Part shown: in pieces, positions 1 through 64,000 of the stretch
How the letters are laid out: the number at the start of each line of letters is the position of its first letter
Position numbering within the stretch: the first letter of the stretch is position 1
Sequence record: OQ349392.1
From: Escherichia phage KIT06
DNA: 64,000 bases
Direction: 5' to 3' (one strand)
Notes under the pieces: model-generated
Database searches by the model: none
Seen by the model: only the letters and a program-made list of their open reading frames with translations
Told to the model about the DNA's origin: nothing
Made by a program: the position numbers and the translations under genes

Positions 1-246
1 ACTGATATTGAATCTGGCGTAATATTTTTGTTAGTATTAATTCTTCCATTAGTAGTTCCATTTTTATTGGTACCTGTAAATTGGGTAGGATATTGGTATC
101 AAGGAAGGCATTATCGTAAACGTGTACGTGAATGGAAAGCTCAGTGTAAAAAGATTAAAAAGGAACACCAGCTTAAACTAAATATGTATGAATTTAATGA
201 AATTATGAAATTTGTTAAGGAATCACGATGCAAAAGCCAAAACTAA
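1..246 (+). CDS. hypothetical membrane protein, 5' end outside window
   Basis: Frame 1 open from position 1 to stop at 246; hydrophobic stretch LVLILPLVVPFLLVP; lies in e.x region upstream of nudE. Confidence 0.4.
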   Translation, partial: TDIESGVIFLLVLILPLVVPFLLVPVNWVGYWYQGRHYRKRVREWKAQCKKIKKEHQLKLNMYEFNEIMKFVKESRCKSQN

Positions 247-602
247 ATAAAGTCAAATATTCTTTTTCTGAGTCATTTTTAATTTTTGCTGTGGCGTTGG
301 CTGCAGCTCTTGCTGGTAGTCTTATTGGATTAATGATTGACTGTATTATTTTAAACATCCGCAGTAACGTCAGCGGTATAGTAGATATAATAGAAGTTTG
401 GAGTGAACTTCATTATACTATAGCGATTTCATTATTTTCATTCTTTGGTATTATTTTATATTTTCATTATGATAATTTTAAAATAAATTGGCAAAGAAAA
501 AAGGATTACAAAATACAATTAAAAGAATATAATAACTACATGTCTTATATTGAAAATGAATCAATGAAAGAATTCGTGAATGATTGTAGGAAAATCAAAT
601 GA
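228..602 (+). CDS. hypothetical small membrane protein
   Basis: 124-aa ORF, ATG with AAGGA upstream, two hydrophobic segments, overlaps neighbours as in T4 gene packing. Confidence 0.5.
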   Translation: MQKPKLNKVKYSFSESFLIFAVALAAALAGSLIGLMIDCIILNIRSNVSGIVDIIEVWSELHYTIAISLFSFFGIILYFHYDNFKINWQRKKDYKIQLKEYNNYMSYIENESMKEFVNDCRKIK

Positions 603-1087
603 TTTTAAAAACTCGCTGGTATGATTTAGATGATGGGGACGATGGCATTCCAGTTGATAGAGTTGACTGGAATGGCTGTTCCGAAGATATGAAAAATTTG
701 TTAATTAGGGAGTTTAGAATGGGATATCAGCCAGTTAAGCCATCTACTGCAACAGATGATAAGTTTGTATGTATTCAAAATGGCCGCGCTAAGTTAACGA
801 ACGCTGATTGGTTCACAGATAAAATTATGATTCTGTGGTATATTATTAGTCTTCCTGTGACATCATTCGTATTTTACTTTTTTATAAAAAATCCAATGGA
901 CAGAATAGGAGATTGGATTCTTTTAACCATACTTGTTAATATTTTTACAGCAGCAATATTATCTGGGATATGGTACACGTTCATTGAAATGCCATGGCGG
1001 CTACGCAGACAACAAAAGATTTTTGATGAAAAGAAATATACTCAAAATTTAAATAACTTTATCACTGAATGCAGGAAATTAAAATGA
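599..1087 (+). CDS. hypothetical membrane protein
   Basis: 162-aa ORF, ATGA overlap with upstream gene, hydrophobic segments (ILWYIISLPVTSFVFYFFI, ILLTILVNIFTAAILSGIWY). Confidence 0.5.
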   Translation: MILKTRWYDLDDGDDGIPVDRVDWNGCSEDMKNLLIREFRMGYQPVKPSTATDDKFVCIQNGRAKLTNADWFTDKIMILWYIISLPVTSFVFYFFIKNPMDRIGDWILLTILVNIFTAAILSGIWYTFIEMPWRLRRQQKIFDEKKYTQNLNNFITECRKLK

Positions 1088-1524
1088 AAACATTATCAGC
1101 TGGTATTATCTTTATGACAGAAGATAAAGATTTATTCATGGGACGGGTTACTGGTTCTCGTAAGCCTGGAATGATGGCACATCGCTGGGATATCCCAAAG
1201 GGCCGCGTAGAAAATTCTGATTTAAGCGCACTAGATGCAGCACGAAGAGAATGTTTAGAAGAGACTGGTTTTAACAATTATAATCCAGACCTTCTAGAAG
1301 ACCTAGGTGTATTTAAATATTCTAGTAATAAAGACTTACATCTGTTTTATTATACGATTCCAGTAGAGCATGAGATGTTTAGAAATTGCCATTGCGAGTC
1401 TTATTTTGAAAATAAAGATGGCGTTATGATTCCAGAGATGGATGCTTTTGCTCTTATTCCTCGTACTCAGTGGCAATATGTGATGGGTCCTTCACTTTAC
1501 CGAATAATGAACAACCTCTTTTAA
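1069..1524 (+). CDS. nudE: Nudix hydrolase NudE (e.1)
   Basis: 151 aa; Nudix box GRVENSDLSALDAARRECLEETGF (GX5EX7REUXEEXGU); directly upstream of lysozyme as in T4; alternative start ATG 1084. Confidence 0.8.
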   Translation: MQEIKMKTLSAGIIFMTEDKDLFMGRVTGSRKPGMMAHRWDIPKGRVENSDLSALDAARRECLEETGFNNYNPDLLEDLGVFKYSSNKDLHLFYYTIPVEHEMFRNCHCESYFENKDGVMIPEMDAFALIPRTQWQYVMGPSLYRIMNNLF

Positions 1525-2055
<531 letters not shown>

Positions 2056-2059
2056 AGTT

Positions 2060-2089
2060 GTTTACTTTCTCCTAGAACTGTGATAGTAT
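2060..2089 (+). promoter_or_regulatory. T4 early-type promoter
   Basis: GTTTAC at 2060-2065, -10-like ATAGTAT about 17 nt downstream, upstream of ipII. Confidence 0.45.
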
Positions 2090-2126
2090 ATTCATAGTTA
2101 CTAATTAAAATATTTAAAGGAACCAT

Positions 2127-2444
2127 ATGAAAACGTTTAAAGAATTTATTGCAGAATCTGCCCAAGGACAACGTGTAGAAGGCGGTTATATCTGGATTGA
2201 ACAAGTTGAGCCGCCAAGTCGCACTTCTACAGGTAAATGGAAAATTACTGTTGATGGTCCTGGTGGTAAACGTAGGACTCTTAAAGAAATTAATGGGTAC
2301 TATGAAGAAGCTCTTTCGGATGCAGGAACTTACATGATGCAAATCATGATTAAAAACCCTGAAAACCGTTTTGCAGCTAGAGTTTTCCGACGCATCGGTA
2401 ATAAACTTTATGACGCATACTCTAAAAACTTCCCTAAAGAATAA
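2127..2444 (+). CDS. ipII: head internal protein II (CTS-bearing)
   Basis: 105 aa; N-terminal capsid targeting sequence MKTFKEFIAE; basic; adjacent to e as in T4; symbol assigned by size and position. Confidence 0.6.
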   Translation: MKTFKEFIAESAQGQRVEGGYIWIEQVEPPSRTSTGKWKITVDGPGGKRRTLKEINGYYEEALSDAGTYMMQIMIKNPENRFAARVFRRIGNKLYDAYSKNFPKE

Positions 2445-2470
2445 CATGAATTAAAACAATAGGAACAAAA

Positions 2471-3049
2471 ATGAAAACGTATCAAGAATTTATTGCTGAA
2501 GCTTCTGTAGTAAAGGCCAAAGGCATTAATAAGGACGAGTGGAACTATCGTGGTGGAAACGGCTTTGACCCTAAAACAGCCCCTATTGAACGATACTTAG
2601 CTACAAAAGCTTCCGATTTTAAAGCTTTCGCTTGGGAAGGACTTCGCTGGCGTACCGATTTAAATATTGAAGTTGACGGACTTAAATTTGGTCATATTCA
2701 AGATGTTGTTGCTAGTAACTTGGACGCAGCTTTTGTTAAAGCTGACGGTGACCTTCGTCGCTGGAATTTAAAACTATTCTCTAAACAGAAAGGCCCGGTG
2801 TTTGTGCCTAAAGCTGGTAAATGGGTTATTGATAATAAATTAGCTAAGGCTGTCAACTACGCTGGCCTTGAATTCGCCAAGCATAAATCATCATGGAAAG
2901 GTCTTGATGCAATGGCCTTCCGTAAAGAATTTGCTGATGTTATGGCTAAAGGCGGCTTTAAGGCAGAAATAGATACCTCTAAAGGTACGTTTAAGGACGC
3001 TAATGTTCAGTACGCTTATGCCGTTGCTAATGCAGCCCGTGGTAATTAA
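2471..3049 (+). CDS. ipIII: head internal protein III (CTS-bearing)
   Basis: 192 aa; N-terminal CTS MKTYQEFIAE; basic, Lys/Ala-rich; size matches T4 IPIII. Confidence 0.6.
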   Translation: MKTYQEFIAEASVVKAKGINKDEWNYRGGNGFDPKTAPIERYLATKASDFKAFAWEGLRWRTDLNIEVDGLKFGHIQDVVASNLDAAFVKADGDLRRWNLKLFSKQKGPVFVPKAGKWVIDNKLAKAVNYAGLEFAKHKSSWKGLDAMAFRKEFADVMAKGGFKAEIDTSKGTFKDANVQYAYAVANAARGN

Positions 3050-3226
3050 TAAGGCCGATACTTAGGCCTATTTACATTCAAATAACATGGGAACAACCTG
3101 GACCTCATGATTCTATGAGGGATTCCCGCCAACCTGTAATAAGGTCGAGCCCAAGTGCGGTAATGGGTAAATACAGAAATGGACAATTCATGCGCCATGG
3201 AATGGCCCAAATTTAGAGAGAATAAA

Positions 3227-3766
3227 ATGAGAACATTTTTAACTGGTCCTTATCTATCCCTGATGAATGCTTTTACACACCATTCTGATGCTAGAGTAGA
3301 AGAAATTTGTAAAAACGATTATATCCCACCATTTGAAGACTTACTCAAACAGTATTGTACACTTCGTTTAGATGGTGGCAGACAATCTGGTAAATCAACT
3401 GCAGTAACTAATTTTGCCGCTAATTGGTTATATGATGGTGGAACAGTTATTGTTCTTTCTAATACTTCAGCTTATGCTAAAATTTCTGCGGGCCACATTA
3501 AAAAAGAATTTTCTCGTTATTCTAGCGATGATATTCGATTCCGCTTATTTACCGATTCTGTCCGTAGTTTTATCGGTAATAAAGGAAGCAAGTTCAGAGG
3601 TTTATTGCTTTCGCGAATTTTGTATATAATTGATGATCCTGTTAAAGCTCCTGATATGGATAAAATTTACGATATTCATATTGAAACTGTGCACCACTGT
3701 TGCAATAGTAAATGCTGCATTGGTGGTATTACTCGTCCACAGTTTTTCATAATCGGAATGCAATGA
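3227..3766 (+). CDS. hypothetical P-loop NTPase
   Basis: Walker A GGRQSGKST and Walker B-like ILYIIDD; start 3227 chosen for GAGAG SD (ORF track start 3179). Confidence 0.45.
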   Translation: MRTFLTGPYLSLMNAFTHHSDARVEEICKNDYIPPFEDLLKQYCTLRLDGGRQSGKSTAVTNFAANWLYDGGTVIVLSNTSAYAKISAGHIKKEFSRYSSDDIRFRLFTDSVRSFIGNKGSKFRGLLLSRILYIIDDPVKAPDMDKIYDIHIETVHHCCNSKCCIGGITRPQFFIIGMQ

Positions 3767-4092
3767 TGACAGACACGCAACTTTTCGAATATCTTTATTT
3801 TTCGCCAAAAACTGTTAAAAATAAATTGGTGAATCATTTTGAAATTTTGGCAAATAACAACGTCTTGAGCGAATTTTATCCTAAGCAATACAAACTACAA
3901 AAAGGTGTATTCAAAGGATGCAGAGTTTTGTGCACTGCTCCTAATGTAAGATTAATGAATAAAATTCCATATTTTACCATGGAATTTATTGATGGGCCTT
4001 TTAAAGGACTAATCACGCAGAGTTTAATGGCATATGATTCTGAGCCATTTTTAATTAAAGAGCAATCTTGGATAAATTTATTTTCTAATTGA
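3763..4092 (+). CDS. hypothetical protein
   Basis: ATGA overlap with upstream stop; first in-frame ATG of ORF 3712..4092. Confidence 0.45.
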
Positions 4093-4100
4093 GAGGTTAT

Positions 4101-4463
4101 ATGAAAGCATATCAAATTCTTGAAGGCACGCATAAAGGTACTATTTATTTTGAAGACGGTATTCAAGCACGAATTATTGTCTCTAAAACTTTTAAAGAGG
4201 ACTCTTTTGTAGACCCAGAAATTTTCTATGGTTTGCATGCCCGTGAAATTGAAATTGAAACACAACCTACAGTTAAAATTGAAGGTGGTCAACACCTGAA
4301 CGTTAACGTTCTGCGTCGTGAAACTCTGGAAGATGCAGTTAAGCATCCGGAAAAATATCCGCAGCTGACCATCCGTGTATCCGGTTATGCAGTTCGCTTT
4401 AACTCTCTGACTCCGGAACAGCAGCGCGACGTTATCGCTCGTACCTTTACTGAGAGTCTGTAA
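4101..4463 (+). CDS. autonomous glycyl-radical cofactor (GrcA/YfiD-like; T4 Y06I-like)
   Basis: C-terminal 60 aa [59 protein letters not shown] matches E. coli GrcA glycine-radical motif RVSGYAV; SD GAGAGG before ATG 4101. Confidence 0.8.
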
Positions 4464-4684
4464 TGGCAAAGATAATTATTGAAGGTTCTGAAGATGTGTT
4501 AAATGCTTTCGCCGAATGGTTTAGTAATTCAGGCGAACAGCAATTTAATGAAGCGTGGAACATGGGTGATATTAGTGGAATTTATCCTACGACAGAAATT
4601 TCTGTTCAGGGATATGGCATTCATGAGCCTATTCGTTTAATTGAATATGATTTGGGTACTGGTGAGGAAGTAAAATATGATTGA
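4463..4684 (+). CDS. hypothetical protein
   Basis: 73-aa ORF, ATG overlapping upstream stop (TAATG). Confidence 0.45.
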   Translation: MAKIIIEGSEDVLNAFAEWFSNSGEQQFNEAWNMGDISGIYPTTEISVQGYGIHEPIRLIEYDLGTGEEVKYD

Positions 4685-4943
4685 AGATATTAAGGGTTAT
4701 AAGCCACATACTGAAGAGAAAATCGGTAAAGTGAATGCTATCAAAGATGCTGAAGTTCGTTTAGGACTTATCTTTGATGCTTTATATGATGAATTCTGGG
4801 AAGCACTAGATAATTGTGAAGACTGTGAATTCGCGAAGAATTATGCTGAAAGCCTTGATCAGTTAACTATTGCTAAAACTAAACTCAAAGAAGCCAGTAT
4901 GTGGGCTTGTCGTGCTGTGTTCCAACCAGAGGAAAAATATTAA
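4677..4943 (+). CDS. hypothetical protein
   Basis: 88-aa acidic ORF in vs.x region; short overlap with neighbours. Confidence 0.45.
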
Positions 4944-5221
4944 TGGCTCAATTAAGCGCAGGGTTTGGTTATGAGTATTATACTGCCCCTCGTCGTGTAT
5001 CTGTTGCTCCTAAGAAAATTCAAAGTCTTGATGATTTCCAGGAAGTAATTCGTAACGCTTTCCAGGACTATGCGCGTTATCTTAAAGAAGATTCACAGGA
5101 CTGTCTCGAAGAAGATGAAATTGCTTACTATGAGCAGCGTCTTGAACAGCTTAAAAACTTACATGAGGTTCGTGCAGAAGTTTCAAAGTCTATGAATAAA
5201 TTGATTAGATTTAAAGAATAA
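4943..5221 (+). CDS. hypothetical protein
   Basis: 92 aa from first ATG (ORF track 4901 is a non-ATG start); TAATG overlap. Confidence 0.45.
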
Positions 5222-5223
5222 CT

Positions 5224-5253
5224 GTTTACTTTTCCTCTTGACTGTGGTATAAT
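5224..5253 (+). promoter_or_regulatory. T4 early promoter upstream of regB
   Basis: GTTTAC 5224-5229, 18-nt spacer, TGGTATAAT with TATAAT at 5248-5253; SD GAGGAG then ATG 5281. Confidence 0.6.
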
Positions 5254-5280
5254 TTTTCTATCAGTTAAGAGGAGAATAAC

Positions 5281-5742
5281 ATGACTATCAACACAGAAGT
5301 TTTTATCCGTCGAAATAAGCTCCGTCGTCACTTTGAGTCGGAGTTTCGTCAAATTAACAATGAGATTCGTGAGGCATCAAAAGCAGCAGGGGTCTCATCG
5401 TTTCATCTAAAATATTCTCAGCATCTTCTTGATCGTGCAATTCAACGGGAGATTGATGAGACATATGTTTTTGAATTATTCCATAAAATAAAAGACCATG
5501 TTTTAGAAGTTAATGAATTCCTGAATATGCCTCCACGCCCTGACATTGACGAGGATTTTATTGATGGGATTGAATATCGTCCTGGGCGTTTAGAAATCAC
5601 AGATGGAAATCTTTGGCTTGGATTTACAGTTTGTAAACCTAATGCGAAGTTCAAAGACCCGTCGCTTCAATGCAGGATGGCAATTATCAACAGTCGTCGT
5701 TTACCGGGAAAGGCTTCTAAGGCAGTAATTAAAACTCAATGA
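5281..5742 (+). CDS. regB: RegB site-specific endoribonuclease
   Basis: 153 aa, same length as T4 RegB; sequence recognised (MTINTEVFIRRNKLRR...); own early promoter. Confidence 0.9.
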   Translation: MTINTEVFIRRNKLRRHFESEFRQINNEIREASKAAGVSSFHLKYSQHLLDRAIQREIDETYVFELFHKIKDHVLEVNEFLNMPPRPDIDEDFIDGIEYRPGRLEITDGNLWLGFTVCKPNAKFKDPSLQCRMAIINSRRLPGKASKAVIKTQ

Positions 5743-5749
5743 GGTAAGC

Positions 5750-6295
5750 ATGAGAAAAGCACTACTCGCTGGTCTATTGGCCATTTCTATGATGGCACAT
5801 AGCTCCGAGCATACTTTCAGTAATGTCCAACTCGATAACATGCGTTACGCGTATCAATTCGGGGAACAATTTTCTAAGGATGGAAAATATAAAACACACA
5901 AAAATATCCACAAGAGCGGATTAGGTCATATAATGGCTGCTATTTTATGGCAAGAAAGCTCTGCCGGAGTTAATTTAAAATCTAAACCAAAGCATCATGC
6001 CTACGGAATGTTCCAAAATTATTTGCCGACCATGCGCGCAAGAGTTAAGGAACTTGGTTATAATATGACCGATGCCGAAATAAAAAGAATGTTGAATAAA
6101 CGGTCCAATTCAGCTTCCTGGGCGTACATTGAACTTTCTTATTGGTTAAATATACATAAGGGCGATATAAGAAAAGCAATATCCTCTTATAATTCGGGAT
6201 GGAATGTTAAAGCAGGTTCTAAATATGCTTCTGAAGTCCTAGAAAAGGCTAACTACCTTAAAAATAATAAACTGTTGGAAATAGTAAATGACTAA
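5750..6295 (+). CDS. secreted lytic-transglycosylase-like protein (vs.1 position)
   Basis: Signal peptide MRKALLAGLLAISMMAHS; SLT-like motifs WQESS and SYNSGWN. Confidence 0.55.
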   Translation: MRKALLAGLLAISMMAHSSEHTFSNVQLDNMRYAYQFGEQFSKDGKYKTHKNIHKSGLGHIMAAILWQESSAGVNLKSKPKHHAYGMFQNYLPTMRARVKELGYNMTDAEIKRMLNKRSNSASWAYIELSYWLNIHKGDIRKAISSYNSGWNVKAGSKYASEVLEKANYLKNNKLLEIVND

Positions 6296-6629
6296 AATTT
6301 TGGTTTTATGTGTAGGATTAATTTCATTTTCTGCGTTAGCAGATATATCATATTCTGAAGTTAGAGAGTATGTAAACCGTACTGCCGCGGATTATTGTGG
6401 GAAAAATAAAGCATGCCAAGCTGAATTTGCGCAGAAATTAATATATGCATATAAAGACGGAGAAAGAGATAAATCAAGTAGATACAAGAACGATACTTTA
6501 TTAAAACGATATGCTAAAAAGTGGAATACCTTAGAATGTTCAGTTGCGGAGGAGAAAGATAAAGCCGCTTGTCATTCAATGGTTGACCGTTTAGTAGATT
6601 CTTATAATCGAGGATTGAGTACTAGATGA
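6288..6629 (+). CDS. small secreted protein (vs position)
   Basis: 113 aa, signal peptide MTKILVLCVGLISFSALA, several Cys; position corresponds to T4 vs but identity not verified. Confidence 0.45.
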   Translation: MTKILVLCVGLISFSALADISYSEVREYVNRTAADYCGKNKACQAEFAQKLIYAYKDGERDKSSRYKNDTLLKRYAKKWNTLECSVAEEKDKAACHSMVDRLVDSYNRGLSTR

Positions 6630-7105
6630 TTGTAAAATATATCAAGGGCGATATTGTCGCCCTATTTCTTCAAGGTAATATTATTGCGCACGGGTGCAAT
6701 TGTTTTCATACTATGGGTTCAGGTGTAGCAGGTCAATTAGCAAGGGCCTATCCTAAAATTTTAGAAATAGATAAAACTACTACCGAGTACGGTTCTCGCG
6801 ATAAATTAGGCGATATGTCTATTGTTTTTAAACATAGTCCTACGGGATTTGGTATATGCTATAACCTGTATACGCAATACGAACCGGGTCCTAATCTTGA
6901 TTATGGTGCTTTAGTAAACTGCATGATAGAATTAAATCTACAGGCAGAGACCCTTTTGTTTAAACCAGTAATTTACATTCCACGCATAGGTTGCGGTATT
7001 GCTGGCGGTGATTGGGATAAGGTTTCTAAATTAATCGATATGTTTACTCCTGATATTGATTTAATAGTGGTGGATTATGAAAGTACATTACCCGCATCCG
7101 TTTGA
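6626..7105 (+). CDS. macro-domain protein (ADP-ribose binding/hydrolase-like)
   Basis: 159 aa; KGDIVALFLQGNIIAHGCNCFHTMGSGVAGQL and IPRIGCGIAGGDW match macro-domain glycine-rich loops. Confidence 0.6.
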   Translation: MIVKYIKGDIVALFLQGNIIAHGCNCFHTMGSGVAGQLARAYPKILEIDKTTTEYGSRDKLGDMSIVFKHSPTGFGICYNLYTQYEPGPNLDYGALVNCMIELNLQAETLLFKPVIYIPRIGCGIAGGDWDKVSKLIDMFTPDIDLIVVDYESTLPASV

Positions 7106-7289
7106 TCCTAAAAACAAAGCGGAAATTATTCGTCAATGGGAACGCATTTGCCGTACTAAATGCCCAATTAATAGTTCTCATGATGTAGATAAAGATTATA
7201 TTGGAACATTCGTTGAATATACCTTTATTGATAGGAAAGGTCGTAAACAACATGTAGAAGAATATTGCTTAAAGGTTACATGGTTATGA
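7077..7289 (+). CDS. hypothetical protein
   Basis: 70-aa ORF between macro-domain gene and tk, overlaps neighbours. Confidence 0.4.
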   Translation: MKVHYPHPFDPKNKAEIIRQWERICRTKCPINSSHDVDKDYIGTFVEYTFIDRKGRKQHVEEYCLKVTWL

Positions 7290-7471
7290 GTCTGAGTAAA
7301 GAACAAAAAGATAAATTGTTTGAGCTTATCCATGAACTTCTAGATGAGCATACAGAAGCAAACACCTTTTATGATGAATACGGCCCGCTATCTCCCGAAC
7401 AGCAAGAAGAATTTGCTGACCGGTTTGATAAGAAAGAAAACGAATTAATAGCTTATGTGAATACGCTTTAA
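7280..7471 (+). CDS. hypothetical protein
   Basis: 63 aa from ATG 7280 (ORF track 7265 is TTG); acidic. Confidence 0.4.
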   Translation: MVMSLSKEQKDKLFELIHELLDEHTEANTFYDEYGPLSPEQQEEFADRFDKKENELIAYVNTL

Positions 7472-7480
7472 GAAGGTGAT

Positions 7481-8062
7481 ATGGCGAGTTTAATTTTTAC
7501 TTATGCAGCAATGAATGCTGGAAAATCTGCTTCTCTTTTGACTGCTGCGCATAATTATAAAGAACGCGGAATGGGTGTATTAGTTCTTAAACCTGCTATT
7601 GATACTCGCGATTCTGTCTGTGAAGTCGTTTCTCGCATTGGAATTAAGCAGGAAGCGAATATTATTACGGATGATATGGATATTTTTGAGTTCTATAAAT
7701 GGGCTGAAGCACAAAAAGATATTCATTGCGTATTTGTAGATGAAGCTCAGTTTTTAAAAACTGAACAGGTGCATCAATTAAGCCGAATTGTCGATACATA
7801 CAATGTTCCTGTTATGGCTTATGGTCTAAGGACTGATTTCGCTGGAAAATTATTTGAAGGTTCTAAAGAACTTTTGGCGATTGCAGATAAACTTATTGAA
7901 CTAAAGGCAGTTTGTCATTGCGGTAAAAAAGCGATTATGACGGCTCGATTAATGGAAGATGGAACACCAGTTAAAGAAGGTAATCAAATCTGTATTGGTG
8001 ATGAAATTTATGTTTCTTTGTGCAGAAAACATTGGAATGAATTAACTAAAAAGCTCGGTTAG
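7481..8062 (+). CDS. tk: thymidine kinase
   Basis: 193 aa, same as T4 Tk; P-loop AAMNAGKS, zinc-ribbon CHCGKKA...C; SD AAGGTG. Confidence 0.95.
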   Translation: MASLIFTYAAMNAGKSASLLTAAHNYKERGMGVLVLKPAIDTRDSVCEVVSRIGIKQEANIITDDMDIFEFYKWAEAQKDIHCVFVDEAQFLKTEQVHQLSRIVDTYNVPVMAYGLRTDFAGKLFEGSKELLAIADKLIELKAVCHCGKKAIMTARLMEDGTPVKEGNQICIGDEIYVSLCRKHWNELTKKLG

Positions 8063-8104
8063 TGCAAAAGTTATAAATAGGTTTATCTAACTAAAGGGGT
8101 ATAT

Positions 8105-8317
8105 ATGCTACAATTAACTGAAAAGCAACTTCGCAATCTTACTGTTCTTCAATTAGATGAAATTCGTAGGGAAGTTGGAAATATCATTTCAGCTTTGCGT
8201 CGAGAAGTATCACTCAACCAATCTCCGGCAGACTATACTAGATTGCGAAATTTTGAAAAATACCTTGATAAAGTTAAGGCCGTGCATCGGCACAAAGTAA
8301 ATACAGGACAAAAATGA
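8105..8317 (+). CDS. hypothetical protein (rI.1 position)
   Basis: 70-aa ORF between tk and rI; TATAAATA late-promoter-like motif at 8072-8079 upstream. Confidence 0.5.
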
Positions 8318-8329
8318 TAGGAGGCCTTT

Positions 8330-8623
8330 ATGGCCTTAAAAGCAACGGCACTATTTGCCATGCTAGGATTAGCGTTTGCTTTATCTCCACCGATTGAAGC
8401 GAATGTCGATCCTCATTTTGATAAATTTATGGAATCTGGCATTAGACATGTTTATATGCTTTTTGAAAATAAAAGCGTAGAATCATCTGAACAGTTCTAT
8501 AGTTTTATGCGAACGACCTATAAAAATGACCCGTGCTCTTCCGATTTTGAATGTATAGAGCGAGGCGCGGAGATGGCACAATCATACGCTAGAATTATGA
8601 ACATTAAATTGGAGACTGAATGA
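8330..8623 (+). CDS. rI: lysis inhibition regulator RI
   Basis: 97 aa; signal anchor MALKATALFAMLGLAFALSP and remainder near-identical to T4 RI as recalled. Confidence 0.9.
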   Translation: MALKATALFAMLGLAFALSPPIEANVDPHFDKFMESGIRHVYMLFENKSVESSEQFYSFMRTTYKNDPCSSDFECIERGAEMAQSYARIMNIKLETE

Positions 8624-9006
8624 AATTCAGCGACTTTTCACAAAGTGGAAAACCTTCAAAGGCAGATGAATACTTAGGTTTATTAATGGCTGCACAAGCT
8701 TATTTTCATTCTGCACATTTTGAAACTAAAAGTTATGCTAGACACAAAGCATACGATTTTATTTTCTCTGAGTTGCCAGATTTGATTGATAAATTTGGTG
8801 AGCAATATTTGGGGTATTCTGGTAGAAAATACACACCTTCTATTCCAGATGCCAGTAAACTTCCTACCGACACAATTAAAATGATTGATCGCATATTAGA
8901 CCAATCTAACAGCATTTACAAAGAAATGCCTCCAGCCATTCAAAGCACGATAGATGATATTACTGGAATGTTTTATCAAAGTAAATATCTTCTTTCCCTC
9001 GAATAA
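8620..9006 (+). CDS. hypothetical protein (rI.-1 position)
   Basis: 128-aa ORF, ATGA overlap with rI stop, followed by terminator. Confidence 0.55.
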
Positions 9007-9010
9007 CATT

Positions 9011-9034
9011 AGTCTCCTTCGGGAGACTTTTTTC
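9011..9034 (+). terminator. rho-independent terminator (UUCG tetraloop hairpin)
   Basis: AGTCTCC TTCG GGAGACT followed by TTTTTT. Confidence 0.75.
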
Positions 9035-9043
9035 ATTTTACCG

Positions 9044-9074
9044 GTTTACTTTCCATTTGAGCTGTGATACTATA
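9044..9074 (+). promoter_or_regulatory. T4 early-type promoter with conserved leader
   Basis: GTTTAC 9044-9049; -10 region TGATACTATACAACTATC shares the leader motif repeated at 12950, 14869, 40921. Confidence 0.5.
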
Positions 9075-9101
9075 CAACTATCGGATAAAGAGGAGAACAT
9101 C

Positions 9102-9290
9102 ATGAAAATTGAAGCACTTAATCAAGAAGGAAATATCTACGTCATCATTAATGGTGATTTTTTCGTCGACATGGATGAAGTTACCAGTGAAGAACTTGAA
9201 AAACTTCTTAAGAAACGTTATGATATGTGTGATGAAGCTGCAACTCATATGGCGTGTGCAATATTCTCTCTTTCATATGTGGTGGAATAA
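9102..9290 (+). CDS. hypothetical protein
   Basis: 62 aa from ATG 9102 with SD AGAGGAG (ORF track 9057 is a non-ATG start). Confidence 0.5.
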
Positions 9291-9493
9291 TGATTAGTAT
9301 CGAACAAGCAGATAAAATTAAAGAATTGGTAGCTTTAATTCGCAAAGCAGACGAGGAACTTAGTGACTTTGCTTGGTTTTCGGCAGGCATTGCAAATAAA
9401 GGCGCTGAAGAACTTGAAGCTAAAGTTGATAATGCTGTAGAAGCTTTAGATATGTTTCTTGATGAAATTATCGATCATAATACGAGAGTTTAA
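9290..9493 (+). CDS. hypothetical protein
   Basis: 67 aa from ATG 9290; TAATG overlap with upstream gene. Confidence 0.45.
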   Translation: MISIEQADKIKELVALIRKADEELSDFAWFSAGIANKGAEELEAKVDNAVEALDMFLDEIIDHNTRV

Positions 9494-9495
9494 GT

Positions 9496-9690
9496 ATGCT
9501 AACACGTGAACAGTTTGAAAAAATCATTAAATTAGCACGTGATATTGAAATAGATTCATACCAATTGGCAGTTGAGCATTGTGAAGGATATTCATACGAT
9601 GGTATAGAAGCAGCTAAAAAGGATTTGGATAAATCCAAAGCTAAGTTAGTTCAATATCTTGAAATGATTAGGTGGAATAATGAAAACTGA
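9496..9690 (+). CDS. hypothetical protein
   Basis: 64-aa ORF, ATG start. Confidence 0.45.
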   Translation: MLTREQFEKIIKLARDIEIDSYQLAVEHCEGYSYDGIEAAKKDLDKSKAKLVQYLEMIRWNNEN

Positions 9691-9853
9691 AAAGCAGATG
9701 TTTTTAATGAAGCTAATTGAAGAATATGCTAATGCAGTTTCTGACTATGAGTATTCTTCTCGTGAAAGAGGTACAGCTTTCGCAAAGGAAGAAATGAAAA
9801 TCATGGTTGATGCTCACACAAAGCTTCAGAATTTTATTGAAAACGTCATTTAA
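9680..9853 (+). CDS. hypothetical small protein
   Basis: 57-aa ORF below ORF-track threshold; ATG 9680 with SD AGGTGG; ends at TAA 9851-9853. Confidence 0.35.
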   Translation: MKTEKQMFLMKLIEEYANAVSDYEYSSRERGTAFAKEEMKIMVDAHTKLQNFIENVI

Positions 9854-9855
9854 TG

Positions 9856-9885
9856 GTTTACAAGTTGGCAAGGTTATGGTATAGT
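9856..9885 (+). promoter_or_regulatory. T4 early promoter
   Basis: GTTTAC 9856-9861, TGGTATAGT with -10 at 9880-9885. Confidence 0.6.
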
Positions 9886-10066
9886 AATCTTGTCAACTGC
9901 CAAGGAGAAGAGAATGAAAATTTTGTTTGTTGTGTATGTGATGATTCAATATAATTACCCAATGTTTACTTATAATCTAGTGAACAACATTATTGATATT
10001 ATTCAAAGGAGTATGTAATGACAAATGAACAAGCTTTTAAGTTAAGAGAATTAATTGAAACTTTAA

Positions 10067-10345
10067 TTGGTGAATAATGTGAGCTTTCCGAAATTAGAAG
10101 TAGGTGATTTAGTCTTAACAAAATTGTGGAATGATGCTCAATCAGTAGAAATCTGCCAATATCGTGGAGCAACAGGTAATTTGATGTACACGATTTATAA
10201 TCCAGAAATTTTATTAGAGTGTCATTTGGAACGCTTTATAAAAGACACTGATAGTATGCCTTATAGTGTATCGATTGTGCGTAAATCTGATACAAAGGAA
10301 TACTCTAAAATTTTAGAAAAAATTCATGCCAATAAAAAGGATTAA
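10067..10345 (+). CDS. hypothetical protein (start uncertain, non-ATG)
   Basis: 92-aa ORF with TTG/GTG candidate starts only (GTG 10079 has GGTGA upstream). Confidence 0.35.
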   Translation: MVNNVSFPKLEVGDLVLTKLWNDAQSVEICQYRGATGNLMYTIYNPEILLECHLERFIKDTDSMPYSVSIVRKSDTKEYSKILEKIHANKKD

Positions 10346-10346
10346 T

Positions 10347-10877
10347 ATGAAACGATTAGTACTAGAAGTTAGTTCACTTTTTGGTGAATTGGCTATAGAA
10401 AAAGTAAATAATATGTATCGTTTGACGCAAGAAGACGATATGCTGTATTTTACACCTAGTGAAATTATTCATTTAACCCAAATTGAAAAACCTTATACTG
10501 ATAAAATTGTAAGCATTAATGATGAGCATAAAATTCATTTCTATTCTTTATGCCCAGGATTTAACATTGAAAGCGAGTCAATATGCTTATCAATTAATAA
10601 TTGGGATAATTTTATAACTAAAATTAAATATTTTTATTATTCTAACGAAAGAAAACATGGTTTAAAATGGTTTAAAAATTGCAATGCTATTATTACTAAC
10701 GCTTGTAATCAAAATTATGAAACTGTTTTAAATGTATCAAAGTGTTACGAAGAAGGAGATGTCTTAACTATTCGTCAATCGGTAAATGATGTTAATGTTG
10801 TTGTATTAAACAAAGAAGAAGCTGTTTTATTAAAGACTTATCTTGATTCTGTCATTCCAACTATGATTTCAAAGTGA
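10347..10877 (+). CDS. hypothetical protein, paralog of 10884..11405
   Basis: 176 aa from ATG 10347; C-terminus EEAVLLKTYLDSVIPTM resembles downstream neighbour. Confidence 0.5.
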   Translation: MKRLVLEVSSLFGELAIEKVNNMYRLTQEDDMLYFTPSEIIHLTQIEKPYTDKIVSINDEHKIHFYSLCPGFNIESESICLSINNWDNFITKIKYFYYSNERKHGLKWFKNCNAIITNACNQNYETVLNVSKCYEEGDVLTIRQSVNDVNVVVLNKEEAVLLKTYLDSVIPTMISK

Positions 10878-10883
10878 GGAAAT

Positions 10884-11405
10884 ATGTTTATTTCAAGTGA
10901 AAGCGGTTTAATTCGTGTTGAATTTAAAAATGACATCTTCCTTATTCAAGGAGATGATATTATTAAAATGAGTTATGATGAAATTAAGAAAATTTGTAAT
11001 GCTCTTGAAAATCATGGAAAGGTGAATGCTGTCATTGATATTGGCGATTTATGGGTGACACTTTATGAAGTATCCGAAGGATTTAACATTGAAGATGAAA
11101 ACAACATCTTAGCTATTGATAAAAGAAGTGATTTGTTTGATGTGTTAAAAGTTTATGAACAGTCAAACGGTGGAAGAAAAGCTGCATTGATTTATCAAAA
11201 ACCACATTCATGCGGAACTGCTTCAATCATTTCAGATATTGAAGATGAAACTGATACTTATATGTGTATTTTAAAAGCTGGTGGTGACCGTCATCCGGAT
11301 TTTATTTCTATTCGTCAAAACAATGGAGAAATTTCATTATCAAAATCAGAAGCTGAAGCTATGATTAAGTATTTAACAACTGTTACACCTTCAATGAAAG
11401 GATAA
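10884..11405 (+). CDS. hypothetical protein, paralog of 10347..10877
   Basis: 173 aa; SD GAGGAA; C-terminus SEAEAMIKYLTTVTPSM resembles upstream neighbour. Confidence 0.5.
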   Translation: MFISSESGLIRVEFKNDIFLIQGDDIIKMSYDEIKKICNALENHGKVNAVIDIGDLWVTLYEVSEGFNIEDENNILAIDKRSDLFDVLKVYEQSNGGRKAALIYQKPHSCGTASIISDIEDETDTYMCILKAGGDRHPDFISIRQNNGEISLSKSEAEAMIKYLTTVTPSMKG

Positions 11406-11407
11406 TT

Positions 11408-11869
11408 ATGATTATTAATGAAAGCTCTTGGCACTATAAATTATTCAAAATGTTTAACGACGAATGGAAACGACCTAAGACACTGTGTGCATATTTTTGG
11501 TCTATTGTTATCCCTACATTTTTCGTTTCTTTTTTCGGATGTACTATACTCGCAGGTCTAACTATCATCTGCGCAGAAATCATGCAGAAATGGCTTATTT
11601 TTGGTAGTTTATGGACTCTTATTCCATCAGCATTTATACTTGCTATTTTGCTTGTTTTACTTATTATTGGTTCATTTGTTATTCCTGCACAATTGCATGA
11701 AAAATATAAAGATTATAAATGGAAAAAGGATTATGCTTTACATGTAGAAAATATTGATAGAGCGTATAAAGGTTTACCTCCTATTCAACCAAAGAAATCT
11801 ATTATCGTCGAATTTTTAAAAGCGCGTAAAGCTAAAGTATGTCCTGTTATTGAATATAAGGCTGAATGA
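11408..11869 (+). CDS. hypothetical integral membrane protein
   Basis: 153 aa with 3-4 hydrophobic helices. Confidence 0.5.
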   Translation: MIINESSWHYKLFKMFNDEWKRPKTLCAYFWSIVIPTFFVSFFGCTILAGLTIICAEIMQKWLIFGSLWTLIPSAFILAILLVLLIIGSFVIPAQLHEKYKDYKWKKDYALHVENIDRAYKGLPPIQPKKSIIVEFLKARKAKVCPVIEYKAE

Positions 11870-12879
11870 TGAAAACAGTAATGAAAAGCTATTTTGGTAG
11901 TCATCTTTATGGAACTTCTACTCCAGAATCTGATGTAGATTTTAAAGAAATCTTTGTTCCTCCTGCTCGTGATATTCTTATCGGAAATGTTAAAGAGCAT
12001 ATGAGTAAAAACACTAACAACACATCATCTAAAAACACTAAAGATGATATTGACCATGAACTATACAGTCTTAAGTATTTCTTTAAATTAGCAGCAGATG
12101 GTGAAACTGTAGCATTGGATATGCTCCACACTCCACCTGAACTGGTAGTTAAATCTGATTTGCCTGATGTATGGAAGTTTATTCAAGACAATCGTTCTCG
12201 TTTTTATACAACTAACATGAAATCTTATTTAGGATATGTCCGCAAGCAAGCTTCTAAATATGGTGTCAAGGGTTCTCGTTTGGCCGCATTGCGTGATGTA
12301 TTGAAAGTAGTTAATCAAATCCCTGAGCAATGGGTTGATTACCAAGAAGACGGTTCCATTAAGCAGCGTCGAACTAAAGTTGAAGATATTAAGCATCGTC
12401 TTCCAGAGAACGAATTCTGTGAATGGGTATTCCATAATCATGAGAAAACAGGCCCACAAACGTTCTACACTGTGTTGGGCCGTAAATATCAGACAACGCT
12501 TTCTCTTATCGAGCTTAAGCAGTCACTGAACAAATTAGATGCTGAATATGGCGAGCGCGCTCGTAAGGCTGAAGCTAATGAAGGTATTGACTGGAAAGCT
12601 CTGAGTCATGCTTGTCGTGGTGGACTCCAACTATTGGAAATTTACAAAACTGGTGACTTAGTCTATCCACTTCAAGACGCTCCTTTTATTCTCGACGTGA
12701 AGTTGGGTAAACATCCATTTAAAACTGTTCAAGAGTTTTTGGAAGATGTGGTCGATCAAGTAGAAGCAGCATCCATTGAAGCTTCTAAGAACGGTATGCA
12801 GCAAAAAGTAGATATGAGTTTCTGGGATGACTTCCTTGAGAGGGTTTATCTTGAAAACCACCGAAGTTATTATAAATGA
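11866..12879 (+). CDS. predicted nucleotidyltransferase (pol-beta superfamily fold)
   Basis: 337 aa; N-terminal motif YFGSHLYGTSTPESDVDF fits the GS...DxD nucleotidyltransferase signature; ATGA overlap with upstream gene. Confidence 0.55.
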   Translation: MMKTVMKSYFGSHLYGTSTPESDVDFKEIFVPPARDILIGNVKEHMSKNTNNTSSKNTKDDIDHELYSLKYFFKLAADGETVALDMLHTPPELVVKSDLPDVWKFIQDNRSRFYTTNMKSYLGYVRKQASKYGVKGSRLAALRDVLKVVNQIPEQWVDYQEDGSIKQRRTKVEDIKHRLPENEFCEWVFHNHEKTGPQTFYTVLGRKYQTTLSLIELKQSLNKLDAEYGERARKAEANEGIDWKALSHACRGGLQLLEIYKTGDLVYPLQDAPFILDVKLGKHPFKTVQEFLEDVVDQVEAASIEASKNGMQQKVDMSFWDDFLERVYLENHRSYYK

Positions 12880-12880
12880 T

Positions 12881-12906
12881 AGGGAGCCTTCGGGCTCCCT
12901 TTTTTG
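12881..12906 (+). terminator. rho-independent terminator (UUCG tetraloop)
   Basis: AGGGAGCC TTCG GGCTCCCT followed by TTTTTT. Confidence 0.8.
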
Positions 12907-12927
12907 TTTAAATGACGTCACAAAGTT

Positions 12928-12957
12928 GTTTACAAGCATAAAGCTTTGTGGTACTAT
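12928..12957 (+). promoter_or_regulatory. T4 early promoter with conserved leader cassette
   Basis: GTTTAC 12928-12933, TGGTACTAT -10 at 12952-12957, then leader ACAACTATCAACTGATG...GGAATAAAATG. Confidence 0.6.
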
Positions 12958-12991
12958 ACAACTATCAACTGATGTGGATTTGGGGAATAAA

Positions 12992-13141
12992 ATGAAAACT
13001 ACGTTAATTGAAGTAAAAAAGTTGATTGACACAGAAGAGATTTCAGCTTATTTTGAAAATTTCTTAGAAGATGCAACTGAAGATAACGCGGTTTATCTCG
13101 CTCAGAAAATTATAGAAACATATTTGGAGCAGAATCAATGA
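12992..13141 (+). CDS. hypothetical small protein
   Basis: 49 aa from first ATG (ORF track 12827 is a non-ATG start spanning terminator and promoter). Confidence 0.4.
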   Translation: MKTTLIEVKKLIDTEEISAYFENFLEDATEDNAVYLAQKIIETYLEQNQ

Positions 13142-13401
13142 CAGTTTACGTAGATGTTTTAATGAATCATGGATGGAAACTTCGCGGTCATCCAACTAAA
13201 AATTGTCATATGTTCACTGATGGAGATATTGAAGAGCTTCATGAAATGGCAGAAGCAATAGGAATGAAACGTTCTTGGTTTCAAGATAAACGCATTAAAC
13301 ATTATGACTTACACGCGCGGCGACGCCAAAAAGCCGTAGAACTTGGAGCTGTAGAAGTATCTCGTCGCGAAGCAGTAAAAATTTGGCGAACATTAAAATA
13401 A
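13138..13401 (+). CDS. hypothetical protein (DUF4031-like)
   Basis: 87 aa; recalled resemblance to the DUF4031 family (CHMFTDGDIEELHEMAEAIGMKRSWFQ...HYDL); not verified. Confidence 0.45.
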   Translation: MTVYVDVLMNHGWKLRGHPTKNCHMFTDGDIEELHEMAEAIGMKRSWFQDKRIKHYDLHARRRQKAVELGAVEVSRREAVKIWRTLK

Positions 13402-13404
13402 ATT

Positions 13405-13434
13405 GTTTACAGTAGGGTAGTAGTGTGATACTAT
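13405..13434 (+). promoter_or_regulatory. T4 early promoter embedded in inverted repeat
   Basis: GTTTAC 13405-13410, -10 GATACTAT; flanked by AGGGTA (13413-13418) and TACCCT (13435-13440). Confidence 0.5.
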
Positions 13435-13470
13435 TACCCTATCAAAACAAATGTGAAATTGGAGAATAAA

Positions 13471-14439
13471 ATGAAAACTGTAACTATCAATAAGGGTATC
13501 TACTTCGGTAAAGAAATCTCTGGAACTTTTGAGCTTTTAGGCGAATGGTTCCCAGATAATGCTCCGGTAGATGCACAAGGAGATGGTAAAGTTTTTGTTG
13601 AAATTGACGGTAAACGTCGCGGTGTTTGGGTTTACAAATCAGATATTTCATATGATGGTGTAAAAGTTGAAGAAGTTAAAGAATCATATGAAGATATGAA
13701 AACCCGCATTAATAAAAGATTTAATGTTATGGGAATGATGACGAATGGTATTATTAACGGAAATATTCGTTCATTGATTATCTCTGGCGCAGCAGGTATT
13801 GGTAAAACGTATTCTTTAGATAAAGCTTTAAATAAAGCAAATGATATTGGATACATTGAATATAAAAGCATTAATGGTAAAATCTCTGGTATTGGTCTTT
13901 ATGAACAGCTTTGGAATAATCGTGAAGAGAATTCTGTCCTTTTGATTGATGATGTGGATGTTTTCTCTGATATGGACATTCTTAATCTTCTAAAAGCTGC
14001 TCTGGACACTGGAGAGACCCGTAAAGTCTGCTGGAGCACTGCATCTTCTTACTTAGAAGAAAAAGGCATTGACCGTGAGTTTGAATTTAAAGGAACGATT
14101 GTTTTTATCACAAACGTTGACATTGACCGCGAATTAGACCGTGGTACTAAACTTGCCCCACACTTACAAGCATTAGTGTCCCGCTCAGTTTATTTGGATT
14201 TGGGTGTTCACACTAATGAAGAAATTATGGTCAGGGTTGAAGATGTTATTCTTTCAACTGACATGATGCAAAAGCGCGGTCTTTCTGATGAAGAAACTTA
14301 TAAAGCATTATCATGGATGAAAGTTAATGTTAATCGTTTACGCAATGTTTCACTGCGTACTGCTCTTTATCTTGCTGACTTTATTATGACCGACAAAAAC
14401 GGTTGGGAAGAAATTGCTGAGGTTACTCTTCTGAAATAA
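13471..14439 (+). CDS. AAA+-type ATPase
   Basis: 322 aa from ATG 13471; Walker A ISGAAGIGKTYS, Walker B VLLIDDVD; SD GGAGAA. Confidence 0.6.
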   Translation: MKTVTINKGIYFGKEISGTFELLGEWFPDNAPVDAQGDGKVFVEIDGKRRGVWVYKSDISYDGVKVEEVKESYEDMKTRINKRFNVMGMMTNGIINGNIRSLIISGAAGIGKTYSLDKALNKANDIGYIEYKSINGKISGIGLYEQLWNNREENSVLLIDDVDVFSDMDILNLLKAALDTGETRKVCWSTASSYLEEKGIDREFEFKGTIVFITNVDIDRELDRGTKLAPHLQALVSRSVYLDLGVHTNEEIMVRVEDVILSTDMMQKRGLSDEETYKALSWMKVNVNRLRNVSLRTALYLADFIMTDKNGWEEIAEVTLLK

Positions 14440-14540
14440 TTCATAAGAGGACTTCTATGACAAAAAGGCAGTTCAGAAATAGATTATATGGACTGCCATC
14501 AAAAAGATGACTAGAATTAAACTGGTGAATGGAGGTAGTG

Positions 14541-14843
14541 ATGTTATACTCAAAGGCTCGTGAAATTTACGAAACTAAGATTAAAGAAGCTGTATTTCAA
14601 TTCGCAACGACAATGCGATGGACAAATGATTGGGAATATTCAAAAAATCATAAGAAGCCCTTGGTGACAAGAAAGGCTCATATGTTAGTGTTAATAGACC
14701 GTGAGCAGATTAAAGCCCGAGAAGCCCTCCAGAATCATAAAAAGGCTGCCTTTGAATGGTTTATGGATAACACTGCTCCTGAGACTAAGAAAGCAGTGAG
14801 CGCTTGGTTCAGTGGAAAAAATTGTGAAAGAAGTTTCTTTTAG
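14541..14843 (+). CDS. hypothetical protein
   Basis: 100 aa from ATG 14541 with SD GGAGG. Confidence 0.45.
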   Translation: MLYSKAREIYETKIKEAVFQFATTMRWTNDWEYSKNHKKPLVTRKAHMLVLIDREQIKAREALQNHKKAAFEWFMDNTAPETKKAVSAWFSGKNCERSFF

Positions 14844-14845
14844 TG

Positions 14846-14875
14846 GTTTACAAGACTGTTCCTCTGTGGTACTAT
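14846..14875 (+). promoter_or_regulatory. T4 early promoter with conserved leader cassette
   Basis: GTTTAC 14846-14851, TGGTACTAT -10 at 14870-14875; 9-bp inverted repeat CTGTTCCTC/GAGGAACAG at 14856-14864 and 14892-14900. Confidence 0.6.
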
Positions 14876-14903
14876 ACAACTATCAACTACGGAGGAACAG
14901 AAA

Positions 14904-15431
14904 ATGAACGCTAAAGATATTTTCAACTTGGTAAATTACAATGATGGTAAATTTAAATCTGAAGCACAGAGTAAGTTCTTTAATGACATCTCAATCGGAG
15001 GTGAAATCACTGTTGATGGAGGACAAATTTACAAATCCCGTTGGAATTGGATCGTTATTATTGATGAGATTGGTATTGTAGAAATTTACAAGAATACGAA
15101 TAAAAATCGTACATTACACTGGTCTCGTGATACTAACGAACAGTACAAAAAGGATAAAGCATCTAAATTATCTCGTGTAACTCAAGAAGATATTGAGTTC
15201 ATCAAGAAAGATATTTTAATGTATGATAACTTAATTGCTGAAGAGCAAGCTGTTATTGATAAATTTGATGAGATTAAAGCTTCTCGTGAAATTCCTGATT
15301 TTATGAAAGAATCAGTAAATGAACGATACACTCTCATTTCAGAGCGTATTGAAACTTACAAAAAGCAAAGAGCTGAACGCCAAAATACTCTTCGGAAGTT
15401 TGAAGAACGGTTAAAGACGGTACTCGCATAA
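14904..15431 (+). CDS. hypothetical protein
   Basis: 175-aa ORF with SD GGAGGAA, charged coiled-coil-like C-terminus. Confidence 0.5.
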   Translation: MNAKDIFNLVNYNDGKFKSEAQSKFFNDISIGGEITVDGGQIYKSRWNWIVIIDEIGIVEIYKNTNKNRTLHWSRDTNEQYKKDKASKLSRVTQEDIEFIKKDILMYDNLIAEEQAVIDKFDEIKASREIPDFMKESVNERYTLISERIETYKKQRAERQNTLRKFEERLKTVLA

Positions 15432-15486
15432 CCGCTTTATACCAAGGATGGTATAATGGTTCTAAGCCCTTTTAATTGAGATTATT

Positions 15487-15894
15487 ATGAAACAGTTGAT
15501 AATTAAAAGATTGAATTTATTGATATGTTGTTTATGTGTAGTAGTTGCATACGGTTATTATGCTATTAATGATTATATGCATTATAAAGATTATGATGTT
15601 ACTGTAGTTAATACCATTACAGGAACACAAGGAAAAGGGTCTAGTTTATCGTTTATTGCCGTATATGAACTTAAAGACGGTTATAGATTTAGTGAATATA
15701 TTTCCCCAGAGATGTATTCTTCAATAGAAAAAGGTGATAATATTACTGTAAGTTTACGTCCTTTCGACGTAAAACAGACACTGTTTGATAATATTGTTTG
15801 GTTCTTTGGGATGGTATTAGTTCAATCTGTGTGCGGTGCTTATGTAGTCTGTTCCATCTTATTCTGTATATTTAGTAAAATTGAAATTGAGTGA
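15487..15894 (+). CDS. hypothetical membrane protein
   Basis: 135 aa, N-terminal and C-terminal hydrophobic helices. Confidence 0.5.
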   Translation: MKQLIIKRLNLLICCLCVVVAYGYYAINDYMHYKDYDVTVVNTITGTQGKGSSLSFIAVYELKDGYRFSEYISPEMYSSIEKGDNITVSLRPFDVKQTLFDNIVWFFGMVLVQSVCGAYVVCSILFCIFSKIEIE

Positions 15895-15901
15895 GGAAAA
15901 T

Positions 15902-16792
15902 ATGTCAGTAGTAATTAATAATGTCAATGCAGTAATTAAATCTTTAGTTAATAAAAAAATGATGAATGAATGGACTGTATTTCGTCGTGGAGAGCCAGAT
16001 AAATTTTTTCATAGATTTAACCCAACTTTGGATTTGAATGTTATCGACAAAGATGTTCATGCAGAAATTTTAGATAAGTTTAAAGTTGATATTGGATTTG
16101 GATTAGAAAAACATTTACAGCGAACAACCGGGTCTGGAATGAGTTTATCTAATCGCATTATGAAAGCCCTTAATAAAATTGGAGCGTTGTCTCGTATTAA
16201 TGCGAGTGAAATTCTTCGTAATTATAATAAAGGATATGACCTTTATGGTCGACTAATGCCGAAATTATCATTCGATCAAATGATTGCGGATTTGTGGGAA
16301 AATCAACGACGATTATTAGCATTAGGCGCTCGATTAGCTAAAGGTCTAGATAAACAAATGATTTTTAAGACCAATAATACAGAAGACCTTAAATGCTTTA
16401 AATTTAGTATTCGTGGAGATGATTATTACATCAGAGCTCGCTCTACCGATTATATTAATATGGGACATCATCTCTGTTTAGCTTTTGAAGTTTTAAAAGA
16501 AGCTGGAACACTAGAATATTCATCTGGTGCAAAATGCCCTATTGGTTCAAGTTGTATTTTAATTTATCGCCCGGATGAATCTAGTTCAACTAAATTGCCT
16601 ACAAAACCTGTACCGGTTCGTAGTAACGAAAAACATTCTGAACAAATTGATTATTTTAATAAGCAGATTGAAGAGCTGAATATTTCTATTCAACAATATG
16701 ATGATGAAATTTTCAGACTATCTGGATTGAGTAGTAAAGCTAAATCTGAGCGTGAAAAGTTAATTAAAATTGTTGATTTACTTAAATCTTAA
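15902..16792 (+). CDS. hypothetical protein with C-terminal coiled coil (paralog family member 1)
   Basis: 296 aa from ATG 15902, SD GAGGAAAA; C-terminal heptad-like segment. Confidence 0.5.
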   Translation: MSVVINNVNAVIKSLVNKKMMNEWTVFRRGEPDKFFHRFNPTLDLNVIDKDVHAEILDKFKVDIGFGLEKHLQRTTGSGMSLSNRIMKALNKIGALSRINASEILRNYNKGYDLYGRLMPKLSFDQMIADLWENQRRLLALGARLAKGLDKQMIFKTNNTEDLKCFKFSIRGDDYYIRARSTDYINMGHHLCLAFEVLKEAGTLEYSSGAKCPIGSSCILIYRPDESSSTKLPTKPVPVRSNEKHSEQIDYFNKQIEELNISIQQYDDEIFRLSGLSSKAKSEREKLIKIVDLLKS

Positions 16793-16800
16793 GGAACACC

Positions 16801-17829
16801 ATGAAAACTCGTTCTCAAATTGAAGATATGGTTCGTACTGCCAGTGATACTCGTAATGTTATGACATTTTTGTGTGAAAATAATTTAGACCCTGATAAAG
16901 TTAATCGTGTTATTCATCACTTTAAGTATACGAATAGCAGTGAATGGGTGCGTAATTTTAGTAAAGCGGGTTATATTACACAAATGACTGCTCGTGAGCA
17001 ACTCACCGATTTCTGTAAAACTATTGATTATAAAAATCCTCTATTTGTTCAAGGCGTTGGTCAAAGTAAGGTCGATTTATCATCTGGATTTTTCAATCCA
17101 AATCATTATCGTATTGAATGGAGATTTATTGCTCTGTTCCGTAGACAATTAAAGCAAATTTTATCAACTGCGAGTCGATTAAAAGGTTCTGATATTAATT
17201 TAAAGAATCTGAAATTTGATGGTTATACTCTTCAGATGGAAGTAAGACCATTAAAAGAAAATAATAGAACTGCACGAATTAGCTTTAAACCTAATACAAA
17301 AAATTCTCTTTCAATTTGCGAATGCCTTAAATCGCAGTTGACAGAAGCATTTAAGTATATGGATGTTGTTGCCGCTGTTCAGTCTAAGATTTTACCTCGT
17401 TTTGAGCGATTTAAATTAGACACAACAACATATGAACTTGATATGATCGTTTCATTTAAATACGATTTTTTGAGAAAGGATGAAGTCACGCAAGAGAAAA
17501 AGCAAGAAGTGCAAGATAACTTAAATTTAAATTTATCCAATTACTCATCAAACGACCCTAAATTTTGGATGTATAGCTCAAGCAATATAGATGCATGTAA
17601 ACTTAATAAAGTGAGTTTTCTTCCTACTGAAAATTCAAATTTTAAACCTGTAGAAAAATGGCACGCTGACGCGATTGAGAAGTCTCTTGAGGCAGTAGAT
17701 GATGAACTCGTTAAAGCGACCAATGAAGTGCTAGAAGCTGAAAAGGTGTTAGAACAAGCTCAGTCAAGGGTTCAAAATCTGACAAAGCAACGTTCTAAAC
17801 TGAACAATGCACTAAATGCACTGAACTAG
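16801..17829 (+). CDS. hypothetical protein with C-terminal coiled coil (paralog family member 2)
   Basis: 342 aa; C-terminus EAEKVLEQAQSRVQNLTKQRSKLNNALNALN. Confidence 0.5.
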   Translation: MKTRSQIEDMVRTASDTRNVMTFLCENNLDPDKVNRVIHHFKYTNSSEWVRNFSKAGYITQMTAREQLTDFCKTIDYKNPLFVQGVGQSKVDLSSGFFNPNHYRIEWRFIALFRRQLKQILSTASRLKGSDINLKNLKFDGYTLQMEVRPLKENNRTARISFKPNTKNSLSICECLKSQLTEAFKYMDVVAAVQSKILPRFERFKLDTTTYELDMIVSFKYDFLRKDEVTQEKKQEVQDNLNLNLSNYSSNDPKFWMYSSSNIDACKLNKVSFLPTENSNFKPVEKWHADAIEKSLEAVDDELVKATNEVLEAEKVLEQAQSRVQNLTKQRSKLNNALNALN

Positions 17830-17858
17830 TTTACTTTGCCACAAGGATGTGGTATAAT
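17829..17858 (+). promoter_or_regulatory. T4 early promoter
   Basis: GTTTAC 17829-17834, TGGTATAAT with TATAAT 17853-17858; near-identical copy at 63946-63975. Confidence 0.65.
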
Positions 17859-17886
17859 GTTCTTACTTTCTACTGAGGAGATTAAT

Positions 17887-18888
17887 ATGACTCGTAACGA
17901 ATATATCAAATCATTCAATAGTGTTATTGATGATAAAGCTATACCGATGTTTGGCCAAAATAGCGTTCTTTCTATTATCAATCAATGGCTCAATAGTGTT
18001 GATGCAGGTATTGTTTCTTCTACTAAATTTATTCATGAAATTCGTAAAATTTCTAGTCGTGTAGATAAAGATGTTATCAAGAAAACCTTTAAAGAGTCTC
18101 GTCTTCTTTCATATTTGGTTAATCGGGATATTCTTGGTAATTTTGGGAAAGAAATTAAACGAACCAAAGATGTAGTAGGATATAATTGGTTCGGTGATGT
18201 TAATTCTTATCATCTTAATAATAAAGAAGACCCTGAGAATATTTTTACTCGTCGTTGGATTAGTAATTTCAGACTTTTCAAAGGACAGATTCTAAAATCA
18301 GCTTCTAAATTATGTTATGGCGATTATCGTCAAATTCATCCTTTGGCTTCTGATATGATTATCATAAAAGAATATGAACTTGATAAAAATAAAGTATCTA
18401 TTTTTGTGAATTATGGATTTTTTACACCAGAAACTAACCAAAAGAATATTAATAAATTTTTCTCAATTGCTAGCACTATAACTCGTCAATTAGAAACCGC
18501 ATTACTTTGTATGGAAACGGTAGAAAATATTCATACTTATCCTTTTAAGAATATGTGTGGTTGGGAAGGATATAAAATTATAATTAGCCTTCGTGAAGTG
18601 AAATGCGCTTATTCACCGACTGATAAAGAAATTTACCAACAAAAATGTGATGAAATTGTGAATACTCCTAAAGAAGAAACTACCCTTGAAGAACTAATGG
18701 ATAATCTTGACGATTCGCCTGAACCGATAGAAATTCGTCCAGAAGTTATTGCACTAGAAAAAGCTTATAAAGAAGTTCTAGAAATTTCTAATAAAGCGCA
18801 GAAAGAATATGAGAAGGCTAAAAGGATTTGGGAAGAATCTGTTAATCGTCTGGATCGTCTTGAACAAGCTTTACAGCTAATTAAGTAA
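17887..18888 (+). CDS. hypothetical protein with C-terminal coiled coil (paralog family member 3)
   Basis: 333 aa from ATG 17887, SD GAGGAG; ORF track 17836 start lies inside the promoter. Confidence 0.5.
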   Translation: MTRNEYIKSFNSVIDDKAIPMFGQNSVLSIINQWLNSVDAGIVSSTKFIHEIRKISSRVDKDVIKKTFKESRLLSYLVNRDILGNFGKEIKRTKDVVGYNWFGDVNSYHLNNKEDPENIFTRRWISNFRLFKGQILKSASKLCYGDYRQIHPLASDMIIIKEYELDKNKVSIFVNYGFFTPETNQKNINKFFSIASTITRQLETALLCMETVENIHTYPFKNMCGWEGYKIIISLREVKCAYSPTDKEIYQQKCDEIVNTPKEETTLEELMDNLDDSPEPIEIRPEVIALEKAYKEVLEISNKAQKEYEKAKRIWEESVNRLDRLEQALQLIK

Positions 18889-18940
18889 TTTAAAGCCAAG
18901 GATGGCTCGGAGTATAAATCATTAACCAAATGAGAAGAAC

Positions 18941-19870
18941 ATGAAAACTCGTAAACATTATATTGATTATTTTGATAGTCTTATTACTAAACACCGTAAT
19001 TATCAGATCGGACACAGAGCAGTAATCAATAATATTCTTCGTGATTTCCTTCAATATGTTGGCCAGGAAAATCATATCTGTAAAGATACACAGAACGCTT
19101 ATTCTCATTCGTTGGGCAATTTGCTTCAATGGTTTAAACGTTCTCGTATGTTATCTTCTACTGTAGCTCGCGATAACATTAAAAACTTTATGAAGCCGAG
19201 TTTTATTAAATCTGCGACATCTATAACTGATTTGGTTGAATTTACTATTGTTAACGATGTTAAAAAGACCCATTTGGCTGATTGGCTATCTACCATTCCT
19301 GAAACTAAATTTGCTGATAAATTTGCCTGTCAATTTAATGACCAAGTGAATATGCTTTTTAAGCATGCTCGTAAACTATTTACCGCAGGCGATGACCGTA
19401 CAAATACAGTTCATGTTAAGGACTGGGTTATTGCTGATGAAGTAACACACAAGCCAGGTGGTTCATCAGTATTAATTAATATCCAGGTTCCTTATTATTA
19501 CTCACGTAATCTCGGCACCATGACAGCTAGAGAAATTAATAAGCACAACAAAACTATTCGTTCGTTGTCTTATAAACTCCGCATGATGCTAAAAATTATG
19601 GACGTAGTGGAAATGTATGACGAAACCGAAGATAACGGTTCAATGTTATACAGTTCACGCATTCTAATTAAACTGAAGAACCCTAATACATATAAGACAG
19701 TTGTAAAAGAGCCTAAAGTAGAAAAGATTGATAACTTGAGCGAAGAACGTGAATATCTCAATGCTCGCTTAATTGAAGTTGAATCCCAGATTGCCGAACA
19801 CACCAAATTGTTAAAAGCTCTTAATGCAAAAGCAAATGGTTTACGCAATGCTATTGAGGTATTGAAATGA
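18941..19870 (+). CDS. hypothetical protein with C-terminal coiled coil (paralog family member 4)
   Basis: 309 aa; C-terminus [37 protein letters not shown]. Confidence 0.5.
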   Translation: MKTRKHYIDYFDSLITKHRNYQIGHRAVINNILRDFLQYVGQENHICKDTQNAYSHSLGNLLQWFKRSRMLSSTVARDNIKNFMKPSFIKSATSITDLVEFTIVNDVKKTHLADWLSTIPETKFADKFACQFNDQVNMLFKHARKLFTAGDDRTNTVHVKDWVIADEVTHKPGGSSVLINIQVPYYYSRNLGTMTAREINKHNKTIRSLSYKLRMMLKIMDVVEMYDETEDNGSMLYSSRILIKLKNPNTYKTVVKEPKVEKIDNLSEEREYLNARLIEVESQIAEHTKLLKALNAKANGLRNAIEVLK

Positions 19871-20184
19871 AAAAGCGTCTATTAGAAGATATTGCAGCTT
19901 CAAGTAATTCCAGTCTAATTAAAATTATTATGGCTGGTGAAGAAGACGATCTGGAAATGCGTGGAAAGATTCATGGTTGCGATGATTTAGACTTTAAACC
20001 TCCAGCCTGGGATGCCATTATGGTTATGGTTGAACGCCGCGAAAGGGCTTCTAAGAATGTTCCGAACTGCCCAAAATGTGGTACTGAACAGGTTCAATTA
20101 ATTCATTGGCAGACTAGTAATCTTCGTTATAAATGTCGTCATTGCAAACACCGATTTAACCGAGAAGAAAATGACCAAGCGTAA
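19867..20184 (+). CDS. zinc-ribbon protein
   Basis: 105 aa; CPKCG...18 aa...CRHCKH four-Cys zinc ribbon. Confidence 0.5.
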
Positions 20185-20413
20185 AGAATATATGGAGATT
20201 GCTGAAAAGGCAGTCCGCGAATTAGCAATAGCTTATTATTATGAACATGGTAAATTTCCTGATAGATACAGCGTGCTTAAATCTGCTTTAACTCGTTCAT
20301 ATAAAAATATGCTATCAGAAGTAAGTGATATTATATACAAACATAAAGAACAAACAGGTCAAAGTCTTGATTACGACGAGACTTTTAAACAAGTACTAGG
20401 AATTAAGGAATAA
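20171..20413 (+). CDS. hypothetical protein (nrdC.1 position)
   Basis: 80-aa ORF immediately upstream of nrdC. Confidence 0.45.
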
Positions 20414-20414
20414 T

Positions 20415-20678
20415 ATGTTTAAAGTATATGGTTATGATAGCAGCATCCATAAATGTGTGTATTGCGATAATGCAAAACGTCTTTTGACTGTGAAGAAACA
20501 GCCGTTTGAATTTATCAACATTATGCCGGAAAAAGGTGTTTTTGATGATGAGAAAATCGCTGAGCTTCTAACTAAACTGGGTCGTGATACTCAAATTGGT
20601 TTGACAATGCCACAAGTATTTGCTCCTGATGGAAGTCATATTGGTGGATTTGACCAATTGCGGGAATACTTTAAATGA
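20415..20678 (+). CDS. nrdC: phage thioredoxin/glutaredoxin NrdC
   Basis: 87 aa, same as T4 NrdC; active site CVYC in MFKVYGYDSSIHKCVYCDNAKRLL. Confidence 0.88.
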   Translation: MFKVYGYDSSIHKCVYCDNAKRLLTVKKQPFEFINIMPEKGVFDDEKIAELLTKLGRDTQIGLTMPQVFAPDGSHIGGFDQLREYFK

Positions 20679-20890
20679 TGCTCGAAGGAACTGATTATAT
20701 CCATGACTACCGCGGAAGCTCGGTATATGTAGGTGATGAGGTTGCAGTTTATTACGGGTATGGAACTTTGATGACAGCAAAGGTTATTCAAATTAAAAAT
20801 AATCGTGCTAAACTCGAAGTTTATTATTCTAACGGTGAAAAGTCTATTTCTAAATGGAAATACGGCGATTGCATGGTCAAACTGGGGTAA
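20675..20890 (+). CDS. hypothetical protein
   Basis: 71-aa ORF, ATGA overlap with nrdC. Confidence 0.45.
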   Translation: MMLEGTDYIHDYRGSSVYVGDEVAVYYGYGTLMTAKVIQIKNNRAKLEVYYSNGEKSISKWKYGDCMVKLG

Positions 20891-20892
20891 AT

Positions 20893-21063
20893 ATGATTTA
20901 CGATATTAGTGTATCAAGAACTCCGTCAATGGTTACTATTCCAGCCGAAGAATTAGATCGTCTTCAGAAAATTGAAGAGCTTCTTTGGGAAATTGAATCT
21001 GATTTGCCATCAGGATTAGAATCCTGGATTGATTATGAAGAACTTAATAAATTGCGAAATTAA
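20893..21063 (+). CDS. hypothetical small protein
   Basis: 56 aa from ATG 20893 (ORF track 20854 is a non-ATG start). Confidence 0.4.
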   Translation: MIYDISVSRTPSMVTIPAEELDRLQKIEELLWEIESDLPSGLESWIDYEELNKLRN

Positions 21064-21074
21064 AGTGGTGAAAA

Positions 21075-21395
21075 ATGAATATTGAAAATAAATTAGATGT
21101 TGATGCAGTTCTGAGTGAAATCATCGAAGACCATGATGCATTTTCAGAAAATTATGATTTCGATTTTTCGGATTATCTTAAACCTGTCGAAATAGAAGAT
21201 TGGGTACAAGATGGCAAATGCCAATATCGGAAGTGCGTTTATTTTAGTCCGAAACATAATGTACATGTTTCCGTAAATGAATCTCGCTCAGGTTCTTACC
21301 ATTCTGACTGGTATTATGCAGTTCCAACTGTTGAACTAGTCGAGCCTCGTGAACGCGTAGTAACTCAGACAATACGAGAATGGATTACGCTATAA
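21075..21395 (+). CDS. hypothetical protein
   Basis: 106-aa ORF, SD GGTGA. Confidence 0.45.
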   Translation: MNIENKLDVDAVLSEIIEDHDAFSENYDFDFSDYLKPVEIEDWVQDGKCQYRKCVYFSPKHNVHVSVNESRSGSYHSDWYYAVPTVELVEPRERVVTQTIREWITL

Positions 21396-21518
21396 AACCT
21401 TGGTGGGCGGCTAGATGGGAAACTGTAGAGCCAGAGCCGGAAGAACCGGTTTACACTGATGAAGAAACAGTATATAATGAACCTACGATAAATGACTTAA
21501 TTGATATGGAGATGGGAC

Positions 21519-21965
21519 ATGATTACAGTAGATAAGTGGTTTAGAATTAATCGTGCTGATACAGGGCTGTGTAATTATTGGCCGGAACTTAGTGCAGGTA
21601 CTGTCTTTAAAGTTCGTGAACTTACAAAAGAATGCGAAGATGATATAGAACCTGATACTGGAATTATTGAAATTGAACTTTCTGATGGAAAGATTATTAA
21701 CATCTACGATAAGCCAATTACGTATTGGTGCTTATGGAATACTGAATCAGTAGAAAATGGCGAAATTGAAGAGGTCGTAGAACGAGTTGATCAAGCTATT
21801 CATAAACCTAAAGCCGCTTTTCAAGGTGAACGTATTTCATATGCATTAGCTAAATTAGCTGCGCAAGAAAACAACGATGGCTATGAAGGAAATTTGATGC
21901 AAGCTGCGGCAGAATATATTGAATGGCTTGAAACTCAAATTTCTTTTTCTGACCGAGCATTTTAA
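21519..21965 (+). CDS. hypothetical protein (pin/49.x region)
   Basis: 148 aa from ATG 21519 with SD GGAGATGGGA; position corresponds to T4 pin region but identity not verified. Confidence 0.45.
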   Translation: MITVDKWFRINRADTGLCNYWPELSAGTVFKVRELTKECEDDIEPDTGIIEIELSDGKIINIYDKPITYWCLWNTESVENGEIEEVVERVDQAIHKPKAAFQGERISYALAKLAAQENNDGYEGNLMQAAAEYIEWLETQISFSDRAF

Positions 21966-21983
21966 TACTTGAAAATAATAAAT

Positions 21984-22014
21984 ACCCTTATCTATTCAAG
22001 GTAAGGGTTTTATT
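21984..22014 (+). terminator. hairpin plus U-tract immediately upstream of gene 49
   Basis: ACCCTTA ... TAAGGGT 7-bp stem (21984-21990 / 22002-22008) followed by TTTATT; may also regulate gene 49 translation. Confidence 0.5.
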
Positions 22015-22488
22015 ATGTTATTGACTGGCAAATTATACAAAGAAGAAAAACAAAAATTTTATGATGCACAAAACGGTAAATGCTTAATTTGCCAACGAGA
22101 ACTAAATCCTGATGTTCAAGCTAATCACCTTGACCATGACCATGAATTAAATGGACCAAAAGCAGGAAAGGTACGTGGGTTGCTATGTAATCTCTGTAAT
22201 GCTGCAGAAGGTCAAATGAAGCATAAATTCAATCGTTCTGGCTTAAAGGGACAAGGTGTTGATTATCTTGAATGGCTAGAAAATTTACTTACTTATTTAA
22301 AATCCGATTACACCCAAAATAATATTCACCCTAACTTCGTTGGAGATAAATCAAAGGAATTTTCTCGTTTAGGAAAAGAGGAAATGATGGCTGAGATGCT
22401 TCAAAGAGGATTTGAATATAATGAATCTGACACTAAAACACAATTAATAGCTTCATTTAAGAAGCAGCTTAGAAAGAGTTTAAAATGA
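22015..22488 (+). CDS. 49: endonuclease VII (Holliday junction resolvase, gp49)
   Basis: 157 aa, same as T4 gp49; MLLTGKLYKEEKQKFYDAQNGKCLICQRELNP... with Cys4 zinc site and HDH motif. Confidence 0.92.
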   Translation: MLLTGKLYKEEKQKFYDAQNGKCLICQRELNPDVQANHLDHDHELNGPKAGKVRGLLCNLCNAAEGQMKHKFNRSGLKGQGVDYLEWLENLLTYLKSDYTQNNIHPNFVGDKSKEFSRLGKEEMMAEMLQRGFEYNESDTKTQLIASFKKQLRKSLK

Positions 22489-24302
22489 CAATTGAAAAAG
22501 AAATTGAAGGATTGATTCATAAAACTAATAAAGACCTTTTAAACGAGAATGCTAATAAAGATTCTCGTGTTTTTCCAACTCAACGGGACCTTATGGCTGG
22601 TATTGTGTCTAAACACATTGCCAAAAATATGGTCCCGTCTTTTATTATGAAAGCGCATGAAAGCGGAATTATTCATTTCCATGATATTGATTATTCCCCT
22701 GCTCTTCCATTTACTAATTGCTGTTTAGTAGATTTAAAAGGAATGCTTGAGAACGGATTTAAGCTCGGTAATGCACAGATTGAAACTCCTAAATCAATCG
22801 GTGTTGCTACTGCAATTATGGCACAAATTACTGCACAGGTTGCTTCCCATCAATATGGTGGAACGACTTTTGCGAATGTAGATAAAGTACTTTCTCCTTA
22901 TGTTAAACGCACCTATGCAAAACATATTGAGGACGCAGAAAAATGGCAAATCGCTGATGCGTTGAATTATGCCCAATCTAAAACAGAAAAAGATGTATAC
23001 GATGCATTCCAAGCTTATGAATACGAAGTAAATACTCTCTTTAGTTCAAACGGACAAACGCCTTTTGTAACAATTACATTTGGTACGGGAACTGACTGGA
23101 CTGAACGAATGATTCAGAAAGCAATTCTGAAAAATCGTATTAAAGGCCTTGGTCGCGACGGGATAACTCCTATTTTCCCTAAACTTGTTATGTTCGTTGA
23201 AGAAGGTGTTAATCTTTATAAAGACGATCCGAACTATGATATTAAGCAGCTTGCTCTAGAATGTGCAAGTAAAAGAATGTATCCTGACATCATTTCGGCT
23301 AAGAACAATAAAGCTATCACCGGTTCATCTATTCCTGTTTCTCCAATGGGTTGTCGTAGTTTCTTGGGTGTATGGAAAGATTCGACTGGTAATGAAATTC
23401 TTGATGGACGTAATAATCTTGGTGTTGTAACACTGAATCTTCCTCGCATTGCACTAGATTCTTATATTGGAACACAGTTCAATGAACAGAAATTTGCCGA
23501 ATTGTTCAATGAGAGAATGGATTTATGTTTTGAAGCATTGATGTGTAGAATTAGTTCATTAAAAGGAGTTAAAGCTACTGTTGCTCCTATTCTTTACCAA
23601 GAAGGTGCATTCGGGGTTCGTCTTAAACCTGATGACGATATAATTGAGTTATTTAAAAACGGTAGAAGTTCAGTGTCTTTGGGATACATTGGTATTCACG
23701 AATTGAATATTCTTGTCGGTCGTGATATTGGACAAGAAATTTTAACTAAAATGAATGCTCATCTTAAGCAGTGGACTGAAAGAACTGGTTTTGCTTTTAG
23801 TTTGTATTCGACACCTGCTGAAAACCTGTGCTATCGCTTCTGTAAACTTGATACCGAAAAATATGGAAGTGTAAAAGATGTTACCGATAAAGGCTGGTAC
23901 ACTAACAGTTTCCACGTTTCAGTAGAAGAAAATATCACTCCGTTTGAAAAGATTTCTCGTGAAGCACCATATCATTTCATTGCGACAGGTGGTCACATTT
24001 CTTATGTTGAACTTCCTGATATGAAAAATAACCTAAAAGGTCTTGAGGCTGTATGGGATTATGCTGCGCAACATTTAGATTATTTTGGCGTTAACATGCC
24101 AGTAGATAAATGTTTTACGTGTGGAAGTACCCATGAAATGACTCCTACTGAAAACGGATTTGTTTGTTCTATTTGTGGAGAAACTGATCCTAAAAAGATG
24201 AACACAATAAGAAGAACATGCGGATATCTTGGAACTCCTAGCGTTGTTCCATGGAATTTAGGTAAAATGAAAGAAATGGTAAAACGAGTAAAACATGCAT
24301 AG
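22485..24302 (+). CDS. nrdD: anaerobic ribonucleoside-triphosphate reductase NrdD (intronless)
   Basis: Continuous 605-aa ORF; C-terminal zinc ribbon CFTCGS...CSICGE and glycyl-radical region RRTCGYLG; no intron interruption unlike T4. Confidence 0.95.
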   Translation: MTIEKEIEGLIHKTNKDLLNENANKDSRVFPTQRDLMAGIVSKHIAKNMVPSFIMKAHESGIIHFHDIDYSPALPFTNCCLVDLKGMLENGFKLGNAQIETPKSIGVATAIMAQITAQVASHQYGGTTFANVDKVLSPYVKRTYAKHIEDAEKWQIADALNYAQSKTEKDVYDAFQAYEYEVNTLFSSNGQTPFVTITFGTGTDWTERMIQKAILKNRIKGLGRDGITPIFPKLVMFVEEGVNLYKDDPNYDIKQLALECASKRMYPDIISAKNNKAITGSSIPVSPMGCRSFLGVWKDSTGNEILDGRNNLGVVTLNLPRIALDSYIGTQFNEQKFAELFNERMDLCFEALMCRISSLKGVKATVAPILYQEGAFGVRLKPDDDIIELFKNGRSSVSLGYIGIHELNILVGRDIGQEILTKMNAHLKQWTERTGFAFSLYSTPAENLCYRFCKLDTEKYGSVKDVTDKGWYTNSFHVSVEENITPFEKISREAPYHFIATGGHISYVELPDMKNNLKGLEAVWDYAAQHLDYFGVNMPVDKCFTCGSTHEMTPTENGFVCSICGETDPKKMNTIRRTCGYLGTPSVVPWNLGKMKEMVKRVKHA

Positions 24303-25125
24303 GTATTATATAATTTATAAAATAACAAATATAATTAATTCAAAGGAATATATCGGTGCGCATAGCACCGATAACATAAATGACGGTTATATGGGGTCAG
24401 GAACATTGATTCGTGCCGCTTTATTAAAATATGGTAGAAAAAATTTTAATAAAGAAATTTTACATGTTTTTGATAATGAAAAACAAATGTATGATAAAGA
24501 AGCTGAACTCGTAACCGAAGAGTATTGTCTAAAAGAAAATACATATAATATTAAACCTGGTGGAAAAGGTGGAACTGCCTATGAACAGACACTTGAACAT
24601 CGCCGCAAAAATAGTTTAGCAAATAAAGGTAAAAAGAGAACAGAAGAAACTAAAATAGCTATTTCACGTGCTTTAAAGAAATATAAACGTACGCCAGAGC
24701 ATCAAGCAAATTTAAATAAAGCCGTAAGCATAGCTATGAAGCGAAAAGATGTTAGAAGTAAATTAGCTGGAGAGCGGTCTGAGAAAGATAAATTATCTAT
24801 ATCAAACGGTGTTAAAAAATATTACAATTCTTTGAGTGAAGAAGAACGCGAACTTCATCGCAAGCGAATTATTGAAGGTAAAAAGAATTCTCCCATGTCA
24901 TTGGAATCTAGACAAAAGCTTTCAAAAGCTTTAAAAGGACTTCAAGTTGGTTCAAAAAATCCAATGTATGGAAAAATTTCTCCAACTAGCAAAACCGTTT
25001 CAGTTGACGGTATTAAATATGATTCAATTAAAAAGTGCTCAAATGCCATAAAAGTTTCTAGACATCTTATACTAAAACGCTGTAATTCTACTGATGAAGC
25101 TTGGAAAAATTGGATATTATTATGA
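24295..25125 (+). CDS. GIY-YIG homing endonuclease (Seg/Mob-like), free-standing between nrdD and nrdG
   Basis: 276 aa; GIY-YIG motifs YIIYKITN...EYIGAHS...GSG...NTYNIKPGG; repeated NUMOD3-like DNA-binding repeats (KNSLANKGKKRTEETK, SRQKLSKALKG). Confidence 0.85.
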   Translation: MHRYYIIYKITNIINSKEYIGAHSTDNINDGYMGSGTLIRAALLKYGRKNFNKEILHVFDNEKQMYDKEAELVTEEYCLKENTYNIKPGGKGGTAYEQTLEHRRKNSLANKGKKRTEETKIAISRALKKYKRTPEHQANLNKAVSIAMKRKDVRSKLAGERSEKDKLSISNGVKKYYNSLSEEERELHRKRIIEGKKNSPMSLESRQKLSKALKGLQVGSKNPMYGKISPTSKTVSVDGIKYDSIKKCSNAIKVSRHLILKRCNSTDEAWKNWILL

Positions 25126-25592
25126 ATTATGACAGAATATACCCGTGTTGCTTTGTTAACGGTCCTGGGTGCCGAACTGTTCTTTTCGTTACAGGTTGTT
25201 TGCATAAATGTGAAGGGTGTTATAATAAATCAACATGGAATGCTAGAAATGGCGTTCCATTCACTGGTGAAACACTAGAACAATTAATTAAATGTTTGAA
25301 TAATGATTATATAGAAGGATTAACTATAACTGGAGGAGACCCTCTCTATCCAGATAACCGAGATGTTGTTCATTGCATTGTTCAAACAGTAAAAAATCTT
25401 TATCCGAATAAAAGCATTTGGTTGTGGACAGGATATAAGTTTGAAGATATTAAACAACTAGAAATGCTTAAATATGTTGATGTTATTATTGATGGGAAGT
25501 ATGAGAAAAATCTTCCGACCAAAAAGCTGTGGCGAGGTTCAGATAATCAGCGACTTTGGTCAAATACCGATGGGGTGTGGAAACATGATTAA
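25122..25592 (+). CDS. nrdG: anaerobic ribonucleotide reductase activating protein NrdG
   Basis: 156 aa from ATG 25122; radical-SAM-like cysteine motifs CCFVNGPGC and CLHKCEGC. Confidence 0.9.
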   Translation: MNYDRIYPCCFVNGPGCRTVLFVTGCLHKCEGCYNKSTWNARNGVPFTGETLEQLIKCLNNDYIEGLTITGGDPLYPDNRDVVHCIVQTVKNLYPNKSIWLWTGYKFEDIKQLEMLKYVDVIIDGKYEKNLPTKKLWRGSDNQRLWSNTDGVWKHD

Positions 25593-25706
25593 ACTGAATT
25601 ATATTATTGATACTATAAATGATATGATTTTTCATTTTGGTCCAGAATTTTATTCGCAGTATAGTTTAGTACTTATCAATGCTTGGTTAATCAATTAAGG
25701 GTAAAT

Positions 25707-25922
25707 ATGTATAAATTTCGTAAAGGTTTAGCTGATTTTCTTACAACTGTAACATTCTTTTTGTTTATGGCAGTTGGTGCTATTTTTCTTATTCCTTTTA
25801 TTGCTATATTTTTCGTGATTAGCTTAATTTCTCCAGAAAAAGGACTATCTTCTAGCGAGTTCAATGAGCGTCTGGATAAAATTACTAACAAACTGAATGC
25901 TGTTCTTGATAAAAAGGCTTAA
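25707..25922 (+). CDS. hypothetical small membrane protein
   Basis: 71 aa from ATG 25707; one hydrophobic helix FLFMAVGAIFLIPFIAIFFVISLI. Confidence 0.45.
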   Translation: MYKFRKGLADFLTTVTFFLFMAVGAIFLIPFIAIFFVISLISPEKGLSSSEFNERLDKITNKLNAVLDKKA

Positions 25923-25924
25923 TT

Positions 25925-26236
25925 ATGATTAGTTTTGAGCGGTATGTGGTAGAGAGTTGGAAGGGTTTTGATATGTTCGGTAATGACTATTATTTCTATG
26001 AATGTAGTCTAAATCCTAGTTTTTGGGCTGGACGAGAACGAGAACTTGAAGAAATTAATAACCGCGCTGAATTGTTAGGTGAATTACCTACGGTTTATTT
26101 TACCTTTGATGCATCTGGATTTGTTATCCAGGTTTATTTTCCTGAAGAAAATTCTGGCGATGATTCTGTTAACCCGCCATACTGGGCTTATCAAGGAATT
26201 ATTTCTCGTGGAACAAAACTCGAACTTAAAGAATAA
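25925..26236 (+). CDS. hypothetical protein
   Basis: 103-aa ORF, TAATTATG start context. Confidence 0.5.
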   Translation: MISFERYVVESWKGFDMFGNDYYFYECSLNPSFWAGRERELEEINNRAELLGELPTVYFTFDASGFVIQVYFPEENSGDDSVNPPYWAYQGIISRGTKLELKE

Positions 26237-26531
26237 GATTGAAGTCTATGGAATTCCAGATGAAGTAGGTCGTTGTCCTGGATGTCAATCAGTTACAAAA
26301 CTTCTAAAGGAGCTCAATGCTCCTTTTACTTTCTATAAAGTTCTTACAAATAATGGTAAGATTGAGTATGATCGCCCACTGATTGTATCTCTTGCTAAAC
26401 GTGCTGGATTCACATCTCTTAACATTCGTTATCCAGTCATTTTCATCAATGATTCTAGACAAAAGAACATTAAACACTTCAAAGAAACTCTCATTTCACT
26501 TGGATATGATAGAGATATCATAGAAGATTAA
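26208..26531 (+). CDS. glutaredoxin-like protein (NrdH position), probable GTG start
   Basis: Glutaredoxin-like pattern KIEVYGIPDEVGRCPGCQ...RYPVIFIND; no in-frame ATG near N-terminus; GTG 26208 preceded by AAGGA; overlaps upstream gene by 29 nt. Confidence 0.5.
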   Translation: MEQNSNLKNKIEVYGIPDEVGRCPGCQSVTKLLKELNAPFTFYKVLTNNGKIEYDRPLIVSLAKRAGFTSLNIRYPVIFINDSRQKNIKHFKETLISLGYDRDIIED

Positions 26532-26533
26532 GA

Positions 26534-26556
26534 CGGGCCCTCTGGGCCTTTCTTTC
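26534..26556 (+). terminator. rho-independent terminator
   Basis: GGGCCC TCT GGGCCT hairpin followed by TTCTTTCT. Confidence 0.5.
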
Positions 26557-26629
26557 TCGCATTCTGTATATTACCATTCTAAGCTATCGTTCCCTTCTTA
26601 TCATTCCCTAAAATAATTTTCACAAAGTT

Positions 26630-26659
26630 GTTTACAAGAAGTTCAAACTGTGGTATTAT
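26630..26659 (+). promoter_or_regulatory. T4 early promoter
   Basis: GTTTAC 26630-26635, 18-nt spacer, TGGTATTAT with -10 at 26654-26659. Confidence 0.6.
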
Positions 26660-26689
26660 TAACATATGAATTGCCTTTGAGGATTTGAT

Positions 26690-26866
26690 ATGGTTGATAA
26701 AGAGATTAAAAGGGATCAGTATTATCGTGTTAACGGACATATTGTTATTGTTACAGCAGTAGATGATCTAGATGTTCATTATACTGTACTTAAATGGAAC
26801 AAACACATGATTTGTGACCGTGCTGTATTTAGTTCAGTTGCTAAGGAAATTAAACTCCATGGGTAA
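26690..26866 (+). CDS. hypothetical small protein
   Basis: 58-aa ORF below track threshold; SD GAGGA before ATG 26690; overlaps next gene by ATGGGTAA. Confidence 0.4.
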   Translation: MVDKEIKRDQYYRVNGHIVIVTAVDDLDVHYTVLKWNKHMICDRAVFSSVAKEIKLHG

Positions 26867-27152
26867 AACGTATCGTCGTAAAGATTTAAAAGTACGTGAT
26901 TATGACTATTTCGGAAAGCGTAAAGCTCCTGATGGTGTAAGTCATAAAGATATGGTTGAAAACATTTTTCGCTCTGATAAATGGCGTAGAATGAAAGGCA
27001 TTGATTCAGAAGTTAAAGATGAGCTAAATCGTCAATTACGTAGTGAAGTAAGAAAGTTGAAAAAATCAGTTTACATTGATGACGATTTTGATTATAATAC
27101 TTCTCAACGAGTTGCTAAACGTAAATCAAACGAGTGCTATCGTTACAGCTGA
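26859..27152 (+). CDS. hypothetical basic protein
   Basis: 97 aa from ATG 26859; Lys/Arg-rich. Confidence 0.45.
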   Translation: MGKTYRRKDLKVRDYDYFGKRKAPDGVSHKDMVENIFRSDKWRRMKGIDSEVKDELNRQLRSEVRKLKKSVYIDDDFDYNTSQRVAKRKSNECYRYS

Positions 27153-27159
27153 GGAAAAT

Positions 27160-27291
27160 ATGAATATCAAACGTATGCTTTTTAAACAAGGATTATACAC
27201 TTTAAATGTTGCTCCAAAAGGCGATACGACCAAGTGGTCAGTAAATGACTGGATTAAATTCATTGATGAAAATGGCAATTGGAAAATTTAA
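27160..27291 (+). CDS. hypothetical small protein
   Basis: 43 aa; SD GAGG 4-5 nt before ATG 27160; stop abuts next ATG. Confidence 0.35.
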   Translation: MNIKRMLFKQGLYTLNVAPKGDTTKWSVNDWIKFIDENGNWKI

Positions 27292-27492
27292 ATGAATCCT
27301 GAATCTAAATTATCACAACGAATTGCCGAAGCTCGTCGTCAGTTCTTTGAAAATATGATAGCCCAAGGTATTGATGACGAAGTTTTTCTGAACTGGTTTT
27401 GGAATCACAAATATTCAAGTTGTTCAGGGGCAATATTAATATCAGCCGCAATGATGTATGAAGGCTGGAAGGGTGCCAAACAGTTTAGCTAA
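27292..27492 (+). CDS. hypothetical protein
   Basis: 66-aa ORF, TAAATG start, terminator follows. Confidence 0.45.
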   Translation: MNPESKLSQRIAEARRQFFENMIAQGIDDEVFLNWFWNHKYSSCSGAILISAAMMYEGWKGAKQFS

Positions 27493-27510
27493 GGGCTTCG
27501 GCCCTTTTTG
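27491..27510 (+). terminator. rho-independent terminator (UUCG tetraloop)
   Basis: AGGGC TTCG GCCCT followed by TTTTT. Confidence 0.75.
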
Positions 27511-27544
27511 GATAATAAAATTTTAACGCAATTGAGGATAATGT

Positions 27545-27871
27545 ATGACTATTCAAATTAAAAACGCCATCAATTCTTATGCATATGATAAAGTAGTTTC
27601 TCTGCTAGAAAAAGGCGATATTGTAACTCCTCAAATTTTGGATAAATGGGAAAAAGAGCTTCATCAGATGATGAAACAGAATGATCAGAAAATTGGACGA
27701 AATACTATTCGTGAATTGTTGGTTCAATATATCTTGTCAGAATTTGATGTTAAAGCTTTTGGTGTAGAATCTAAAGCTTATCAAAAGCATGAAATTTCTG
27801 ATAAAACTATTCGTCGTATGAAAAATCAACGCAAGAAAAAATTTGCTGATCTGAAAATTACTAAGGTATAA
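27545..27871 (+). CDS. hypothetical protein
   Basis: 108-aa ORF, SD GAGGATAA. Confidence 0.5.
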   Translation: MTIQIKNAINSYAYDKVVSLLEKGDIVTPQILDKWEKELHQMMKQNDQKIGRNTIRELLVQYILSEFDVKAFGVESKAYQKHEISDKTIRRMKNQRKKKFADLKITKV

Positions 27872-27873
27872 TT

Positions 27874-28089
27874 ATGAATGAATCTCTTATCAATGATTTG
27901 CGTCTTGCCGGATATGAAGTAAATACAAATGGCATTGGTTTAACTCAAATTGAAGGAAATGGATTTATCCTTGAGTATGAATTTAGCCAATGGTGGTTAT
28001 ATGCTAATTACGGCGAATTGATTGAATATGCCGATCAATTTGATTCACTAGATGCAGCTCTTGAAGCGGCTAAGTTGATGAATGCATGA
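27874..28089 (+). CDS. hypothetical protein
   Basis: 71-aa acidic ORF. Confidence 0.45.
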   Translation: MNESLINDLRLAGYEVNTNGIGLTQIEGNGFILEYEFSQWWLYANYGELIEYADQFDSLDAALEAAKLMNA

Positions 28090-28355
28090 AATTTATTAAT
28101 ATTTCTATTACTATTGAAAATTATGGAATTTTCTATGTTGACCAATATATGAAAATTTCATTTTTCCCAAATAAGACTGGTGTTGGATATTGGGAAAGCC
28201 ATGTTTCTGAATTAAATGAAAGCGAATATGTTAGCACACATGAAAAGTTTTTAGACTTTTTATATCATGCTGATTTAACTAGTCATTATATAGATATTCA
28301 TGAATTTAAAAAGATGATGGAGAAAGTATTCCAAGCATACTGTTTACTTAGATAG
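28086..28355 (+). CDS. hypothetical protein
   Basis: 89-aa ORF, ATGA overlap. Confidence 0.45.
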   Translation: MKFINISITIENYGIFYVDQYMKISFFPNKTGVGYWESHVSELNESEYVSTHEKFLDFLYHADLTSHYIDIHEFKKMMEKVFQAYCLLR

Positions 28356-28368
28356 CTGATTTATCCTC

Positions 28369-28398
28369 TATGCTTTAAGATAGATCTTCAAATATTAT
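28369..28398 (+). promoter_or_regulatory. possible MotA-dependent middle promoter upstream of gene 55
   Basis: MotA-box-like TATGCTTTA at 28369-28377, -10-like TATTAT about 15 nt downstream; flanking inverted repeat TAGATCT...AGATCTA. Confidence 0.4.
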
Positions 28399-28435
28399 GA
28401 TATAATAGATCTATGAATTGAGCTAAGAGGTGAAA

Positions 28436-28993
28436 ATGTCAGAAACTAAGCCTAAATATAATTACGTAAACAATAAAGAGCTTTTACAAGCTATTATTGA
28501 TTGGAAAACAGAATTAGCAAATAATAAAGACCCAAATAAAGTAGTTCGTCAGAATGATACTATCGGATTAGCCATTATGCTTATTGCAGAAGGCTTATCT
28601 AAACGTTTCAACTTTTCAGGATACACCCAATCCTGGAAACAAGAAATGATTGCAGATGGTATAGAAGCTTCTATTAAGGGGCTTCATAATTTTGATGAAA
28701 CGAAATATAAAAACCCACATGCATATATAACTCAAGCTTGTTTTAATGCATTCGTCCAACGTATTAAAAAAGAACGTAAGGAAGTTGCAAAGAAATATAG
28801 TTACTTCGTTCACAATGTCTATGACAGTCGTGACGACGATATGGTTGCGTTAGTAGATGAAACTTTTATTCAAGACATCTACGATAAAATGACGCATTAC
28901 GAAGAATCAACCTATAGAACACCGGGGGCTGAAAAGAAAAGTGTTGTAGACGATTCTCCTAGTTTGGATTTTTTATATGAGGCTAACGATTAA
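28436..28993 (+). CDS. 55: late-transcription sigma factor gp55
   Basis: 185 aa from ATG 28436, same length as T4 gp55; [35 protein letters not shown]... recognised. Confidence 0.93.
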
Positions 28994-29195
28994 CCTCTCC
29001 GGATTCTTGGAAGAAATACCTGAAGTTGAAGCTATTCCCTATTTACTTAAAATGTATCTCAGGGAAGTTTTAGCTCTTGACATTGATATTGATCCAGAAA
29101 ATCCGTATGATACCGCTTTTAAATCTAATGGTGTAGAATTAAACTATCGGTATCATTTAACAGATGATGATTTTTATTTTATATTAGAGAAATAA
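28977..29195 (+). CDS. hypothetical protein
   Basis: 72-aa ORF overlapping end of gene 55. Confidence 0.45.
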
Positions 29196-29196
29196 T

Positions 29197-29514
29197 ATGA
29201 CTGATAAACCCGAAATTAATGATGAAGTGGAAAAGCTTATTTCTTCTATTGAAGAAAAGAACCGTCTTGAAGCAGAAAGAAAAGCAAATAAGTTATTGTC
29301 TAAAAACAAACGCGAACTGAACCGTCTTTATAAGCACGCTCAGATTGCAGCTGAAAACAATAATTTTGCTCAATACGAATATGCTATCAAGAAAAGTCGG
29401 GATATTCTAAAACAGCCATATAACGATGAACTTATTAGTATTCTTTGGAAGACTACTAGATCGCAGATTGAGGATATGATTGATGCTTACACACGTAAAA
29501 TTCAAGCGTCTTAA
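29197..29514 (+). CDS. hypothetical protein (coiled-coil)
   Basis: 105-aa ORF, charged helical sequence. Confidence 0.5.
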   Translation: MTDKPEINDEVEKLISSIEEKNRLEAERKANKLLSKNKRELNRLYKHAQIAAENNNFAQYEYAIKKSRDILKQPYNDELISILWKTTRSQIEDMIDAYTRKIQAS

Positions 29515-29686
29515 AATTAACGCAGGATTTACTGAATCTTTGAATGGTCATCTTTGTGTGAAAATTTCTGAAAAAGAATACCATGATAGTTCAATTAAAG
29601 AAGTTAATCCTCCTATTGTAAGAGCAGACCCTAATATGAAAGTGTGGGTTGATTCTTATCAAGTCAAAAAATGGTGGCAACTGTGA
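29483..29686 (+). CDS. hypothetical protein
   Basis: 67 aa from ATG 29483 (track start 29480 is TTG); overlaps upstream gene. Confidence 0.4.
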   Translation: MLTHVKFKRLKINAGFTESLNGHLCVKISEKEYHDSSIKEVNPPIVRADPNMKVWVDSYQVKKWWQL

Positions 29687-29862
29687 AAGATGAACACCAG
29701 ACTTCTGAAATAGATTATAATAAAATTCGTTCCTCTAAAGTAGAAATGATGAGACGCTTTAAAGAGGCTCATGATAAAGCTAAAGCAGAAGGAACTATAA
29801 CGTATAAGCGTATTAAATTTAGAAGCTCTAATGAGCCTCTGTACGGTGTATTATGCGGATAG
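29671..29862 (+). CDS. hypothetical protein
   Basis: 63-aa ORF followed by terminator. Confidence 0.45.
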   Translation: MVATVKDEHQTSEIDYNKIRSSKVEMMRRFKEAHDKAKAEGTITYKRIKFRSSNEPLYGVLCG

Positions 29863-29880
29863 GAGCTTCGGCTCCTATAT
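29860..29880 (+). terminator. rho-independent terminator (UUCG tetraloop), weak U-tract
   Basis: TAGGAGC TTCG GCTCCTA followed by TATATTG. Confidence 0.5.
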
Positions 29881-29928
29881 TGCTTTATAAATTTTTGGTA
29901 AAATAAACCAAAACAATGAGGATATTAA

Positions 29929-31131
29929 ATGAAAGTATGTATTTTTATGGCTCGAGGTCTTGAAGGTTGCGGTGTAACTAAATTTTCTCTTGAGCAGCGT
30001 GATTGGTTTATTAAAAATGGTCATGAAGTAACTTTGGTTTATGCTAAAGATAAATCATTTACTCGTAATTGCGCGCATGATTATAAATCATTTTCAATTC
30101 CGGTTTTATTGGCAAAAGAATACGATAAAACGCTTAAGCTGGTAAATGATTGTGATATTCTAGTTATCAATTCAGTTCCTGCTACTTCAGTCGAAGAAGA
30201 CACAATTAATAACTATAAAAAAATTATTGATAACATTAAACCTTCGGTTCGTGTTGTAGTTTATCAGCATGACCATTCTTCTCTTTCTTTGCGTCGAAAT
30301 TTGGGATTAGAAGAAACTGTTCGTCGAGCTGATGTTATTTTTAGCCATTCTGATAATGGCGATTTTAATAAAGTTTTAATGAAAGAATGGTATCCAGAAA
30401 CTGTTTCACTGTTTGATGATATTGAAGAAGCACCGACTGTATATAACTTTCAGCCTCCTATGGATATTGCGAAGGTTCGATCAACTTACTGGAAAGATGT
30501 TTCTGAAATTAACATGAATATCAACCGTTGGATTGGTCGTACTACTACATGGAAAGGCTTTTATCAGATGTTTGATTTTCACGAAAAACATCTTAAACCT
30601 GCAGGACTAAGTACTATTATGGAAGGTCTGGAACGTTCTCCAGCGTTCATTCCTATTAAAGAAAAAGGAATTCCATACGAGTATTATCGTCTTCATCAAG
30701 TAGACCAAATTAAAATTGCTCCTAATTTGCCGACGCAAATTCTCGACCGTTATGTAAATAGCGAAATGCTTGAACGCATGAGTAAATCCGGATTTGGTTA
30801 TCAGCTGAGTAAATTAGATAAAAAATATCTACAGCGTTCTTTAGAATATACTCATCTCGAGCTTGGTGCGTGTGGAACAATTCCGGTATTTTGGAAATCT
30901 ACTGGCGAAAATTTAAAATTCCGTGTTGATAATACTCCGTTAATTTCACATGATAGTGGTATCGTTTGGTTTGATGAAAATGACATGGAATCAACATTTG
31001 AACGTATTAAAGAACTGTCATCTGATCGAGCTCTTTATGACCGTGAACGTGAAAAAGCTTATGAATTTTTGTATCAGCATCAAGATTCAAGCTTCTGCTT
31101 TAAAGAACAGTTTGACATTATTACAAAATAA
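29929..31131 (+). CDS. a-gt: DNA alpha-glucosyltransferase
   Basis: 400 aa, same as T4 alpha-gt; sequence recognised along whole length. Confidence 0.9.
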   Translation: MKVCIFMARGLEGCGVTKFSLEQRDWFIKNGHEVTLVYAKDKSFTRNCAHDYKSFSIPVLLAKEYDKTLKLVNDCDILVINSVPATSVEEDTINNYKKIIDNIKPSVRVVVYQHDHSSLSLRRNLGLEETVRRADVIFSHSDNGDFNKVLMKEWYPETVSLFDDIEEAPTVYNFQPPMDIAKVRSTYWKDVSEINMNINRWIGRTTTWKGFYQMFDFHEKHLKPAGLSTIMEGLERSPAFIPIKEKGIPYEYYRLHQVDQIKIAPNLPTQILDRYVNSEMLERMSKSGFGYQLSKLDKKYLQRSLEYTHLELGACGTIPVFWKSTGENLKFRVDNTPLISHDSGIVWFDENDMESTFERIKELSSDRALYDREREKAYEFLYQHQDSSFCFKEQFDIITK

Positions 31132-31150
31132 AGGGCTTCGGCCCTTTAGC
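31131..31150 (+). terminator. rho-independent terminator (UUCG tetraloop)
   Basis: AAGGGC TTCG GCCCTT followed by TAGCTTTAT. Confidence 0.65.
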
Positions 31151-31170
31151 TTTATACGGAGTTTGATATA

Positions 31171-31311
31171 ATGATATTTCTTGGATATGTGATACTTTTT
31201 CTTGCATTTTATCTATTTGCTAGAGCATGTTGGATTGGGTTCTTTAGCACTCCAGATGGATTTATTTCAATAATTTTATTTTGCATTTCAATGACGGTTC
31301 TTGATATATGA
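31171..31311 (+). CDS. hypothetical small hydrophobic peptide
   Basis: 46 aa (MIFLGYVILFLAFYLFARACWIGFF...), ATG 31171, stop overlaps gene 47 start (ATGA). Confidence 0.35.
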   Translation: MIFLGYVILFLAFYLFARACWIGFFSTPDGFISIILFCISMTVLDI

Positions 31312-32327
31312 AAATTTTAAATTTAGGTGATTGGCATTTAGGCGTTAAAGCTGATGATGAGTGGATTCAATCAATCCAGTTGGATGGAATTAAGCAAGCG
31401 ATAGAATATTCTAAGAAAAACGGAATTACTACATGGATTCAATACGGCGATATTTTTGATGTGCGAAAAGCAATCACACATAAAACTATGGAGTTCGCCC
31501 GTGAAATAGTTCAAATGCTTGATGATGCTGGTATTACCCTGCATACTGTTGTAGGAAACCATGATATGCACTTTAAAAATACTTTAACTCCAAATGCTTC
31601 TACTGAGCTTTTGGCTAAATATTCTAATGTTAAAGTATATGATAAGCCTACTACAGTAGATTTTGACGGATGTTTGATTGATTTAATTCCTTGGATGTGT
31701 GAAGAAAATACTGGTGAAATTCTTGAACACATCAAAACTTCATCTGCTTCTTTTTGTGTCGGTCACTGGGAACTGAATGGATTTTATTTTTATAAAGGAA
31801 TGAAATCTCACGGTCTTGAACCTGATTTCCTTAAGACTTATAAAGAGGTGTGGTCTGGTCACTTCCATACTATCTCTGAGGCTGCTAACGTCAGATATAT
31901 TGGGACACCATGGACACTAACTGCAGGTGACGAGAATGACCCTCGTGGGTTCTGGATGTTTGATACAGAAACAGAACGAATGGAATTTATTCCAAACAAC
32001 ACTACCTGGCATCGTCGAATTCAATATCCATTTAAGGGAAAAATTGACTATAAAGATTTTACAAATCTATCAGTACGTGTTATAGTAACTGAGGTAGACA
32101 AAAATCTGACGAAGTTCGAATCTGAACTAGAAAAAGTTGTGCATTCATTACGAGTTGTGTCAAAGATTGATAACTCTGTCGAGTCAGATGATAGTGAAGA
32201 AGTTGAAGTTCAATCTCTTCAGACGTTAATGGAAGAATACATTAATGCAATTCCAGACATCACTGATTCTGACCGCGAAGCACTTATTCAATATGCAAAT
32301 CAGTTATATGTAGAGGCAACACAATGA
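31308..32327 (+). CDS. 47: recombination endonuclease subunit gp47 (Mre11-like)
   Basis: 339 aa as in T4; phosphoesterase motifs LGDWHLG, GDIFD, GNHD, GHWE, GHFH. Confidence 0.93.
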   Translation: MKILNLGDWHLGVKADDEWIQSIQLDGIKQAIEYSKKNGITTWIQYGDIFDVRKAITHKTMEFAREIVQMLDDAGITLHTVVGNHDMHFKNTLTPNASTELLAKYSNVKVYDKPTTVDFDGCLIDLIPWMCEENTGEILEHIKTSSASFCVGHWELNGFYFYKGMKSHGLEPDFLKTYKEVWSGHFHTISEAANVRYIGTPWTLTAGDENDPRGFWMFDTETERMEFIPNNTTWHRRIQYPFKGKIDYKDFTNLSVRVIVTEVDKNLTKFESELEKVVHSLRVVSKIDNSVESDDSEEVEVQSLQTLMEEYINAIPDITDSDREALIQYANQLYVEATQ

Positions 32328-32587
32328 CTTTTGATGAATTTAAAAATGTTATGATGAGTCAGCATTTTGAATGCGAAGTAAAAGATGATATTGGGCATAA
32401 AGAAATTATTGAATATTGGTTTGAACCGCTAGAGGTTGAAGATAATTGTATTAAAAAGGTCACGGTCTGCACTGACTGGGCTGTATCTTTTAACTTCAAC
32501 ATTTTAGATAATGACACACCTAAATCATTACAAGATATGGCTGTATCTTGTATTAAGGATGCATACTGTGAAGTTTTCGACATTTGA
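32324..32587 (+). CDS. hypothetical protein
   Basis: 87-aa ORF, ATGA overlap with gene 47. Confidence 0.45.
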   Translation: MTFDEFKNVMMSQHFECEVKDDIGHKEIIEYWFEPLEVEDNCIKKVTVCTDWAVSFNFNILDNDTPKSLQDMAVSCIKDAYCEVFDI

Positions 32588-32774
32588 CATTAATGATGAA
32601 TTCATAGCAAATATTGATTACACCGAAGAAGATTCTAGATATGTTGGAATAATTTATATCACATCAAAAGCAGCACAAGGTGTTGTTTGCATGGCTGAAT
32701 TTGATGAATACTTTTTAGATTATGACGATATGATAGAATGGTCTAAAAGATACATTAAAAGGAATCTTTTGTGA
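32559..32774 (+). CDS. hypothetical protein (start uncertain)
   Basis: ORF 32511..32774; first ATG 32559, possible GTG 32568 with AAGGA upstream. Confidence 0.35.
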   Translation: MHTVKFSTFDINDEFIANIDYTEEDSRYVGIIYITSKAAQGVVCMAEFDEYFLDYDDMIEWSKRYIKRNLL

Positions 32775-34453
32775 AGAATTTTAAACTAAACCGAGTTAGG
32801 TATCAAAATATAATGTCAGTAGGTGGAAATCCTATTGACATTCAACTAGATAAGGTTCAAAAAACTCTTATTACTGGACGAAATGGCGGTGGTAAGTCTA
32901 CTATGTTAGAAGCCATCACATTTGGGCTTTTCGGCAAGCCATTCCGTGATGTAAAGAAAGGTCAATTAATAAACAGCACAAATAAGAAAGAACTTTTAGT
33001 TGAACTGTGGATGGAATATGATGAGAAAAAGTACTATATCAAAAGAGGACAAAAACCAAACGTTTTCGAAATCACCGTTAACGGTACACGTCTTAATGAA
33101 TCTGCCAGCAGTAAAGATTTCCAAGCAGAATTTGAACAGCTTATCGGAATGTCATATGCCAGTTTCAAGCAGATTGTTGTCCTTGGTACAGCAGGGTATA
33201 CCCCTTTCATGGGTTTGTCGACCCCTGCGCGAAGAAAGCTTGTGGAAGACCTGCTTGAGGTAGGAACATTAGCTGAAATGGATAAGCTTAATAAAGCACT
33301 AATACGTGAATTAAATTCACAAAACCAAGTGCTTGATGTTAAAAAAGATAGTATTATCCAACAAATTAAAATATATAATGATAACGTTGAACGCCAGAAA
33401 AAATTAACTGGTGATAATCTTACTCGTCTGCAGAATATGTATGATGATTTAGCAAAAGAAGCTAGAACGTTAAAATCGGAAATAGAAGAAGCTAATGAAA
33501 GATTAGTTAATATTGTTTTGGATGAAGACCCGACTGATGCATTTAATAAAATCGGTCAAGAAGCATTTTTAATTAAATCAAAAATTGACTCGTATAATAA
33601 AGTTATTAATATGTATCACGAAGGTGGATTATGTCCAACCTGTTTGTCACAATTAAGTTCCGGTGATAAAGTTGTTTCTAAAATTAAAGATAAAGTTTCT
33701 GAATGCACGCATTCATTTGAACAGCTTTCAACACATCGTGATAATTTAAAAGTTCTTGTTGATGAATACCGAGATAATATTAAAACCCAACAGACGTTGG
33801 CAAATGATATTCGCAATAAAAAGCAATCTCTAATCACGACTGTAGATAAAGCTAAAAAGGTTAAAGCGGCTATAGAAAAAGCATCATCTGAGTTTATTGA
33901 CCATGCTGATGAAATAGCACTGCTTCAAGAAGAACTTGATAAAATTGTTAAGACAAAAACTAATTTAGTAATGGAAAAATACCACAGAGGAATTTTGACT
34001 GACATGCTCAAAGATTCTGGTATTAAAGGTGCTATTATTAAAAAGTACATTCCATTATTTAATAAGCAAATTAACCATTATCTTAAAATAATGGAAGCGG
34101 ATTATGTGTTTACATTAGATGAAGAATTTAATGAGACAATTAAATCCCGTGGTCGTGAAGATTTTAGTTATGCTTCATTTAGTCAAGGTGAAAAAGCACG
34201 AATTGATATTGCTCTTTTATTTACTTGGCGTGATATTGCTGAAAAAGTTTCAGGTGTTAAAATAAACACACTAATTCTTGATGAAGTTTTTGATTCAGCA
34301 ACTGATGTTGAAGGCGTAAAAGCTATTTCAACTATTTTAGATAGTTTAAAAAATACTAATGTTTTTGTTATTTCGCATAGAGACCATGACCCACAAGCAT
34401 ATGGTCAGCATCTTCAAATGAAGAAAGTTGGTCGATTTACTGTAATGGTTTAA
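32771..34453 (+). CDS. 46: recombination endonuclease subunit gp46 (Rad50/SbcC-like ATPase), GTG start
   Basis: 560 aa as in T4; Walker A GRNGGGKST, zinc hook CPTC, signature SQGE, Walker B LILDEVFD; GTG start with AAGGA. Confidence 0.93.
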   Translation: MKNFKLNRVRYQNIMSVGGNPIDIQLDKVQKTLITGRNGGGKSTMLEAITFGLFGKPFRDVKKGQLINSTNKKELLVELWMEYDEKKYYIKRGQKPNVFEITVNGTRLNESASSKDFQAEFEQLIGMSYASFKQIVVLGTAGYTPFMGLSTPARRKLVEDLLEVGTLAEMDKLNKALIRELNSQNQVLDVKKDSIIQQIKIYNDNVERQKKLTGDNLTRLQNMYDDLAKEARTLKSEIEEANERLVNIVLDEDPTDAFNKIGQEAFLIKSKIDSYNKVINMYHEGGLCPTCLSQLSSGDKVVSKIKDKVSECTHSFEQLSTHRDNLKVLVDEYRDNIKTQQTLANDIRNKKQSLITTVDKAKKVKAAIEKASSEFIDHADEIALLQEELDKIVKTKTNLVMEKYHRGILTDMLKDSGIKGAIIKKYIPLFNKQINHYLKIMEADYVFTLDEEFNETIKSRGREDFSYASFSQGEKARIDIALLFTWRDIAEKVSGVKINTLILDEVFDSATDVEGVKAISTILDSLKNTNVFVISHRDHDPQAYGQHLQMKKVGRFTVMV

Positions 34454-34508
34454 TTTATAAGAGATTATGCTTTAATTTATTAGAGTATAATCTCTATGGA
34501 GGAAAAAC

Positions 34509-34697
34509 ATGGAATATTCAACTGGACAGCATCTATTAACTATTCCTGAAATAAAACGATATATTCTGAGAAATAATTTTTCTAATGAAGAGCATATAGT
34601 TACTGAATCTATGCTTAAGAATGCATTTAAATCAGAATATACGAAAATAATGTCCAACAGAAATGAAGCTTGGACTGTTACTGATTATTATGACTAA
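34509..34697 (+). CDS. hypothetical protein
   Basis: 62-aa ORF, SD GGAGGAAA. Confidence 0.45.
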   Translation: MEYSTGQHLLTIPEIKRYILRNNFSNEEHIVTESMLKNAFKSEYTKIMSNRNEAWTVTDYYD

Positions 34698-34706
34698 AGG
34701 TGTATT

Positions 34707-35096
34707 ATGACTAAAATTACCGTGAATTATACTGTTGATGTAAAAGATATTCAGCCAAAACACGTGCGTTCTGAATCAAATCCACAAAACCAAAATAAAA
34801 TTCGTCGAGCATGGGTTTTGTCTCTTTCTGATAACGCGATGGAAGTTATTCAGAACAAAATTAAATCTGCACCTGCTCGTCATGCGTATTATGAAGCTAT
34901 CGATCGTGAAGTTAGTGATAAATGGATTGAACTGATGCGCAAACATACGGCAGAATCTCTAAATGCTGGTGCTAAATTTATTATGACTTCATGCGGTGAA
35001 CGCCTTGAAGATGATTATTGCGGTAATGCAGATGAACGTCTAATTGTTGCTGCTCAAATTGTTGCGGAAACAATTGCTGCTGATTTTAATCGTTAA
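34707..35096 (+). CDS. rpbA: RNA polymerase binding protein RpbA
   Basis: 129 aa as in T4 RpbA; located immediately upstream of gene 45; sequence recognised from memory. Confidence 0.8.
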
Positions 35097-35151
35097 TTGC
35101 TTTATTAAATTAGTTATAAAATTAAATCTCATTTGAATTGAAGGAAATTAC

Positions 35152-35838
35152 ATGAAACTGTCTAAAGATACTACTGCTCTGCTTAAAAATTTCGCTACTA
35201 TTAACTCTGGTATTATGCTTAAATCCGGTCAATTTATTATGACTCGCGCGGTTAATGGTACCACTTATGCGGAAGCAAATATTTCTGACACTATTGATTT
35301 TGATGTAGCAATTTACGATTTGAACGGTTTTCTCGGTATTCTGTCTCTAGTTAATGACGATGCAGAAATTTCCCAGTCAGAAGATGGAAATATTAAAATT
35401 GCTGATGCCCGTTCAACAATTTTTTGGCCAGCAGCCGATCCGAGTACAGTAGTTGCTCCTAATAAACCAATTCCATTCCCGGTAGCATCTGTTGTTACTG
35501 AAATTAAAGCTGAAGACCTTCAACAGCTGTTGCGTGTATCTCGTGGTCTGCAGATTGATACAATTGCTATCACAGTAAAAGAAGGTAAAATCGTAATTAA
35601 CGGTTTTAATAAAGTAGAAGATTCTGCTTTGACTCGTGTTAAATATTCTTTGACTCTTGGTGATTATGATGGTGAAAATACATTTAATTTCATTATCAAT
35701 ATGGCAAATATGAAAATGCAACCAGGAAATTATAAACTTCTTCTCTGGGCAAAAGGTAAACAAGGCGCTGCTAAATTTGAAGGTGAACACGCGAATTATG
35801 TAGTAGCTCTTGAAGCTGATTCTACCCACGATTTTTAA
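35152..35838 (+). CDS. 45: sliding clamp gp45
   Basis: 228 aa as in T4; MKLSKDTTALLKNFATINSGIMLKSGQFIMTRAVNGTTYAEANISDT... recognised. Confidence 0.95.
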   Translation: MKLSKDTTALLKNFATINSGIMLKSGQFIMTRAVNGTTYAEANISDTIDFDVAIYDLNGFLGILSLVNDDAEISQSEDGNIKIADARSTIFWPAADPSTVVAPNKPIPFPVASVVTEIKAEDLQQLLRVSRGLQIDTIAITVKEGKIVINGFNKVEDSALTRVKYSLTLGDYDGENTFNFIINMANMKMQPGNYKLLLWAKGKQGAAKFEGEHANYVVALEADSTHDF

Positions 35839-35840
35839 TA

Positions 35841-35862
35841 GAGGGCTTCGGCCCTTTATAAT
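35841..35862 (+). terminator. hairpin (UUCG tetraloop) between 45 and 44
   Basis: AGGGC TTCG GCCCT followed by TTATAATTT. Confidence 0.55.
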
Positions 35863-35889
35863 TTACACTAAAACTTGAATGAGGAAATT

Positions 35890-36849
35890 ATGATTACTGT
35901 AAATGAAAAAGAACACATTCTTGAACAGAAATATCGTCCATCTACTATCGATGAATGTATTCTTCCCGCCTTTGATAAAGAAACCTTTAAATCTATTACA
36001 AGTAAAGGTAAGATTCCACATATTATTCTTCATTCTCCTTCTCCAGGAACAGGTAAAACAACTGTAGCAAAAGCATTGTGTCATGATGTAAATGCTGATA
36101 TGATGTTTGTGAATGGATCAGATTGTAAAATTGATTTCGTTCGTGGTCCTTTGACTAATTTTGCCAGTGCAGCTTCATTTGATGGTCGTCAAAAAGTAAT
36201 CGTTATTGATGAATTTGACCGTTCAGGGTTAGCAGAGTCTCAGCGACATCTTCGTTCCTTTATGGAAGCTTATAGTTCAAACTGTAGTATTATTATTACT
36301 GCTAACAATATTGATGGTATTATTAAACCGCTTCAGTCACGCTGCCGAGTTATTACGTTCGGTCAACCGACCGATGAAGATAAAATTGAAATGATGAAGC
36401 AGATGATTCGTCGATTGACTGAAATCTGTAAGCATGAAGGAATTGCTATAGCTGATATGAAAGTTGTAGCAGCTTTGGTTAAAAAGAATTTTCCTGATTT
36501 TCGTAAAACTATTGGCGAGCTCGATAGTTATTCATCTAAAGGTGTTTTGGATGCTGGTATTTTATCACTGGTTACTAACGATCGTGGTGCTATTGATGAT
36601 GTTCTTGAGTCTCTCAAAAATAAAGATGTTAAACAACTCAGAGCTTTAGCACCAAAATATGCGGCTGATTATTCGTGGTTCGTTGGTAAACTTGCCGAAG
36701 AAATTTATACACGCGTAACTCCGCAAAGTATTATTCGTATGTATGAAATTGTTGGTGAAAATAACCAGTATCATGGAATTGCGGCTAATACGGAATTACA
36801 TTTAGCATATCTTTTCATTCAATTGGCATGTGAAATGCAGTGGAAGTGA
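35890..36849 (+). CDS. 44: clamp loader large subunit gp44
   Basis: 319 aa from ATG 35890; Walker [11 protein letters not shown], Walker B VIVIDEFD; matches T4 gp44. Confidence 0.95.
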
Positions 36850-36850
36850 T

Positions 36851-37414
36851 ATGAGCTTATTTGAAGATGATATTCAATTAAACGAGCATCAAGTTGCTTG
36901 GTATTCAAAAGATTGGACAGCTGTCCAATCTGCTGCTGATTCTTTTAAAGAAAAAGCTGAAAATGAATTTTTTGAAATAATTGGAGCTATTAATAATAAA
37001 ACTAAATGCTCTATTGCTCAAAAAGATTATTCAAAATACATGGTTGAGAATGCATTATCACAATTTCCTGAATGTATGCCAGCTGTATATGCTATGAATT
37101 TAATTGGATCAGGTTTAAGCGATGAAGCCCATTTTAATTATCTAATGGCTGCTGTTCCTCGGGGTAAAAGATATGGTAAATGGGCAAAACTGGTAGAAGA
37201 TTCTACCGAAGTATTGATTATTAAGTTACTTGCTAAGCGGTATCAAGTTAATACAAATGATGCAATTAACTATAAATCAATTCTTACTAAAAATGGAAAA
37301 CTCCCTTTAGTATTAAAAGAACTAAAAGGTTTAGTCACGGATGATTTTTTGAAAGAAGTGACTAAGAACGTAAAAGAACAGAAACAACTCAAAAAACTAG
37401 CATTGGAATGGTAA
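36851..37414 (+). CDS. 62: clamp loader small subunit gp62
   Basis: 187 aa from ATG 36851; position between 44 and regA. Confidence 0.9.
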
Positions 37415-37415
37415 A

Positions 37416-37784
37416 ATGATTGAAATTACTCTTAAAAAACCTGAAGATTTTCTGAAAGTTAAAGAAACTCTGACTCGTATGGGAATTGCTAATAATAAAG
37501 ATAAAGTTCTATATCAGTCCTGTCATATTCTTCAGAAAAAAGGACTATACTATATCGTTCATTTTAAAGAAATGCTTCGTATGGATGGTCGCCAGGTTGA
37601 AATGACAGAAGAAGATGAAGTTCGTCGTGATTCGATTGCATGGCTGTTAGAAGATTGGGGACTGATTGAAATCGTTCCTGGTCAAAGAACTTTTATGAAA
37701 GATTTAACCAATAACTTCCGAGTTATTTCTTTTAAACAAAAACATGAATGGAAACTCGTTCCAAAATATACGATTGGTAATTAA
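37416..37784 (+). CDS. regA: translational repressor RegA
   Basis: 122 aa as in T4 RegA; MIEITLKKPEDFLKVKETLTRMGIANNKDKVLYQSCHILQKKGLYYIVHFKEM recognised. Confidence 0.93.
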   Translation: MIEITLKKPEDFLKVKETLTRMGIANNKDKVLYQSCHILQKKGLYYIVHFKEMLRMDGRQVEMTEEDEVRRDSIAWLLEDWGLIEIVPGQRTFMKDLTNNFRVISFKQKHEWKLVPKYTIGN

Positions 37785-37785
37785 T

Positions 37786-38007
37786 ATGACTGCTATAACC
37801 CCACAAGAATACATGGCGTCTCTTAAAGAAAAATATAATCTTTCTGCAACAGAAACACTTTTTGATTTACCAGAAAATCTCCAACTAAAATTTCAGGTAG
37901 AATTTCAAAAATTAGTTCACCCAGAACAAAAACACTTTACCGCAGTGGTTAAGTCAATTAATGCAGATGGATTGACAATTTTTCACCGACAAATGGTATT
38001 AATTTAA
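37786..38007 (+). CDS. hypothetical protein
   Basis: 73 aa from ATG 37786 overlapping regA stop. Confidence 0.45.
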   Translation: MTAITPQEYMASLKEKYNLSATETLFDLPENLQLKFQVEFQKLVHPEQKHFTAVVKSINADGLTIFHRQMVLI

Positions 38008-38009
38008 GC

Positions 38010-38033
38010 AAGGGGCTTCGGCCCCTTATTTGG
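38010..38033 (+). terminator. rho-independent terminator (UUCG tetraloop)
   Basis: AGGGGC TTCG GCCCCT followed by TATTTGG. Confidence 0.6.
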
Positions 38034-38085
38034 AGTATAATATATCAAGAGCCTAATAACTCGGGCTATAAACTAAGGAATATCT

Positions 38086-40782
38086 ATGAAAGAATTTTAT
38101 ATCTCTATCGAAACAGTCGGAAATAATATTGTTGAGCGTTATATTGATGAAAACGGAAAGGAACGTACTCGTGAAGTAGAATATCTTCCGACTATGTTTA
38201 GGCATTGTAAGGAAGAGTCAAAGTACAAAGACATTTACGGTAAAAATTGCGCTCCTCAAAAATTTCCATCAATGAAAGATGCACGAGACTGGATGAAGCG
38301 AATGGAAGACATCGGTCTCGAAGCTCTTGGTATGAACGATTTTAAACTCGCTTATATCAGTGATACATATGGTTCAGAAATTGTTTATGACCGAAAATTT
38401 GTTCGTGTAGCTAACTGTGACATTGAGGTTACTGGTGATAAATTTCCTGACCCAATGAAAGCAGAATATGAAATTGATGCTATCACTCATTATGATTCAA
38501 TTGACGACCGTTTTTACGTCTTTGATTTGTTGAATTCAATGTACGGTTCAGTATCAAAATGGGATGCAAAGTTAGCTGCTAAGCTTGACTGTGAAGGTGG
38601 TGATGAAGTTCCTCAAGAAATTCTTGACCGAGTAATTTATATGCCATTTGATAATGAGCGCGATATGCTCATGGAATATATTAATCTCTGGGAACAGAAA
38701 CGACCTGCTATTTTTACTGGTTGGAATATTGAGGGATTTGACGTTCCGTATATCATGAATCGTGTTAAAATGGTTCTCGGTGAACGTAGTATGAAACGTT
38801 TCTCTCCAATCGGTCGAGTAAAATCTAAACTAATTCAAAATATGTACGGTAGCAAAGAAATTTATTCTATTGATGGCGTATCTATTCTTGATTATTTAGA
38901 TTTGTACAAGAAGTTCGCATTTACTAATTTGCCATCGTTCTCTTTGGAATCAGTTGCTCAACACGAAACCAAAAAAGGTAAATTGCCGTACGATGGTCCT
39001 ATTAATAAACTTCGTGAGACTAATCATCAACGATACATTAGTTATAACATCATTGACGTAGAATCAGTTCAAGCAATTGATAAAATTCGTGGGTTTATCG
39101 ATCTAGTTTTAAGTATGTCTTATTACGCTAAAATGCCTTTTTCTGGTGTAATGAGTCCTATTAAAACTTGGGATGCTATTATTTTTAACTCATTGAAAGG
39201 TGAACATAAGGTTATTCCTCAACAAGGTTCGCACGTTAAACAGAGTTTTCCAGGTGCATTTGTATTTGAACCTAAACCGATTGCTCGTCGATACATTATG
39301 AGTTTTGACTTGACGTCTCTGTATCCTAGCATTATTCGTCAGGTTAACATTAGTCCTGAGACTATTCGTGGACAGTTTAAAGTTCATCCAATTCATGAAT
39401 ATATCGCAGGAACAGCTCCTAAGCCAAGTGATGAATATTCTTGTTCTCCGAATGGATGGATGTATGATAAGCATCAAGAAGGTATCATTCCAAAGGAAAT
39501 CGCTAAAGTATTTTTCCAACGTAAAGATTGGAAAAAGAAAATGTTCGCTGAAGAAATGAATGCCGAAGCTATTAAAAAGATTATTATGAAAGGTGCAGGG
39601 TCTTGTTCAACTAAACCAGAAGTTGAACGATATGTTAAGTTCAATGATGATTTCTTAAACGAATTATCGAATTACACTGAATCTGTTCTTAATAGTCTGA
39701 TCGAAGAATGTGAAAAAGCAGCTACACTTGCTAACACAAATCAGCTGAACCGTAAAATTCTTATTAACAGTCTTTATGGTGCTCTTGGTAATATTCATTT
39801 CCGTTACTATGATTTGCGAAATGCTACTGCTATCACAATTTTTGGTCAAGTTGGTATTCAGTGGATTGCTCGTAAAATTAATGAATACCTAAATAAAGTA
39901 TGTGGAACTGATGGTGAAGATTTCATCGCGGCGGGTGATACTGATTCGGTATATGTTTGTGTAGATAAAGTTATTGAAAAAGTAGGTCTTGACCGCTTTA
40001 AAGAACAAAATGATTTAGTTGAATTCATGAATCAGTTTGGTAAGAAAAAGATGGAACCTATGATTGATGTTGCATATCGTGAGTTATGTGATTATATGAA
40101 TAACCGCGAGCATCTGATGCATATGGACCGTGAAGCTATTTCTTGCCCTCCACTTGGTTCAAAGGGTGTTGGTGGATTTTGGAAAGCGAAAAAACGTTAT
40201 GCTCTGAACGTTTATGATATGGAAGATAAACGATTTGCTGAACCGCATCTAAAAATCATGGGTATGGAAACTCAACAAAGTTCAACACCAAAAGCAGTAC
40301 AAGAAGCTCTCGAAGAAAGTATTCGTCGTATTCTTCAGGAAGGTGAAGAGTCTGTCCAAGAATACTATAAGAACTTTGAGAAAGAATACCGTCAACTTGA
40401 CTATAAAGTTATTGCTGAAGTAAAAACCGCGAACGATATAGCGAAATATGATGATAAAGGTTGGCCAGGGTTTAAATGCCCGTTCCATATTCGTGGTGTA
40501 CTAACTTATCGTCGAGCTGTTAGTGGTTTAGGTGTAGCTCCAATTTTGGATGGAAATAAGGTAATGGTTCTTCCATTACGTGAGGGAAATCCATTTGGTG
40601 ACAAGTGCATTGCTTGGCCGTCGGGTACGGAACTTCCAAAAGAAATTCGTTCTGATGTACTGTCTTGGATTGACTACTCAACTTTGTTCCAAAAATCGTT
40701 TGTTAAACCGCTTGCGGGCATGTGTGAATCGGCAGGTATGGACTATGAGGAAAAAGCTTCGTTAGACTTCTTGTTTGGCTGA
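38086..40782 (+). CDS. 43: DNA polymerase gp43 (family B)
   Basis: 898 aa as in T4; exonuclease and polymerase motifs (DIE, YGDTDS, KxxxNSxYG) recognised. Confidence 0.97.
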   Translation: MKEFYISIETVGNNIVERYIDENGKERTREVEYLPTMFRHCKEESKYKDIYGKNCAPQKFPSMKDARDWMKRMEDIGLEALGMNDFKLAYISDTYGSEIVYDRKFVRVANCDIEVTGDKFPDPMKAEYEIDAITHYDSIDDRFYVFDLLNSMYGSVSKWDAKLAAKLDCEGGDEVPQEILDRVIYMPFDNERDMLMEYINLWEQKRPAIFTGWNIEGFDVPYIMNRVKMVLGERSMKRFSPIGRVKSKLIQNMYGSKEIYSIDGVSILDYLDLYKKFAFTNLPSFSLESVAQHETKKGKLPYDGPINKLRETNHQRYISYNIIDVESVQAIDKIRGFIDLVLSMSYYAKMPFSGVMSPIKTWDAIIFNSLKGEHKVIPQQGSHVKQSFPGAFVFEPKPIARRYIMSFDLTSLYPSIIRQVNISPETIRGQFKVHPIHEYIAGTAPKPSDEYSCSPNGWMYDKHQEGIIPKEIAKVFFQRKDWKKKMFAEEMNAEAIKKIIMKGAGSCSTKPEVERYVKFNDDFLNELSNYTESVLNSLIEECEKAATLANTNQLNRKILINSLYGALGNIHFRYYDLRNATAITIFGQVGIQWIARKINEYLNKVCGTDGEDFIAAGDTDSVYVCVDKVIEKVGLDRFKEQNDLVEFMNQFGKKKMEPMIDVAYRELCDYMNNREHLMHMDREAISCPPLGSKGVGGFWKAKKRYALNVYDMEDKRFAEPHLKIMGMETQQSSTPKAVQEALEESIRRILQEGEESVQEYYKNFEKEYRQLDYKVIAEVKTANDIAKYDDKGWPGFKCPFHIRGVLTYRRAVSGLGVAPILDGNKVMVLPLREGNPFGDKCIAWPSGTELPKEIRSDVLSWIDYSTLFQKSFVKPLAGMCESAGMDYEEKASLDFLFG

Positions 40783-40794
40783 TAGAATAAATCT

Positions 40795-40818
40795 AGGGAC
40801 CTCCGGGTCCCTTTTTCA
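40795..40818 (+). terminator. rho-independent terminator
   Basis: GGGACC TCCG GGTCCC followed by TTTTTC. Confidence 0.8.
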
Positions 40819-40899
40819 TACAAGTAATATAAATCTATACTTAGGAAAAATAGATGATTCTGGGCCCTTTGAATTCATTAAAAATTTTTTCACAAAATG

Positions 40900-40929
40900 G
40901 TTTACATCCCGGTTCCTTTATGGTACTAT
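40900..40929 (+). promoter_or_regulatory. T4 early promoter with conserved leader cassette
   Basis: GTTTAC 40900-40905, TGGTACTAT -10 at 40924-40929, leader ACAACTATCAACTGATG...GGAGAATGAAATG. Confidence 0.6.
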
Positions 40930-40963
40930 ACAACTATCAACTGATGCGGATTTGGAGAATGAA

Positions 40964-41344
40964 ATGAAAATCGCTATTTTGGTTATTGCATTGGGTCTTA
41001 CTGGTTGTGTAGCTCAAGGACCAGTAGTAAATCAGTCTGATGTAGGAAAAATTGTAAACTGTTCAAGCAAATTTTATAATCCTAATGTTAAGTGTTATAA
41101 AGAAGCTCCAAAACAGACAGTAGAACAAATGCAGGCGAATTTTGACGAAGCTATTCGTCCAGATGAATCTGCCCAAGCATATCGTAATTCAGATGTAATT
41201 ACACGCGAAGAAAAAATTGAAAGCTACTGCGCTGAACTTTGGGCAAATTGGGCTAATAATTACCAATGGCGTACTGGTAAAAATGCTCCGATGGAGTATG
41301 TAGTAAATTCTTATAATTCATGTGTAAAAAATTTAACTAAGTGA
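40964..41344 (+). CDS. lipoprotein (imm.1 position)
   Basis: 126 aa from ATG 40964; signal peptide with lipobox LTGC. Confidence 0.55.
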   Translation: MKIAILVIALGLTGCVAQGPVVNQSDVGKIVNCSSKFYNPNVKCYKEAPKQTVEQMQANFDEAIRPDESAQAYRNSDVITREEKIESYCAELWANWANNYQWRTGKNAPMEYVVNSYNSCVKNLTK

Positions 41345-41351
41345 GGAAAAC

Positions 41352-41603
41352 ATGGAAACTTTAGTAGCAGGTTCAATTTTTATGGTTTTAGTTTCAGGCG
41401 TGTTGGCTATTATTATATACATGCTTCCATGGTTCATCGCCTTGATGCGTGGGTCAAAATCTACAGTAGGAATCTTTTTCACATCTTTACTGTTTAACTG
41501 GTCAATTATTGGTTGGTTTATTACATTTATTTGGTCAATTGCCGGTGAAACTAAAAAATCTGCACAGCAAAACCAAGTAATTATCATCAGAGAGAAGGAA
41601 TGA
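41352..41603 (+). CDS. imm: superinfection immunity protein Imm
   Basis: 83 aa as in T4 Imm; two TM helices; located between 43 and 42. Confidence 0.85.
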   Translation: METLVAGSIFMVLVSGVLAIIIYMLPWFIALMRGSKSTVGIFFTSLLFNWSIIGWFITFIWSIAGETKKSAQQNQVIIIREKE

Positions 41604-41749
41604 AAAGCAAAATTATAGCAGTGCTGCTTTTAATCTTGATGATTATAATAAGTATATACTATAGTGTAACGGTTCCTCTTATGATTCCAACGCTTATTAT
41701 AGGGTGGAGTTTATTACTGTTACAAGTTAAATATGAATGTATCAATTGA
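41600..41749 (+). CDS. hypothetical small membrane peptide
   Basis: 49 aa hydrophobic (MKSKIIAVLLLILMIIISIYY...), ATGA overlap with imm stop. Confidence 0.35.
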   Translation: MKSKIIAVLLLILMIIISIYYSVTVPLMIPTLIIGWSLLLLQVKYECIN

Positions 41750-41756
41750 GGTTTAA

Positions 41757-42497
41757 ATGATTAATGACTCTATGACAGTTGAAGAAATTCGTCTTCATTT
41801 GGGAATTGCATTAAAGGAAAAAGATTTTGTAATTGACAAAACCGGGGTTAAAACTATTGAAATTATTGGTGCATCATTTGTAGCAGATGAACCTTTTATT
41901 TTTGGTGCTCTTAATGACGAATACATTCAGCGTGAACTTGAATGGTATAAATCTAAAAGCTTGTTTGTTAAAGATATTCCAGGTGAAACACCGAAGATTT
42001 GGCAACAAGTAGCATCTTCTAAAGGTGAAATTAACTCGAATTATGGTTGGGCTATCTGGTCAGAAGATAACTATGCTCAGTATGATATGTGTTTAGCTGA
42101 ACTTTGTCAAAATCCTGATTCTCGACGTGGTATCATGATTTATACTCGTCCATCCATGCAATTTGACTACAATAAAGATGGTATGTCAGATTTCATGTGT
42201 ACTAATACAGTACAGTACCTGATTCGTGATAAGAAAGTCAATGCAGTCGTTAACATGAGAAGCAATGATTGCTGGGCAGGCTATCGTAATGATTATGCAT
42301 GGCAAAAATACGTATTAGATAAATTAGTATCTGATTTGAATGCAGGCGACCCATCGCGGCAATATAAAGCAGGTTCTATTATATGGAACGTTGGAAGTCT
42401 TCATGTGTACGAAAATCAGTTTTATTTAGTTGACCATTGGTGGAACACTGGTGAAACTCATATTGCTAAAAAGGATTATACTGGAAAATGGAAGTAA
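41757..42497 (+). CDS. 42: dCMP hydroxymethylase gp42
   Basis: 246 aa as in T4; thymidylate-synthase-like fold; sequence recognised. Confidence 0.95.
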   Translation: MINDSMTVEEIRLHLGIALKEKDFVIDKTGVKTIEIIGASFVADEPFIFGALNDEYIQRELEWYKSKSLFVKDIPGETPKIWQQVASSKGEINSNYGWAIWSEDNYAQYDMCLAELCQNPDSRRGIMIYTRPSMQFDYNKDGMSDFMCTNTVQYLIRDKKVNAVVNMRSNDCWAGYRNDYAWQKYVLDKLVSDLNAGDPSRQYKAGSIIWNVGSLHVYENQFYLVDHWWNTGETHIAKKDYTGKWK

Positions 42498-43129
42498 ATG
42501 TGCCACATGTTTATAAGTATAAACATCCTAAAACTAAAAAGTGGTATATAGGAAGTCATGATGGTCACAACCCGAATTATGATGGTTCGGGTGTAGTTTG
42601 GCAACATGCTAAAAAGAAATATGGAATAAAATCCTTTAATAAAGAAATATTATATGAAGGACCAATGTTTAGACAAGTTGAAGAAATTATTTTAACTTGT
42701 TTAGATGCTGCTAATTGTCCGGATTCATATAATTTAAAGAATGAAGCATGGGGAGGAAGTTTTCCAGGCAAATTAAATGGAATGTACGGTAAAAAACTAT
42801 CTCCAGAAGAAAGATATAAGTGCGGAAATGCCTTTCGTGGAATCAAGCGTCCTGATCATTCTAAAAGAATGAAAGGCGAAGGTAATCCAATGTATGGTAA
42901 AAATGAGCAGGCATATGGAATTATAAATCGAGCAAAGGAAAATTCTGGTAAAACTTATGAAGAAATTTTTGGCGCAGAAAAAGCTAAAATAATTAAAGAA
43001 ACGATGTCTAAAAATCGTAAAGGAAAACCTCATAATTTGATAGAAAAAATATGTCCGCATTGCGGACTAAAAGGACGTGGGCCAAATATGACAAGATACC
43101 ATTTTGACAAATGTAAGGCACTTAAATGA
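42488..43129 (+). CDS. GIY-YIG homing endonuclease (Seg-like), free-standing
   Basis: 213 aa; GIY-YIG motifs VYKYKHP...KWYIGSH...GSG...YNLKNEAWGG; NUMOD3-like GEGNPMYGK; C-terminal zinc finger CPHCG...HFDKC. Confidence 0.8.
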   Translation: MEVNVPHVYKYKHPKTKKWYIGSHDGHNPNYDGSGVVWQHAKKKYGIKSFNKEILYEGPMFRQVEEIILTCLDAANCPDSYNLKNEAWGGSFPGKLNGMYGKKLSPEERYKCGNAFRGIKRPDHSKRMKGEGNPMYGKNEQAYGIINRAKENSGKTYEEIFGAEKAKIIKETMSKNRKGKPHNLIEKICPHCGLKGRGPNMTRYHFDKCKALK

Positions 43130-43968
43130 TTCAATTTGTAATTCCAAGTTATCAACGCGTAGGGGCAGTTTCTGCCCTTGATATGTTTCCGACTGATTAT
43201 GAACCTCATATTGTAGTACGTGAACACGAAGAAAAAGCTTATTTTGACGCTTACGGGTCTAGAGCTAAAATTATAACTATTCCTGATGATGTTAATGGAA
43301 TTGCTGGAACTCGTAAAGCAATTACTGATATGTATGCAGGTCAACGAATTTGGATGATCGATGATGATACTACTATTCGTATGAGTTCAATGCGAAAGAA
43401 AGATGATCGTCGCTGCGTAGATAAAATTAATCAGTTAACTCGTGAACAGTTCTATGAATTGATTCAATATGTTGAAGATGCCATGGATTGCGGATATTAT
43501 CATGGCCATGCTCGTTTACCAATTTTTAAAATTACTTCATCTTGGGGTAATTATCGTGAAAATTCATATGGATTCACGAATACATGGTATGACCTTGGAA
43601 AACTTACGACAGAACAAATTGGGTATGGAAAAATTGATTTATGCGAAGATATGTATGCATTTCTCAATTTAATTAATCAAGGTTATCCGCATTTGGCCTT
43701 GTTCAAATATCTGGTTGTGTCTGGAAAAGCACAAGCTCCAGGTGGATGTAGTTCAATTCGTAGTAATTCAAAACATAATAGAGCTCTTGAGCAAATCAAT
43801 AGAGAGTTTCCAGAGCAAGCTCGTTGGAAAACATCGAATATTGAAAAGAGAAAATCGTTGGGTGAAGAAGACGAGCCATTAAAGGTTCTTCGCATGTGTG
43901 TTTCGCGCAAAGAAAAATCAGAAGCGTTTCATAAGTTTAATGCTATTCATCCAATAGCAGTCGATTAA
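43126..43968 (+). CDS. GT-A-fold glycosyltransferase at the beta-gt locus (candidate beta-glucosyl-HMC-alpha-glucosyltransferase)
   Basis: 280 aa; GT2-like N-terminus FVIPSYQR and DXD motif WMIDDDT; not similar to T4 beta-gt (351 aa) by recall. Confidence 0.55.
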   Translation: MIQFVIPSYQRVGAVSALDMFPTDYEPHIVVREHEEKAYFDAYGSRAKIITIPDDVNGIAGTRKAITDMYAGQRIWMIDDDTTIRMSSMRKKDDRRCVDKINQLTREQFYELIQYVEDAMDCGYYHGHARLPIFKITSSWGNYRENSYGFTNTWYDLGKLTTEQIGYGKIDLCEDMYAFLNLINQGYPHLALFKYLVVSGKAQAPGGCSSIRSNSKHNRALEQINREFPEQARWKTSNIEKRKSLGEEDEPLKVLRMCVSRKEKSEAFHKFNAIHPIAVD

Positions 43969-44045
43969 TGCCTAAATTTATTGTGTTATAATTACTTTAT
44001 CTTTAACCAGTGAGGAAAATATAATGATGCCTATGGAAAAAATGA

Positions 44046-45227
44046 ATGTCTATTGCAGATTTAAAATCCCGTTTGATTAAAGCTTCCACTTCTAAAATGA
44101 CTGCTGAACTGACTACATCTAAATTCTTTAATGAAAAGGATGTAATCCGTACAAAAATCCCAATGCTTAATATCGCTATTTCTGGTGCGATTGATGGTGG
44201 TATGCAGTCTGGTTTAACCATTTTTGCAGGTCCTTCTAAACACTTTAAATCAAATATGTCTTTGACTATGGTTGCGGCGTATTTGAACAAATATCCTGAT
44301 GCGGTTTGTTTATTTTATGATAGCGAATTTGGTATTACTCCAGCTTATTTGCGATCCATGGGAGTTGACCCGGAACGAGTAATTCATACACCAATTCAGT
44401 CAGTTGAACAGCTGAAAATTGATATGGTGAATCAGCTTGAAGCTATTGAGCGCGGTGAAAAAGTTATTGTATTCATCGACTCAATCGGTAATATGGCTTC
44501 TAAGAAAGAAACGGAAGATGCCTTGAATGAAAAATCTGTGGCAGATATGACTCGTGCTAAATCACTGAAGTCATTATTCCGTATTGTTACTCCTTATTTT
44601 AGTATTAAAAACATTCCGTGTGTTGCGGTTAACCACACAATTGAAACAATTGAAATGTTTAGTAAAACCGTGATGACAGGTGGTACAGGCGTAATGTATT
44701 CGGCTGATACTGTATTCATTATCGGTAAGCGCCAGATTAAAGATGGTTCTGATCTTCAGGGGTATCAATTTGTTCTAAATGTAGAAAAATCTCGTACCGT
44801 TAAAGAAAAAAGTAAATTCTTTATTGATGTTAAATTTGACGGTGGTATCGATCCTTATTCTGGATTGTTAGATATGGCTCTTGAATTAGGATTTGTAGTA
44901 AAACCTAAAAATGGTTGGTATGCTCGTGAATTTCTTGACGAAGAAACCGGCGAGATGATTCGCGAAGAAAAATCTTGGCGTGCAAAAGATACCAATTGCA
45001 CTACATTCTGGGGTCCTTTATTTAAGCATCAACCATTCCGAGATGCTATTAAACGTGCTTATCAGTTAGGTGCTATTGATAGTAATGAAATTGTTGAAGC
45101 TGAAGTTGATGAATTGATTAACTCAAAGGTTGAAAAATTTAAATCTCCAGAAAGTAAAAGTAAATCAGCCGCTGATTTAGAAACTGACCTAGATCAGTTA
45201 AGTGATATGGAAGAATTTAATGAATAA
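44046..45227 (+). CDS. uvsX: RecA-like recombinase UvsX
   Basis: 393 aa; Walker A GPSKHFKS, near-identical to T4 UvsX along length with small N-terminal indel. Confidence 0.97.
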   Translation: MSIADLKSRLIKASTSKMTAELTTSKFFNEKDVIRTKIPMLNIAISGAIDGGMQSGLTIFAGPSKHFKSNMSLTMVAAYLNKYPDAVCLFYDSEFGITPAYLRSMGVDPERVIHTPIQSVEQLKIDMVNQLEAIERGEKVIVFIDSIGNMASKKETEDALNEKSVADMTRAKSLKSLFRIVTPYFSIKNIPCVAVNHTIETIEMFSKTVMTGGTGVMYSADTVFIIGKRQIKDGSDLQGYQFVLNVEKSRTVKEKSKFFIDVKFDGGIDPYSGLLDMALELGFVVKPKNGWYAREFLDEETGEMIREEKSWRAKDTNCTTFWGPLFKHQPFRDAIKRAYQLGAIDSNEIVEAEVDELINSKVEKFKSPESKSKSAADLETDLDQLSDMEEFNE

Positions 45228-45564
45228 AGATGATTTAGATTTAGATCTAGAAATTATCGATGAATCCCCCTCTTCGGAGGGGGAAGAAGAAAGAAAAGAA
45301 CGTCTTTTTAATGAATCTCTTAAGATAATTAAATCTGCCATGGAAAATGTTATCCAGGAGATTGTCATTAAACTAGAAGACGGTTCTACACACATTGTGT
45401 ATGTGACAAAATTAGATTGGGTTGATGGAAAAGTCGTAATGGACTTTGCTGTTCTTGACCAAGAAAGAGGAGCTGAGTTAGCTCCTCATGTAGAAAAATG
45501 TATTACAATGCAACTACAAGATGCATTTAATAAAAGGTCAAAGAAAAAATTTAAATTCTTTTAA
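45220..45564 (+). CDS. 40: head vertex assembly chaperone gp40
   Basis: 114 aa from ATG 45220 overlapping uvsX stop; position between uvsX and 41. Confidence 0.75.
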   Translation: MNKDDLDLDLEIIDESPSSEGEEERKERLFNESLKIIKSAMENVIQEIVIKLEDGSTHIVYVTKLDWVDGKVVMDFAVLDQERGAELAPHVEKCITMQLQDAFNKRSKKKFKFF

Positions 45565-45573
45565 GGAGTAAGT

Positions 45574-47001
45574 GTGGTAGAAATTATTCTTTCTCATCTC
45601 ATATTTGATCAAGCTTATTTTTCAAAAGTTTGGCCATATATGGATTCAGAATATTTTGAAAGTGGTCCGGCTAAAAATACGTTCAAATTAATTAAATCTC
45701 ATGTTAATGAGTATCATAGCGTTCCATCCATTAATGCGTTAAATGTTGCATTAGAAAATAGTTCATTTACTGAAACAGAATATTCTGGTGTAAAAACACT
45801 TATTTCAAAACTAGCCGATTCTCCGGAAGACCACAGCTGGTTAGTAAAAGAAACAGAAAAATATGTTCAGCAAAGGGCAATGTTTAATGCCACGTCTAAA
45901 ATAATTGAAATTCAAACTAATGCTGAGCTTCCTCCGGAAAAACGAAATAAGAAAATGCCAGATGTAGGTGCTATTCCTGACATCATGCGCCAAGCATTAT
46001 CAATTTCATTTGATAGTTACGTTGGTCATGATTGGATGGATGACTACGAAGCACGTTGGCTATCTTATATGAATAAAGCTCGTAAGGTTCCATTTAAACT
46101 CAAAATTCTAAATAAAATTACTAAAGGCGGAGCTGAGACTGGAACACTGAACGTTTTAATGGCTGGTGTTAACGTTGGTAAGTCATTAGGTCTGTGTTCA
46201 TTGGCAGCAGATTATTTACAGCTTGGACATAATGTTCTTTACATTTCCATGGAAATGGCAGAAGAAGTCTGTGCTAAGCGTATTGACGCTAATATGCTTG
46301 ATGTTTCTCTTGATGACATTGATGATGGGCATATTTCTTACGCTGAGTATAAAGGAAAAATGGAAAAATGGCGTGAGAAATCTACTCTCGGTCGTTTAAT
46401 CGTTAAACAGTATCCTACTGGTGGAGCAGACGCTAATACATTTCGATCGCTTTTAAACGAATTAAAGCTCAAGAAGAATTTTGTTCCAACAATCATTATT
46501 GTTGACTATCTAGGTATTTGTAAATCTTGCCGCATCAGAGTTTACTCAGAAAATAGTTACACAACTGTTAAAGCTATCGCAGAGGAATTGCGTGCTCTGG
46601 CTGTTGAAACCGAAACTGTTCTTTGGACTGCAGCACAGGTTGGTAAGCAAGCTTGGGATTCTTCTGATGTTAACATGAGCGATATTGCAGAATCTGCCGG
46701 TCTTCCAGCAACAGCCGATTTTATGCTTGCGGTCATTGAAACCGAGGAGTTAGCAGCTGCTGAACAACAACTCATTAAGCAAATCAAATCACGATATGGT
46801 GATAAGAATAAATGGAATAAGTTTTTGATGGGTGTTCAAAAAGGAAATCAGAAATGGGTAGAAATTGAACAAGATTCTACTCCAACTGAAGTGAACGAAG
46901 TAGCAGGTTCACAGCAGATTCAGGCTGAGCAGAATCGCTATCAAAGAAACGAATCTACTCGAGCCCAGTTAGATGCTTTGGCAAATGAATTAAAATTTTA
47001 G
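45574..47001 (+). CDS. 41: replicative DNA helicase gp41 (DnaB-like), GTG start
   Basis: 475 aa as in T4; Walker A GVNVGKS; GTG start with SD AAGGAG. Confidence 0.97.
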   Translation: MVEIILSHLIFDQAYFSKVWPYMDSEYFESGPAKNTFKLIKSHVNEYHSVPSINALNVALENSSFTETEYSGVKTLISKLADSPEDHSWLVKETEKYVQQRAMFNATSKIIEIQTNAELPPEKRNKKMPDVGAIPDIMRQALSISFDSYVGHDWMDDYEARWLSYMNKARKVPFKLKILNKITKGGAETGTLNVLMAGVNVGKSLGLCSLAADYLQLGHNVLYISMEMAEEVCAKRIDANMLDVSLDDIDDGHISYAEYKGKMEKWREKSTLGRLIVKQYPTGGADANTFRSLLNELKLKKNFVPTIIIVDYLGICKSCRIRVYSENSYTTVKAIAEELRALAVETETVLWTAAQVGKQAWDSSDVNMSDIAESAGLPATADFMLAVIETEELAAAEQQLIKQIKSRYGDKNKWNKFLMGVQKGNQKWVEIEQDSTPTEVNEVAGSQQIQAEQNRYQRNESTRAQLDALANELKF

Positions 47002-47030
47002 TTTACAAGCTGACAGGACTATGGTATAGT
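47001..47030 (+). promoter_or_regulatory. T4 early promoter
   Basis: GTTTAC 47001-47006, TGGTATAGT with -10 at 47025-47030. Confidence 0.65.
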
Positions 47031-47059
47031 AGTCTTGTTGGTTAAATGAGGAGATTGTT

Positions 47060-47242
47060 ATGGAATTGGTAAAGGTAGTTTTTATGGGGTGGTTTAAGAA
47101 TGAAAGCATGTTTACTAAAGAAATCACAATGATGAAAGACGACGTTCAATGGGCTACTACTCAATATGCTGAAGTTAATAAAGCATTAGTTAAAGCTTTC
47201 ATTGATGACAAGAAAGTATGCGAAGTGGATTGCCGAGGGTAA
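47060..47242 (+). CDS. dmd: Dmd-like antitoxin (61.5 position)
   Basis: 60 aa, same size and position as T4 Dmd; SD GAGGAG; identity from recall, not verified. Confidence 0.55.
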   Translation: MELVKVVFMGWFKNESMFTKEITMMKDDVQWATTQYAEVNKALVKAFIDDKKVCEVDCRG

Positions 47243-47243
47243 T

Positions 47244-47486
47244 ATGCATATCGTTTTATTTAAACCTACTCCGTATAATGTCAGGAAAAATACTCAATTC
47301 AAAGCACTTATTGCAGATACGTGGGAATTGGTGTTAGATATTCCAGCAGAAGAAAGTCCTCCATTTGGTCGAGTGGAATTTATTAAGTTTGCTGTGCGCC
47401 CTACGAAGCGGCAGATTCGCCAATGCAAAAGATACTTTCGTAAAATCGTCAAGTTAAAGAAACAGTTATTGATGCTAGTAAAATAG
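47244..47486 (+). CDS. hypothetical basic protein
   Basis: 80 aa from ATG 47244. Confidence 0.45.
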   Translation: MHIVLFKPTPYNVRKNTQFKALIADTWELVLDIPAEESPPFGRVEFIKFAVRPTKRQIRQCKRYFRKIVKLKKQLLMLVK

Positions 47487-47488
47487 TA

Positions 47489-47518
47489 GTTTACAAGCTG
47501 ATAGAGTTGTGTTATAGT
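47489..47518 (+). promoter_or_regulatory. T4 early promoter embedded in 10-bp inverted repeat
   Basis: GTTTAC 47489-47494, TGTTATAGT -10 at 47513-47518; inverted repeat AGCTGATAGA (47496-47505) / TCTATCAGCT (47522-47531). Confidence 0.6.
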
Positions 47519-47549
47519 AATTCTATCAGCTAATCGCGGAGAAAAGAAA

Positions 47550-47804
47550 ATGATGCTAGTTAATAGAGAATATCAGTTTAAATCAGAAGAAGATTTGGAA
47601 AAATTCGCAAGTGGTTGTGAACTGAATAGACGCACAGCTAAAGTCATAGGATTAAAACCCTTTACAGTTCTAGATTGTGAAGTTTCTAAATTCCGCAGAG
47701 GGTGTTCTATTAGCGGTCATGCTCTGGTTGATGGGAACACATTTTTCTTTGTTTTTAGCGTCAGAGAACTTTTATTGATTAACGAACTTGAGGAAATAAA
47801 ATAG
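47550..47804 (+). CDS. hypothetical protein
   Basis: 84-aa ORF. Confidence 0.45.
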   Translation: MMLVNREYQFKSEEDLEKFASGCELNRRTAKVIGLKPFTVLDCEVSKFRRGCSISGHALVDGNTFFFVFSVRELLLINELEEIK

Positions 47805-47862
47805 TTTACTTTTGTTAGAAATTGAGATACTATTATAAACATAAACTACTGAGGAGATTATC

Positions 47863-48156
47863 ATGAAAAAATTTGTTTTTGCTGCAATTTTTGCTTTGGC
47901 TTCTTGTGCTGCTCAGCCTGCTATGGCGGGTTATGATAAAGATTTGTGCGAATGGTCTATGACTGCAGATCAGACTGAGGTTGAAACTCAGATTGAAGCA
48001 GATATTATGAATATCGTTGAGCGTGATCGCCCTGAAATGAAAGCTGAAGTACAAAAACAGCTTAAGTCTGGTGGTGTAATGCAGTATAATTACGTTCTGT
48101 ATTGTGATAAAAACTTCAATAATAAAAATATCATCGCTGAAGTAGTAGGTGAATAA
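47863..48156 (+). CDS. sp: spackle periplasmic protein (superinfection exclusion)
   Basis: 97 aa; signal peptide MKKFVFAAIFALASCAAQPAMA; near-identical to T4 Sp as recalled. Confidence 0.85.
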   Translation: MKKFVFAAIFALASCAAQPAMAGYDKDLCEWSMTADQTEVETQIEADIMNIVERDRPEMKAEVQKQLKSGGVMQYNYVLYCDKNFNNKNIIAEVVGE

Positions 48157-48782
48157 TGCTCTATCAAATGCACAAGTGTAAAGACACGTACAATTATAAA
48201 GGTGCCCAGTGTTATATCATCAATCGTGAAAACGTGGGTCCAGGTCATTCGCATCAATCACGGTTTGTATTCGTTAAAAATAATGAAATTATAGCAGTTG
48301 CTAATTACATGCTTGTGACTAATGATGTTAATCCGGTGCCTTTTACGTATTATAATCTAATGGATTTGGCGTACGATTATAATTGGTTTAATCATGATAA
48401 TTTGGCTCATATTGAAGGCGTAGGATTTGACATCTCTTATTCTAGTTACTCGTTGTGTCCTATGAGCCGAGCTCATAAAGAGCCTGAATATTTTTCATTT
48501 CGTCGGCGTGTAGACTTTGAACGCAGCACAGAGTATATCGGTGGAATTTTTGTTAAAGATAATCGAATTACTCGCATTATTTATCCTTTGGGCTGTGGTC
48601 AAAAAGATATTGATGTTGATTTAGACTTTACTGAAAACATCATTAATCATATTGCTTCTGTGTATTTTGATATTGATCATAAAATTGTAATATGTGGATA
48701 TGAATTACCATCAGAAAAACAGTCTAAAGTGAATGTTTCTATTGATGACCAAATTTTTAATGCTTTTATGAATAGAGGTTAA
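48156..48782 (+). CDS. hypothetical protein
   Basis: 208-aa ORF, ATGA overlap with sp. Confidence 0.5.
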   Translation: MLYQMHKCKDTYNYKGAQCYIINRENVGPGHSHQSRFVFVKNNEIIAVANYMLVTNDVNPVPFTYYNLMDLAYDYNWFNHDNLAHIEGVGFDISYSSYSLCPMSRAHKEPEYFSFRRRVDFERSTEYIGGIFVKDNRITRIIYPLGCGQKDIDVDLDFTENIINHIASVYFDIDHKIVICGYELPSEKQSKVNVSIDDQIFNAFMNRG

Positions 48783-48783
48783 T

Positions 48784-48948
48784 ATGAAAACGTTTAAAGA
48801 ATTTATCAAAGAAGATATGGTCGCTGGAGATTCAGGTGGTAATCCTGAAAATATCTCTACTGGAACAACGTCAGGCGCTGTAGTAAATAAAGGTCCTGAA
48901 CAGATTCCTAAAAAGAAAAAAGAGGAATCTAAAGAAAAAGAAGAGTAA
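48784..48948 (+). CDS. small CTS-bearing protein (candidate capsid internal peptide)
   Basis: 54 aa; N-terminus MKTFKEFIKE resembles capsid targeting sequence of ipII/ipIII in this window; Lys/Glu-rich tail; tightly packed between neighbours. Confidence 0.45.
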   Translation: MKTFKEFIKEDMVAGDSGGNPENISTGTTSGAVVNKGPEQIPKKKKEESKEKEE

Positions 48949-48950
48949 AA

Positions 48951-49979
48951 ATGTCATCAATACCTTGGATTGATAATGAGTTTGCATACCGTGCGCTAGC
49001 TCATTTACCTAAATTCACACAAGTAAATAATAGTTCAACTTTTAAATTACGGTTTAGATGCCCTGTTTGTGGAGATTCAAAAACCGACCAAAATAAAGCC
49101 CGTGGATGGTATTATGGTGATAATAATGAAGGAAATATTCATTGTTATAACTGTAACTATCATGCACCAATCGGAATATATTTAAAGGAGTTTGAACCTG
49201 ATTTATATCGTGAGTATATCTTTGAAATAAGAAAAGAAAAAGGTAAAAGTCGTCCAGTAGAAAAACCTAAAGAACTTCCTAAACAACCTGAGAAGAAAAT
49301 AATTAAATCTCTTCCGTCATGTATTAGATTAGATAAACTGGCGGAAGACCATCCAATTATAAAATACGTAAAAGCTCGCTGTATTCCAAAGGATAAATGG
49401 AAATATCTTTGGTTTACAACCGAATGGCCTAAATTAGTTAATAGTATAGCACCAGGAACATACAAAAAGGAAATACCTGAGCCCCGTCTTGTTATTCCAA
49501 TTTATAATGCTAATGGAAAAGCTGAGTCTTTTCAAGGACGTGCATTAAAGAAAGATGCTCCCCAAAAATATATCACAATCAAAGCTTATCCTGAGGCAAC
49601 AAAAATCTATGGAGTCGAACGAGTCAAAGATGGTGATGTATATGTTCTAGAAGGACCTATAGATTCACTTTTTATTGAAAACGGTATAGCTATTACGGGT
49701 GGTCAATTAGACCTAGAAATTGTTCCATTTAAAGATAGACGTGTATGGGTTTTAGATAATGAACCTCGTCACCCTGACACTATTAAACGAATGACTAAAT
49801 TAGTTGATGCAGGAGAAAGGGTTATGTTTTGGGACAAATCTCCCTGGAAATCAAAAGATGTTAATGATATGATTAGAAAGGAAGGTGCAACCCCTGAACA
49901 AATTATGGAATATATGAAAAATAATATTGCACAGGGGTTGATGGCTAAAATGCGGCTATCTAAATATGCTAAGATTTAA
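48951..49979 (+). CDS. 61: DNA primase gp61
   Basis: 342 aa as in T4; zinc-binding CPVCGDS...CYNC and TOPRIM-like region. Confidence 0.95.
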   Translation: MSSIPWIDNEFAYRALAHLPKFTQVNNSSTFKLRFRCPVCGDSKTDQNKARGWYYGDNNEGNIHCYNCNYHAPIGIYLKEFEPDLYREYIFEIRKEKGKSRPVEKPKELPKQPEKKIIKSLPSCIRLDKLAEDHPIIKYVKARCIPKDKWKYLWFTTEWPKLVNSIAPGTYKKEIPEPRLVIPIYNANGKAESFQGRALKKDAPQKYITIKAYPEATKIYGVERVKDGDVYVLEGPIDSLFIENGIAITGGQLDLEIVPFKDRRVWVLDNEPRHPDTIKRMTKLVDAGERVMFWDKSPWKSKDVNDMIRKEGATPEQIMEYMKNNIAQGLMAKMRLSKYAKI

Positions 49980-50176
49980 ATTAACCCAACTAAAGCAAAT
50001 GCTAAATCTACGAATGTATCAAGAGTAATTACTGGAATACTAACGCCATGAGCAATAGCAACTGGCGATAAAACAAAATTCCAAAGTAAAATTCCTATCA
50101 TAGCAGAAATAGTAAAAGCTATACGTTTTTTATTACCTTTGATGGCATTAACAAGTGCCATTAATTTTTGTACCAT
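49976..50176 (-). CDS. hypothetical small membrane protein (convergent with gene 61)
   Basis: 66 aa, two hydrophobic segments; minus-strand SD AAGGAGG 5 nt upstream of ATG; fills otherwise ORF-free 270-nt gap between 61 and 56. Confidence 0.45.
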   Translation of the reverse strand: MVQKLMALVNAIKGNKKRIAFTISAMIGILLWNFVLSPVAIAHGVSIPVITLDTFVDLAFALVGLI

Positions 50177-50187
50177 ATGTCCTCCTT

Positions 50188-50213
50188 ATTGCTTTATATA
50201 TTTATTGTATAAT
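50188..50213 (+). promoter_or_regulatory. possible MotA-dependent middle promoter upstream of gene 56
   Basis: MotA-box-like ATTGCTTTA 50188-50196, TATAAT at 50208-50213. Confidence 0.35.
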
Positions 50214-50249
50214 TAATCTACTAACCCATGAATTGAAAGGAAAAATAAC

Positions 50250-50768
50250 ATGCCACATTTTAACGAATGTAGTCATCTGATCGAAGGCGCTGATAAAGCT
50301 CAAAATGAATACTGGGATATTCTCGGTGATGAAAAAGACCCGCTGCAGGTTATGCTTGATATGCAGAAATCTTTGCAGGTTCGTTTAGCTAAAGATAAAC
50401 CTGAATATAACCGTCATCCTGATGATTTGGCTACTGCTGGTGAAGTTGTTGATTGGCTGCGTAATCAGAAAGATTATATTGATGATGAATTCCGCGAACT
50501 TCTGACTTCTCTTGGCGGTATGAGCAATGGCGAAAAAGATGCATCTGCTGTATGGAAACCTTGGAAGTCACAGCACGGTGAACGCCGTGAAACTCTAATT
50601 ACTGATTTGTCTCCACAAGACCAGTTAGAAATTAAATTCGAAATGATTGATATTCTTCATTTCGTTCTGAATATGTTCCAAGGTCTCGGTCTTACGGCTG
50701 AAGAAATCTTTAAACTTTATTATCTGAAAAATGCTGAAAACTTCGCTCGTCAAGATCGAGGTTATTAA
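50250..50768 (+). CDS. 56: dCTP pyrophosphatase gp56
   Basis: 172 aa, MazG-like; MPHFNECSHLIEGADKAQNEYWDILGDEKDP... matches T4 gp56 as recalled. Confidence 0.92.
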   Translation: MPHFNECSHLIEGADKAQNEYWDILGDEKDPLQVMLDMQKSLQVRLAKDKPEYNRHPDDLATAGEVVDWLRNQKDYIDDEFRELLTSLGGMSNGEKDASAVWKPWKSQHGERRETLITDLSPQDQLEIKFEMIDILHFVLNMFQGLGLTAEEIFKLYYLKNAENFARQDRGY

Positions 50769-50977
50769 TGGCTCGTTTAAATAAACGCCAGCTTAAGAAA
50801 GCCCGCAAGAAACGTATTGACCAGCTATTTAAAAATTATGACAAAGAGCTCGTATGTGAGCTCTTATCTAATCAGCTTCGTGTGGTTGATTGGGTTGATT
50901 GGGTTGTAGAAGAAGGTCCTGATGAAATTTTTGTCAGCGAAGAAGCCTTAAAATTAATTATAGAACATTCAAAATGA
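50768..50977 (+). CDS. hypothetical protein
   Basis: 69-aa basic ORF, overlap with gene 56 stop. Confidence 0.45.
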   Translation: MARLNKRQLKKARKKRIDQLFKNYDKELVCELLSNQLRVVDWVDWVVEEGPDEIFVSEEALKLIIEHSK

Positions 50978-51183
50978 AATTTGATTTTTATGCATGGCAA
51001 AAAGCCGGGAGACCGGCTAGTCGAGCATTTGGTTCTGATGGATATAATATTAGAGCCCATTGGAAATTTAATGCTCCAGAAGATTATTCTCCGGTAATTA
51101 TTAACGGCGATGTTGTTATATTAACTAAAATCGGGTATTTTAACGTTCCGCGAGAATTTATTATAAATAATCATGTAATTTAA
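50974..51183 (+). CDS. hypothetical protein
   Basis: 69-aa ORF, ATGA overlap. Confidence 0.45.
   Translation: MKFDFYAWQKAGRPASRAFGSDGYNIRAHWKFNAPEDYSPVIINGDVVILTKIGYFNVPREFIINNHVI
51162..51169 (+). promoter_or_regulatory. T4 late promoter motif upstream of soc
   Basis: TATAAATA about 30 nt upstream of soc ATG; soc is a late gene. Confidence 0.55.
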
Positions 51184-51199
51184 ATAAAAGGAGAATTAC

Positions 51200-51457
51200 A
51201 TGGCTAGTACTCGCGGTTATGTTAATATCAAAACATTTGACCAAGCAGTTGATGGTGGTACAATTCAGGGTAAAGAAATTTCTGTAGCTTTCCCTCTTTA
51301 TTCTGATGTTCACAAAATTTCTGGTGCTCATTATCAGACATTCCCTTCTGAAAAAGCAGCATATTCTACAGTATATGAAGAAAATCAGCGTACTGAATGG
51401 ATCACTGCTAATGAAGGTCTTTGGACTGTTACACCTACACCAGGTGTAGGTGGTTAA
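51200..51457 (+). CDS. soc: small outer capsid protein Soc
   Basis: 85 aa; MASTRGYVNIKTF...GKEISVAFPLYSDVHKISGAHYQTFPSEKAAYSTVYEENQRTEWI near-identical to T4 Soc. Confidence 0.92.
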   Translation: MASTRGYVNIKTFDQAVDGGTIQGKEISVAFPLYSDVHKISGAHYQTFPSEKAAYSTVYEENQRTEWITANEGLWTVTPTPGVGG

Positions 51458-51464
51458 ATAATTT

Positions 51465-51490
51465 AAGGAATCCTTCGGGGTTCCTTTTTC
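51465..51490 (+). terminator. rho-independent terminator (UUCG tetraloop)
   Basis: AAGGAATCC TTCG GGGTTCCTT followed by TTTTC. Confidence 0.8.
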
Positions 51491-51499
51491 GTTTTTGCA

Positions 51500-51529
51500 G
51501 TTTACATATCAAAATGAGTGTGGTATAAT
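51500..51529 (+). promoter_or_regulatory. T4 early promoter
   Basis: GTTTAC 51500-51505, TGGTATAAT with TATAAT 51524-51529. Confidence 0.65.
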
Positions 51530-51555
51530 AGAATTATCTTATAGAGGAGAACACT

Positions 51556-51768
51556 ATGTTAAATCGTTGGATTAAACCAAATGAAGACCTCCAGAAGGTT
51601 CTTGATAAAGCTATCGCTGATAAATGGGGTATGAAAAGCTGGGATTGTGATGTCGTCACGCATTCATTCATGATGCATGCAGATGGTTCAGTCGAGTTCA
51701 ATGCTGAAATGCGATACACTGACTGGGGTGGATTTCAAAGAGTCGAATTTCAAAGAGGCTTTTTGTAA
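51556..51768 (+). CDS. hypothetical protein
   Basis: 70-aa ORF with SD GAGGAGAA. Confidence 0.5.
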   Translation: MLNRWIKPNEDLQKVLDKAIADKWGMKSWDCDVVTHSFMMHADGSVEFNAEMRYTDWGGFQRVEFQRGFL

Positions 51769-52109
51769 TGTTTATCTTTAATTGGTTTAAAAGTTTCTTT
51801 ACGGATTTTTTCTCTACAACTCCCGGAGAAGGTGTAGTTCCTATTTCAAACGACTACCTTCCTTTAACTGTAGTTGAATATGTTTATATGGGAGATGGAA
51901 CAGTAGAAGCAGTTACTATGACTTATGAAGAAGCCCAAGAATATTATAAAAATCCTTGGCGCTGGTCAACACCTACTACATCATCTAATACACAGAATAC
52001 GCAGTCTAGTTCTGATTCATATGATACTAATGTTCCTGTTCATGTATGGACGGGCGATTCATGTGGAAGTTCTTGTGATTCTAGTTGTTCATCTACATCT
52101 TGTGATTGA
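51768..52109 (+). CDS. hypothetical protein with Ser/Cys-rich C-terminal tail
   Basis: 113 aa; tail [16 protein letters not shown]...[18 protein letters not shown]. Confidence 0.5.
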
Positions 52110-52117
52110 GGAAAATT

Positions 52118-52603
52118 ATGGAAGCGATTTTGTTTGAAATGTATATTAGCAGTAATAGTATGTCGTTTGCTAAAGACGTTCCAATTACTGTAGCAGTAAT
52201 GATTGATAAAAGATATGATAATAGCATGTATCTAGTAGAAGATTTTATTTCAATGCCAGTTCCAGAAGATGCTGAAATAAAACTTAAAAAGATTGGTATT
52301 ATTGAAACTGTACGAAATTCTCCATTTATGTCAATTCAAGCATTTACTAAATCTAACTATATTGATGTTGCTGAAGCATATTATAACAATAAACCGTTGC
52401 CATTATATTCATATGATTCAATATATGACTGGAAAGTAGATAAGGGAAATAAATTTATAATTACGGAAGAAAATGCGCTATCATATTTTATTACCTCTTT
52501 ATGGAATAATTTAAATCCAAATTTGCTAAAAATTCATAAATTCGATGATGCTCCTACTGTTGTTTTAGGTAAAATAAATGAAAGTTCTGAAGAAAATGTT
52601 TGA
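52118..52603 (+). CDS. hypothetical protein
   Basis: 161 aa from ATG 52118 with SD GAGGAAAA (track start 52106 is TTG). Confidence 0.5.
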
Positions 52604-52781
52604 ATGGTTCAATAGACCAAACTCAATGTACATTGATGATGGTTGGGTTGAACAAGCAAATAAAGAAATACAGAATGAATCAGAAGAATGGATGAAATCA
52701 ATGATTAGTGCTGAGAAAGAAAAGAAATTAGAACGCTCAGCGCTTAAATTGATGAGAGACATCTATGGGGATAAATCATGA
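52578..52781 (+). CDS. hypothetical protein (start uncertain)
   Basis: 67-aa ORF; alternative ATG 52596 overlaps upstream stop. Confidence 0.4.
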
Positions 52782-52938
52782 ACAGAGATATGACGCTAGA
52801 AGAGGCCAAGGCTAAAGCAAATGAAGCATTGGATTTGCTTCTTAAAATCGGTAGTAAAATGATGAAAGAAAATGAGAAATATATCCAGGAAAACAAAATT
52901 CCTGACGGCCCGTTAGTAGGCAAGAGGAAATCACATGA
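52777..52938 (+). CDS. hypothetical small protein
   Basis: 53-aa ORF with ATGA overlaps at both ends. Confidence 0.35.
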
Positions 52939-53405
52939 TTGAAGTAGCAAAACATTATTCAATAGAATTTATGTCTAAAGAAGGTAAATCGGTAAATACA
53001 CTTGATAAAGAGTGCTCATTAATTATTCCTTTAGCAGAAAATCCGGATATTTTAATTAAAGATATAAAAGAAAGAAAATATCCAGAAAATGTTATTCTAA
53101 TTATAAAGCATACTGAAGATATTTTGCAGAATACTGATTCACCGTTTTCTTCTTCCGAAGCTTTAACTATTAAAGGCTATAAAAGAGCCCATGAATATGG
53201 TCTTTTTGACCTGTTTGAAGACGATAAAGTTAAATTAGCGAGTCAACCTTCTAAAAGTAAAACATTCATTATTGAAGATATTAAAGATATAAATGCATTT
53301 GTTAAGATGGTCTGGGCTCATTTTGATGTTGGACTACGCTGGAGAATGTCCGAAGAAGAAAGAAAAATTATTGAAGCTAATCGTTATTTTGGTTTTTATC
53401 GCTAG
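52935..53405 (+). CDS. hypothetical protein
   Basis: 156-aa ORF. Confidence 0.5.
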
Positions 53406-53413
53406 GAATTAAT

Positions 53414-53596
53414 ATGGATTTATTTGAGATGTTAGAAGATAATCATTCTACGAATATCCAGAATGATTCTAGTGATTATAAGAAAGAGTACCGTATAGTA
53501 TTACAGAATTATGGAATTGAAGCCCCAGATGCTCTTCTAGAAGAACTAGCTTCATACCATCTTGACCCTCCGCCCTGGGCTCCCTGGGCAAAATAA
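53414..53596 (+). CDS. hypothetical protein
   Basis: 60-aa acidic ORF. Confidence 0.4.
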   Translation: MDLFEMLEDNHSTNIQNDSSDYKKEYRIVLQNYGIEAPDALLEELASYHLDPPPWAPWAK

Positions 53597-53607
53597 TTCA
53601 AAAAGTT

Positions 53608-53637
53608 GTTTACTTTCCTTCCTAACAATGATATGAT
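53608..53637 (+). promoter_or_regulatory. T4 early-type promoter
   Basis: GTTTAC 53608-53613, -10-like ATATGAT about 17 nt downstream; upstream of modB. Confidence 0.5.
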
Positions 53638-53663
53638 AGCTTCTGAAGTATATGGAGGCTATC

Positions 53664-54287
53664 ATGATTATTAATCTTGCAGATGTTGAACAGTTATCTA
53701 TAAAAGCTGAAAGCGTTGATTTTCAATATGATATGTATAAAAAGGTCTGTGAAAAATTTACTGACTTTGAACAATCAGTTCTTTGGCAATGTATGGAAGC
53801 CAAAAAGAATGAATCTCTTCATCGGCAGTTGAATAAAATCATTAAAAAGCATTTAACTAAATCACCTTATCAGCTATATCGTGGTATATCAAAATCGACA
53901 AAAGAACTCATTAAAGATTTACAAGTTGGAGAAGTGTTTTCAACGAATAGAGTAGATTCATTTACTACTAGTTTGCACACAGCATGTGGTTTTTCTTATG
54001 TTGAGTATTTCACTGAAATAATATTTCGCTTAAAAACTGATAAAGCTTTTAATTATTCTGACCATATCAGCGATATTATACTTTCTTCTCCTAATACTGA
54101 GTTTAAGTATACATATGAAGATACTGATGGATTAGATTCAGAACGTACTGATAACTTAATGATGATTGTGCGTGAACAAGAATGGATGATTCCAATTGGA
54201 AAGTATAAAATAACTTCTATTTCAAAAGAAAAATTACACGATTCGTTTGGAACATTTAAAGTGTATGATATTGAGGTAGTTGAATGA
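53664..54287 (+). CDS. modB: ADP-ribosyltransferase ModB
   Basis: 207 aa from ATG 53664 with SD GGAGG; R-S-E motifs (LYRG, STS-like FTTS, EQEWMIP); paralog of downstream gene. Confidence 0.75.
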   Translation: MIINLADVEQLSIKAESVDFQYDMYKKVCEKFTDFEQSVLWQCMEAKKNESLHRQLNKIIKKHLTKSPYQLYRGISKSTKELIKDLQVGEVFSTNRVDSFTTSLHTACGFSYVEYFTEIIFRLKTDKAFNYSDHISDIILSSPNTEFKYTYEDTDGLDSERTDNLMMIVREQEWMIPIGKYKITSISKEKLHDSFGTFKVYDIEVVE

Positions 54288-54886
54288 AATATTCAGCAAT
54301 GCAATTAAAAGATTTTAAAATCAAATCAATGGATGCATCGGTGCGTGCTTCTATTCGTGAAGAATTACTTTCTGAAGGATTTAATTTATCCGAAATTGAA
54401 CTTTTAATTCATTGTATTACTAATAAGCCAGACGATCATTCTTGGTTAAATGAAATAATCAAATCTCGTTTGGTTCCAAACGATAAACCTCTTTGGAGAG
54501 GTGTTCCAGTTGAGACTAAGCAGGCGTTAAATCAAGGAATTGATATTATTACATTTGATAAAGTAGTATCAGCTTCATATGATAAAAATATAGCTTTACA
54601 TTTTGCTTCTGGATTAGAATACAATACACAAGTTATTTTTGAATTCAAAGCTCCTATGGTATTTAATTTCCAGGAGTATGCTATAAAAGCTTTACGTTGT
54701 AAAGAATATAGTCCGAGTTTTAAATTTCCAGATAGCCATCGCTATCGTAATATGGAATTAGTTTCAGATGAACAAGAAGTAATGATACCAGCTGGAAGTG
54801 TATTTAGAATTGCGGATAGATATGAATATAAAAAGTATTCAACATACACTATCTATACTCTTGATTTTGAAGGATTTAATCTATAA
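54284..54886 (+). CDS. modA: ADP-ribosyltransferase ModA
   Basis: 200 aa as in T4 ModA; R-S-E motifs (LWRG, SAS, EQEVMIP). Confidence 0.75.
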   Translation: MKYSAMQLKDFKIKSMDASVRASIREELLSEGFNLSEIELLIHCITNKPDDHSWLNEIIKSRLVPNDKPLWRGVPVETKQALNQGIDIITFDKVVSASYDKNIALHFASGLEYNTQVIFEFKAPMVFNFQEYAIKALRCKEYSPSFKFPDSHRYRNMELVSDEQEVMIPAGSVFRIADRYEYKKYSTYTIYTLDFEGFNL

Positions 54887-54942
54887 TGGAAGGACTTAGA
54901 TTCATTATACCATGAAAGTTTTAAAGCATTTTTCATAAAGTT

Positions 54943-54972
54943 GTTTACAAGCTGAAGTAAAAATGTTATAGT
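54943..54972 (+). promoter_or_regulatory. T4 early promoter
   Basis: GTTTAC 54943-54948, TGTTATAGT with -10 at 54967-54972. Confidence 0.6.
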
Positions 54973-55002
54973 ATAAGTAGTTAACCCGTCCGTGAGAAAA
55001 AT

Positions 55003-55749
55003 ATGAAACTGTCTAAAAATCAAATTCGTAAAATTACACGTCGTTTAGAGCATACTCAGGCATCTGCCAAAAGACGTTCTAAAGATTTTAACTTAGACTT
55101 CAATTACATTAAGAACATTTTAGATCAGAAAGTTTGCGCTTACTCGGGAGAACCTTTTGATAATCGTATTGAAGGAGAGAAATTATCGTTAGAACGTTTT
55201 GATAATAACGTTGGATACATTAAAGGGAATGTTATTGCAGTAAAGAAAAAGTATAATACATTTCGTTCTGATTATACTTTAGAAGAGTTGATTGAAAAGC
55301 GTGATTTATTTGCTTTGCGAATTGGTCGTTCATCTGCGAAAAAAGTTCATAAACTAAATTTAGATGAAAAGAAATGGGCTAAAATCAAAAAGACTTATAA
55401 TCAAATTAAAGCTATACAGAAAAAACGTGAAAACCGAATTGAGCACATTTCTCAGCTTTCTAAATCAAAACAAACTTCTGACGTTAAGCTAACGATTATA
55501 GCACTCAAAGCTCGTATTGATGGTTCTCGTATAGCAGAAGGCGCTGAAGTTGTTAAATTGAACGTTCTTCTTAAAGGCTCGGATTGGAAAACTGTGAAAA
55601 AGTTGTCAGAAGCAGAAATGCAATATGATATGTGTGATAAAATTATTCAAGGTGTAGAGCGGTATCAAAACTTGTCTTTTATTGATAAACTTAAACTGAA
55701 AAGAGGATACCCGCTAAATTGTTCAATTTTTAAACTTATCCGAGGATAA
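55003..55749 (+). CDS. hypothetical protein (srd position)
   Basis: 248-aa basic ORF between modA and dda.1; identity as Srd suggested only by position and size. Confidence 0.45.
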   Translation: MKLSKNQIRKITRRLEHTQASAKRRSKDFNLDFNYIKNILDQKVCAYSGEPFDNRIEGEKLSLERFDNNVGYIKGNVIAVKKKYNTFRSDYTLEELIEKRDLFALRIGRSSAKKVHKLNLDEKKWAKIKKTYNQIKAIQKKRENRIEHISQLSKSKQTSDVKLTIIALKARIDGSRIAEGAEVVKLNVLLKGSDWKTVKKLSEAEMQYDMCDKIIQGVERYQNLSFIDKLKLKRGYPLNCSIFKLIRG

Positions 55750-55750
55750 T

Positions 55751-56062
55751 ATGTTTTATGTATATGCGATAGTGTATAGAGATAAAGATGGATTTGCGGT
55801 GCCTGTTCCTCTTGATGAACATCGTCCTGCTGTATTTTTTGAAAGGGAGATTGCTGATAAAGTATTTACTACTCTTAAAGAGCAGTATCGACTAGCTTTA
55901 GGTATGGGAATTCCGAGATTAGTTGAGACTCCACGCAAGTTTTGGTTTAATAAAATAGAAGTTAAACATGTTAAGCCTGATGTAGACACACAAAGATTAT
56001 ATCGGCGAATTTTAGATACTGGGCGTATTGTTAGTATACCAATTGCAGGGAATTTACGATGA
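55751..56062 (+). CDS. hypothetical protein (dda.1 position)
   Basis: 103-aa ORF immediately upstream of dda, SD GAGGATAA. Confidence 0.5.
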   Translation: MFYVYAIVYRDKDGFAVPVPLDEHRPAVFFEREIADKVFTTLKEQYRLALGMGIPRLVETPRKFWFNKIEVKHVKPDVDTQRLYRRILDTGRIVSIPIAGNLR

Positions 56063-57378
56063 CATTTGATGATTTGACAGAAGGCCAGAAAAATGCCTTT
56101 AACATCGTTATGAGGGCTATTAAAGAAAAGAAACATCATGTAACTATTAATGGACCTGCTGGTACTGGTAAGACTACTCTTACTAAGTTCATCATTGAAG
56201 CCTTAATATCTACAGGCGAAACTGGCATTATTTTAGCAGCTCCTACTCATGCAGCTAAAAAGATTCTTTCAAAACTGTCAGGGAAAGAAGCGAGTACTAT
56301 TCACAGTATTCTTAAAATTAACCCAGTAACATACGAAGAAAACGTTCTTTTTGAGCAAAAAGAAGTACCGGATTTGGCTAAATGCAGAGTACTAATCTGC
56401 GACGAAGTGTCAATGTATGATAGAAAGCTATTTAAAATTCTGCTTTCAACTATTCCACCTTGGTGTACTATAATTGGAATAGGCGATAATAAGCAAATTA
56501 GACCTGTTGACCCAGGAGAAAATACTGCTTATATCAGTCCATTCTTTACGCACAAAGACTTTTATCAGTGTGAACTCACTGAAGTTAAACGCAGTAATGC
56601 TCCTATTATTGATGTAGCTACTGATGTTCGTAACGGTAAGTGGATTTATGATAAAATTGTTGACGGACATGGAGTACGTGGATTTACTGGTGATACCGCT
56701 TTACGCGATTTTATGGTAAATTATTTTTCAATCGTCAAATCACTAGATGATTTGTTTGAAAATCGCGTAATGGCATTTACGAATAAATCTGTTGATAAGT
56801 TAAATAGCATTATTCGCAAAAAGATTTTTGAAACCGATAAAGATTTTATCGTTGGTGAAATTATTGTAATGCAGGAACCATTAATTAAAACATATAAAAT
56901 TGATGGAAAGCCTGTGTCAGAAATTATTTTTAATAACGGGCAATTAGTTCGTATTATAGAAGCAGAATATACATCAACATTTGTTAAAGCTCGTGGTGTT
57001 CCTGGAGAATATCTAATTCGTCATTGGGATTTAACAGTAGAAACTTACGGCGATGATGAATATTATCGTGAAAAGATTAAAATAATTTCATCTGATGAAG
57101 AGCTGTATAAGTTTAACTTATTTTTAGGTAAAACTGCAGAAACTTACAAAAATTGGAATAAAGGCGGAAAGGCTCCATGGAGTGATTTTTGGGATGCTAA
57201 ATCACAGTTTAGTAAAGTGAAAGCACTTCCTGCATCAACATTCCACAAAGCTCAGGGCATGTCTGTAGATCGTGCTTTCATCTATACACCTTGTATTCAT
57301 TATGCAGATGCTGAACTAGCTCAGCAGCTTCTTTATGTTGGTGTAACACGTGGTCGTTATGATGTGTTTTATGTATGA
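56059..57378 (+). CDS. dda: DNA helicase Dda (SF1B)
   Basis: 439 aa as in T4 Dda; Walker A GPAGTGKTT, Walker B ICDEVSM. Confidence 0.95.
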   Translation: MTFDDLTEGQKNAFNIVMRAIKEKKHHVTINGPAGTGKTTLTKFIIEALISTGETGIILAAPTHAAKKILSKLSGKEASTIHSILKINPVTYEENVLFEQKEVPDLAKCRVLICDEVSMYDRKLFKILLSTIPPWCTIIGIGDNKQIRPVDPGENTAYISPFFTHKDFYQCELTEVKRSNAPIIDVATDVRNGKWIYDKIVDGHGVRGFTGDTALRDFMVNYFSIVKSLDDLFENRVMAFTNKSVDKLNSIIRKKIFETDKDFIVGEIIVMQEPLIKTYKIDGKPVSEIIFNNGQLVRIIEAEYTSTFVKARGVPGEYLIRHWDLTVETYGDDEYYREKIKIISSDEELYKFNLFLGKTAETYKNWNKGGKAPWSDFWDAKSQFSKVKALPASTFHKAQGMSVDRAFIYTPCIHYADAELAQQLLYVGVTRGRYDVFYV

Positions 57379-57399
57379 TTAAATTTGAGGAAGCTATTC

Positions 57400-57645
57400 G
57401 TGGAAATAACTAAAGACCAGTTTTATCTGCTTCAAGATAAAGTAAGCGAAATTTATGAAATAGCTTATAGTAAAAATCGTAAAAACGTGAAAATTGAATC
57501 AGGCAAGTTAATGCTTCAATTGGAAGAAATTGAACGAGATTTGATTGCGTTAGAATTCTTTTGTGGTGAAGTGAAAACTGTTACAATCAGTGATTACGTT
57601 TTAGGTGAAATTAGCCATCTTTATAAGGCGGTTATTAATGATTGA
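57400..57645 (+). CDS. hypothetical protein (dexA.2 position), probable GTG start
   Basis: ORF track 57385..57645 begins TTG; GTG 57400 has GAGG 9 nt upstream; paralog of next gene. Confidence 0.4.
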   Translation: MEITKDQFYLLQDKVSEIYEIAYSKNRKNVKIESGKLMLQLEEIERDLIALEFFCGEVKTVTISDYVLGEISHLYKAVIND

Positions 57646-57880
57646 ATTAAGTTTGCATCAGTTTAAATCTCTTATGACAAATGTTAAAGCTGTCATTCAA
57701 GAAAATTCAGGACCTGATAATGTTACTATTCGCGAAAAAGCTTTAAAGATAGTATACAGTCTTGAAGAGATACAAAAAGATATTGAATCTATGGCAAAAT
57801 TTATTGATGAGCCCATTAATAAAGTTTATATCCAGGATTATACTGTAGGTCAAATTCGCGATTTAGCGAGGAAAATTTAA
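57638..57880 (+). CDS. hypothetical protein (dexA.1 position)
   Basis: 80 aa from ATG 57638; shares LEEI..D...Y.QDY.VGQI pattern with upstream gene. Confidence 0.45.
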   Translation: MIELSLHQFKSLMTNVKAVIQENSGPDNVTIREKALKIVYSLEEIQKDIESMAKFIDEPINKVYIQDYTVGQIRDLARKI

Positions 57881-58563
57881 TGTTTGATTTTATTATAGAT
57901 TTTGAAACAATGGGAAGCGGTGAAAAAGCAGCTGTTATTGACTTAGCTGTTATTGCCTTTGACCCTAACCCAGAAGTAGTTGAATCCTTTGATGAATTAG
58001 TTTCACGCGGCATTAAAATCAAGTTTGATTTAAAAAGCCAAAAAGGACATCGTCTTTTTACTAAAAGCACTATCGAATGGTGGAAAAATCAATCTCCTGA
58101 AGCTCGAAAAAATATTGCACCATCAGATGAAGATGTAAGCACTATCGATGGTATTGCAAAATTTAATGATTACATCAATGCACATAACATCGATCCTTGG
58201 AAATCTCAAGGCTGGTGCCGTGGAATGTCATTTGATTTTCCAATTTTAGTCGATCTCATTCGCGATATTCAGCGTCTCAACGGCGTTTCTGAGAATGAAC
58301 TTGACACATTTAAGTTAGAACCATGTAAATTCTGGAATCAACGTGATATTCGTACCAGAATTGAAGCACTTCTGCTTGTTCGTGATATGACCACGTGTCC
58401 TCTTCCAAAGGGAACTTTAGATGGATTCGTTGCACATGATTCTATTCATGACTGTGCGAAAGACATCTTGATGATGAAGTATGCTTTGCGATATGCTATG
58501 GGTCTTGAAGACGCTCCGTCAGAGGAAGAGTGCGATCCTCTATCTCTTCCAACAAAACGATAA
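57880..58563 (+). CDS. dexA: exonuclease A (DEDDh 3'-5' exonuclease)
   Basis: 227 aa as in T4 DexA; MFDFIIDFETMG exo motif I. Confidence 0.92.
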   Translation: MFDFIIDFETMGSGEKAAVIDLAVIAFDPNPEVVESFDELVSRGIKIKFDLKSQKGHRLFTKSTIEWWKNQSPEARKNIAPSDEDVSTIDGIAKFNDYINAHNIDPWKSQGWCRGMSFDFPILVDLIRDIQRLNGVSENELDTFKLEPCKFWNQRDIRTRIEALLLVRDMTTCPLPKGTLDGFVAHDSIHDCAKDILMMKYALRYAMGLEDAPSEEECDPLSLPTKR

Positions 58564-58569
58564 AAAGTT

Positions 58570-58599
58570 GTTTACTTCCTCGGTTAGTTGTGGTATTAT
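58570..58599 (+). promoter_or_regulatory. T4 early promoter
   Basis: GTTTAC 58570-58575, TGGTATTAT with -10 at 58594-58599. Confidence 0.6.
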
Positions 58600-58626
58600 A
58601 ACACCATAGCTACTGAGGATAATAAA

Positions 58627-59127
58627 ATGAAAATTTATCGTGTTGAATCATCGTTTAGTATTCTTGATTATGAAGATGCTATAACAATACGTCGAAATCT
58701 TTGTGTTCAAATAACGCCGTACAGGAGTATAATAGATTCATGGAGCGAAGAGTGGTTATTACACGTAGGTTATGACAGACCTAATTTTATGCATCATAGC
58801 GATAATAATAAAAGAATTCCTTTACCACACGAAGATAAACTATTAGTTAAAAACACTAATATAGTAATTAATACTAAGTTCAAGAAAGATTATGTTGGAG
58901 TAGAATATCATATTCCAGGATGGTTTATAGCTCTTTATCATTTTGCTTTCGCTAGTGAATATGATATGATGAGATGGTTCACACGAGAAGAGCGGGAAGA
59001 ATTATCTTCTAAAGGATTTTATCTCGCTGTATACGAAGTTCCTGAAGATGAAGTTATCATTGGCGGGCACCAAGTAATGTTCCGCAAATCGCATGCTGAA
59101 CTCATAGATTTTATTGAAATGAGATAA
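58627..59127 (+). CDS. hypothetical protein (motB position)
   Basis: 166 aa from ATG 58627 with SD GAGGATAA; size/position similar to T4 MotB, not verified. Confidence 0.45.
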   Translation: MKIYRVESSFSILDYEDAITIRRNLCVQITPYRSIIDSWSEEWLLHVGYDRPNFMHHSDNNKRIPLPHEDKLLVKNTNIVINTKFKKDYVGVEYHIPGWFIALYHFAFASEYDMMRWFTREEREELSSKGFYLAVYEVPEDEVIIGGHQVMFRKSHAELIDFIEMR

Positions 59128-59129
59128 TT

Positions 59130-59672
59130 ATGAAATTTAATTATAATCCTGAATACATACCAAATCCGGTAGCTAAACTGATTGATTTTGATGTTGTAAG
59201 CACTTATGTATGCCCTGTTAAACCACTGGAAATTAAGGAACCTACTATGACTACCGCTATTGAAATCGGCAAAACCTACAAACTGGTTGAACCTGAAATT
59301 AAAACCAATGCCTTGATTTCCGGCTATAAAACTTTGACTGATGTTTTTGGCGAAGGCGAATTTACCGTTGAAGACTTTGAAAAAAGTAAATGGTTTACTA
59401 AATCTTATATTGTCCACGGTCGTCGTTTAGACAATAACAAAATAGAGAAAATCCTGGTTTATGAAGCAGAGTTCATCCTGTTCCAAGAAGTTGAAGAACA
59501 AGACCCTACCGACCTTCTAACTCGTGCAGTAGCTATCAAGACTCCATTTATTTCGGTCTGTGGTTGGGTAACAGACCAATGGATTGAAGATGGCGTTGAA
59601 CTTCTGAACGTTGTTCATGCAGGTGATTTTAGCGTAGTACCTCGTAGTGCAGTGGTAGCTATTTTGAATTAA
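59130..59672 (+). CDS. hypothetical protein, paralog of 59749..60240
   Basis: 180 aa; C-terminus VTDQWIEDGVELLNVVHAGDFSVVP shared with downstream gene. Confidence 0.5.
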   Translation: MKFNYNPEYIPNPVAKLIDFDVVSTYVCPVKPLEIKEPTMTTAIEIGKTYKLVEPEIKTNALISGYKTLTDVFGEGEFTVEDFEKSKWFTKSYIVHGRRLDNNKIEKILVYEAEFILFQEVEEQDPTDLLTRAVAIKTPFISVCGWVTDQWIEDGVELLNVVHAGDFSVVPRSAVVAILN

Positions 59673-59674
59673 TA

Positions 59675-59704
59675 GTTTACAAACTCTTGGGACCAGAGTA
59701 TAAT
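59675..59704 (+). promoter_or_regulatory. T4 early promoter with flanking inverted repeat
   Basis: GTTTAC 59675-59680, GAGTATAAT with TATAAT 59699-59704; inverted repeat GGGACCA (59689-59695) / TGGTCCC (59704-59710). Confidence 0.6.
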
Positions 59705-59748
59705 GGTCCCGCGGAGTATAAAATCTTTTTAACAAGTGAGAGATAACT

Positions 59749-60240
59749 ATGATTATTAATATTGGTGAAATTGCTCGTGTATCTGATAAATCCCGTTCTA
59801 AAGCAGCAGGAAAATTGGTCGAAATTGTAAGCATTCAGCTTAAACATGGTGTTAAAGATGAAGATTCTGAAGTAAAAGTGCGTATCATTCCTAAAGATGG
59901 AAAGTCTAAACCTCAGTTTGGCTATGTTCGTGCGAAATTTCTTGAATCTGCGTTTTTGAAAGCTGTTCCTGCTAAAGGAATTGAAACAATTGATACTTCG
60001 CATGTAGGTGTAGACTTTAAGTGGAAACTCGGTCAGGCTATTAAGTTCGTTGCTCCTTGTGAATTCGAATTTACCGAAGGTGAGGAAGGGGTTGTTCACC
60101 GTACCCGCGCTATGTGTGCATACATTACCGATCAATGGGTAGAAGATGGCGTTAAGTTGTACAACGCAGTATTTTTAGGAACATACAAAGTCATTCCCGA
60201 AAGTTGGATTAAACACTATAGCAAAGCCCGCTATGCATAA
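59749..60240 (+). CDS. hypothetical protein, paralog of 59130..59672
   Basis: 163 aa; SD GAGAGA; C-terminus ITDQWVEDGVKLYNAVFLGTYKVIP. Confidence 0.5.
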   Translation: MIINIGEIARVSDKSRSKAAGKLVEIVSIQLKHGVKDEDSEVKVRIIPKDGKSKPQFGYVRAKFLESAFLKAVPAKGIETIDTSHVGVDFKWKLGQAIKFVAPCEFEFTEGEEGVVHRTRAMCAYITDQWVEDGVKLYNAVFLGTYKVIPESWIKHYSKARYA

Positions 60241-60270
60241 AATTTAAATTTTTTTCATAAAACTATATAC

Positions 60271-60313
60271 ATCAGTAGTTGATTATGGTACTATATCAAT
60301 ATCAACTACTGAT
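60271..60313 (+). repeat. 13-bp perfect inverted repeat around a -10-like element (promoter stem-loop)
   Basis: ATCAGTAGTTGAT (60271-60283) and ATCAACTACTGAT (60301-60313) flank TATGGTACTATATCAAT; no GTTTAC -35 upstream. Confidence 0.6.
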
Positions 60314-60337
60314 ACAGAAAACAACTTGGAGAATAAA

Positions 60338-60607
60338 ATGGAAAACTTAATTATCATCGAACAATCTTTCAACGATTATGGTATGGCTTACGGTTATCGT
60401 GCGATAATGGAAGATTCTCGTGGATGTGTTATCGATATTGCTGAATGTAAAGATTTACTGCAGCTTTTGAAGACTGTTCGCAAAAATTGGGATTGTGAAA
60501 ACATTAAAGTTCGTGTTGTAACGGAAGAAAAAACTGTTTTTCATGATGTAAAATTTGCCAAAGGTGCTGCTACTCTTCTGAAACGCATCGCTCCACTGTT
60601 CAATTAA
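60338..60607 (+). CDS. hypothetical protein
   Basis: 89 aa from ATG 60338 with leader GGAGAATAAAATG shared with other cassettes. Confidence 0.5.
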   Translation: MENLIIIEQSFNDYGMAYGYRAIMEDSRGCVIDIAECKDLLQLLKTVRKNWDCENIKVRVVTEEKTVFHDVKFAKGAATLLKRIAPLFN

Positions 60608-60620
60608 TGAGGAAATTGTA

Positions 60621-60836
60621 ATGAAACGTAAAATTGTTCAGAACTGCACTAATGACGAATTTGAAGATGTATTATTCGATCCAGATTTGGTAGTAGTTCA
60701 AAAGGAACACACCATTAAGTTTACTCACTTGACTTCGGTTTATGTTTATGAAAAGGTTGGTGATAAACAGCCAATTTACGGTGTATTTCGTGAAATTACT
60801 GAAGATGGCACAACTTACTGGAAGGAAATTTATTAA
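60621..60836 (+). CDS. hypothetical protein
   Basis: 71-aa ORF, SD GAGGAAA. Confidence 0.5.
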
Positions 60837-61240
60837 TGGCTATTAAATTTGAAGTTAATAAATGGTATCAATTTAAAAATAAACAAGCTCAAGAAAATTT
60901 TATTAAAGACCATACTGATAACGGAATCTATGCACGACGTTTAGGTATGGAACCTTTTAAAATTTTAGATGCTGATTATCTTGGGCGTCCTACTAAAATT
61001 GTGACATCCACAGGTGTACTCAAACGTTGTGCCGGCGCTGATATCCTTGACGAAAACTTTATCTGGCTCTCTACTAACGAAGCTGGGTTCTTTGATGAAG
61101 TGGAAAATCCATACCAAGCTTCTGAAGAGCAAGAACAAATAGAAGATTTCACAGAATTCCCTGTCATGAAAGTTACTATTGAAAATAATGAACAGGCATG
61201 GTCTTTGTATCAGATGTTGAAAGCACACTTTAAGGAATAA
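60836..61240 (+). CDS. hypothetical protein
   Basis: 134-aa ORF, TAATGG overlap. Confidence 0.5.
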
Positions 61241-61242
61241 TT

Positions 61243-61419
61243 ATGCCAATGTATGATTATAAATGCCAATCCGAAGATTGTGGGCATGAATATGAAAAAA
61301 TTAAAAAGATTTCTGAACGAGAAAATGATGTTTGCCCTAAATGTCATCGTTTGTCTACTCGTCGGCCTTCTGCTCCTAAGCATGTGAATGGCGGATTTTA
61401 CGACTTACTTAAAGGGTGA
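61243..61419 (+). CDS. small zinc-ribbon protein (FmdB-like)
   Basis: 58 aa below track threshold; MPMYDYKCQSEDCGHEYE...CPKCH two CxxC pairs; SD AAGGAA. Confidence 0.45.
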   Translation: MPMYDYKCQSEDCGHEYEKIKKISERENDVCPKCHRLSTRRPSAPKHVNGGFYDLLKG

Positions 61420-61421
61420 TT

Positions 61422-61793
61422 ATGTTTAAAATCGGTAAGAAATATCGTGTTCGCGAAGGTGAAGAAAAGAAATATCTACTTTCTTCTATTTATAGGAATG
61501 GTTCTATTAATGCCGTAATATCTACAAGTGAATTTATCGTTGAAGATATGAAAGGTAATAATGTTACAATGATTAGTACAGCATCTGGAAATGATGGAAA
61601 AATTCTTCATAGTTTTCAGGGTAATGTTCTAATTTATGATGAAGAATTTGACTTCTTCGAAGAAGTTACAGAAGATTTTGATTTTGAATGCACTATCACT
61701 ATGAAATCTGGTGACCCTCTTTCTTTTACAGTTAAAGATGAAAGAAGTCGCTTGAGAATTATTAGTCTCCTTCAAGCCATTAAATTTAAGTGA
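61422..61793 (+). CDS. hypothetical protein
   Basis: 123 aa from ATG 61422 (track start 61416 is GTG). Confidence 0.5.
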   Translation: MFKIGKKYRVREGEEKKYLLSSIYRNGSINAVISTSEFIVEDMKGNNVTMISTASGNDGKILHSFQGNVLIYDEEFDFFEEVTEDFDFECTITMKSGDPLSFTVKDERSRLRIISLLQAIKFK

Positions 61794-62059
61794 AAATTAT
61801 GAAATATGTTAATCGTTCTATCGCAGCATTAGTATTAGCAGTATCTTTAGTAGGATGTACTGATGCTGATAATGCAACCAAAGTTTTGTCTTCAAGTGGT
61901 TTTACTAATATTGAAATCACTGGATATAATTGGTTCGGTTGCTCTGAAAATGATTTCCAGCATACTGGATTTCGTGCTATTGGACCTACCGGGCAGAAAG
62001 TAGAAGGAACAGTATGTTCTGGTCTATTCTTCAAGGATTCGACTATCCGTTTTAAATAA
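61790..62059 (+). CDS. lipoprotein
   Basis: 89 aa; signal peptide with lipobox LVGC. Confidence 0.55.
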   Translation: MKIMKYVNRSIAALVLAVSLVGCTDADNATKVLSSSGFTNIEITGYNWFGCSENDFQHTGFRAIGPTGQKVEGTVCSGLFFKDSTIRFK

Positions 62060-62083
62060 AAGGCCTTCGGGCCTTTAGCTTTA
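62060..62083 (+). terminator. rho-independent terminator (UUCG tetraloop)
   Basis: AGGCC TTCG GGCCT followed by TTAGCTTTAT. Confidence 0.65.
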
Positions 62084-62128
62084 TGATTACCGGAGTATAA
62101 TATTCCCGAAACCAAACGAGGATAAGTG

Positions 62129-63946
62129 ATGATTAAGAATGAAATTAAAATTCTGAGCGATATTGAACATATCAAAAAGCGTAGCGGCATGTATATTGGC
62201 TCTTCTGCTAATGAAATGCATGAGCGCTTTCTGTTTGGTAAATGGGAAAGTGTTCAGTATGTACCTGGTCTTGTTAAGCTTATTGATGAAATTATCGATA
62301 ACTCAGTAGATGAAGGTATTCGTACTAAGTTTAAATTCGCAAATAAAATTAATGTTACTATCAAAAACAATCAAGTAACAGTTGAAGATAACGGTCGTGG
62401 TATTCCACAAGCGATGGTTAAAACACCTACTGGTGAAGAAATTCCTGGTCCTGTTGCTGCCTGGACTATTCCAAAAGCAGGTGGTAACTTTGGTGATGAT
62501 AAAGAACGCGTCACTGGCGGTATGAACGGTGTTGGTTCTAGTTTAACTAACATTTTTTCTGTGATGTTTGTCGGTGAAACTGGCGATGGTCAAAATAATA
62601 TTGTAGTTCGTTGTTCAAATGGCATGGAAAATAAATCATGGGAAACTATTCCTGGAAAATGGAAAGGAACACGTGTTACTTTCATTCCTGATTTTATGTC
62701 ATTTGAAACTAATGAGCTATCTCAAGTTTATCTTGACATTACACTAGATCGTCTCCAGACACTTGCAGTAGTTTATCCTGATATTCAATTTACCTTTAAT
62801 GGTAAAAAGGTTCAGGGTAATTTTAAGAAATATGCACGCCAATATGATGAACATGCTATCGTTCAAGAACAAGAAAATTGTTCTATTGCGGTTGGTCGTT
62901 CACCTGATGGTTTTCGTCAATTAACATACGTCAATAACATTCATACTAAGAATGGTGGCCATCATATTGACTGTGTTATGGATGATATTTGTGAAGACCT
63001 TATTCCACAAATCAAACGTAAGTTCAAAATTGATGTAACTAAAGCACGCGTTAAAGAATGTTTGACTATCGTTATGTTTGTTCGTGATATGAAAAACATG
63101 CGATTTGATTCTCAGACTAAAGAGCGTTTGACTTCTCCATTTGGTGAAATTCGTAGTCATATTCAGCTTGATGCTAAAAAGATTTCACGTGCTATTTTAA
63201 ATAATGAAGCAATTTTAATGCCAATTATTGAAGCTGCCTTGGCTCGTAAATTGGCGGCAGAAAAAGCAGCAGAAACTAAAGCAGCTAAAAAGGCTTCTAA
63301 AGCTAAGGTTCATAAACATATTAAAGCGAATCTTTGCGGTAAAGATGCTGACACTACTCTTTTCTTGACTGAGGGTGATTCTGCTATTGGATATCTTATT
63401 GATGTTCGTGATAAAGAACTTCATGGTGGTTATCCATTGCGTGGTAAAGTTCTTAACAGTTGGGGTATGTCATATGCTGATATGCTTAAAAACAAAGAAC
63501 TGTTTGATATTTGCGCAATCACTGGATTAGTTCTTGGTGAAAAAGCCGAAAACTTGAATTATCATAATATTGCTATTATGACCGATGCTGACCATGATGG
63601 TCTAGGAAGCATTTATCCTTCTTTGCTCGGATTTTTTAGTAATTGGCCAGAACTGTTTGAACAAGGAAGAATTCGCTTTGTTAAAACTCCTGTAATCATC
63701 GCTCAGGTCGGTAAAAAACAAGAATGGTTTTATACAGTCGCTGAATATGAGAGTGCTAAAGATGCTCTACCTAAACATAGCATCCGTTATATTAAGGGAC
63801 TTGGCTCTTTGGAAAAATCTGAATATCGTGAGATGATTCAAAATCCAGTATATGATGTTGTTAAACTTCCTGAGAACTGGAAAGAGCTTTTTGAAATGCT
63901 CATGGGAGATAATGCTGACCTTCGCAAAGAATGGATGAGCCAGTAG
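62129..63946 (+). CDS. 39: DNA topoisomerase II large (ATPase) subunit gp39, unsplit form
   Basis: 605 aa from ATG 62129; GyrB-like ATPase motifs (EHIKKRSGMYIGS, DNGRGIP) and TOPRIM region in one ORF; no gene-60 split. Confidence 0.93.
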   Translation: MIKNEIKILSDIEHIKKRSGMYIGSSANEMHERFLFGKWESVQYVPGLVKLIDEIIDNSVDEGIRTKFKFANKINVTIKNNQVTVEDNGRGIPQAMVKTPTGEEIPGPVAAWTIPKAGGNFGDDKERVTGGMNGVGSSLTNIFSVMFVGETGDGQNNIVVRCSNGMENKSWETIPGKWKGTRVTFIPDFMSFETNELSQVYLDITLDRLQTLAVVYPDIQFTFNGKKVQGNFKKYARQYDEHAIVQEQENCSIAVGRSPDGFRQLTYVNNIHTKNGGHHIDCVMDDICEDLIPQIKRKFKIDVTKARVKECLTIVMFVRDMKNMRFDSQTKERLTSPFGEIRSHIQLDAKKISRAILNNEAILMPIIEAALARKLAAEKAAETKAAKKASKAKVHKHIKANLCGKDADTTLFLTEGDSAIGYLIDVRDKELHGGYPLRGKVLNSWGMSYADMLKNKELFDICAITGLVLGEKAENLNYHNIAIMTDADHDGLGSIYPSLLGFFSNWPELFEQGRIRFVKTPVIIAQVGKKQEWFYTVAEYESAKDALPKHSIRYIKGLGSLEKSEYREMIQNPVYDVVKLPENWKELFEMLMGDNADLRKEWMSQ

Positions 63947-63975
63947 TTTACTTTACCACAAGGATGTGGTAAAAT
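63946..63975 (+). promoter_or_regulatory. T4 early promoter (near-duplicate of 17829-17858)
   Basis: GTTTAC 63946-63951, ACAAGGATGTGGTAAAAT; differs from the 17829 promoter at two positions. Confidence 0.6.
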
Positions 63976-64000
63976 TAATTGGGCAAATGAGGATATTGAA

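Follow-up and report, generated by a model that had tools for sequence, protein, structure and literature searches.

The 64,000-nt stretch of the KIT06 genome analysed here (the window) carries a family of T4-type early promoter plus 5'-leader cassettes that very probably serve two ends, starting transcription and providing joints for recombination, with copies kept alike by selection, descent and exchange. We propose that the cassettes form a sub-family of the 'uber' UP/-35/TGn/-10 promoters that would be set apart by an exact 22-nt core, TGGTACTAT-ACAACTATCAACT. Judged by its sequence, each copy would fire immediately after infection by means of host RNA polymerase (sigma-70) and would yield a leader that is short and unstructured. 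Its purine-rich end would be the Shine-Dalgarno (SD) sequence and, if composed of GGAG plus AAUAAAA, possibly also a RegB/S1 site that inactivates early mRNA later. The likeness of the copies would then reflect selection on the RNA polymerase, ribosome and RegB contacts, common descent, and continuing homologous recombination or gene conversion both within and between co-infecting T-even genomes. Small ORFs, with or without their own promoter, could be added, removed or substituted, the junction lying in a cassette, either at its leader/SD/ATG-AAA end or at its UP/-35 end. We regard the cassette as a portable joint because the same 20–90 nt precede many unrelated genes.

A T4-type promoter family with a shared 22-nt core

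The window comes from a Tequatrovirus (T4-like) genome that is ~94–97% identical to T4; it is oriented with early transcription and is collinear with T4 2.4–62 kb, minus strand. The pattern GTTTAC-N15-TGnTAnnAT has 13 exact matches in the window, all on the + strand, with 0.1 expected. Four of these lie at 9044, 12928, 14846 and 40900, the -35 GTTTAC at 12928 starting where an earlier note on this DNA had placed it, while the copy at 60286 retains TGG and TACTAT but has ATATAC (2 mismatches) as its -35. Both features by which a T4 early promoter (Pe) is recognized, TTTACA-N17-TAnnAT spacing and a TGn extended -10, are present. All five copies are orthologous to T4 promoters, namely those upstream of mobD.5, nrdC.10, nrdC.8 and imm.1 and that of the motB/cef spacer, and the synteny map, together with identical promoters at T4 58780, 55384, 53943 and 27080, shows them in matching position and in the orientation of early transcription.

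T4 early promoters were reportedly described by Liebig & Rueger in 1989, Wilkens & Rueger in 1996 and Miller et al. in 2003. They consist of UP, -35, TGn and -10 elements plus further consensus regions (Hinton 2010, PMC2988021). The window copies share with them the GTTTAC -35, the 15-nt gap, TGn, the TAnnAT -10 and, to a degree that varies between copies, an A/T-rich UP-like arm, and we see no essential difference. The arm AAAAATTTTTTCACAAAA occurs at 40879, at 60243 and in T4 copies, with less A/T-rich arms at 12949 and 14867. The annotation of relatives labels these elements T4 early promoter or terminator; the annotators' consensus, GTTTAC(N14)gtggTAttaT, ends at the -10, whereas the sub-family described here is also identical over the next 13 nt. 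Promoter activity in this phage is to be expected from these signals, with a putative start site at ~12964 placed by spacing only.

The exact 22-mer TGGTACTATACAACTATCAACT is found at 12949–12970, 14867–14888 and 40921–40942, with 0 expected in shuffles, and comprises TGn, the -10 TACTAT, the discriminator ACAACT and the start region ATCAACT. Diverged versions lie at 60286–60307 (3 mismatches) and 9065 (TGATACTATACAACTATCGGAT, differing at 4/22), and all five copies lead to an ATG where the earlier note had read one (12992, 14904, 40964, 9102 and 60338). In an unbiased search for repeats the cassette ranked first among the dispersed repeat families of the window (D1). We modelled promoter sequence position by position from the window's 9 remaining early promoters; by this model two promoters would agree over all 22 nt with a probability of 1.6e-8, or of 2.4e-7 if the family is itself counted in. 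Over the 13 nt downstream of the -10, family members agree at 13/13 positions, while non-family pairs agree at a mean of 4.4 and a maximum of 9. Identity thus continues past the -35/-10 into the leader far above a T4 early promoter consensus plus SD (P ~1e-8 for 22/22), and the outcome that would have spoken against the earlier note, identity merely at that level, was therefore not what we found. Part of the shared sequence is nevertheless explained by an extended T4 early-promoter consensus together with the RegB/S1 site GGAGAAUAAAA.

The 22-mer, its coordinates, the excess identity and the unrelatedness of the downstream proteins (no blastp pair below E ~0.1) all stood as first described. 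Other parts of that description did not: the leader motif as written and the extent of leader identity, both discussed below, and the placement of the family in the hyperplastic region, which holds for just three copies in the nrdC-mobD region, as the 40921 copy directly follows core gene 43. A related sixth cassette at 13426, within 13405–13473 and with another -10/start type, had been missed; it agrees with the 12949 copy at 19/24 positions of the leader end.

Leaders, ribosome-binding ends and candidate RegB sites

The copies consist of a TGn/-10/start-site part followed by an unstructured leader of 22–37 nt, an SD and an ATG; a strong early promoter with an SD and a start codon at its 3' end is found in all five, at 13405 and at 47489. 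All features that follow are on the + strand. The first cassette begins with an intrinsic terminator hairpin, AGGGAGCC-UUCG-GGCUCCCU plus a U-run, which a terminator scan placed at 12881–12900, where it ends nrdC.11; it is annotated as a terminator in the relatives ASO78A and Lutter. We take this hairpin (fold -20.4 kcal/mol, z=-3.9) as the stem-loop part of the 12949 cassette. Pattern matching places the promoter core, GTTTAC-N15-TGGTACTAT with spacer type S1, at 12928–12957; it is the orthologue of the promoter upstream of T4 nrdC.10 (T4 55384–55355) and is a promoter in the Lutter annotation. After the first exact 22-mer (12949–12970) comes a predicted leader, 12964–12991, delimited by leader comparison and by a start assumed from spacing only to lie 7 nt past the -10, and it ends in the SD-like GGGGAATAAAA (12982–12992). 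Alignment to T4 revealed the left copy of a 21-nt direct repeat, TTGG(G/A)GAATAAAATGAAAACT, at 12980–13000. The cargo of the polymorphic module described below (12992–13401) consists of ORFa at 12992–13141 (49 aa, without a family) and ORFb at 13138–13401 (87 aa, DUF4031).

The sixth cassette, which we call type B, was recognized at 13405–13473 by pattern and comparison and reads GTTTAC-N15-TGATACTAT-TACCCTATCAAAA. An inverted repeat (13415–13424/13430–13439) spans its -10, and its leader ends in an exact RegB consensus, GGAGAATAAAA (13461–13471), followed by the nrdC.10 ATG at 13471. The T4 promoter that separates frd.2 from frd.1 matches it at 94% identity, and it has relatives upstream of internal-protein (IP) genes in other phages; the 22-mer copies, type A, have a different 13-nt sequence downstream of the -10. 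The right copy of the 21-nt direct repeat, at 13459–13479, is identical to the single T4 copy.

The second exact copy (14846–14906) has spacer type S2, leader ACGGAGGAACAGAAA and the nrdC.8 ATG at 14904, with its T4 orthologue at 53943. Its inverted repeat, 14856–14870/14886–14900, pairs the spacer with the SD region, and upstream of the 14867 promoter lies a weak A/U-rich hairpin, GAAAGAA-GUUU-CUUUU (14825–14842; z=-1.7 over a 61-nt stretch), of the AGNA-loop-TCNT type known from T4/PST promoter-early stem-loops, PeSLs (Comeau 2014, PMC4122927). The third (40879–40966) combines the UP-like arm AAAAATTTTTTCACAAAATG, a -35 at 40900, leader GATGCGGATTT and SD GGAGAATGAAA (40954–40964) with the ATG (40964) of imm.1, a DUF5481 lipoprotein-like gene, and a fold z test gave no upstream hairpin. 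The first diverged copy (9011–9104) runs from a terminator hairpin (9011–9028) through a promoter (9044–9073) and TGATACTATACAACTATCGGAT (9065–9086) to the SD GAGGAG and the ATG, at 9102, of a mobD.5 homologue; its T4 orthologue is at 58780. The second (60265–60340) has the weak -35 ATATAC, TGGTACTATATCAATATCAACT at 60286–60307, an e.8-type leader, ACTGATACAGAAAACAACTT, and an exact RegB consensus (60328–60338) before the ATG of an 89-aa ORF at 60338.

According to the earlier note the purine-rich leader ended in GGA(G/A)AAT(A/G)AAATG in the copies at 12949, 14867 and 40921, the other two being diverged. That motif fits just the copies at 40921 (GGAGAATGAAATG) and 60286 (GGAGAATAAAATG), the actual ends being GGGGAATAAAATG at 12949, GGAGGAACAGAAAATG at 14867 and GAGGAGAACATCATG at 9065. 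Long leader identity is likewise confined to one pair, 12949 and 40921, which agree at 21/24 leader positions (P ~4e-6) and over 93% of the whole 55-nt unit; none so long was seen among the other copies.

We scored RegB/S1 sites by GGA, G at position 4 and an A-rich 7 nt (GGAGRAYARAA; optimum GGAGAAUAAAA). The sequence GGAGAAUAAAA is the published 11-nt RegB/S1 optimum (Durand et al. 2006, PMC1702504), and in T4 RegB cleaves in vivo at the SD of motA efficiently and at the GGAG of nrdC.8 moderately. The T4 sites resemble the window leaders in lying in the SD, within RNA predicted to be unstructured, and T4 motA, a good RegB substrate, has the same 22-mer promoter as the window copies. RegB cleavage may also occur in this phage. 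In the window the exact consensus occurs at 13461 and 60328 only, a count of 2 that is not significant alone (6/100 shuffles reach 2). The site at 40954 has G at position 8 (one mismatch), that at 12982 reads GGGG and has lost the essential GGA, and 14891 and 9065 have other, A-poor tails. With the GGA lost at 12949 and a G at position 8 at 40921, RegB cannot explain all of the leader conservation; we rejected it as the sole cause, the strict consensus being present in two leaders only, and kept it as a partial explanation. Predicted leader folds were no better than those of shuffles, except that the 12949 leader pairs with its own downstream ORF. A scan of the whole window returned no Rfam family at threshold and therefore no known structured RNA, and with no conserved leader fold we dropped a riboswitch or attenuator reading.

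Mosaic cassettes in T4 and its relatives

The earlier note had suggested a search of other T4-like genomes. T4 itself has six exact copies of the 22-mer, upstream of the unrelated genes motA, imm.1, nrdC.8, nrdC.10, e.8 and ndd.6, corresponding to 6 of its 24 strict early promoters, and the cassette occurs at 2335 places in 545 phage records. Spacer, start and leader types appear in all combinations between loci and phages, so that the cassettes are mosaics. In T4 the frd.3 promoter matches that of nrdC.10 at every position over 54 nt, spacer included, and the imm.1 coding start (4 codons, 12 coding nt; ATGAAAATCGCT) is found on the ndd.6 copy. A rare leader variant, GATGCGG, belongs to the nrdC.10 locus in RB18, whereas CT01, ime09 and HY01 have it at imm.1. 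The variant sits at one paralogous locus or the other depending on the phage, a hint of gene conversion between the copies. G-variants at both loci, as in this window and three relatives, may instead reflect shared ancestry (the Tequatrovirus ecnp1 clade), phylogeny being uncontrolled in this comparison.

Could the copies simply have been optimised independently for RNA polymerase, ribosome and RegB/S1, with no part played by descent, exchange or shuffling? The distribution of conservation is in keeping with such convergence, as the best-conserved blocks coincide with contacts already known, namely the UP-like arm, GTTTAC, TGn, the -10 and the SD/RegB site GGAGAAUAAAA, variation is greatest in the 15-nt spacer, where no base-specific contacts are made (6–9/15 between family members), and a looser ..TATC start motif is also found in non-family promoters. 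Independent optimisation does not account, however, for the functionless-looking block GAT(A/G)(C/T)GGATTT common to leaders (within the 21/24 match above), for spacers common to different loci (the 54-nt identity and the recurring S2 and S3 types), for imm.1 coding bases on the ndd.6 copy, or for indel junctions inside cassettes. Furthermore, the 13-nt start region is missing from 18 of the 24 strict T4 early promoters, which are presumably also strong. We consider pure convergence quite improbable and retain the combination of selection, descent and exchange.

Another unlikely reading is that the block ACAACTATCAACT is an operator-like or polymerase-modulating mark giving motA, imm.1, nrdC.8, nrdC.10, e.8 and ndd.6 a common behavior, for instance in Alt responsiveness, in the timing of early shut-off or in sigma-dependent pausing at a second -10-like AACTAT. 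We know of no factor for it. The block is exact in the same 6 of 24 T4 early promoters, and a different subset has a discrete type of its own, TACCCTATCAA. Also in keeping with a regulon, Alt stimulation differs among promoters with identical -35/TGn/-10, and the mechanism of early shut-off is given as unknown (Hinton 2010, PMC2988021). At one and the same locus, however, phages can differ in type (the ndd.4 start region belongs to type B in T4 but to type A in a T-even from IMG/VR), which speaks against a gene-specific regulatory requirement, and orthologous promoters (mobD.5, dexA) have substitutions in the block. That the 13-nt blocks, type A ACAACTATCAACT and type B TACCCTATCAA, are functional 'flavours' sorting early promoters into classes, and not simply left over from descent, is similarly a long shot. 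If it were true, the classes could differ in Alt/ModA responsiveness, in early shut-off timing or in sigma-70-dependent proximal pausing, and cassette recombination would re-assign genes, motA included, between classes. The pausing site would be the second -10-like element, AACTAT.

Gene gain and loss, probably by passive exchange

Small-ORF indels between the window and its relatives have junctions inside cassettes, as is characteristic of PeSLs. One involves a polymorphic ~480-bp module at 12992–13470, two ORFs plus the second promoter, that is absent from T4 and present in 154 of 541 phage records (~28% of sequenced Tequatroviruses). It is flanked by the 21-nt leader/ATG repeat, and the two window blocks overlap on T4 55312–55332. 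Between gene 43 and imm.1 an extra 78-aa ORF is joined at ATGAAAAT, and denB/ndd has alternative ORFs between relatives. A further cassette-plus-ORF module not in T4 (47489–47809) has the promoter GTTTAC-N15-TGTTATAGT, which contains a perfect 10-bp inverted repeat (47496–47505/47522–47531) and belongs to repeat family D3, and an 84-aa ORF (47550–47804); the module is inserted at the -35 GTTTAC (47804–47809) of the spackle promoter. We rejected the view that all window-versus-T4 insertions are cassette-mediated: most are homing-endonuclease or intron presence/absence, or other events that show only 5–8 nt of microhomology at gene boundaries. The difference at 60345–60546 was likewise rejected as a cassette event, being a T4 deletion inside an ORF.

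The excess identity, mosaicism, shared non-signal and coding bases and indel junctions support the earlier suggestion of duplicated or mobile regulatory cassettes, provided that mobility is taken as passive. Around three copies we looked for terminal inverted repeats and for target duplications and came upon only promoter-internal palindromes and the terminator, neighboring ORFs are without transposase or integrase domains, and the copies occupy orthologous positions in T4. For these reasons we rejected a transposon or MITE origin, and the cassettes would be mobile in the passive sense only, by homologous recombination between dispersed repeats. T-even genomes contain many Seg/Mob endonucleases, and one might imagine promoter-plus-ORF units as actively moved by an enzyme of their own (recombinase, transposase or homing endonuclease) that recognizes the cassette, which would suit the inverted repeats across several promoters. 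A possible specific DNA-binding/recombination protein has been suggested, and PeSL mini-circles were detected in RB49/phi1 (Arbiol 2010, PMC2839356). Such targeting is very improbable here, given the findings just listed; moreover, crossing over at the junctions involved plain homology or microhomology, 8–21 nt long, and mobA, mobB, mobC, mobD, segA, segF and I-TevII are missing at the compared T4 positions with the cassettes kept.

Passive exchange at promoter cassettes has a direct precedent in PeSLs, described as 'mobile regulatory cassettes' (Arbiol et al. 2010, PMC2839356; Comeau et al. 2014, PMC4122927), for which the T4/PST consensus is TTTACW-N17-TAYWAT (Comeau et al. 2014, PMC4122927). 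Like PeSLs, the window cassettes are composites of an A/T-rich region, an early promoter (here TTTACA-N17-TACTAT), an SD and a start codon; both are enriched in hyperplastic regions, adjoin ORFs that vary between close relatives, and have indel junctions inside. The PeSL stem-loop often lies upstream of or overlaps the promoter. In the window an upstream stem-loop exists at 9011–9028 and 12881–12900, giving 2/5 copies (9065, 12949) a strong upstream terminator hairpin, and inverted repeats overlap the promoter at 12924–12963, 14856–14900, 13415–13439 and 47496–47531. The copies at 40921 (z=+0.9) and 60286 (z=-0.3) have no upstream hairpin, so the full PeSL definition does not apply to every copy. 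The exact junctions also differ, being at the 3' (SD/ATG-AAA) end or the -35 and not at the stem-loop.

Elements of ~70 bp with an early promoter and inverted repeat flank T-even IP genes, according to the account of Repoila et al. 1994 given in Arbiol 2010. As far as that account goes, the type B cassette resembles them in that an inverted repeat overlaps its early promoter, and it matches IP upstream sequences of other T-evens and T4 promoters near ipI/trna.4; it is nevertheless located before nrdC.10 in the nrdC region, not at an IP locus. The finding is thus real and correctly interpreted, and it is already known, as T4 early promoters, PeSL cassettes and RegB sites; modular shuffling at cassettes is the published PeSL mechanism.

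Morons, reportedly described by Hendrix et al. in 2000, and integron cassettes offer an analogy for promoter-carrying gene modules. The modules at 12992–13470 and 47489–47804 are similar in consisting of small accessory ORFs with their own promoter and/or terminator. They differ in that there is no integrase/attC and no opposite-strand insertion, and in that the conserved regulatory sequence is itself the recombination substrate. The cassettes would matter in two ways, as they provide for immediate firing of T-even early genes, and as dispersed homologies of 20–90 nt at which phages acquire, lose and trade accessory genes, many of them probably serving host range or anti-defence. For T4-type phages this view is established and generally accepted. 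Slightly beyond the papers cited above, the comparison gives a base-level junction, the 21-nt leader/ATG repeat, for a polymorphic module, shows how spacer, start-region and leader types combine into mosaics, and adds a rare leader variant whose locus, one of two paralogues, differs from phage to phage.

Identity of the cassettes beyond the promoter consensus

The 22-mer TGGTACTATACAACTATCAACT occurs exactly at 12949, 14867 and 40921, with none expected in shuffled sequences, and in diverged form at 60286 (3 mismatches) and 9065 (4 differing positions). This recurrence had been described in the earlier note, whose start-codon (ATG) coordinates were all correct on checking but which overlooked a sixth related cassette at 13405-13473. 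All copies of the 22-mer sit within the canonical T4 early-promoter pattern GTTTAC-N15-TGnTAnnAT. The window has 13 matches to this pattern (0.1 expected), every one of them on the + strand. In a BLAST map, window 6021-64000 aligns collinearly with T4 (NC_000866) 62000-2404 on the T4 minus strand, so the window + strand is the T4 direction of early transcription. The unit consists, in order, of an A/T-rich arm (best copies: AAAATTTTTTCACAAAA), GTTTAC, 15 nt of variable spacer, TGG-TACTAT, ACAACT and ATCAACT, the last block holding the inferred transcription start. Inverted repeats cross the core promoter at 12949, 14867, 13426 and 47489. In an unbiased repeat search the cassette was the top dispersed repeat of the window (family D1), and the other families were also mostly promoter, terminator or ribosome-binding-site modules.

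The cassette promoters are members of the T4 early-promoter class, are already so annotated in relatives, and aligned T4 early promoters have extra consensus regions besides UP, -35, TGn and -10 (Hinton 2010, PMC2988021). The copies are nevertheless more alike than this consensus predicts. Under a position-specific model built from nine other early promoters of the window, the probability that two promoters share every one of the 22 nt is P=1.6e-8 (2.4e-7 with the family included in the model). Over the 13 nt after the -10, non-family pairs share a mean of 4.4 positions (maximum 9), as against 13/13 within the family, and the last 24 nt before the ATG are identical at 21 positions between 12949 and 40921 (mean 9.9; P about 4e-6). 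Comparison of the encoded proteins confirmed that the genes downstream of the five copies are unrelated; they specify a 49-aa ORF, NrdC.8, Imm.1 (DUF5481), a MobD.5 homologue and an 89-aa ORF.

T4 itself carries six exact 22-mers, upstream of ndd.6, motA, e.8, nrdC.10, nrdC.8 and imm.1, so that six of the 24 T4 early promoters that are strictly canonical contain it; a seventh promoter, of frd.3, equals that of nrdC.10 over 54 nt, spacer included. In IMG/VR the 22-mer was found in 20 stretches of T-even contigs, ahead of at least 9 different N-termini. A 96-nt cassette query matched 2335 places in 545 phage records. These belong to Tequatrovirus in essentially every case; Klebsiella JD18-like and Salmonella STML-198 phages gave weak, partial matches. 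The 4-kb stretch around the cassettes, covering genes nrdC.6-nrdC.11, is matched at ~96-98% identity by more than 470 Tequatrovirus genomes, and the nearest relatives of the window are of the Tequatrovirus ecnp1 type.

Leaders, hairpins and RegB sites

The observation is real, with its leader motif corrected: the purine-rich ending GGA(G/A)AAT(A/G)AAATG, once ascribed to the whole family, holds only for 40921 and 60286; 12949 has GGGGAATAAAATG instead, and the Shine-Dalgarno (SD) regions of 14867 and 9065 differ. Leaders of 22-37 nt are followed by the SD and ATG, often with AAA next. Strong UUCG-loop terminators lie upstream of 9065 and 12949 and a weak A/U hairpin precedes 14867; no upstream hairpin was found at 40921 or 60286. 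The leaders folded as unstructured, and comparison with Rfam matched no family.

The RegB/S1 endoribonuclease site of T4 early mRNAs, GGAGAAUAAAA (GGAGRAYARAA), is single-stranded and usually coincides with the SD; motA is a good substrate and nrdC.8 is moderately cleaved (Durand et al. 2006, PMC1702504). Predicted sites match the RegB optimum exactly at 13461 and 60328 and the consensus with one mismatch at 40954, whereas at 12982 the essential GGA is lost and the T4 orthologue keeps GGAG. Part of the recurring purine-rich leader end is thus this known dual SD/RegB signal, which leaves the leader body GAT(A/G)(C/T)GGATTT unaccounted for.

Gene gain, gene loss and probable exchange between cassettes

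In T4 a 12949-type promoter and leader is joined directly to nrdC.10. The window separates the two by ORFa, ORFb (DUF4031) and a second promoter (13405-13473), and this insert is bounded by a 21-nt repeat, TTGG(G/A)GAATAAAATGAAAACT, at 12980-13000 and 13459-13479 that is single-copy in T4. The long form occurs in 154 of 541 phage records, the others having the T4-like short form. At 43/imm.1 several phages have an extra 78-aa ORF whose boundaries fall directly after GGAGAATAAAATGAAAAT and ATTATTATGAAAAT. In Shigella phage CT01 (OK018184.1, 1255-1330) the imm.1 cassette lacks its -35, and its remaining part, from the 3' half of the spacer through 22-mer and leader, is joined directly to the interior of this ORF; the half cassette looks like a recombination scar, the ORF apparently having once lain between two cassettes. 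At denB/ndd, an example in Comeau 2014 (PMC4122927) of promoter-early stem-loop cassettes (PeSLs), different ORFs follow the same cassette. T4 lacks another promoter and ORF module, at 47489-47804, whose insertion point is the GTTTAC of the spackle promoter; a perfect 10-bp inverted repeat covers the -10 of the module.

Two further observations concern genes behind cassettes. The 89-aa ORF behind 60286 (60338-60607) is intact in the window; in its T4 counterpart (T4 6557-6500) ~200 bp of the interior are deleted, with microhomology AAAAYT, and after this deletion the T4 motB/cef 'spacer' keeps promoter, leader, RegB site and a stub ORF. NrdC.10 (13471-14439) has weak, sub-threshold AAA/STAND NTPase matches (AAA_14, E=8e-5; nSTAND3, E=5e-4) around a P-loop at residues ~100-125.

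Judged by their sequences, the cassettes are mosaics, which is evidence for descent and exchange. Spacer types are S1 (nrdC.10 and frd.3), S2 (nrdC.8 and ndd.4), S2' (imm.1), S3 (e.8 and the window's imm.1), S4 (motA) and S5 (ndd.6), start-region types are A (ACAACTATCAACT) and B (TACCCTATCAA), and spacer, start-region and leader types are found in many combinations. T4 has a type B ndd.4 promoter and another T-even phage a type A one, and the T4 ndd.6 copy carries the first four imm.1 codons, ATGAAAATCGCT, in a frame that stops after 8 codons. RB18 has the rare leader variant GATGCGG at the nrdC.10 locus; CT01, ime09, HY01 and others have it at the imm.1 locus. The window and its relatives EcNP1, Nami and JE01 have G-variants at both loci, 27-28 kb apart, a hint that would fit gene conversion between paralogous cassettes, clade structure being uncontrolled.

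Relation to known elements and other repeats

Excess identity, mosaics and shuffling junctions support the original reading of the copies as duplicated or mobile regulatory cassettes. Such a feature is known already, both in kind and within the same lineage: PeSLs were described as 'mobile regulatory cassettes' with a role in modular shuffling, first in RB49/phi1 (Arbiol 2010, PMC2839356) and next, explicitly, for the T4/PST pair, where the consensus is TTTACW-N17-TAYWAT and SD plus ATG form the 3' end (Comeau 2014, PMC4122927). Both the composite unit and its shuffling role are published under that name. Unlike full PeSLs, 40921 and 60286 lack the stem-loop and are therefore 'promoter+leader' units. 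The counterpart of the type-B cassette (13405-13473) is the promoter/inverted-repeat element that Repoila 1994, as summarised in Arbiol 2010, noted on the flanks of IP genes. The cassettes probably move passively, by homologous recombination or gene conversion that joins dispersed regulatory repeats, not by transposition. What is added here is a junction, resolved to the base, of a widely polymorphic module, together with the combinatorial mosaic and a hint of conversion between paralogues.

Cassette events were rejected as an account of all differences from T4; most of the other differences are homing-endonuclease genes, introns or short microhomologies at gene boundaries. T4 mobD, I-TevII (nrdD intron), mobC, mobB, b-gt+segA, segF and mobA/60.1 are absent or replaced in the window, where 10902-11858, 23020-23043, 24238-25419, 29913-29941, 42489-44058, 50731-51162 and 63546-63611 do not align; such mob, seg and I-TevII events make up most of the large differences. 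At window 50187-50228 (T4 17725-16805) nothing corresponds to the dam methyltransferase gene of T4 (T4 16846-17625), the flanking blocks being only ~41 bp apart, and the adjoining gene 56 region is unusually diverged (78% identity).

Other repeats were also observed. Two early promoters separated by 46 kb, at 17827-17858 and 63944-63975, show 94% identity across 32 nt, spacer included (TAGTTTACTTTGCCACAAGGATGTGGTATAAT), and T4 has the same pair at 50973 and 2458. D3, the third sub-family of promoters (GTTTACAAG...TGGTATAGT), has an inverted repeat spanning the -10 and occurs at 9846-9909, 46991-47054 and 47479-47542; around the 61.4 region 488 bp separate two of the copies, a tandem layout of the type for which excision as mini-circles has been proposed. 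The D5 family, dispersed through the replication-gene region, is a second kind of repeated regulatory module and consists of near-identical UUCG-tetraloop terminator hairpins (A/G-GGGCTTCGGCCC-TTT) of ~22 nt each at 27487, 31127, 35837, 38007 and 62056. Finally, a 54-aa ORF at the T4 61.1 position (48784-48948) has an N-terminus, MKTFKEFIKE, nearly identical to the leader of the ORF at 2127 (MKTFKEFIAE), which resembles the capsid-targeting leader of T4 internal proteins; the repeat search grouped the first 30 nt of such ORFs as D7 (2125, 2469 and 48782), and the 54-aa ORF may encode an IP-like packaged protein outside the IP loci.

Follow-up and report, generated by a model that had tools for sequence, protein, structure and literature searches.

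The nrdC.6 to nrdC.3 array of a Tequatrovirus as an old, strongly diverged paralogue family and candidate counter-defence gene set

T4 is the best-studied virulent phage, and about half of its genes are without known function. One of its accessory genes, nrdC.5, restores in trans the plating of a deletion mutant on dsr1-carrying cells (Srikant et al. 2022, PMC9391042), and viable T4 can lose nrdC.1 to nrdC.6 (PMC9825161). The neighbourhood of these genes also holds gp49.2, a published inhibitor of OLD (PMC13096335). In the literature on nrdC.5 and Dsr1 we found no paper giving the mechanism, and none mentions DUF7235, the Pfam family of NrdC.5. Its neighbours nrdC.3, nrdC.4 and nrdC.6 are hypothetical proteins in T4, assigned to PHROG 1435 and 2257.

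In this work, we analyzed the equivalent locus in a window of 64,000 nucleotides from Escherichia phage KIT06 (OQ349392.1), a Tequatrovirus with 96-97% identity to Shigella phage TB004 and Tequatrovirus genomes. Positions 15902-19870 hold four consecutive plus-strand ORFs of 296, 342, 333 and 309 aa, as a preliminary description of the sequence had proposed for genes of similar size. That description suggested a comparison with the T4 nrdC.x genes, and synteny with ime09 and the T4 annotation identifies the ORFs as orthologues of nrdC.6, nrdC.5, nrdC.4 and nrdC.3, in that order. It had also placed them in an rI-nrdC region; in T4 nomenclature the region runs from nrdC to nrdC.11/mobD, and rI lies further upstream.

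15902-16792, plus strand: nrdC.6 orthologue, 296 aa (synteny; phrog_2257, E 3e-152)
16801-17829, plus strand: nrdC.5 orthologue, 342 aa (Pfam DUF7235, PF23882, E 1e-118)
17887-18888, plus strand: nrdC.4 orthologue, 333 aa (phrog_1435, E 3e-168)
18941-19870, plus strand: nrdC.3 orthologue, 309 aa (phrog_1435, E 1e-116)

The PF23882 profile matches the window NrdC.5 with 396.8 bits (gathering cut-off 30), aligning residues 1-342 to profile positions 1-307. This protein is 94-95% identical to T4 NrdC.5, shows no structural difference from it and keeps its place between nrdC.6 and nrdC.4; by that identity the gene is a putative anti-Dsr1 gene, and the earlier statement that no function could be assigned is outdated for nrdC.5. 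Homologues of nrdC.6 and nrdC.4 carry PF26899 and PF26897, respectively. T4 nrdC.4 and nrdC.6 are each 97% identical to the window copies, whereas T4 nrdC.3 is only 61% identical and thus belongs to a different allele class. Furthermore, nrdC.6 of the T4 reference is frameshifted and without the coiled-coil tail, while the window gene is intact. The thioredoxin/glutaredoxin label found on many database records was rejected, since none of the four proteins has a Pfam thioredoxin or glutaredoxin match or a CxxC motif; transmembrane segments were likewise absent from all four. The true NrdC is an 87-aa ORF at 20415-20678.

A separate early promoter had been proposed for one of the genes. A consensus scan together with inspection of the sequence located it directly ahead of nrdC.4, and the record of phage SA20RB has a T4 early promoter annotated at this place.

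17830-17858, plus strand: T4 early-type promoter, GTTTAC-N17-TATAAT with an extended -10 TG

Judged by its consensus, this promoter would drive nrdC.4, nrdC.3 and the genes downstream. Because it occupies 17830-17858, we placed the start of nrdC.4 at 17887, after GAGGAG, in agreement with the 333-aa T4 annotation; the ime09-type start (ATG 17857) falls within the -10 element and was therefore discarded.

The four proteins had been described as each ending in a coiled-coil segment. We scored the last 50 residues of each ORF for hydrophobic a and d positions and polar residues elsewhere, with penalties for proline and glycine, across the window's 79 non-nested plus-strand ORFs of 90 aa or more. 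The five highest scores (0.55-0.77, against a median of 0.08) belong to the four array genes and the nearby nrdC.8, so that the clustering of heptad tails in the array is far from chance. Every array protein ends in a heptad helix of 47-55 residues, and AlphaFold2 (AF2) models of NrdC.4 and NrdC.6 contain it as an uninterrupted helix of 48 aa and as two of 32 and 18 aa, respectively, in keeping with a probable coiled-coil type of tail.

16625-16789, plus strand: NrdC.6 heptad helix, aa 242-296 (score 0.74; AF2 helices 242-273 and 278-295)
17665-17826, plus strand: NrdC.5 heptad helix, aa 289-342 (score 0.77, the best of the 79; ends L-x-x-A-L-x-x-L-N)
18739-18885, plus strand: NrdC.4 heptad helix, aa 285-333 (score 0.55-0.61; single AF2 helix 285-332; ends L-x-x-A-L-x-x-I-K)
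19727-19867, plus strand: NrdC.3 heptad helix, aa 263-309 (score 0.69; ends L-x-x-A-I-x-x-L-K)

The peptide quoted in the preliminary description forms the C-terminal end of nrdC.3, the fourth ORF. A terminal motif of the type L-x-x-A-[LI]-x-x-[LI]-K can be read in NrdC.5, NrdC.4 and NrdC.3, and NrdC.6 has a looser version of it. The nrdC.8 gene (14904-15431, 175 aa) was considered as a fifth member on account of its similar tail and rejected, given profile probabilities of at most 1.1% for the N-terminal parts and at most 4.5% for the tails; it is conserved at 99-100%. Since the tails alone gave no significant hhalign similarity among the array genes, they cannot prove homology, and the signal has to come from the globular parts.

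Paralogy with diverged N-terminal domains, as had been suspected, emerges from these parts. Identity between the array paralogues is only 10-25%, and BLASTP among the four proteins is significant only for nrdC.4 and nrdC.3 (25% identity over 231 aa, E 8e-8), being too insensitive for the remaining pairs. Profile comparison by hhalign relates nrdC.4 to nrdC.3 with 98% probability (E 1e-13). For nrdC.5 the nrdC.4+3 profile gives 91% (E 1e-6), and a comparison with nrdC.4 alone after removal of the tails still reaches 69% (E 4e-5). The similarity therefore sits in the globular part, outside the tail, and judged by it nrdC.3, nrdC.4 and nrdC.5 are paralogues, NrdC.3 being a Tequatrovirus-specific duplicate of nrdC.4. 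As for nrdC.6, the merged nrdC.5+4+3 profile gave a weaker 47% (E 2e-4), with an aligned region that coincides with two conserved motifs.

16169-16237, plus strand: shared motif 1 in NrdC.6 (LNKIGALSRINASEILRNYNKGY), by hhalign; also NrdC.5 16957-17025, NrdC.4 18088-18156 and NrdC.3 19133-19201
16301-16357, plus strand: shared motif 2 in NrdC.6 (NQRRLLALGARLAKGLDKQ), by hhalign; also NrdC.5 17140-17196, NrdC.4 18274-18330 and NrdC.3 19343-19399

Motif 2 lies on a long helix of the central domain (AF2 helix 119-142 in NrdC.4, 124-145 in NrdC.6). DNA-level repeats between the array genes, which would be a sign of recent gene conversion or unequal crossing-over, amount only to chance-size matches of 14-23 nt.

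NrdC.6 might instead be an unrelated protein of similar size whose coiled coil arose independently, which would leave a three-member family. All its pairwise hhalign probabilities fall below 15%, its tail adds no significant similarity, and 40 residues of its model (pLDDT 75.8) score below 50. We nevertheless regard this as very unlikely, because the merged-profile match corresponds precisely to the two motifs that NrdC.5, NrdC.4 and NrdC.3 conserve and because the AF2 models of NrdC.6 and NrdC.4 present an identical order of secondary-structure elements. In the NrdC.4 model (pLDDT 83.5), six helices at the N-terminus are followed by an alpha/beta domain at 88-235 and by the single C-terminal helix 285-332. 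Moreover, in BFVD both models match the same five full-length uncharacterised Straboviridae proteins (E 2e-7 to 5e-4), although this structural link is transitive, with low TM-scores (0.41-0.50) and models of moderate confidence. Membership of nrdC.6, weak by sequence, is thus supported by the two motifs, the element order and the five common neighbours. Taken together, these results indicate that the four array genes are old, strongly diverged paralogues of one protein design, NrdC.6 being the most diverged, and the structure predictions that had been proposed as a check agree with it in element order and in the long C-terminal helices. The genes themselves were already known; the single family and its common architecture appear to be undescribed.

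The structural neighbours, of 300-370 aa, include Acj61p120 and Acj61p121 of Acinetobacter phage Acj61, Acj9 E5EPQ6, PM2 A0A0A0PZG4 and Mineola A0A2Z4QAR2, and each matches both models over its full length. The two Acj61 genes are adjacent at the same locus, in tandem between nrdC.10 and nrdC, and their protein tails end in L-x-K-A-L. These distant relatives are 10-18% identical to the array proteins and invisible to HMMER, and their copy number varies by genus. An exhaustive HMMER search with the nrdC.4/3 profile against 1.84 billion representative proteins returned nine clusters, none of them outside this family; the wider family lies beyond the reach of sequence search, and the fold search alone reached it.

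The array had also been called diversifying, which holds for its content and divergence. There are three allele classes of nrdC.3 (about 97, 78 and 61% identity), some phages have lost array genes or carry them frameshifted or fused (e.g. a frameshift at one locus and a three-gene version at two others), nrdC.3 is missing from the Gaprivervirus/Dhakavirus-type loci, and orthologues from sister genera are only 25-27% identical. Array dN is 2-5 times that of the flanking nrdC.8, nrdC.10, nrdC and gene 49. Diversifying selection in the strict sense is not borne out, since gene-wide dN/dS is 0.05-0.25, well below 1, and gene-wide positive selection was accordingly rejected: the array is under relaxed constraint, and neither positive selection nor an arms-race signature is demonstrable gene-wide. 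Among Tequatrovirus copies of nrdC.6, nrdC.5 and nrdC.4, variation is lowest in the C-terminal helix and highest in the linker and around residues 20-60; in nrdC.3 it is slightly lower in the N-terminal domain than in the C-terminal helix.

Because the paralogue nrdC.5 switches off Dsr1, the array is most likely a fast-evolving anti-immunity gene set. We give a probability of about 0.55 to the reading that it is a counter-defence paralogue set of soluble early binders which neutralise host immune proteins, and from their kinship with nrdC.5 we infer such a role for nrdC.3, nrdC.4 and nrdC.6. In their common plan, a variable helical domain at the N-terminus is followed by an alpha/beta domain in the centre, a flexible linker and a conserved amphipathic helix of 47-55 residues. 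The helix would most likely form a coiled coil through which the proteins oligomerise, and the proteins would most likely act early in infection as stoichiometric, presumably direct binders of immune proteins that the host directs against phages. NrdC.5 neutralises the SIR2 NADase Dsr1; its three paralogues would neutralise other systems, and the gene set would be fitted to the defences of local hosts by duplication, divergence, replacement of alleles and loss of genes.

Searches for known functions were negative: the array proteins matched no known anti-defence protein or defence family, and PADLOC returned no defence system, only a 12.8-bit coiled-coil-type match to BrxC. A PDB sequence search gave chance matches only, two of them for the NrdC.5 profile, and designed helical repeats, SEC10/PgrA and XerD models were matched in NCBIfam and PDB at sub-threshold level only. 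Possible, though doubtful, is a reading in which all four genes are paralogues and NrdC.5 alone acts in counter-defence, the others serving host takeover, phage competition or nucleic-acid binding through their N-termini. The N-terminus of NrdC.3 resembles the SAM-like core-binding domain of tyrosine recombinases (PF02899, E 0.065; NF001399, E 0.0013), but these sub-threshold matches stay far under the curated cut-offs (18 bits against 279). Functional evidence is confined to nrdC.5 among the four genes, and at 10-25% identity the functions may have drifted; on the other hand, all four resemble known T4 counter-defence genes in being expressed early, dispensable and highly variable while sitting at a conserved locus. 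Anti-Dsr1 activity itself may not be general, the nrdC.5 orthologues of other genera being so distant (25-27%).

The central domain invites a further comparison, with the tail terminator and tail-completion proteins (lambda gpU, SPP1 gp17-like, T5 p142). Dsr1 and Avs7 have been reported as host receptors detecting phage structural proteins. With a central domain that mimics a tail-terminator or tail-completion protein, the family could act as early decoys that occupy immune sensors of such structural proteins without activating them. We consider this unlikely: the resemblance is of fold only (Z below 8, identity 4-13%), we found no similarity to tail proteins by sequence, alpha/beta sandwiches are common, ribosomal proteins and nitroreductases score alike, and Dsr1 is reported to be triggered by the major capsid protein and not by a tail protein (PMC12803255). 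A broader version, in which NrdC.3-6 are Straboviridae-wide modular decoys whose tail-terminator-like centre and hypervariable N-terminus fill sensor sites while the C-terminal helix assembles paralogues, possibly as mixed oligomers, into multivalent traps, is speculative and equally improbable. Identity as a gpU-like tail terminator was rejected: the fold match is not convincing, and nrdC.4 follows an early promoter among dispensable genes, whereas tail terminator genes lie in the late tail module. NrdC.4 also carries additional modules, helical at the N-terminus and coiled-coil at the C-terminus.

The counter-defence reading would turn four hypothetical proteins into testable candidates for immune inhibitors, built on a defined modular plan in which the variable part suggests the site of target specificity and the constant helix a common assembly mechanism. 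Even if it fails, a clean annotation is gained for T4 accessory genes mislabelled as thioredoxin in many records, and we argue that PF23882, PF26897 and PF26899 form one clan.

The comparison with T4 NrdC.5, then, shows nrdC.3, nrdC.4 and nrdC.6 as diverged copies of the sole array gene with a known role; their identity to it is 25% or less, they belong to other Pfam families (PF26897 and PF26899), and the same design recurs at the same locus across Straboviridae. Outside this family, DSAD1 of an SPbeta-group phage, an inhibitor of DSR2, showed no sequence relation to NrdC.5 in the PDB search and differs in target (DSR2 against Dsr1) and in host clade; it is reported to bind and block a defence-associated sirtuin, and it serves as our working analogy for NrdC.5.

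Bases 15400-20700 share 96-97% identity with Shigella phage TB004 and many Tequatrovirus genomes, which identifies a T4-like phage. Gene-for-gene alignment with the annotated ime09 and T4 records shows that the four consecutive ORFs, for which a comparison with the T4 nrdC.x genes had been proposed, are the orthologues of nrdC.6, nrdC.5, nrdC.4 and nrdC.3. They are flanked by nrdC.7/nrdC.8 upstream and by nrdC.2, nrdC.1 and nrdC downstream. The features considered are the following:

15902-16792, + strand, nrdC.6 orthologue, 296 aa, phrog_2257
16801-17829, + strand, nrdC.5 orthologue, 342 aa, phrog_2351, Pfam DUF7235
17830-17858, early-type promoter upstream of nrdC.4, GTTTAC-N17-TATAAT with a TG extension, matching the T4 early promoter consensus
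17887-18888, + strand, nrdC.4 orthologue, 333 aa, phrog_1435
18941-19870, + strand, nrdC.3 orthologue, 309 aa, phrog_1435
20415-20678, nrdC, genuine thioredoxin, 87 aa
21075-21395, homologue of gp49.2

PHROGs thus places nrdC.4 and nrdC.3 in one family; homologues of nrdC.4 carry PF26897 and those of nrdC.6 carry PF26899. Many database records label the array genes "thioredoxin", a designation without support, as neither a thioredoxin domain nor a CxxC motif was found in the four array proteins. Family members labelled as bacterial (E. coli, Salmonella, Enterococcus, Bacillus) lie mostly on contigs of ~165-171 kb, which match T4-like phage genomes in size, and are probably phage DNA inside bacterial assemblies, not bacterial homologues.

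The relationship among the four genes was analyzed by sequence, profile and structure comparisons. In BLASTP, nrdC.4 and nrdC.3 were the sole significant pair (25% identity over 231 aa, E 8e-8), and hhalign aligned them with 98% probability (E 1e-13); their paralogy is established. The nrdC.5 profile matched that of nrdC.4 with 66% probability (E 5e-5), or 69% (E 4e-5) without the tails, and the merged nrdC.4+3 profile with 91% (E 1e-6, 176 collinear columns), and nrdC.5 is very likely paralogous to both. The profile of nrdC.6 remained below 15% against each single family and reached 47% (E 2e-4) against the merged nrdC.5+4+3 profile, in an alignment that coincides exactly with two motifs common to all four proteins, [FL]-K-x-[SG]-x-[LI]-[ST]-x3-[AN]-[RS]-[DE]-x-[LI]-x-[ND]-[FY]-x-K and A-[SR]-[RK]-L-x(1-3)-G-x(0-1)-D, the second of which closes a long helix. 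AlphaFold2 models, built with family alignments for NrdC.4 and NrdC.6, have an identical order of elements: six N-terminal helices, a small beta meander (reduced in NrdC.6), the long helix of motif 2, a beta hairpin, a helix, a further beta hairpin, a linker and a terminal helix. In Foldseek searches of BFVD, both models matched the same five full-length uncharacterised proteins (E 2e-7 to 5e-4), from Enterobacter phage IME523, Pectobacterium phage PM2, Acinetobacter phages Acj9 and Acj61, and Klebsiella phage Mineola. Taken together, these results support the view of the array as a paralog family, to which nrdC.6 likely also belongs. Residues 30-87 of NrdC.3 (19028-19201) additionally resembled, weakly and below threshold, the SAM-like core-binding domain at the N-terminus of tyrosine recombinases (PF02899, E 0.065; NF001399, E 0.0013), possibly a mere resemblance between helical bundles.

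The preliminary description also had each gene ending in a heptad-like segment. Heptad periodicity was scored in the C-terminal 50 residues of each non-nested + strand ORF of the window that is 90 aa or longer (79 ORFs). The top five scores were those of the four array genes and nrdC.8 (0.55-0.77, against a median of 0.08). The NrdC.4 model shows a single unbroken helix at residues 285-332 (mean pLDDT 83.5), and that of NrdC.6 has helices at 242-273 and 278-295 (mean pLDDT 75.8). The C-termini of NrdC.5, NrdC.4 and NrdC.3 share the motif L-x-x-A-[LI]-x-x-[LI]-K/N, found in no other ORF of the window; NrdC.6 ends in a looser version of it, and the tails of two Acinetobacter phage relatives finish in L-x-K-A-L. 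The heptad scores, the predicted helices and the common terminal motif show that the heptad-like tails are real and not due to chance. Two genes upstream of the array, nrdC.8 (14904-15431, 175 aa) also ends in a heptad helix, with the fourth-best score in the window and a related terminal motif. It was discarded as a further member, having no profile similarity to the four array genes and being 99-100% conserved among Tequatrovirus.

An exhaustive HMMER search of 1.84 billion representative proteins with the nrdC.4/3 profile returned only nine clusters. The NrdC.4 model had 18 fold matches at E < 1e-3, two of which were short fragments of NrdC.4 itself; the others (228-374 aa, 10-18% identity) all come from T4-like phages, infecting Escherichia, Yersinia, Klebsiella, Serratia, Erwinia, Pectobacterium, Enterobacter and Acinetobacter. 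Among them, Acj61p120 and Acj61p121 (330 and 304 aa) are neighbouring genes of Acinetobacter phage Acj61, located between nrdC.10 and nrdC, the same locus as the array in the window. The tandem array at this locus is hence old, with unusually fast divergence of its members.

Variation between phages qualifies the description of the array as "diversifying". The flanking genes nrdC.10, nrdC.8, nrdC and 49 of other Tequatrovirus genomes match the window at 99-100% identity (dN <= 0.01); for the four array genes, dN is 0.007-0.057. Rapid divergence and turnover are borne out by these values, by allelic variation and by gene loss, whereas dN/dS above 1 was not seen (~0.05-0.25). Three allele classes of nrdC.3 exist (~97, 78 and 61% identity), T4's own being of the 61% class. 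nrdC.4 is frameshifted in the viral contig L003 and missing from a Tequatrovirus-like lineage of IMG/VR contigs (L005/L006), whose three-gene array (4925-8666) encodes NrdC.6 (331 aa), an NrdC.5-like protein (319 aa) and NrdC.3 (316 aa), with 33% identity to the window copy for nrdC.6 and 24% for nrdC.5; there, an nrdC.7-like membrane protein is relocated downstream of nrdC.2. Gaprivervirus- and Dhakavirus-type genomes have nrdC.6, nrdC.5 (25-27% identical) and nrdC.4, and lack nrdC.3. Among Tequatrovirus genomes, nrdC.6, nrdC.5 and nrdC.4 vary least in the terminal helix and most at residues ~20-60 and in the linker; in nrdC.3, the terminal helix varies slightly more than the N-terminal domain. 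No DNA-level repeats were found between the array genes, and recent conversion is therefore excluded.

Several altered copies were observed. The homologue P0056 (299 aa) is a natural hybrid ORF joining NrdC.5 residues ~146-268 to NrdC.3 from ~residue 136 on, which implies that nrdC.4 was deleted and its neighbours became joined out of register. NrdC.6 of Shigella phage Sf25 (P0121, 378 aa) carries an in-frame internal tandem duplication of ~82 residues (IRAHSTDY...QIEEL repeated), directly preceding the coiled-coil tail. In the T4 reference (NC_000866, 4300-4510; window ~16680-16792), nrdC.6 is annotated with 275 aa, and a one-base frame change swaps the coiled-coil tail for ...IFLFNNMMMKFSDYLD; the intact tail ISIQQYDDEIFRLSGLSSKAKSEREKLIKIVDLLKS remains readable in another frame. 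The frame change, which the window copy does not have, is due either to a mutation of the lab strain or to an error in sequencing.

The early promoter placed at 17829 was recovered as a consensus match at 17830-17858, where phage SA20RB also has a T4 early promoter annotated; similar promoter-like sites precede nrdC.10 and nrdC.8. Several records, ime09 and SA20RB among them, start nrdC.4 at the 17857 ATG (343 aa). We rejected this start because that ATG falls within the -10 element of the gene's own early promoter, and thus favor 17887, which is preceded by a GAGGAG RBS and gives 333 aa, as in T4.

Contrary to the earlier statement that no function could be assigned, a role for nrdC.5 had already been published. 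Srikant et al. described an evolved T4 clone with deletions that lost plating on ECOR17 and plated again when dsr1, encoding a SIR2-type anti-phage defence protein, was disrupted; plasmid-borne dsr1 protected MG1655 from this clone, and expression of T4 nrdC.5 restored infection (PMC9391042). NrdC.5 of the window is 94-95% identical to that of T4. Our literature search found no later work on the nrdC.5 mechanism; according to a 2026 preprint, Dsr1 recognises the major capsid proteins of phages through its TPR sensor (PMC12803255). A 2026 report describes gp49.2 of phage T6 as inhibiting the defence nuclease OLD (PMC13096335). With nrdC.5 and the gp49.2 homologue, the nrdC.6-to-pin block holds at least two published counter-defence genes. 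T4 mutants that lack nrdC.1 to nrdC.6 and are still viable have been described (PMC9825161). Within the same region, nrdC.10 (13453-14439) encodes a very conserved protein of 322-328 aa with a Walker A motif and weak AAA/STAND-type NTPase matches, all under Pfam cut-offs.

The simplest reading is that the counter-defence role demonstrated for one member, T4 nrdC.5, extends to nrdC.3, nrdC.4 and nrdC.6. All four paralogues would then be counter-defence proteins, each with a different target, and the family plan might combine a variable recognition part with a constant oligomerising helix.

Altogether, the initial observation is confirmed and its interpretation supported. The individual genes of the array were already known as T4 accessory genes; what appears to be new is the joining of three Pfam families in a single, fast-evolving superfamily, the three-module plan common to its members and the maintenance of its tandem position across Straboviridae. 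The array is not a novel kind of system, but gives a good lead, open to testing, on three candidate immune inhibitors.

Follow-up and report, generated by a model that had tools for sequence, protein, structure and literature searches.

Two near-identical 30-nucleotide sequences in the window (the whole 64,000-nucleotide stretch of DNA analyzed here) can be explained, with a probability of roughly 0.8, as two copies of a single T4-type cassette of the PeSL kind, in which a promoter and a hairpin are combined and which would be active both on DNA and on read-through RNA. An initial annotation had listed the pair as a duplicated early promoter whose copies lie 46 kb apart before unrelated genes. 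That observation is correct and was correctly interpreted, and the element is of a known kind; two points absent from the annotation are a hairpin nested in the promoter spacer and the spread of the cassette across genera. The sites and their immediate neighbors are as follows.

17827-17829, + strand: TAG ending the nrdC.5 homologue, the G doubling as the first -35 base of copy 1
17829-17858, + strand: copy 1, predicted early promoter of the nrdC.4 homologue, GTTTACTTTGCCACAAGGATGTGGTATAAT
17829-17834, + strand: -35 of copy 1, GTTTAC
17837-17854, + strand: hairpin of copy 1, TGCCACA-AGGA-TGTGGTA; the loop is at 17844-17847 and one of the 7 pairs is G-U
17848-17852, + strand: extended -10 of copy 1, TGTGG
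17853-17858, + strand: -10 of copy 1, TATAAT
17859-17889, + strand: leader of copy 1, with Shine-Dalgarno GAGGAG at 17875-17880 and the nrdC.4 ATG at 17887-17889
63944-63946, + strand: TAG ending the fused gene (39+60) for the topoisomerase II large subunit; overlaps the -35 of copy 2
63946-63975, + strand: copy 2, predicted early promoter 5' of rIIA.1, GTTTACTTTACCACAAGGATGTGGTAAAAT
63946-63951, + strand: -35 of copy 2, GTTTAC
63952-63973, + strand: hairpin of copy 2, TTTACCACA-AGGA-TGTGGTAAA, a perfect 9-bp palindrome
63965-63969, + strand: TGTGG of copy 2
63970-63975, + strand: -10 of copy 2, TAAAAT

Both 30-mers were found on the + strand at 17829 and 63946 with the two differences originally reported, and these mismatches, which leave 28 of 30 positions identical, fall at position 10 (G/A) and position 27 (T/A). 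A search of the 64 kb allowing up to 3 mismatches returned exactly these two sites, with 0 expected from shuffled sequences. Hundreds of Tequatrovirus (T4-like) genomes match the surrounding region at 96-98% identity, and the + strand of the window corresponds to the minus strand of T4, i.e. the early-gene strand. Placed against the annotated T4 record, copy 1 falls between nrdC.5 and nrdC.4 and copy 2 between the topoisomerase II large-subunit gene and rIIA.1, in agreement with the claim that different genes lie downstream. The ATG downstream of copy 2 is located just beyond the end of the window and is visible in T4. Both copies are present in T4, where a 30-mer identical to copy 1 occurs at about 50973 and the pair matches at 29 of 30 positions; the T4 copies differ at a single position because copy 2 there has TATAAT.

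The in-frame TAG codons terminate a frame of 347 codons (nrdC.5) at copy 1 and one of 606 codons (39+60) at copy 2, and the leading G of each 30-mer is the last base of that stop codon, as had been noticed. Such contact is ordinary in a compact genome and is not peculiar to the pair: among the 21 early promoters recognized in the window, 4 overlap a TAG in the same manner and 12 lie no more than 6 nt from an upstream stop codon. In the window, the large subunit of topoisomerase II is encoded by an unsplit gene (39+60); the T4 counterpart is gene 60. Given that the frame is open for 606 codons, at about 62126-63946, it would represent a fused 39+60 without the mobA/60.1 insertion and gene 60 bypass arrangement of T4.

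Early promoters were scored with the pattern GTTTAC-N18-TANNNT, which occurs 21 times in the window, always on the + strand, against 0.8 occurrences expected for both strands. The profile of these 21 promoters is strong at GTTTAC, at TGTGG before the -10 and at TAnnnT. Both 30-mers conform to it, with GTTTAC, an 18-nt gap, TGTGG and TANNNT on the early strand and with a Shine-Dalgarno sequence and start codon downstream, which bears out their description as a duplicated early promoter. Each copy begins with GTTTACT, in agreement with GTTTAC(W), and in each TGTGG abuts the -10; at copy 1 the scan for an extended -10 marks the TG before the second hexamer. No A/T-rich UP element was found between -40 and -60 at either copy, the 30 nt upstream being coding sequence of 63% and 53% A+T, and neither copy has the aaaGTT tract that is present before many other window promoters. 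A transcription start near 17865 is predicted for copy 1. In GenBank records of Yersinia fPS phages both sites are annotated as predicted early promoters, and a search of one literature collection for experimental mapping of the two promoters returned nothing specific to them. Both sites presumably also stand in the T4 early-promoter lists (Wilkens and Rueger 1994; Miller et al. 2003).

The resemblance of the two copies exceeds that expected from the shared consensus. When the columns of the promoter alignment were permuted with the consensus kept, a match of 28/30 was reached in 6 of 20000 permutations; the second-best pair among the 21 window promoters matches at 25/30. The similarity is not confined to the -35 and -10 positions, since the non-consensus spacer also matches at 13 of 14 positions, a value reached in 21 of 20000 column permutations. 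It ends abruptly at the borders of the 30-mers: 30-nt blocks on each side match at only 6-14 of 30 positions (T4 sequence was used past the window end). Given that non-consensus spacer bases are shared as well, common descent is the best reading of the two copies. Convergence would instead have independent promoters arriving at the same sigma-70 optimum (for example, that of the Alt-modified polymerase), the copies then having no shared ancestry and the hairpin no role. Such a view could draw on the "additional regions of consensus" beyond -35 and -10 that are recorded for T4 early promoters (PMC2988021). However, the information at spacer positions 10-19 does not exceed 0.54 bit in the set of 21 window promoters, which leaves no optimum visible there, and the promoters at 5224 and 51500, which have perfect -35, TGTGG and TATAAT elements, have unrelated spacers.

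Located between -35 and -10, the spacer forms an inverted repeat, (G/A)CCACA-AGGA-TGTGGT, the right arm of which is the extended -10. Given that the left half of the spacer, (G/A)CCACA, is complementary to the fixed TGTGG(T), the sense strand would fold into a stem of 7-9 bp with an AGGA loop. Single-strand folding gave -8.2 kcal/mol (z = -2.2) for copy 1 and -10.2 kcal/mol (z = -3.7) for copy 2; the remaining 19 window promoters gave -5.1 kcal/mol or weaker. Upstream of many other window promoters lie a separate UUCG hairpin, followed by a T-run, and an A-rich tract; both are missing from the two copies, since these begin right at the stop codon. As a terminator, the copy 1 hairpin is borderline, with 3 G-C pairs and the tail TAATGTTCTT, and was flagged by a lenient pattern scan only. 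The tail at copy 2, AATTAATTGG, has no U-run, so that this copy lacks the combination of a G+C-rich stem with a U-run. A search of the whole window at Rfam gathering thresholds gave no family match.

Two observations concern single bases within the copies. Position 27 of copy 2 (63972) gives TAAAAT here, compared with TATAAT in T4 and in the five T4-type IMG/VR contigs that were read. A 141-nt query was matched at 100% by 0 of 498 records, the best hits having one mismatch, taken to be position 27. The T-to-A change at 63972 completes the perfect 9-bp palindrome and may be a private mutation or a sequencing error. At copy 1, the stretch 17844-17858 contains AAGGA followed after 8 nt by an ATG (17856-17858) that shares its reading frame with nrdC.4 (start at 17887), and read-through mRNA could thus give an nrdC.4 product with 10 additional residues (MFLLSTEEIN-MTRNEY...). 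Such N-terminal extension of nrdC.4 was considered as the reason for the shared sequence and dropped, since copy 2 has no equivalent.

The hairpin is not restricted to the two copies. The window has four CAAGGATG sites, every one of them on the + strand, at the apex of a perfect hairpin and 0-10 nt past a stop codon. Two related hairpins are present in addition to those of the pair.

15437-15457, + strand: hairpin TTATACCA-AGGA-TGGTATAA; overlaps the -10 of PnrdC.7 (TATAAT, 15452-15457) and lies 5 nt past the nrdC.8 stop codon
18894-18907, + strand: hairpin AGCCA-AGGA-TGGCT; in the nrdC.4/nrdC.3 spacer, 5 nt past the nrdC.4 stop codon

Downstream of the latter come TATAAAT (18913-18919) and, at 18941, the start of nrdC.3. 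The former, 2.4 kb from copy 1, belongs to PnrdC.7, a T4 middle promoter with its start site at 53325 (PMC2988021, table 1). Like the two copies, PnrdC.7 has a CCA-AGGA-TGG core that overlaps an extended -10, TGGTATAAT, a few bases past the upstream stop codon. It differs from them in its stem (TTATACCA/TGGTATAA) and in having a MotA-box-like GCTTTA in place of GTTTAC, and because of that replacement it is assigned to a different promoter class.

In IMG/VR, the 16-mer CCACAAGGATGTGGTA was found in promoter spacers behind GTTTAC, TTGTAC or CTTGACA, preceding at least 11 different genes in contigs that have the sizes of T4-, JS98-, EcS1- and PKO111-type phages. Several of the CCACAAGGATGTGGTA sites lie directly past the stop codon of DNA polymerase (...MFDF*), the Jiaodavirus contig 2974754850 has three copies, and one occurrence is a bare hairpin beside a Shine-Dalgarno sequence with no possible -10. 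The promoter and leader of copy 1 share 84% identity over 62 nt with the promoter cassette of cef in Klebsiella phage PKO111. In Klebsiella Jiaodaviruses, promoter, leader and Shine-Dalgarno sequence all recur before cef, the bases from GTTTAC through GGTA being identical, and no further DNA similarity was detected around this cassette. In VR26 (Gaprivervirus), the orthologous nrdC.5/nrdC.4 site, located through its flanking genes and hence independently of the motif, reads GTTTAC-T-TCCAAGGATGGA-GGGAA-TATAAT; here, the CCA-AGGA-TGG core is kept but shifted by 3 nt, and the extended -10 is no longer used. The initial annotation had suggested looking for the element in other T-even genomes, and hairpin promoters of this type are indeed present in several genera of the Tevenvirinae. 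A side observation from the same database concerns the 141,935-bp contig 3300021399_000111, too unlike the T4-like genera in size to belong with them, in which CCACAAGGATGTGGTA is followed by TTTTATTTT and then by a Shine-Dalgarno sequence; this hairpin may represent terminator use in another phage group.

These occurrences bear on convergence. In its favor, the hairpin has as its right arm nothing other than the extended -10. Against this, the same core hairpin is found in a middle promoter, in a spacer without an early promoter and, in one case, by a Shine-Dalgarno sequence without any -10. Because the spacer lacks a consensus and the hairpin is found outside early promoters, convergence is considered very unlikely, and descent of both copies from one promoter-hairpin cassette is preferred.

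An inverted repeat at this position could alternatively be an operator, the palindrome TTTACCACA-AGGA-TGTGGTAAA being bound by a dimeric phage or host protein that switches some early promoters off or on. The window's copy 2 forms a palindrome that is perfect at 9+4+9, the interval between -35 and -10 is a classic repressor position, the palindrome is conserved across genera and the mechanism by which T4 early promoters are shut off is not settled (PMC2988021). However, pairing is kept while the stems change (TACCA/TGGTA, AGCCA/TGGCT, TCCA/TGGA), which is the signature of a folded strand and not of a half-site, and the G-T in place of A-T in copy 1 and three other members breaks a DNA palindrome but not an RNA stem. 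The perfect palindrome, moreover, needs the T-to-A change at position 27, which is seemingly private, and the VR26 hairpin is shifted by 3 nt relative to both -35 and -10. Given the covarying stems, the palindrome-breaking G-T pairs and the private change needed for perfection, an operator is regarded as very improbable, and the sequence is better read as a cassette whose sense strand folds. Readings of the palindrome as a CRP, TyrR or MotA-box site were rejected on inspection against the consensus sequences of those sites, the half-site orientation and spacing being a misfit.

Covariation was assessed across 11 members of the hairpin family. Paired cells amounted to 92%, compared with 76.5% in shuffles, and 9 cells showed double-sided changes, a number reached in 0 of 500 shuffles; sense-strand G-U pairs occur in 4 of the 11 members. 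Given that only three stem variants are independent, the other members having been selected by the motif itself, the covariation is supportive of folding and not conclusive. A hairpin also follows the stop codon of the topoisomerase II large subunit in Mosig-, Dhaka-, Winkler-, Karam-, Jiaoda- and Krischvirus, with unrelated sequences, which suggests that the stem-loop at this position is conserved and not its letters. Among most phages, position 10 is G at copy 1, and it is A at copy 2. Ongoing gene conversion between the copies was considered, and no homogenization was seen; the exception is phiC600P9, in which copy 1 has A.

The stems of the 11 members vary, whereas the AGGA loop and its closing C-A/T-G pairs are invariant in all 11, and the conservation of the loop is explained by neither promoter function nor pairing. 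One account of the shared sequence would be a specific RNA signal instead of a generic stem-loop: on early mRNA that reads through, the loop AGGA/U would be a defined site of processing or ribosome contact, for example for RegB cleavage (GGAG/U) or as a Shine-Dalgarno-like standby site. The early intergenic regions are where RegB cleaves GGAG/U, and the enzyme by itself can cleave a small RNA whose GGA is free of pairing and whose fourth base is constrained (PMC3014915). An unpaired GGA with a constrained fourth base is the geometry present in the hairpin, and the loop and the downstream ATG are separated by 37-40 nt in each of the four members from the window or T4. However, the 3' context misfits the strong RegB consensus GGAGRAYARAA (PMC3014915), the orthologous post-topoisomerase hairpins of other genera have unrelated loops, there is no match to an Rfam family, and conservation of the loop is equally explained by plain descent of one cassette. 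As an explanation of the pair, an RNA signal is therefore quite unlikely, and common descent of the promoter-hairpin cassette is the simplest reading of the invariant loop. A wider proposal, which sets the hairpin with the AGGA loop (core C-A-AGGA-T-G) apart from generic PeSL stem-loops as an RNA signal of the sense strand, for example a RegB cleavage site at GGA/U or a standby site 37-40 nt ahead of the next start codon, would have it kept across at least 5 Tevenvirinae genera in early, middle and promoter-less intergenic contexts; this proposal is doubtful and, if true, would add a minor element to T4 post-transcriptional control.

The arrangement is closely similar to that of the PeSL cassette (Arbiol et al. 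2010, PMC2839356), which runs from an upstream stop codon and an AT-rich tract through a sigma-70-type early promoter and stem-loop to a Shine-Dalgarno sequence and the next start codon. The PeSL stem-loop takes one of five places, including between the -35 and -10, overlapping a box and outside, and G-T pairs are allowed; representative PeSLs had promoter and terminator activity, and recombination between copies was shown (PMC2839356). Comeau et al. (2014, PMC4122927) extended PeSLs to the pair T4/PST, for which the consensus is TTTACW-N17-TAYWAT. Here, the order stop codon, early promoter, stem-loop, Shine-Dalgarno and start is the same, copy 1 being complete within 17827-17889, and a stable stem-loop of 7 and 9 pairs, with a G-T pair in copy 1, lies between -35 and -10. 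Many near-identical copies occur per genome, copy 1 is located in the nrdC.x region, as PeSLs favor hyperplastic regions, and one cassette precedes unrelated genes in related phages. The T4/PST consensus fits copy 1 and copy 2 of T4: TTTACW is separated from the -10 by 17 bp, TATAAT fits TAYWAT and the TAAAAT of copy 2 in the window departs from it at hexamer position 3 (Y), where the T4 sequence fits.

Neither copy has, upstream of the -35, the AT-rich tract that is usual in PeSLs and in strong T4 early promoters. The stem CCACA/TGTGG and AGGA loop also differ from the G-run/C-run stems of RB49 and phi1 and from the AGNA/TCNT that is frequent in PST, and the PeSL stem-loops of PST and T4 were drawn by their authors upstream of the promoter, whereas those described here lie inside the spacer. 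Judged by sequence, the two copies show the PeSL layout, stem-loop and repetition but not the AT-rich upstream tract. The match to PeSLs and the annotation of the fPS sites as predicted early promoters are the reasons for filing the copies as elements of a known kind. Given that they are 46 kb apart across essential genes, the two copies cannot be a mini-circle excision pair. A separate observation was made in RB49, where the sequence after gene 39 (about 505-570 of the piece read) contains TTGACA-N17-TATAAT; its -10 is enclosed by a stem, AAGGGAGA...TCTCCCTT, after which comes TTTTCTTTT. By its sequence, this element has the layout of a textbook PeSL with the stem-loop overlapping the -10.

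The copies also resemble T4 early promoters (Hinton 2010, PMC2988021) in their -35/TGn/-10 layout, in the GTTTAC variant, in their location on the early strand and in their predicted immediate-early timing; they differ from the catalogued examples in having no UP-like A-rich tract and in the presence of an internal hairpin. A further point of comparison is provided by the hairpins at other window promoters. UUCG-tetraloop intercistronic hairpins and terminators of T4 were reportedly described by Tuerk et al. in 1988. Like these, the hairpin described here is a stem-loop positioned right after a cistron in an early polycistronic RNA; the UUCG hairpins differ in their GC-rich stem, UUCG loop and U-run and in their location outside the promoter.

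Based on these comparisons, we infer that both copies act as promoters and that their hairpin has a role in RNA. Host sigma-70 RNA polymerase would read GTTTAC, the TGTGG extended -10 and TATAAT or TAAAAT, and immediate-early transcripts would begin about 7 nt past the -10, covering nrdC.4 from copy 1 and rIIA.1, with probably rIIA, from copy 2. In RNA reading through from upstream promoters, the hairpin would most likely be an attenuator or a 3'-end-protecting stem-loop, a role that would correspond to that of the separate upstream UUCG-loop hairpin at other T4 early promoters. The absence of any intergenic gap may be why it lies inside the promoter here. All 30 positions would have been kept between unrelated flanks because promoter elements and pairing constrain them jointly.

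A repeated promoter-hairpin module has thus already been described in T4-type phages, and the pair is correct but ordinary, its importance being small beyond housekeeping. The comparison illustrates that repeated promoter-plus-hairpin cassettes are recognizable from raw T4-like sequence. It also identifies a subfamily that builds its stem-loop from the extended -10, such that one 30-base stretch would serve both as DNA promoter and as folded strand; a 30-mer of this type could stay identical amid differing surroundings because promoter and fold constrain the same bases.

Near-identical early promoters are a general property of T4, in which five pairs rather than one are found. The pattern GTTTAC-N18-TANNNT occurs at 38 sites in T4, all on one strand, and pairs of these matching at 28/30 or better number five, two of them at 30/30, against 0.0003 expected by permutation. 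The four further T4 pairs (146875/55384, 136336/123093, 166807/27080 and 57990/20612) match at 28-30/30. In some, the flanks are also similar, with 27/30 upstream for 146875/55384 and 24/30 downstream for 136336/123093. The T4 promoter after denB has a related spacer, ACCAC-AAGGACC-GTGGT. Elsewhere in the window, near-identical early-promoter leaders are present at 12958-12994 and 40930-40966, acaactatcaactgatg(t/c)ggatttgg(g/a)gaat(a/g)aaatg, and by their sequence these appear to be another repeated promoter-leader cassette. UUCG hairpins with T-runs at 9012-9033, 12883-12905 and 51466-51490 lie 10-30 nt 5' of the early promoters at 9044, 12928 and 51500, sites at which the letters indicate a terminator-then-promoter layout.

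Finally, the genes around copy 1 were found to vary among relatives. Alignment of the Tequatroviruses ECO07P1 and phiC600P9 to window positions 17887-17990 and 18941 onward revealed the copy 1 cassette before an nrdC.3-like gene, nrdC.4 having been lost. PeSLs are expected where related phages have exchanged, inserted or deleted genes, and the cassette does precede at least 11 different genes across genera; however, the join of this one deletion beside copy 1 lies at ACTCGTAA in the paralogous coding starts (ATG-ACTCGTAA-ACATTAT...), outside the cassette. The four consecutive nrdC.6,.5,.4 and.3 homologues at 15881-19870 encode proteins of about 300-350 aa that are paralogue-like, with coiled-coil-like C-termini, and the "thioredoxin" label that these homologues carry in many GenBank records looks like spill-over from nrdC.
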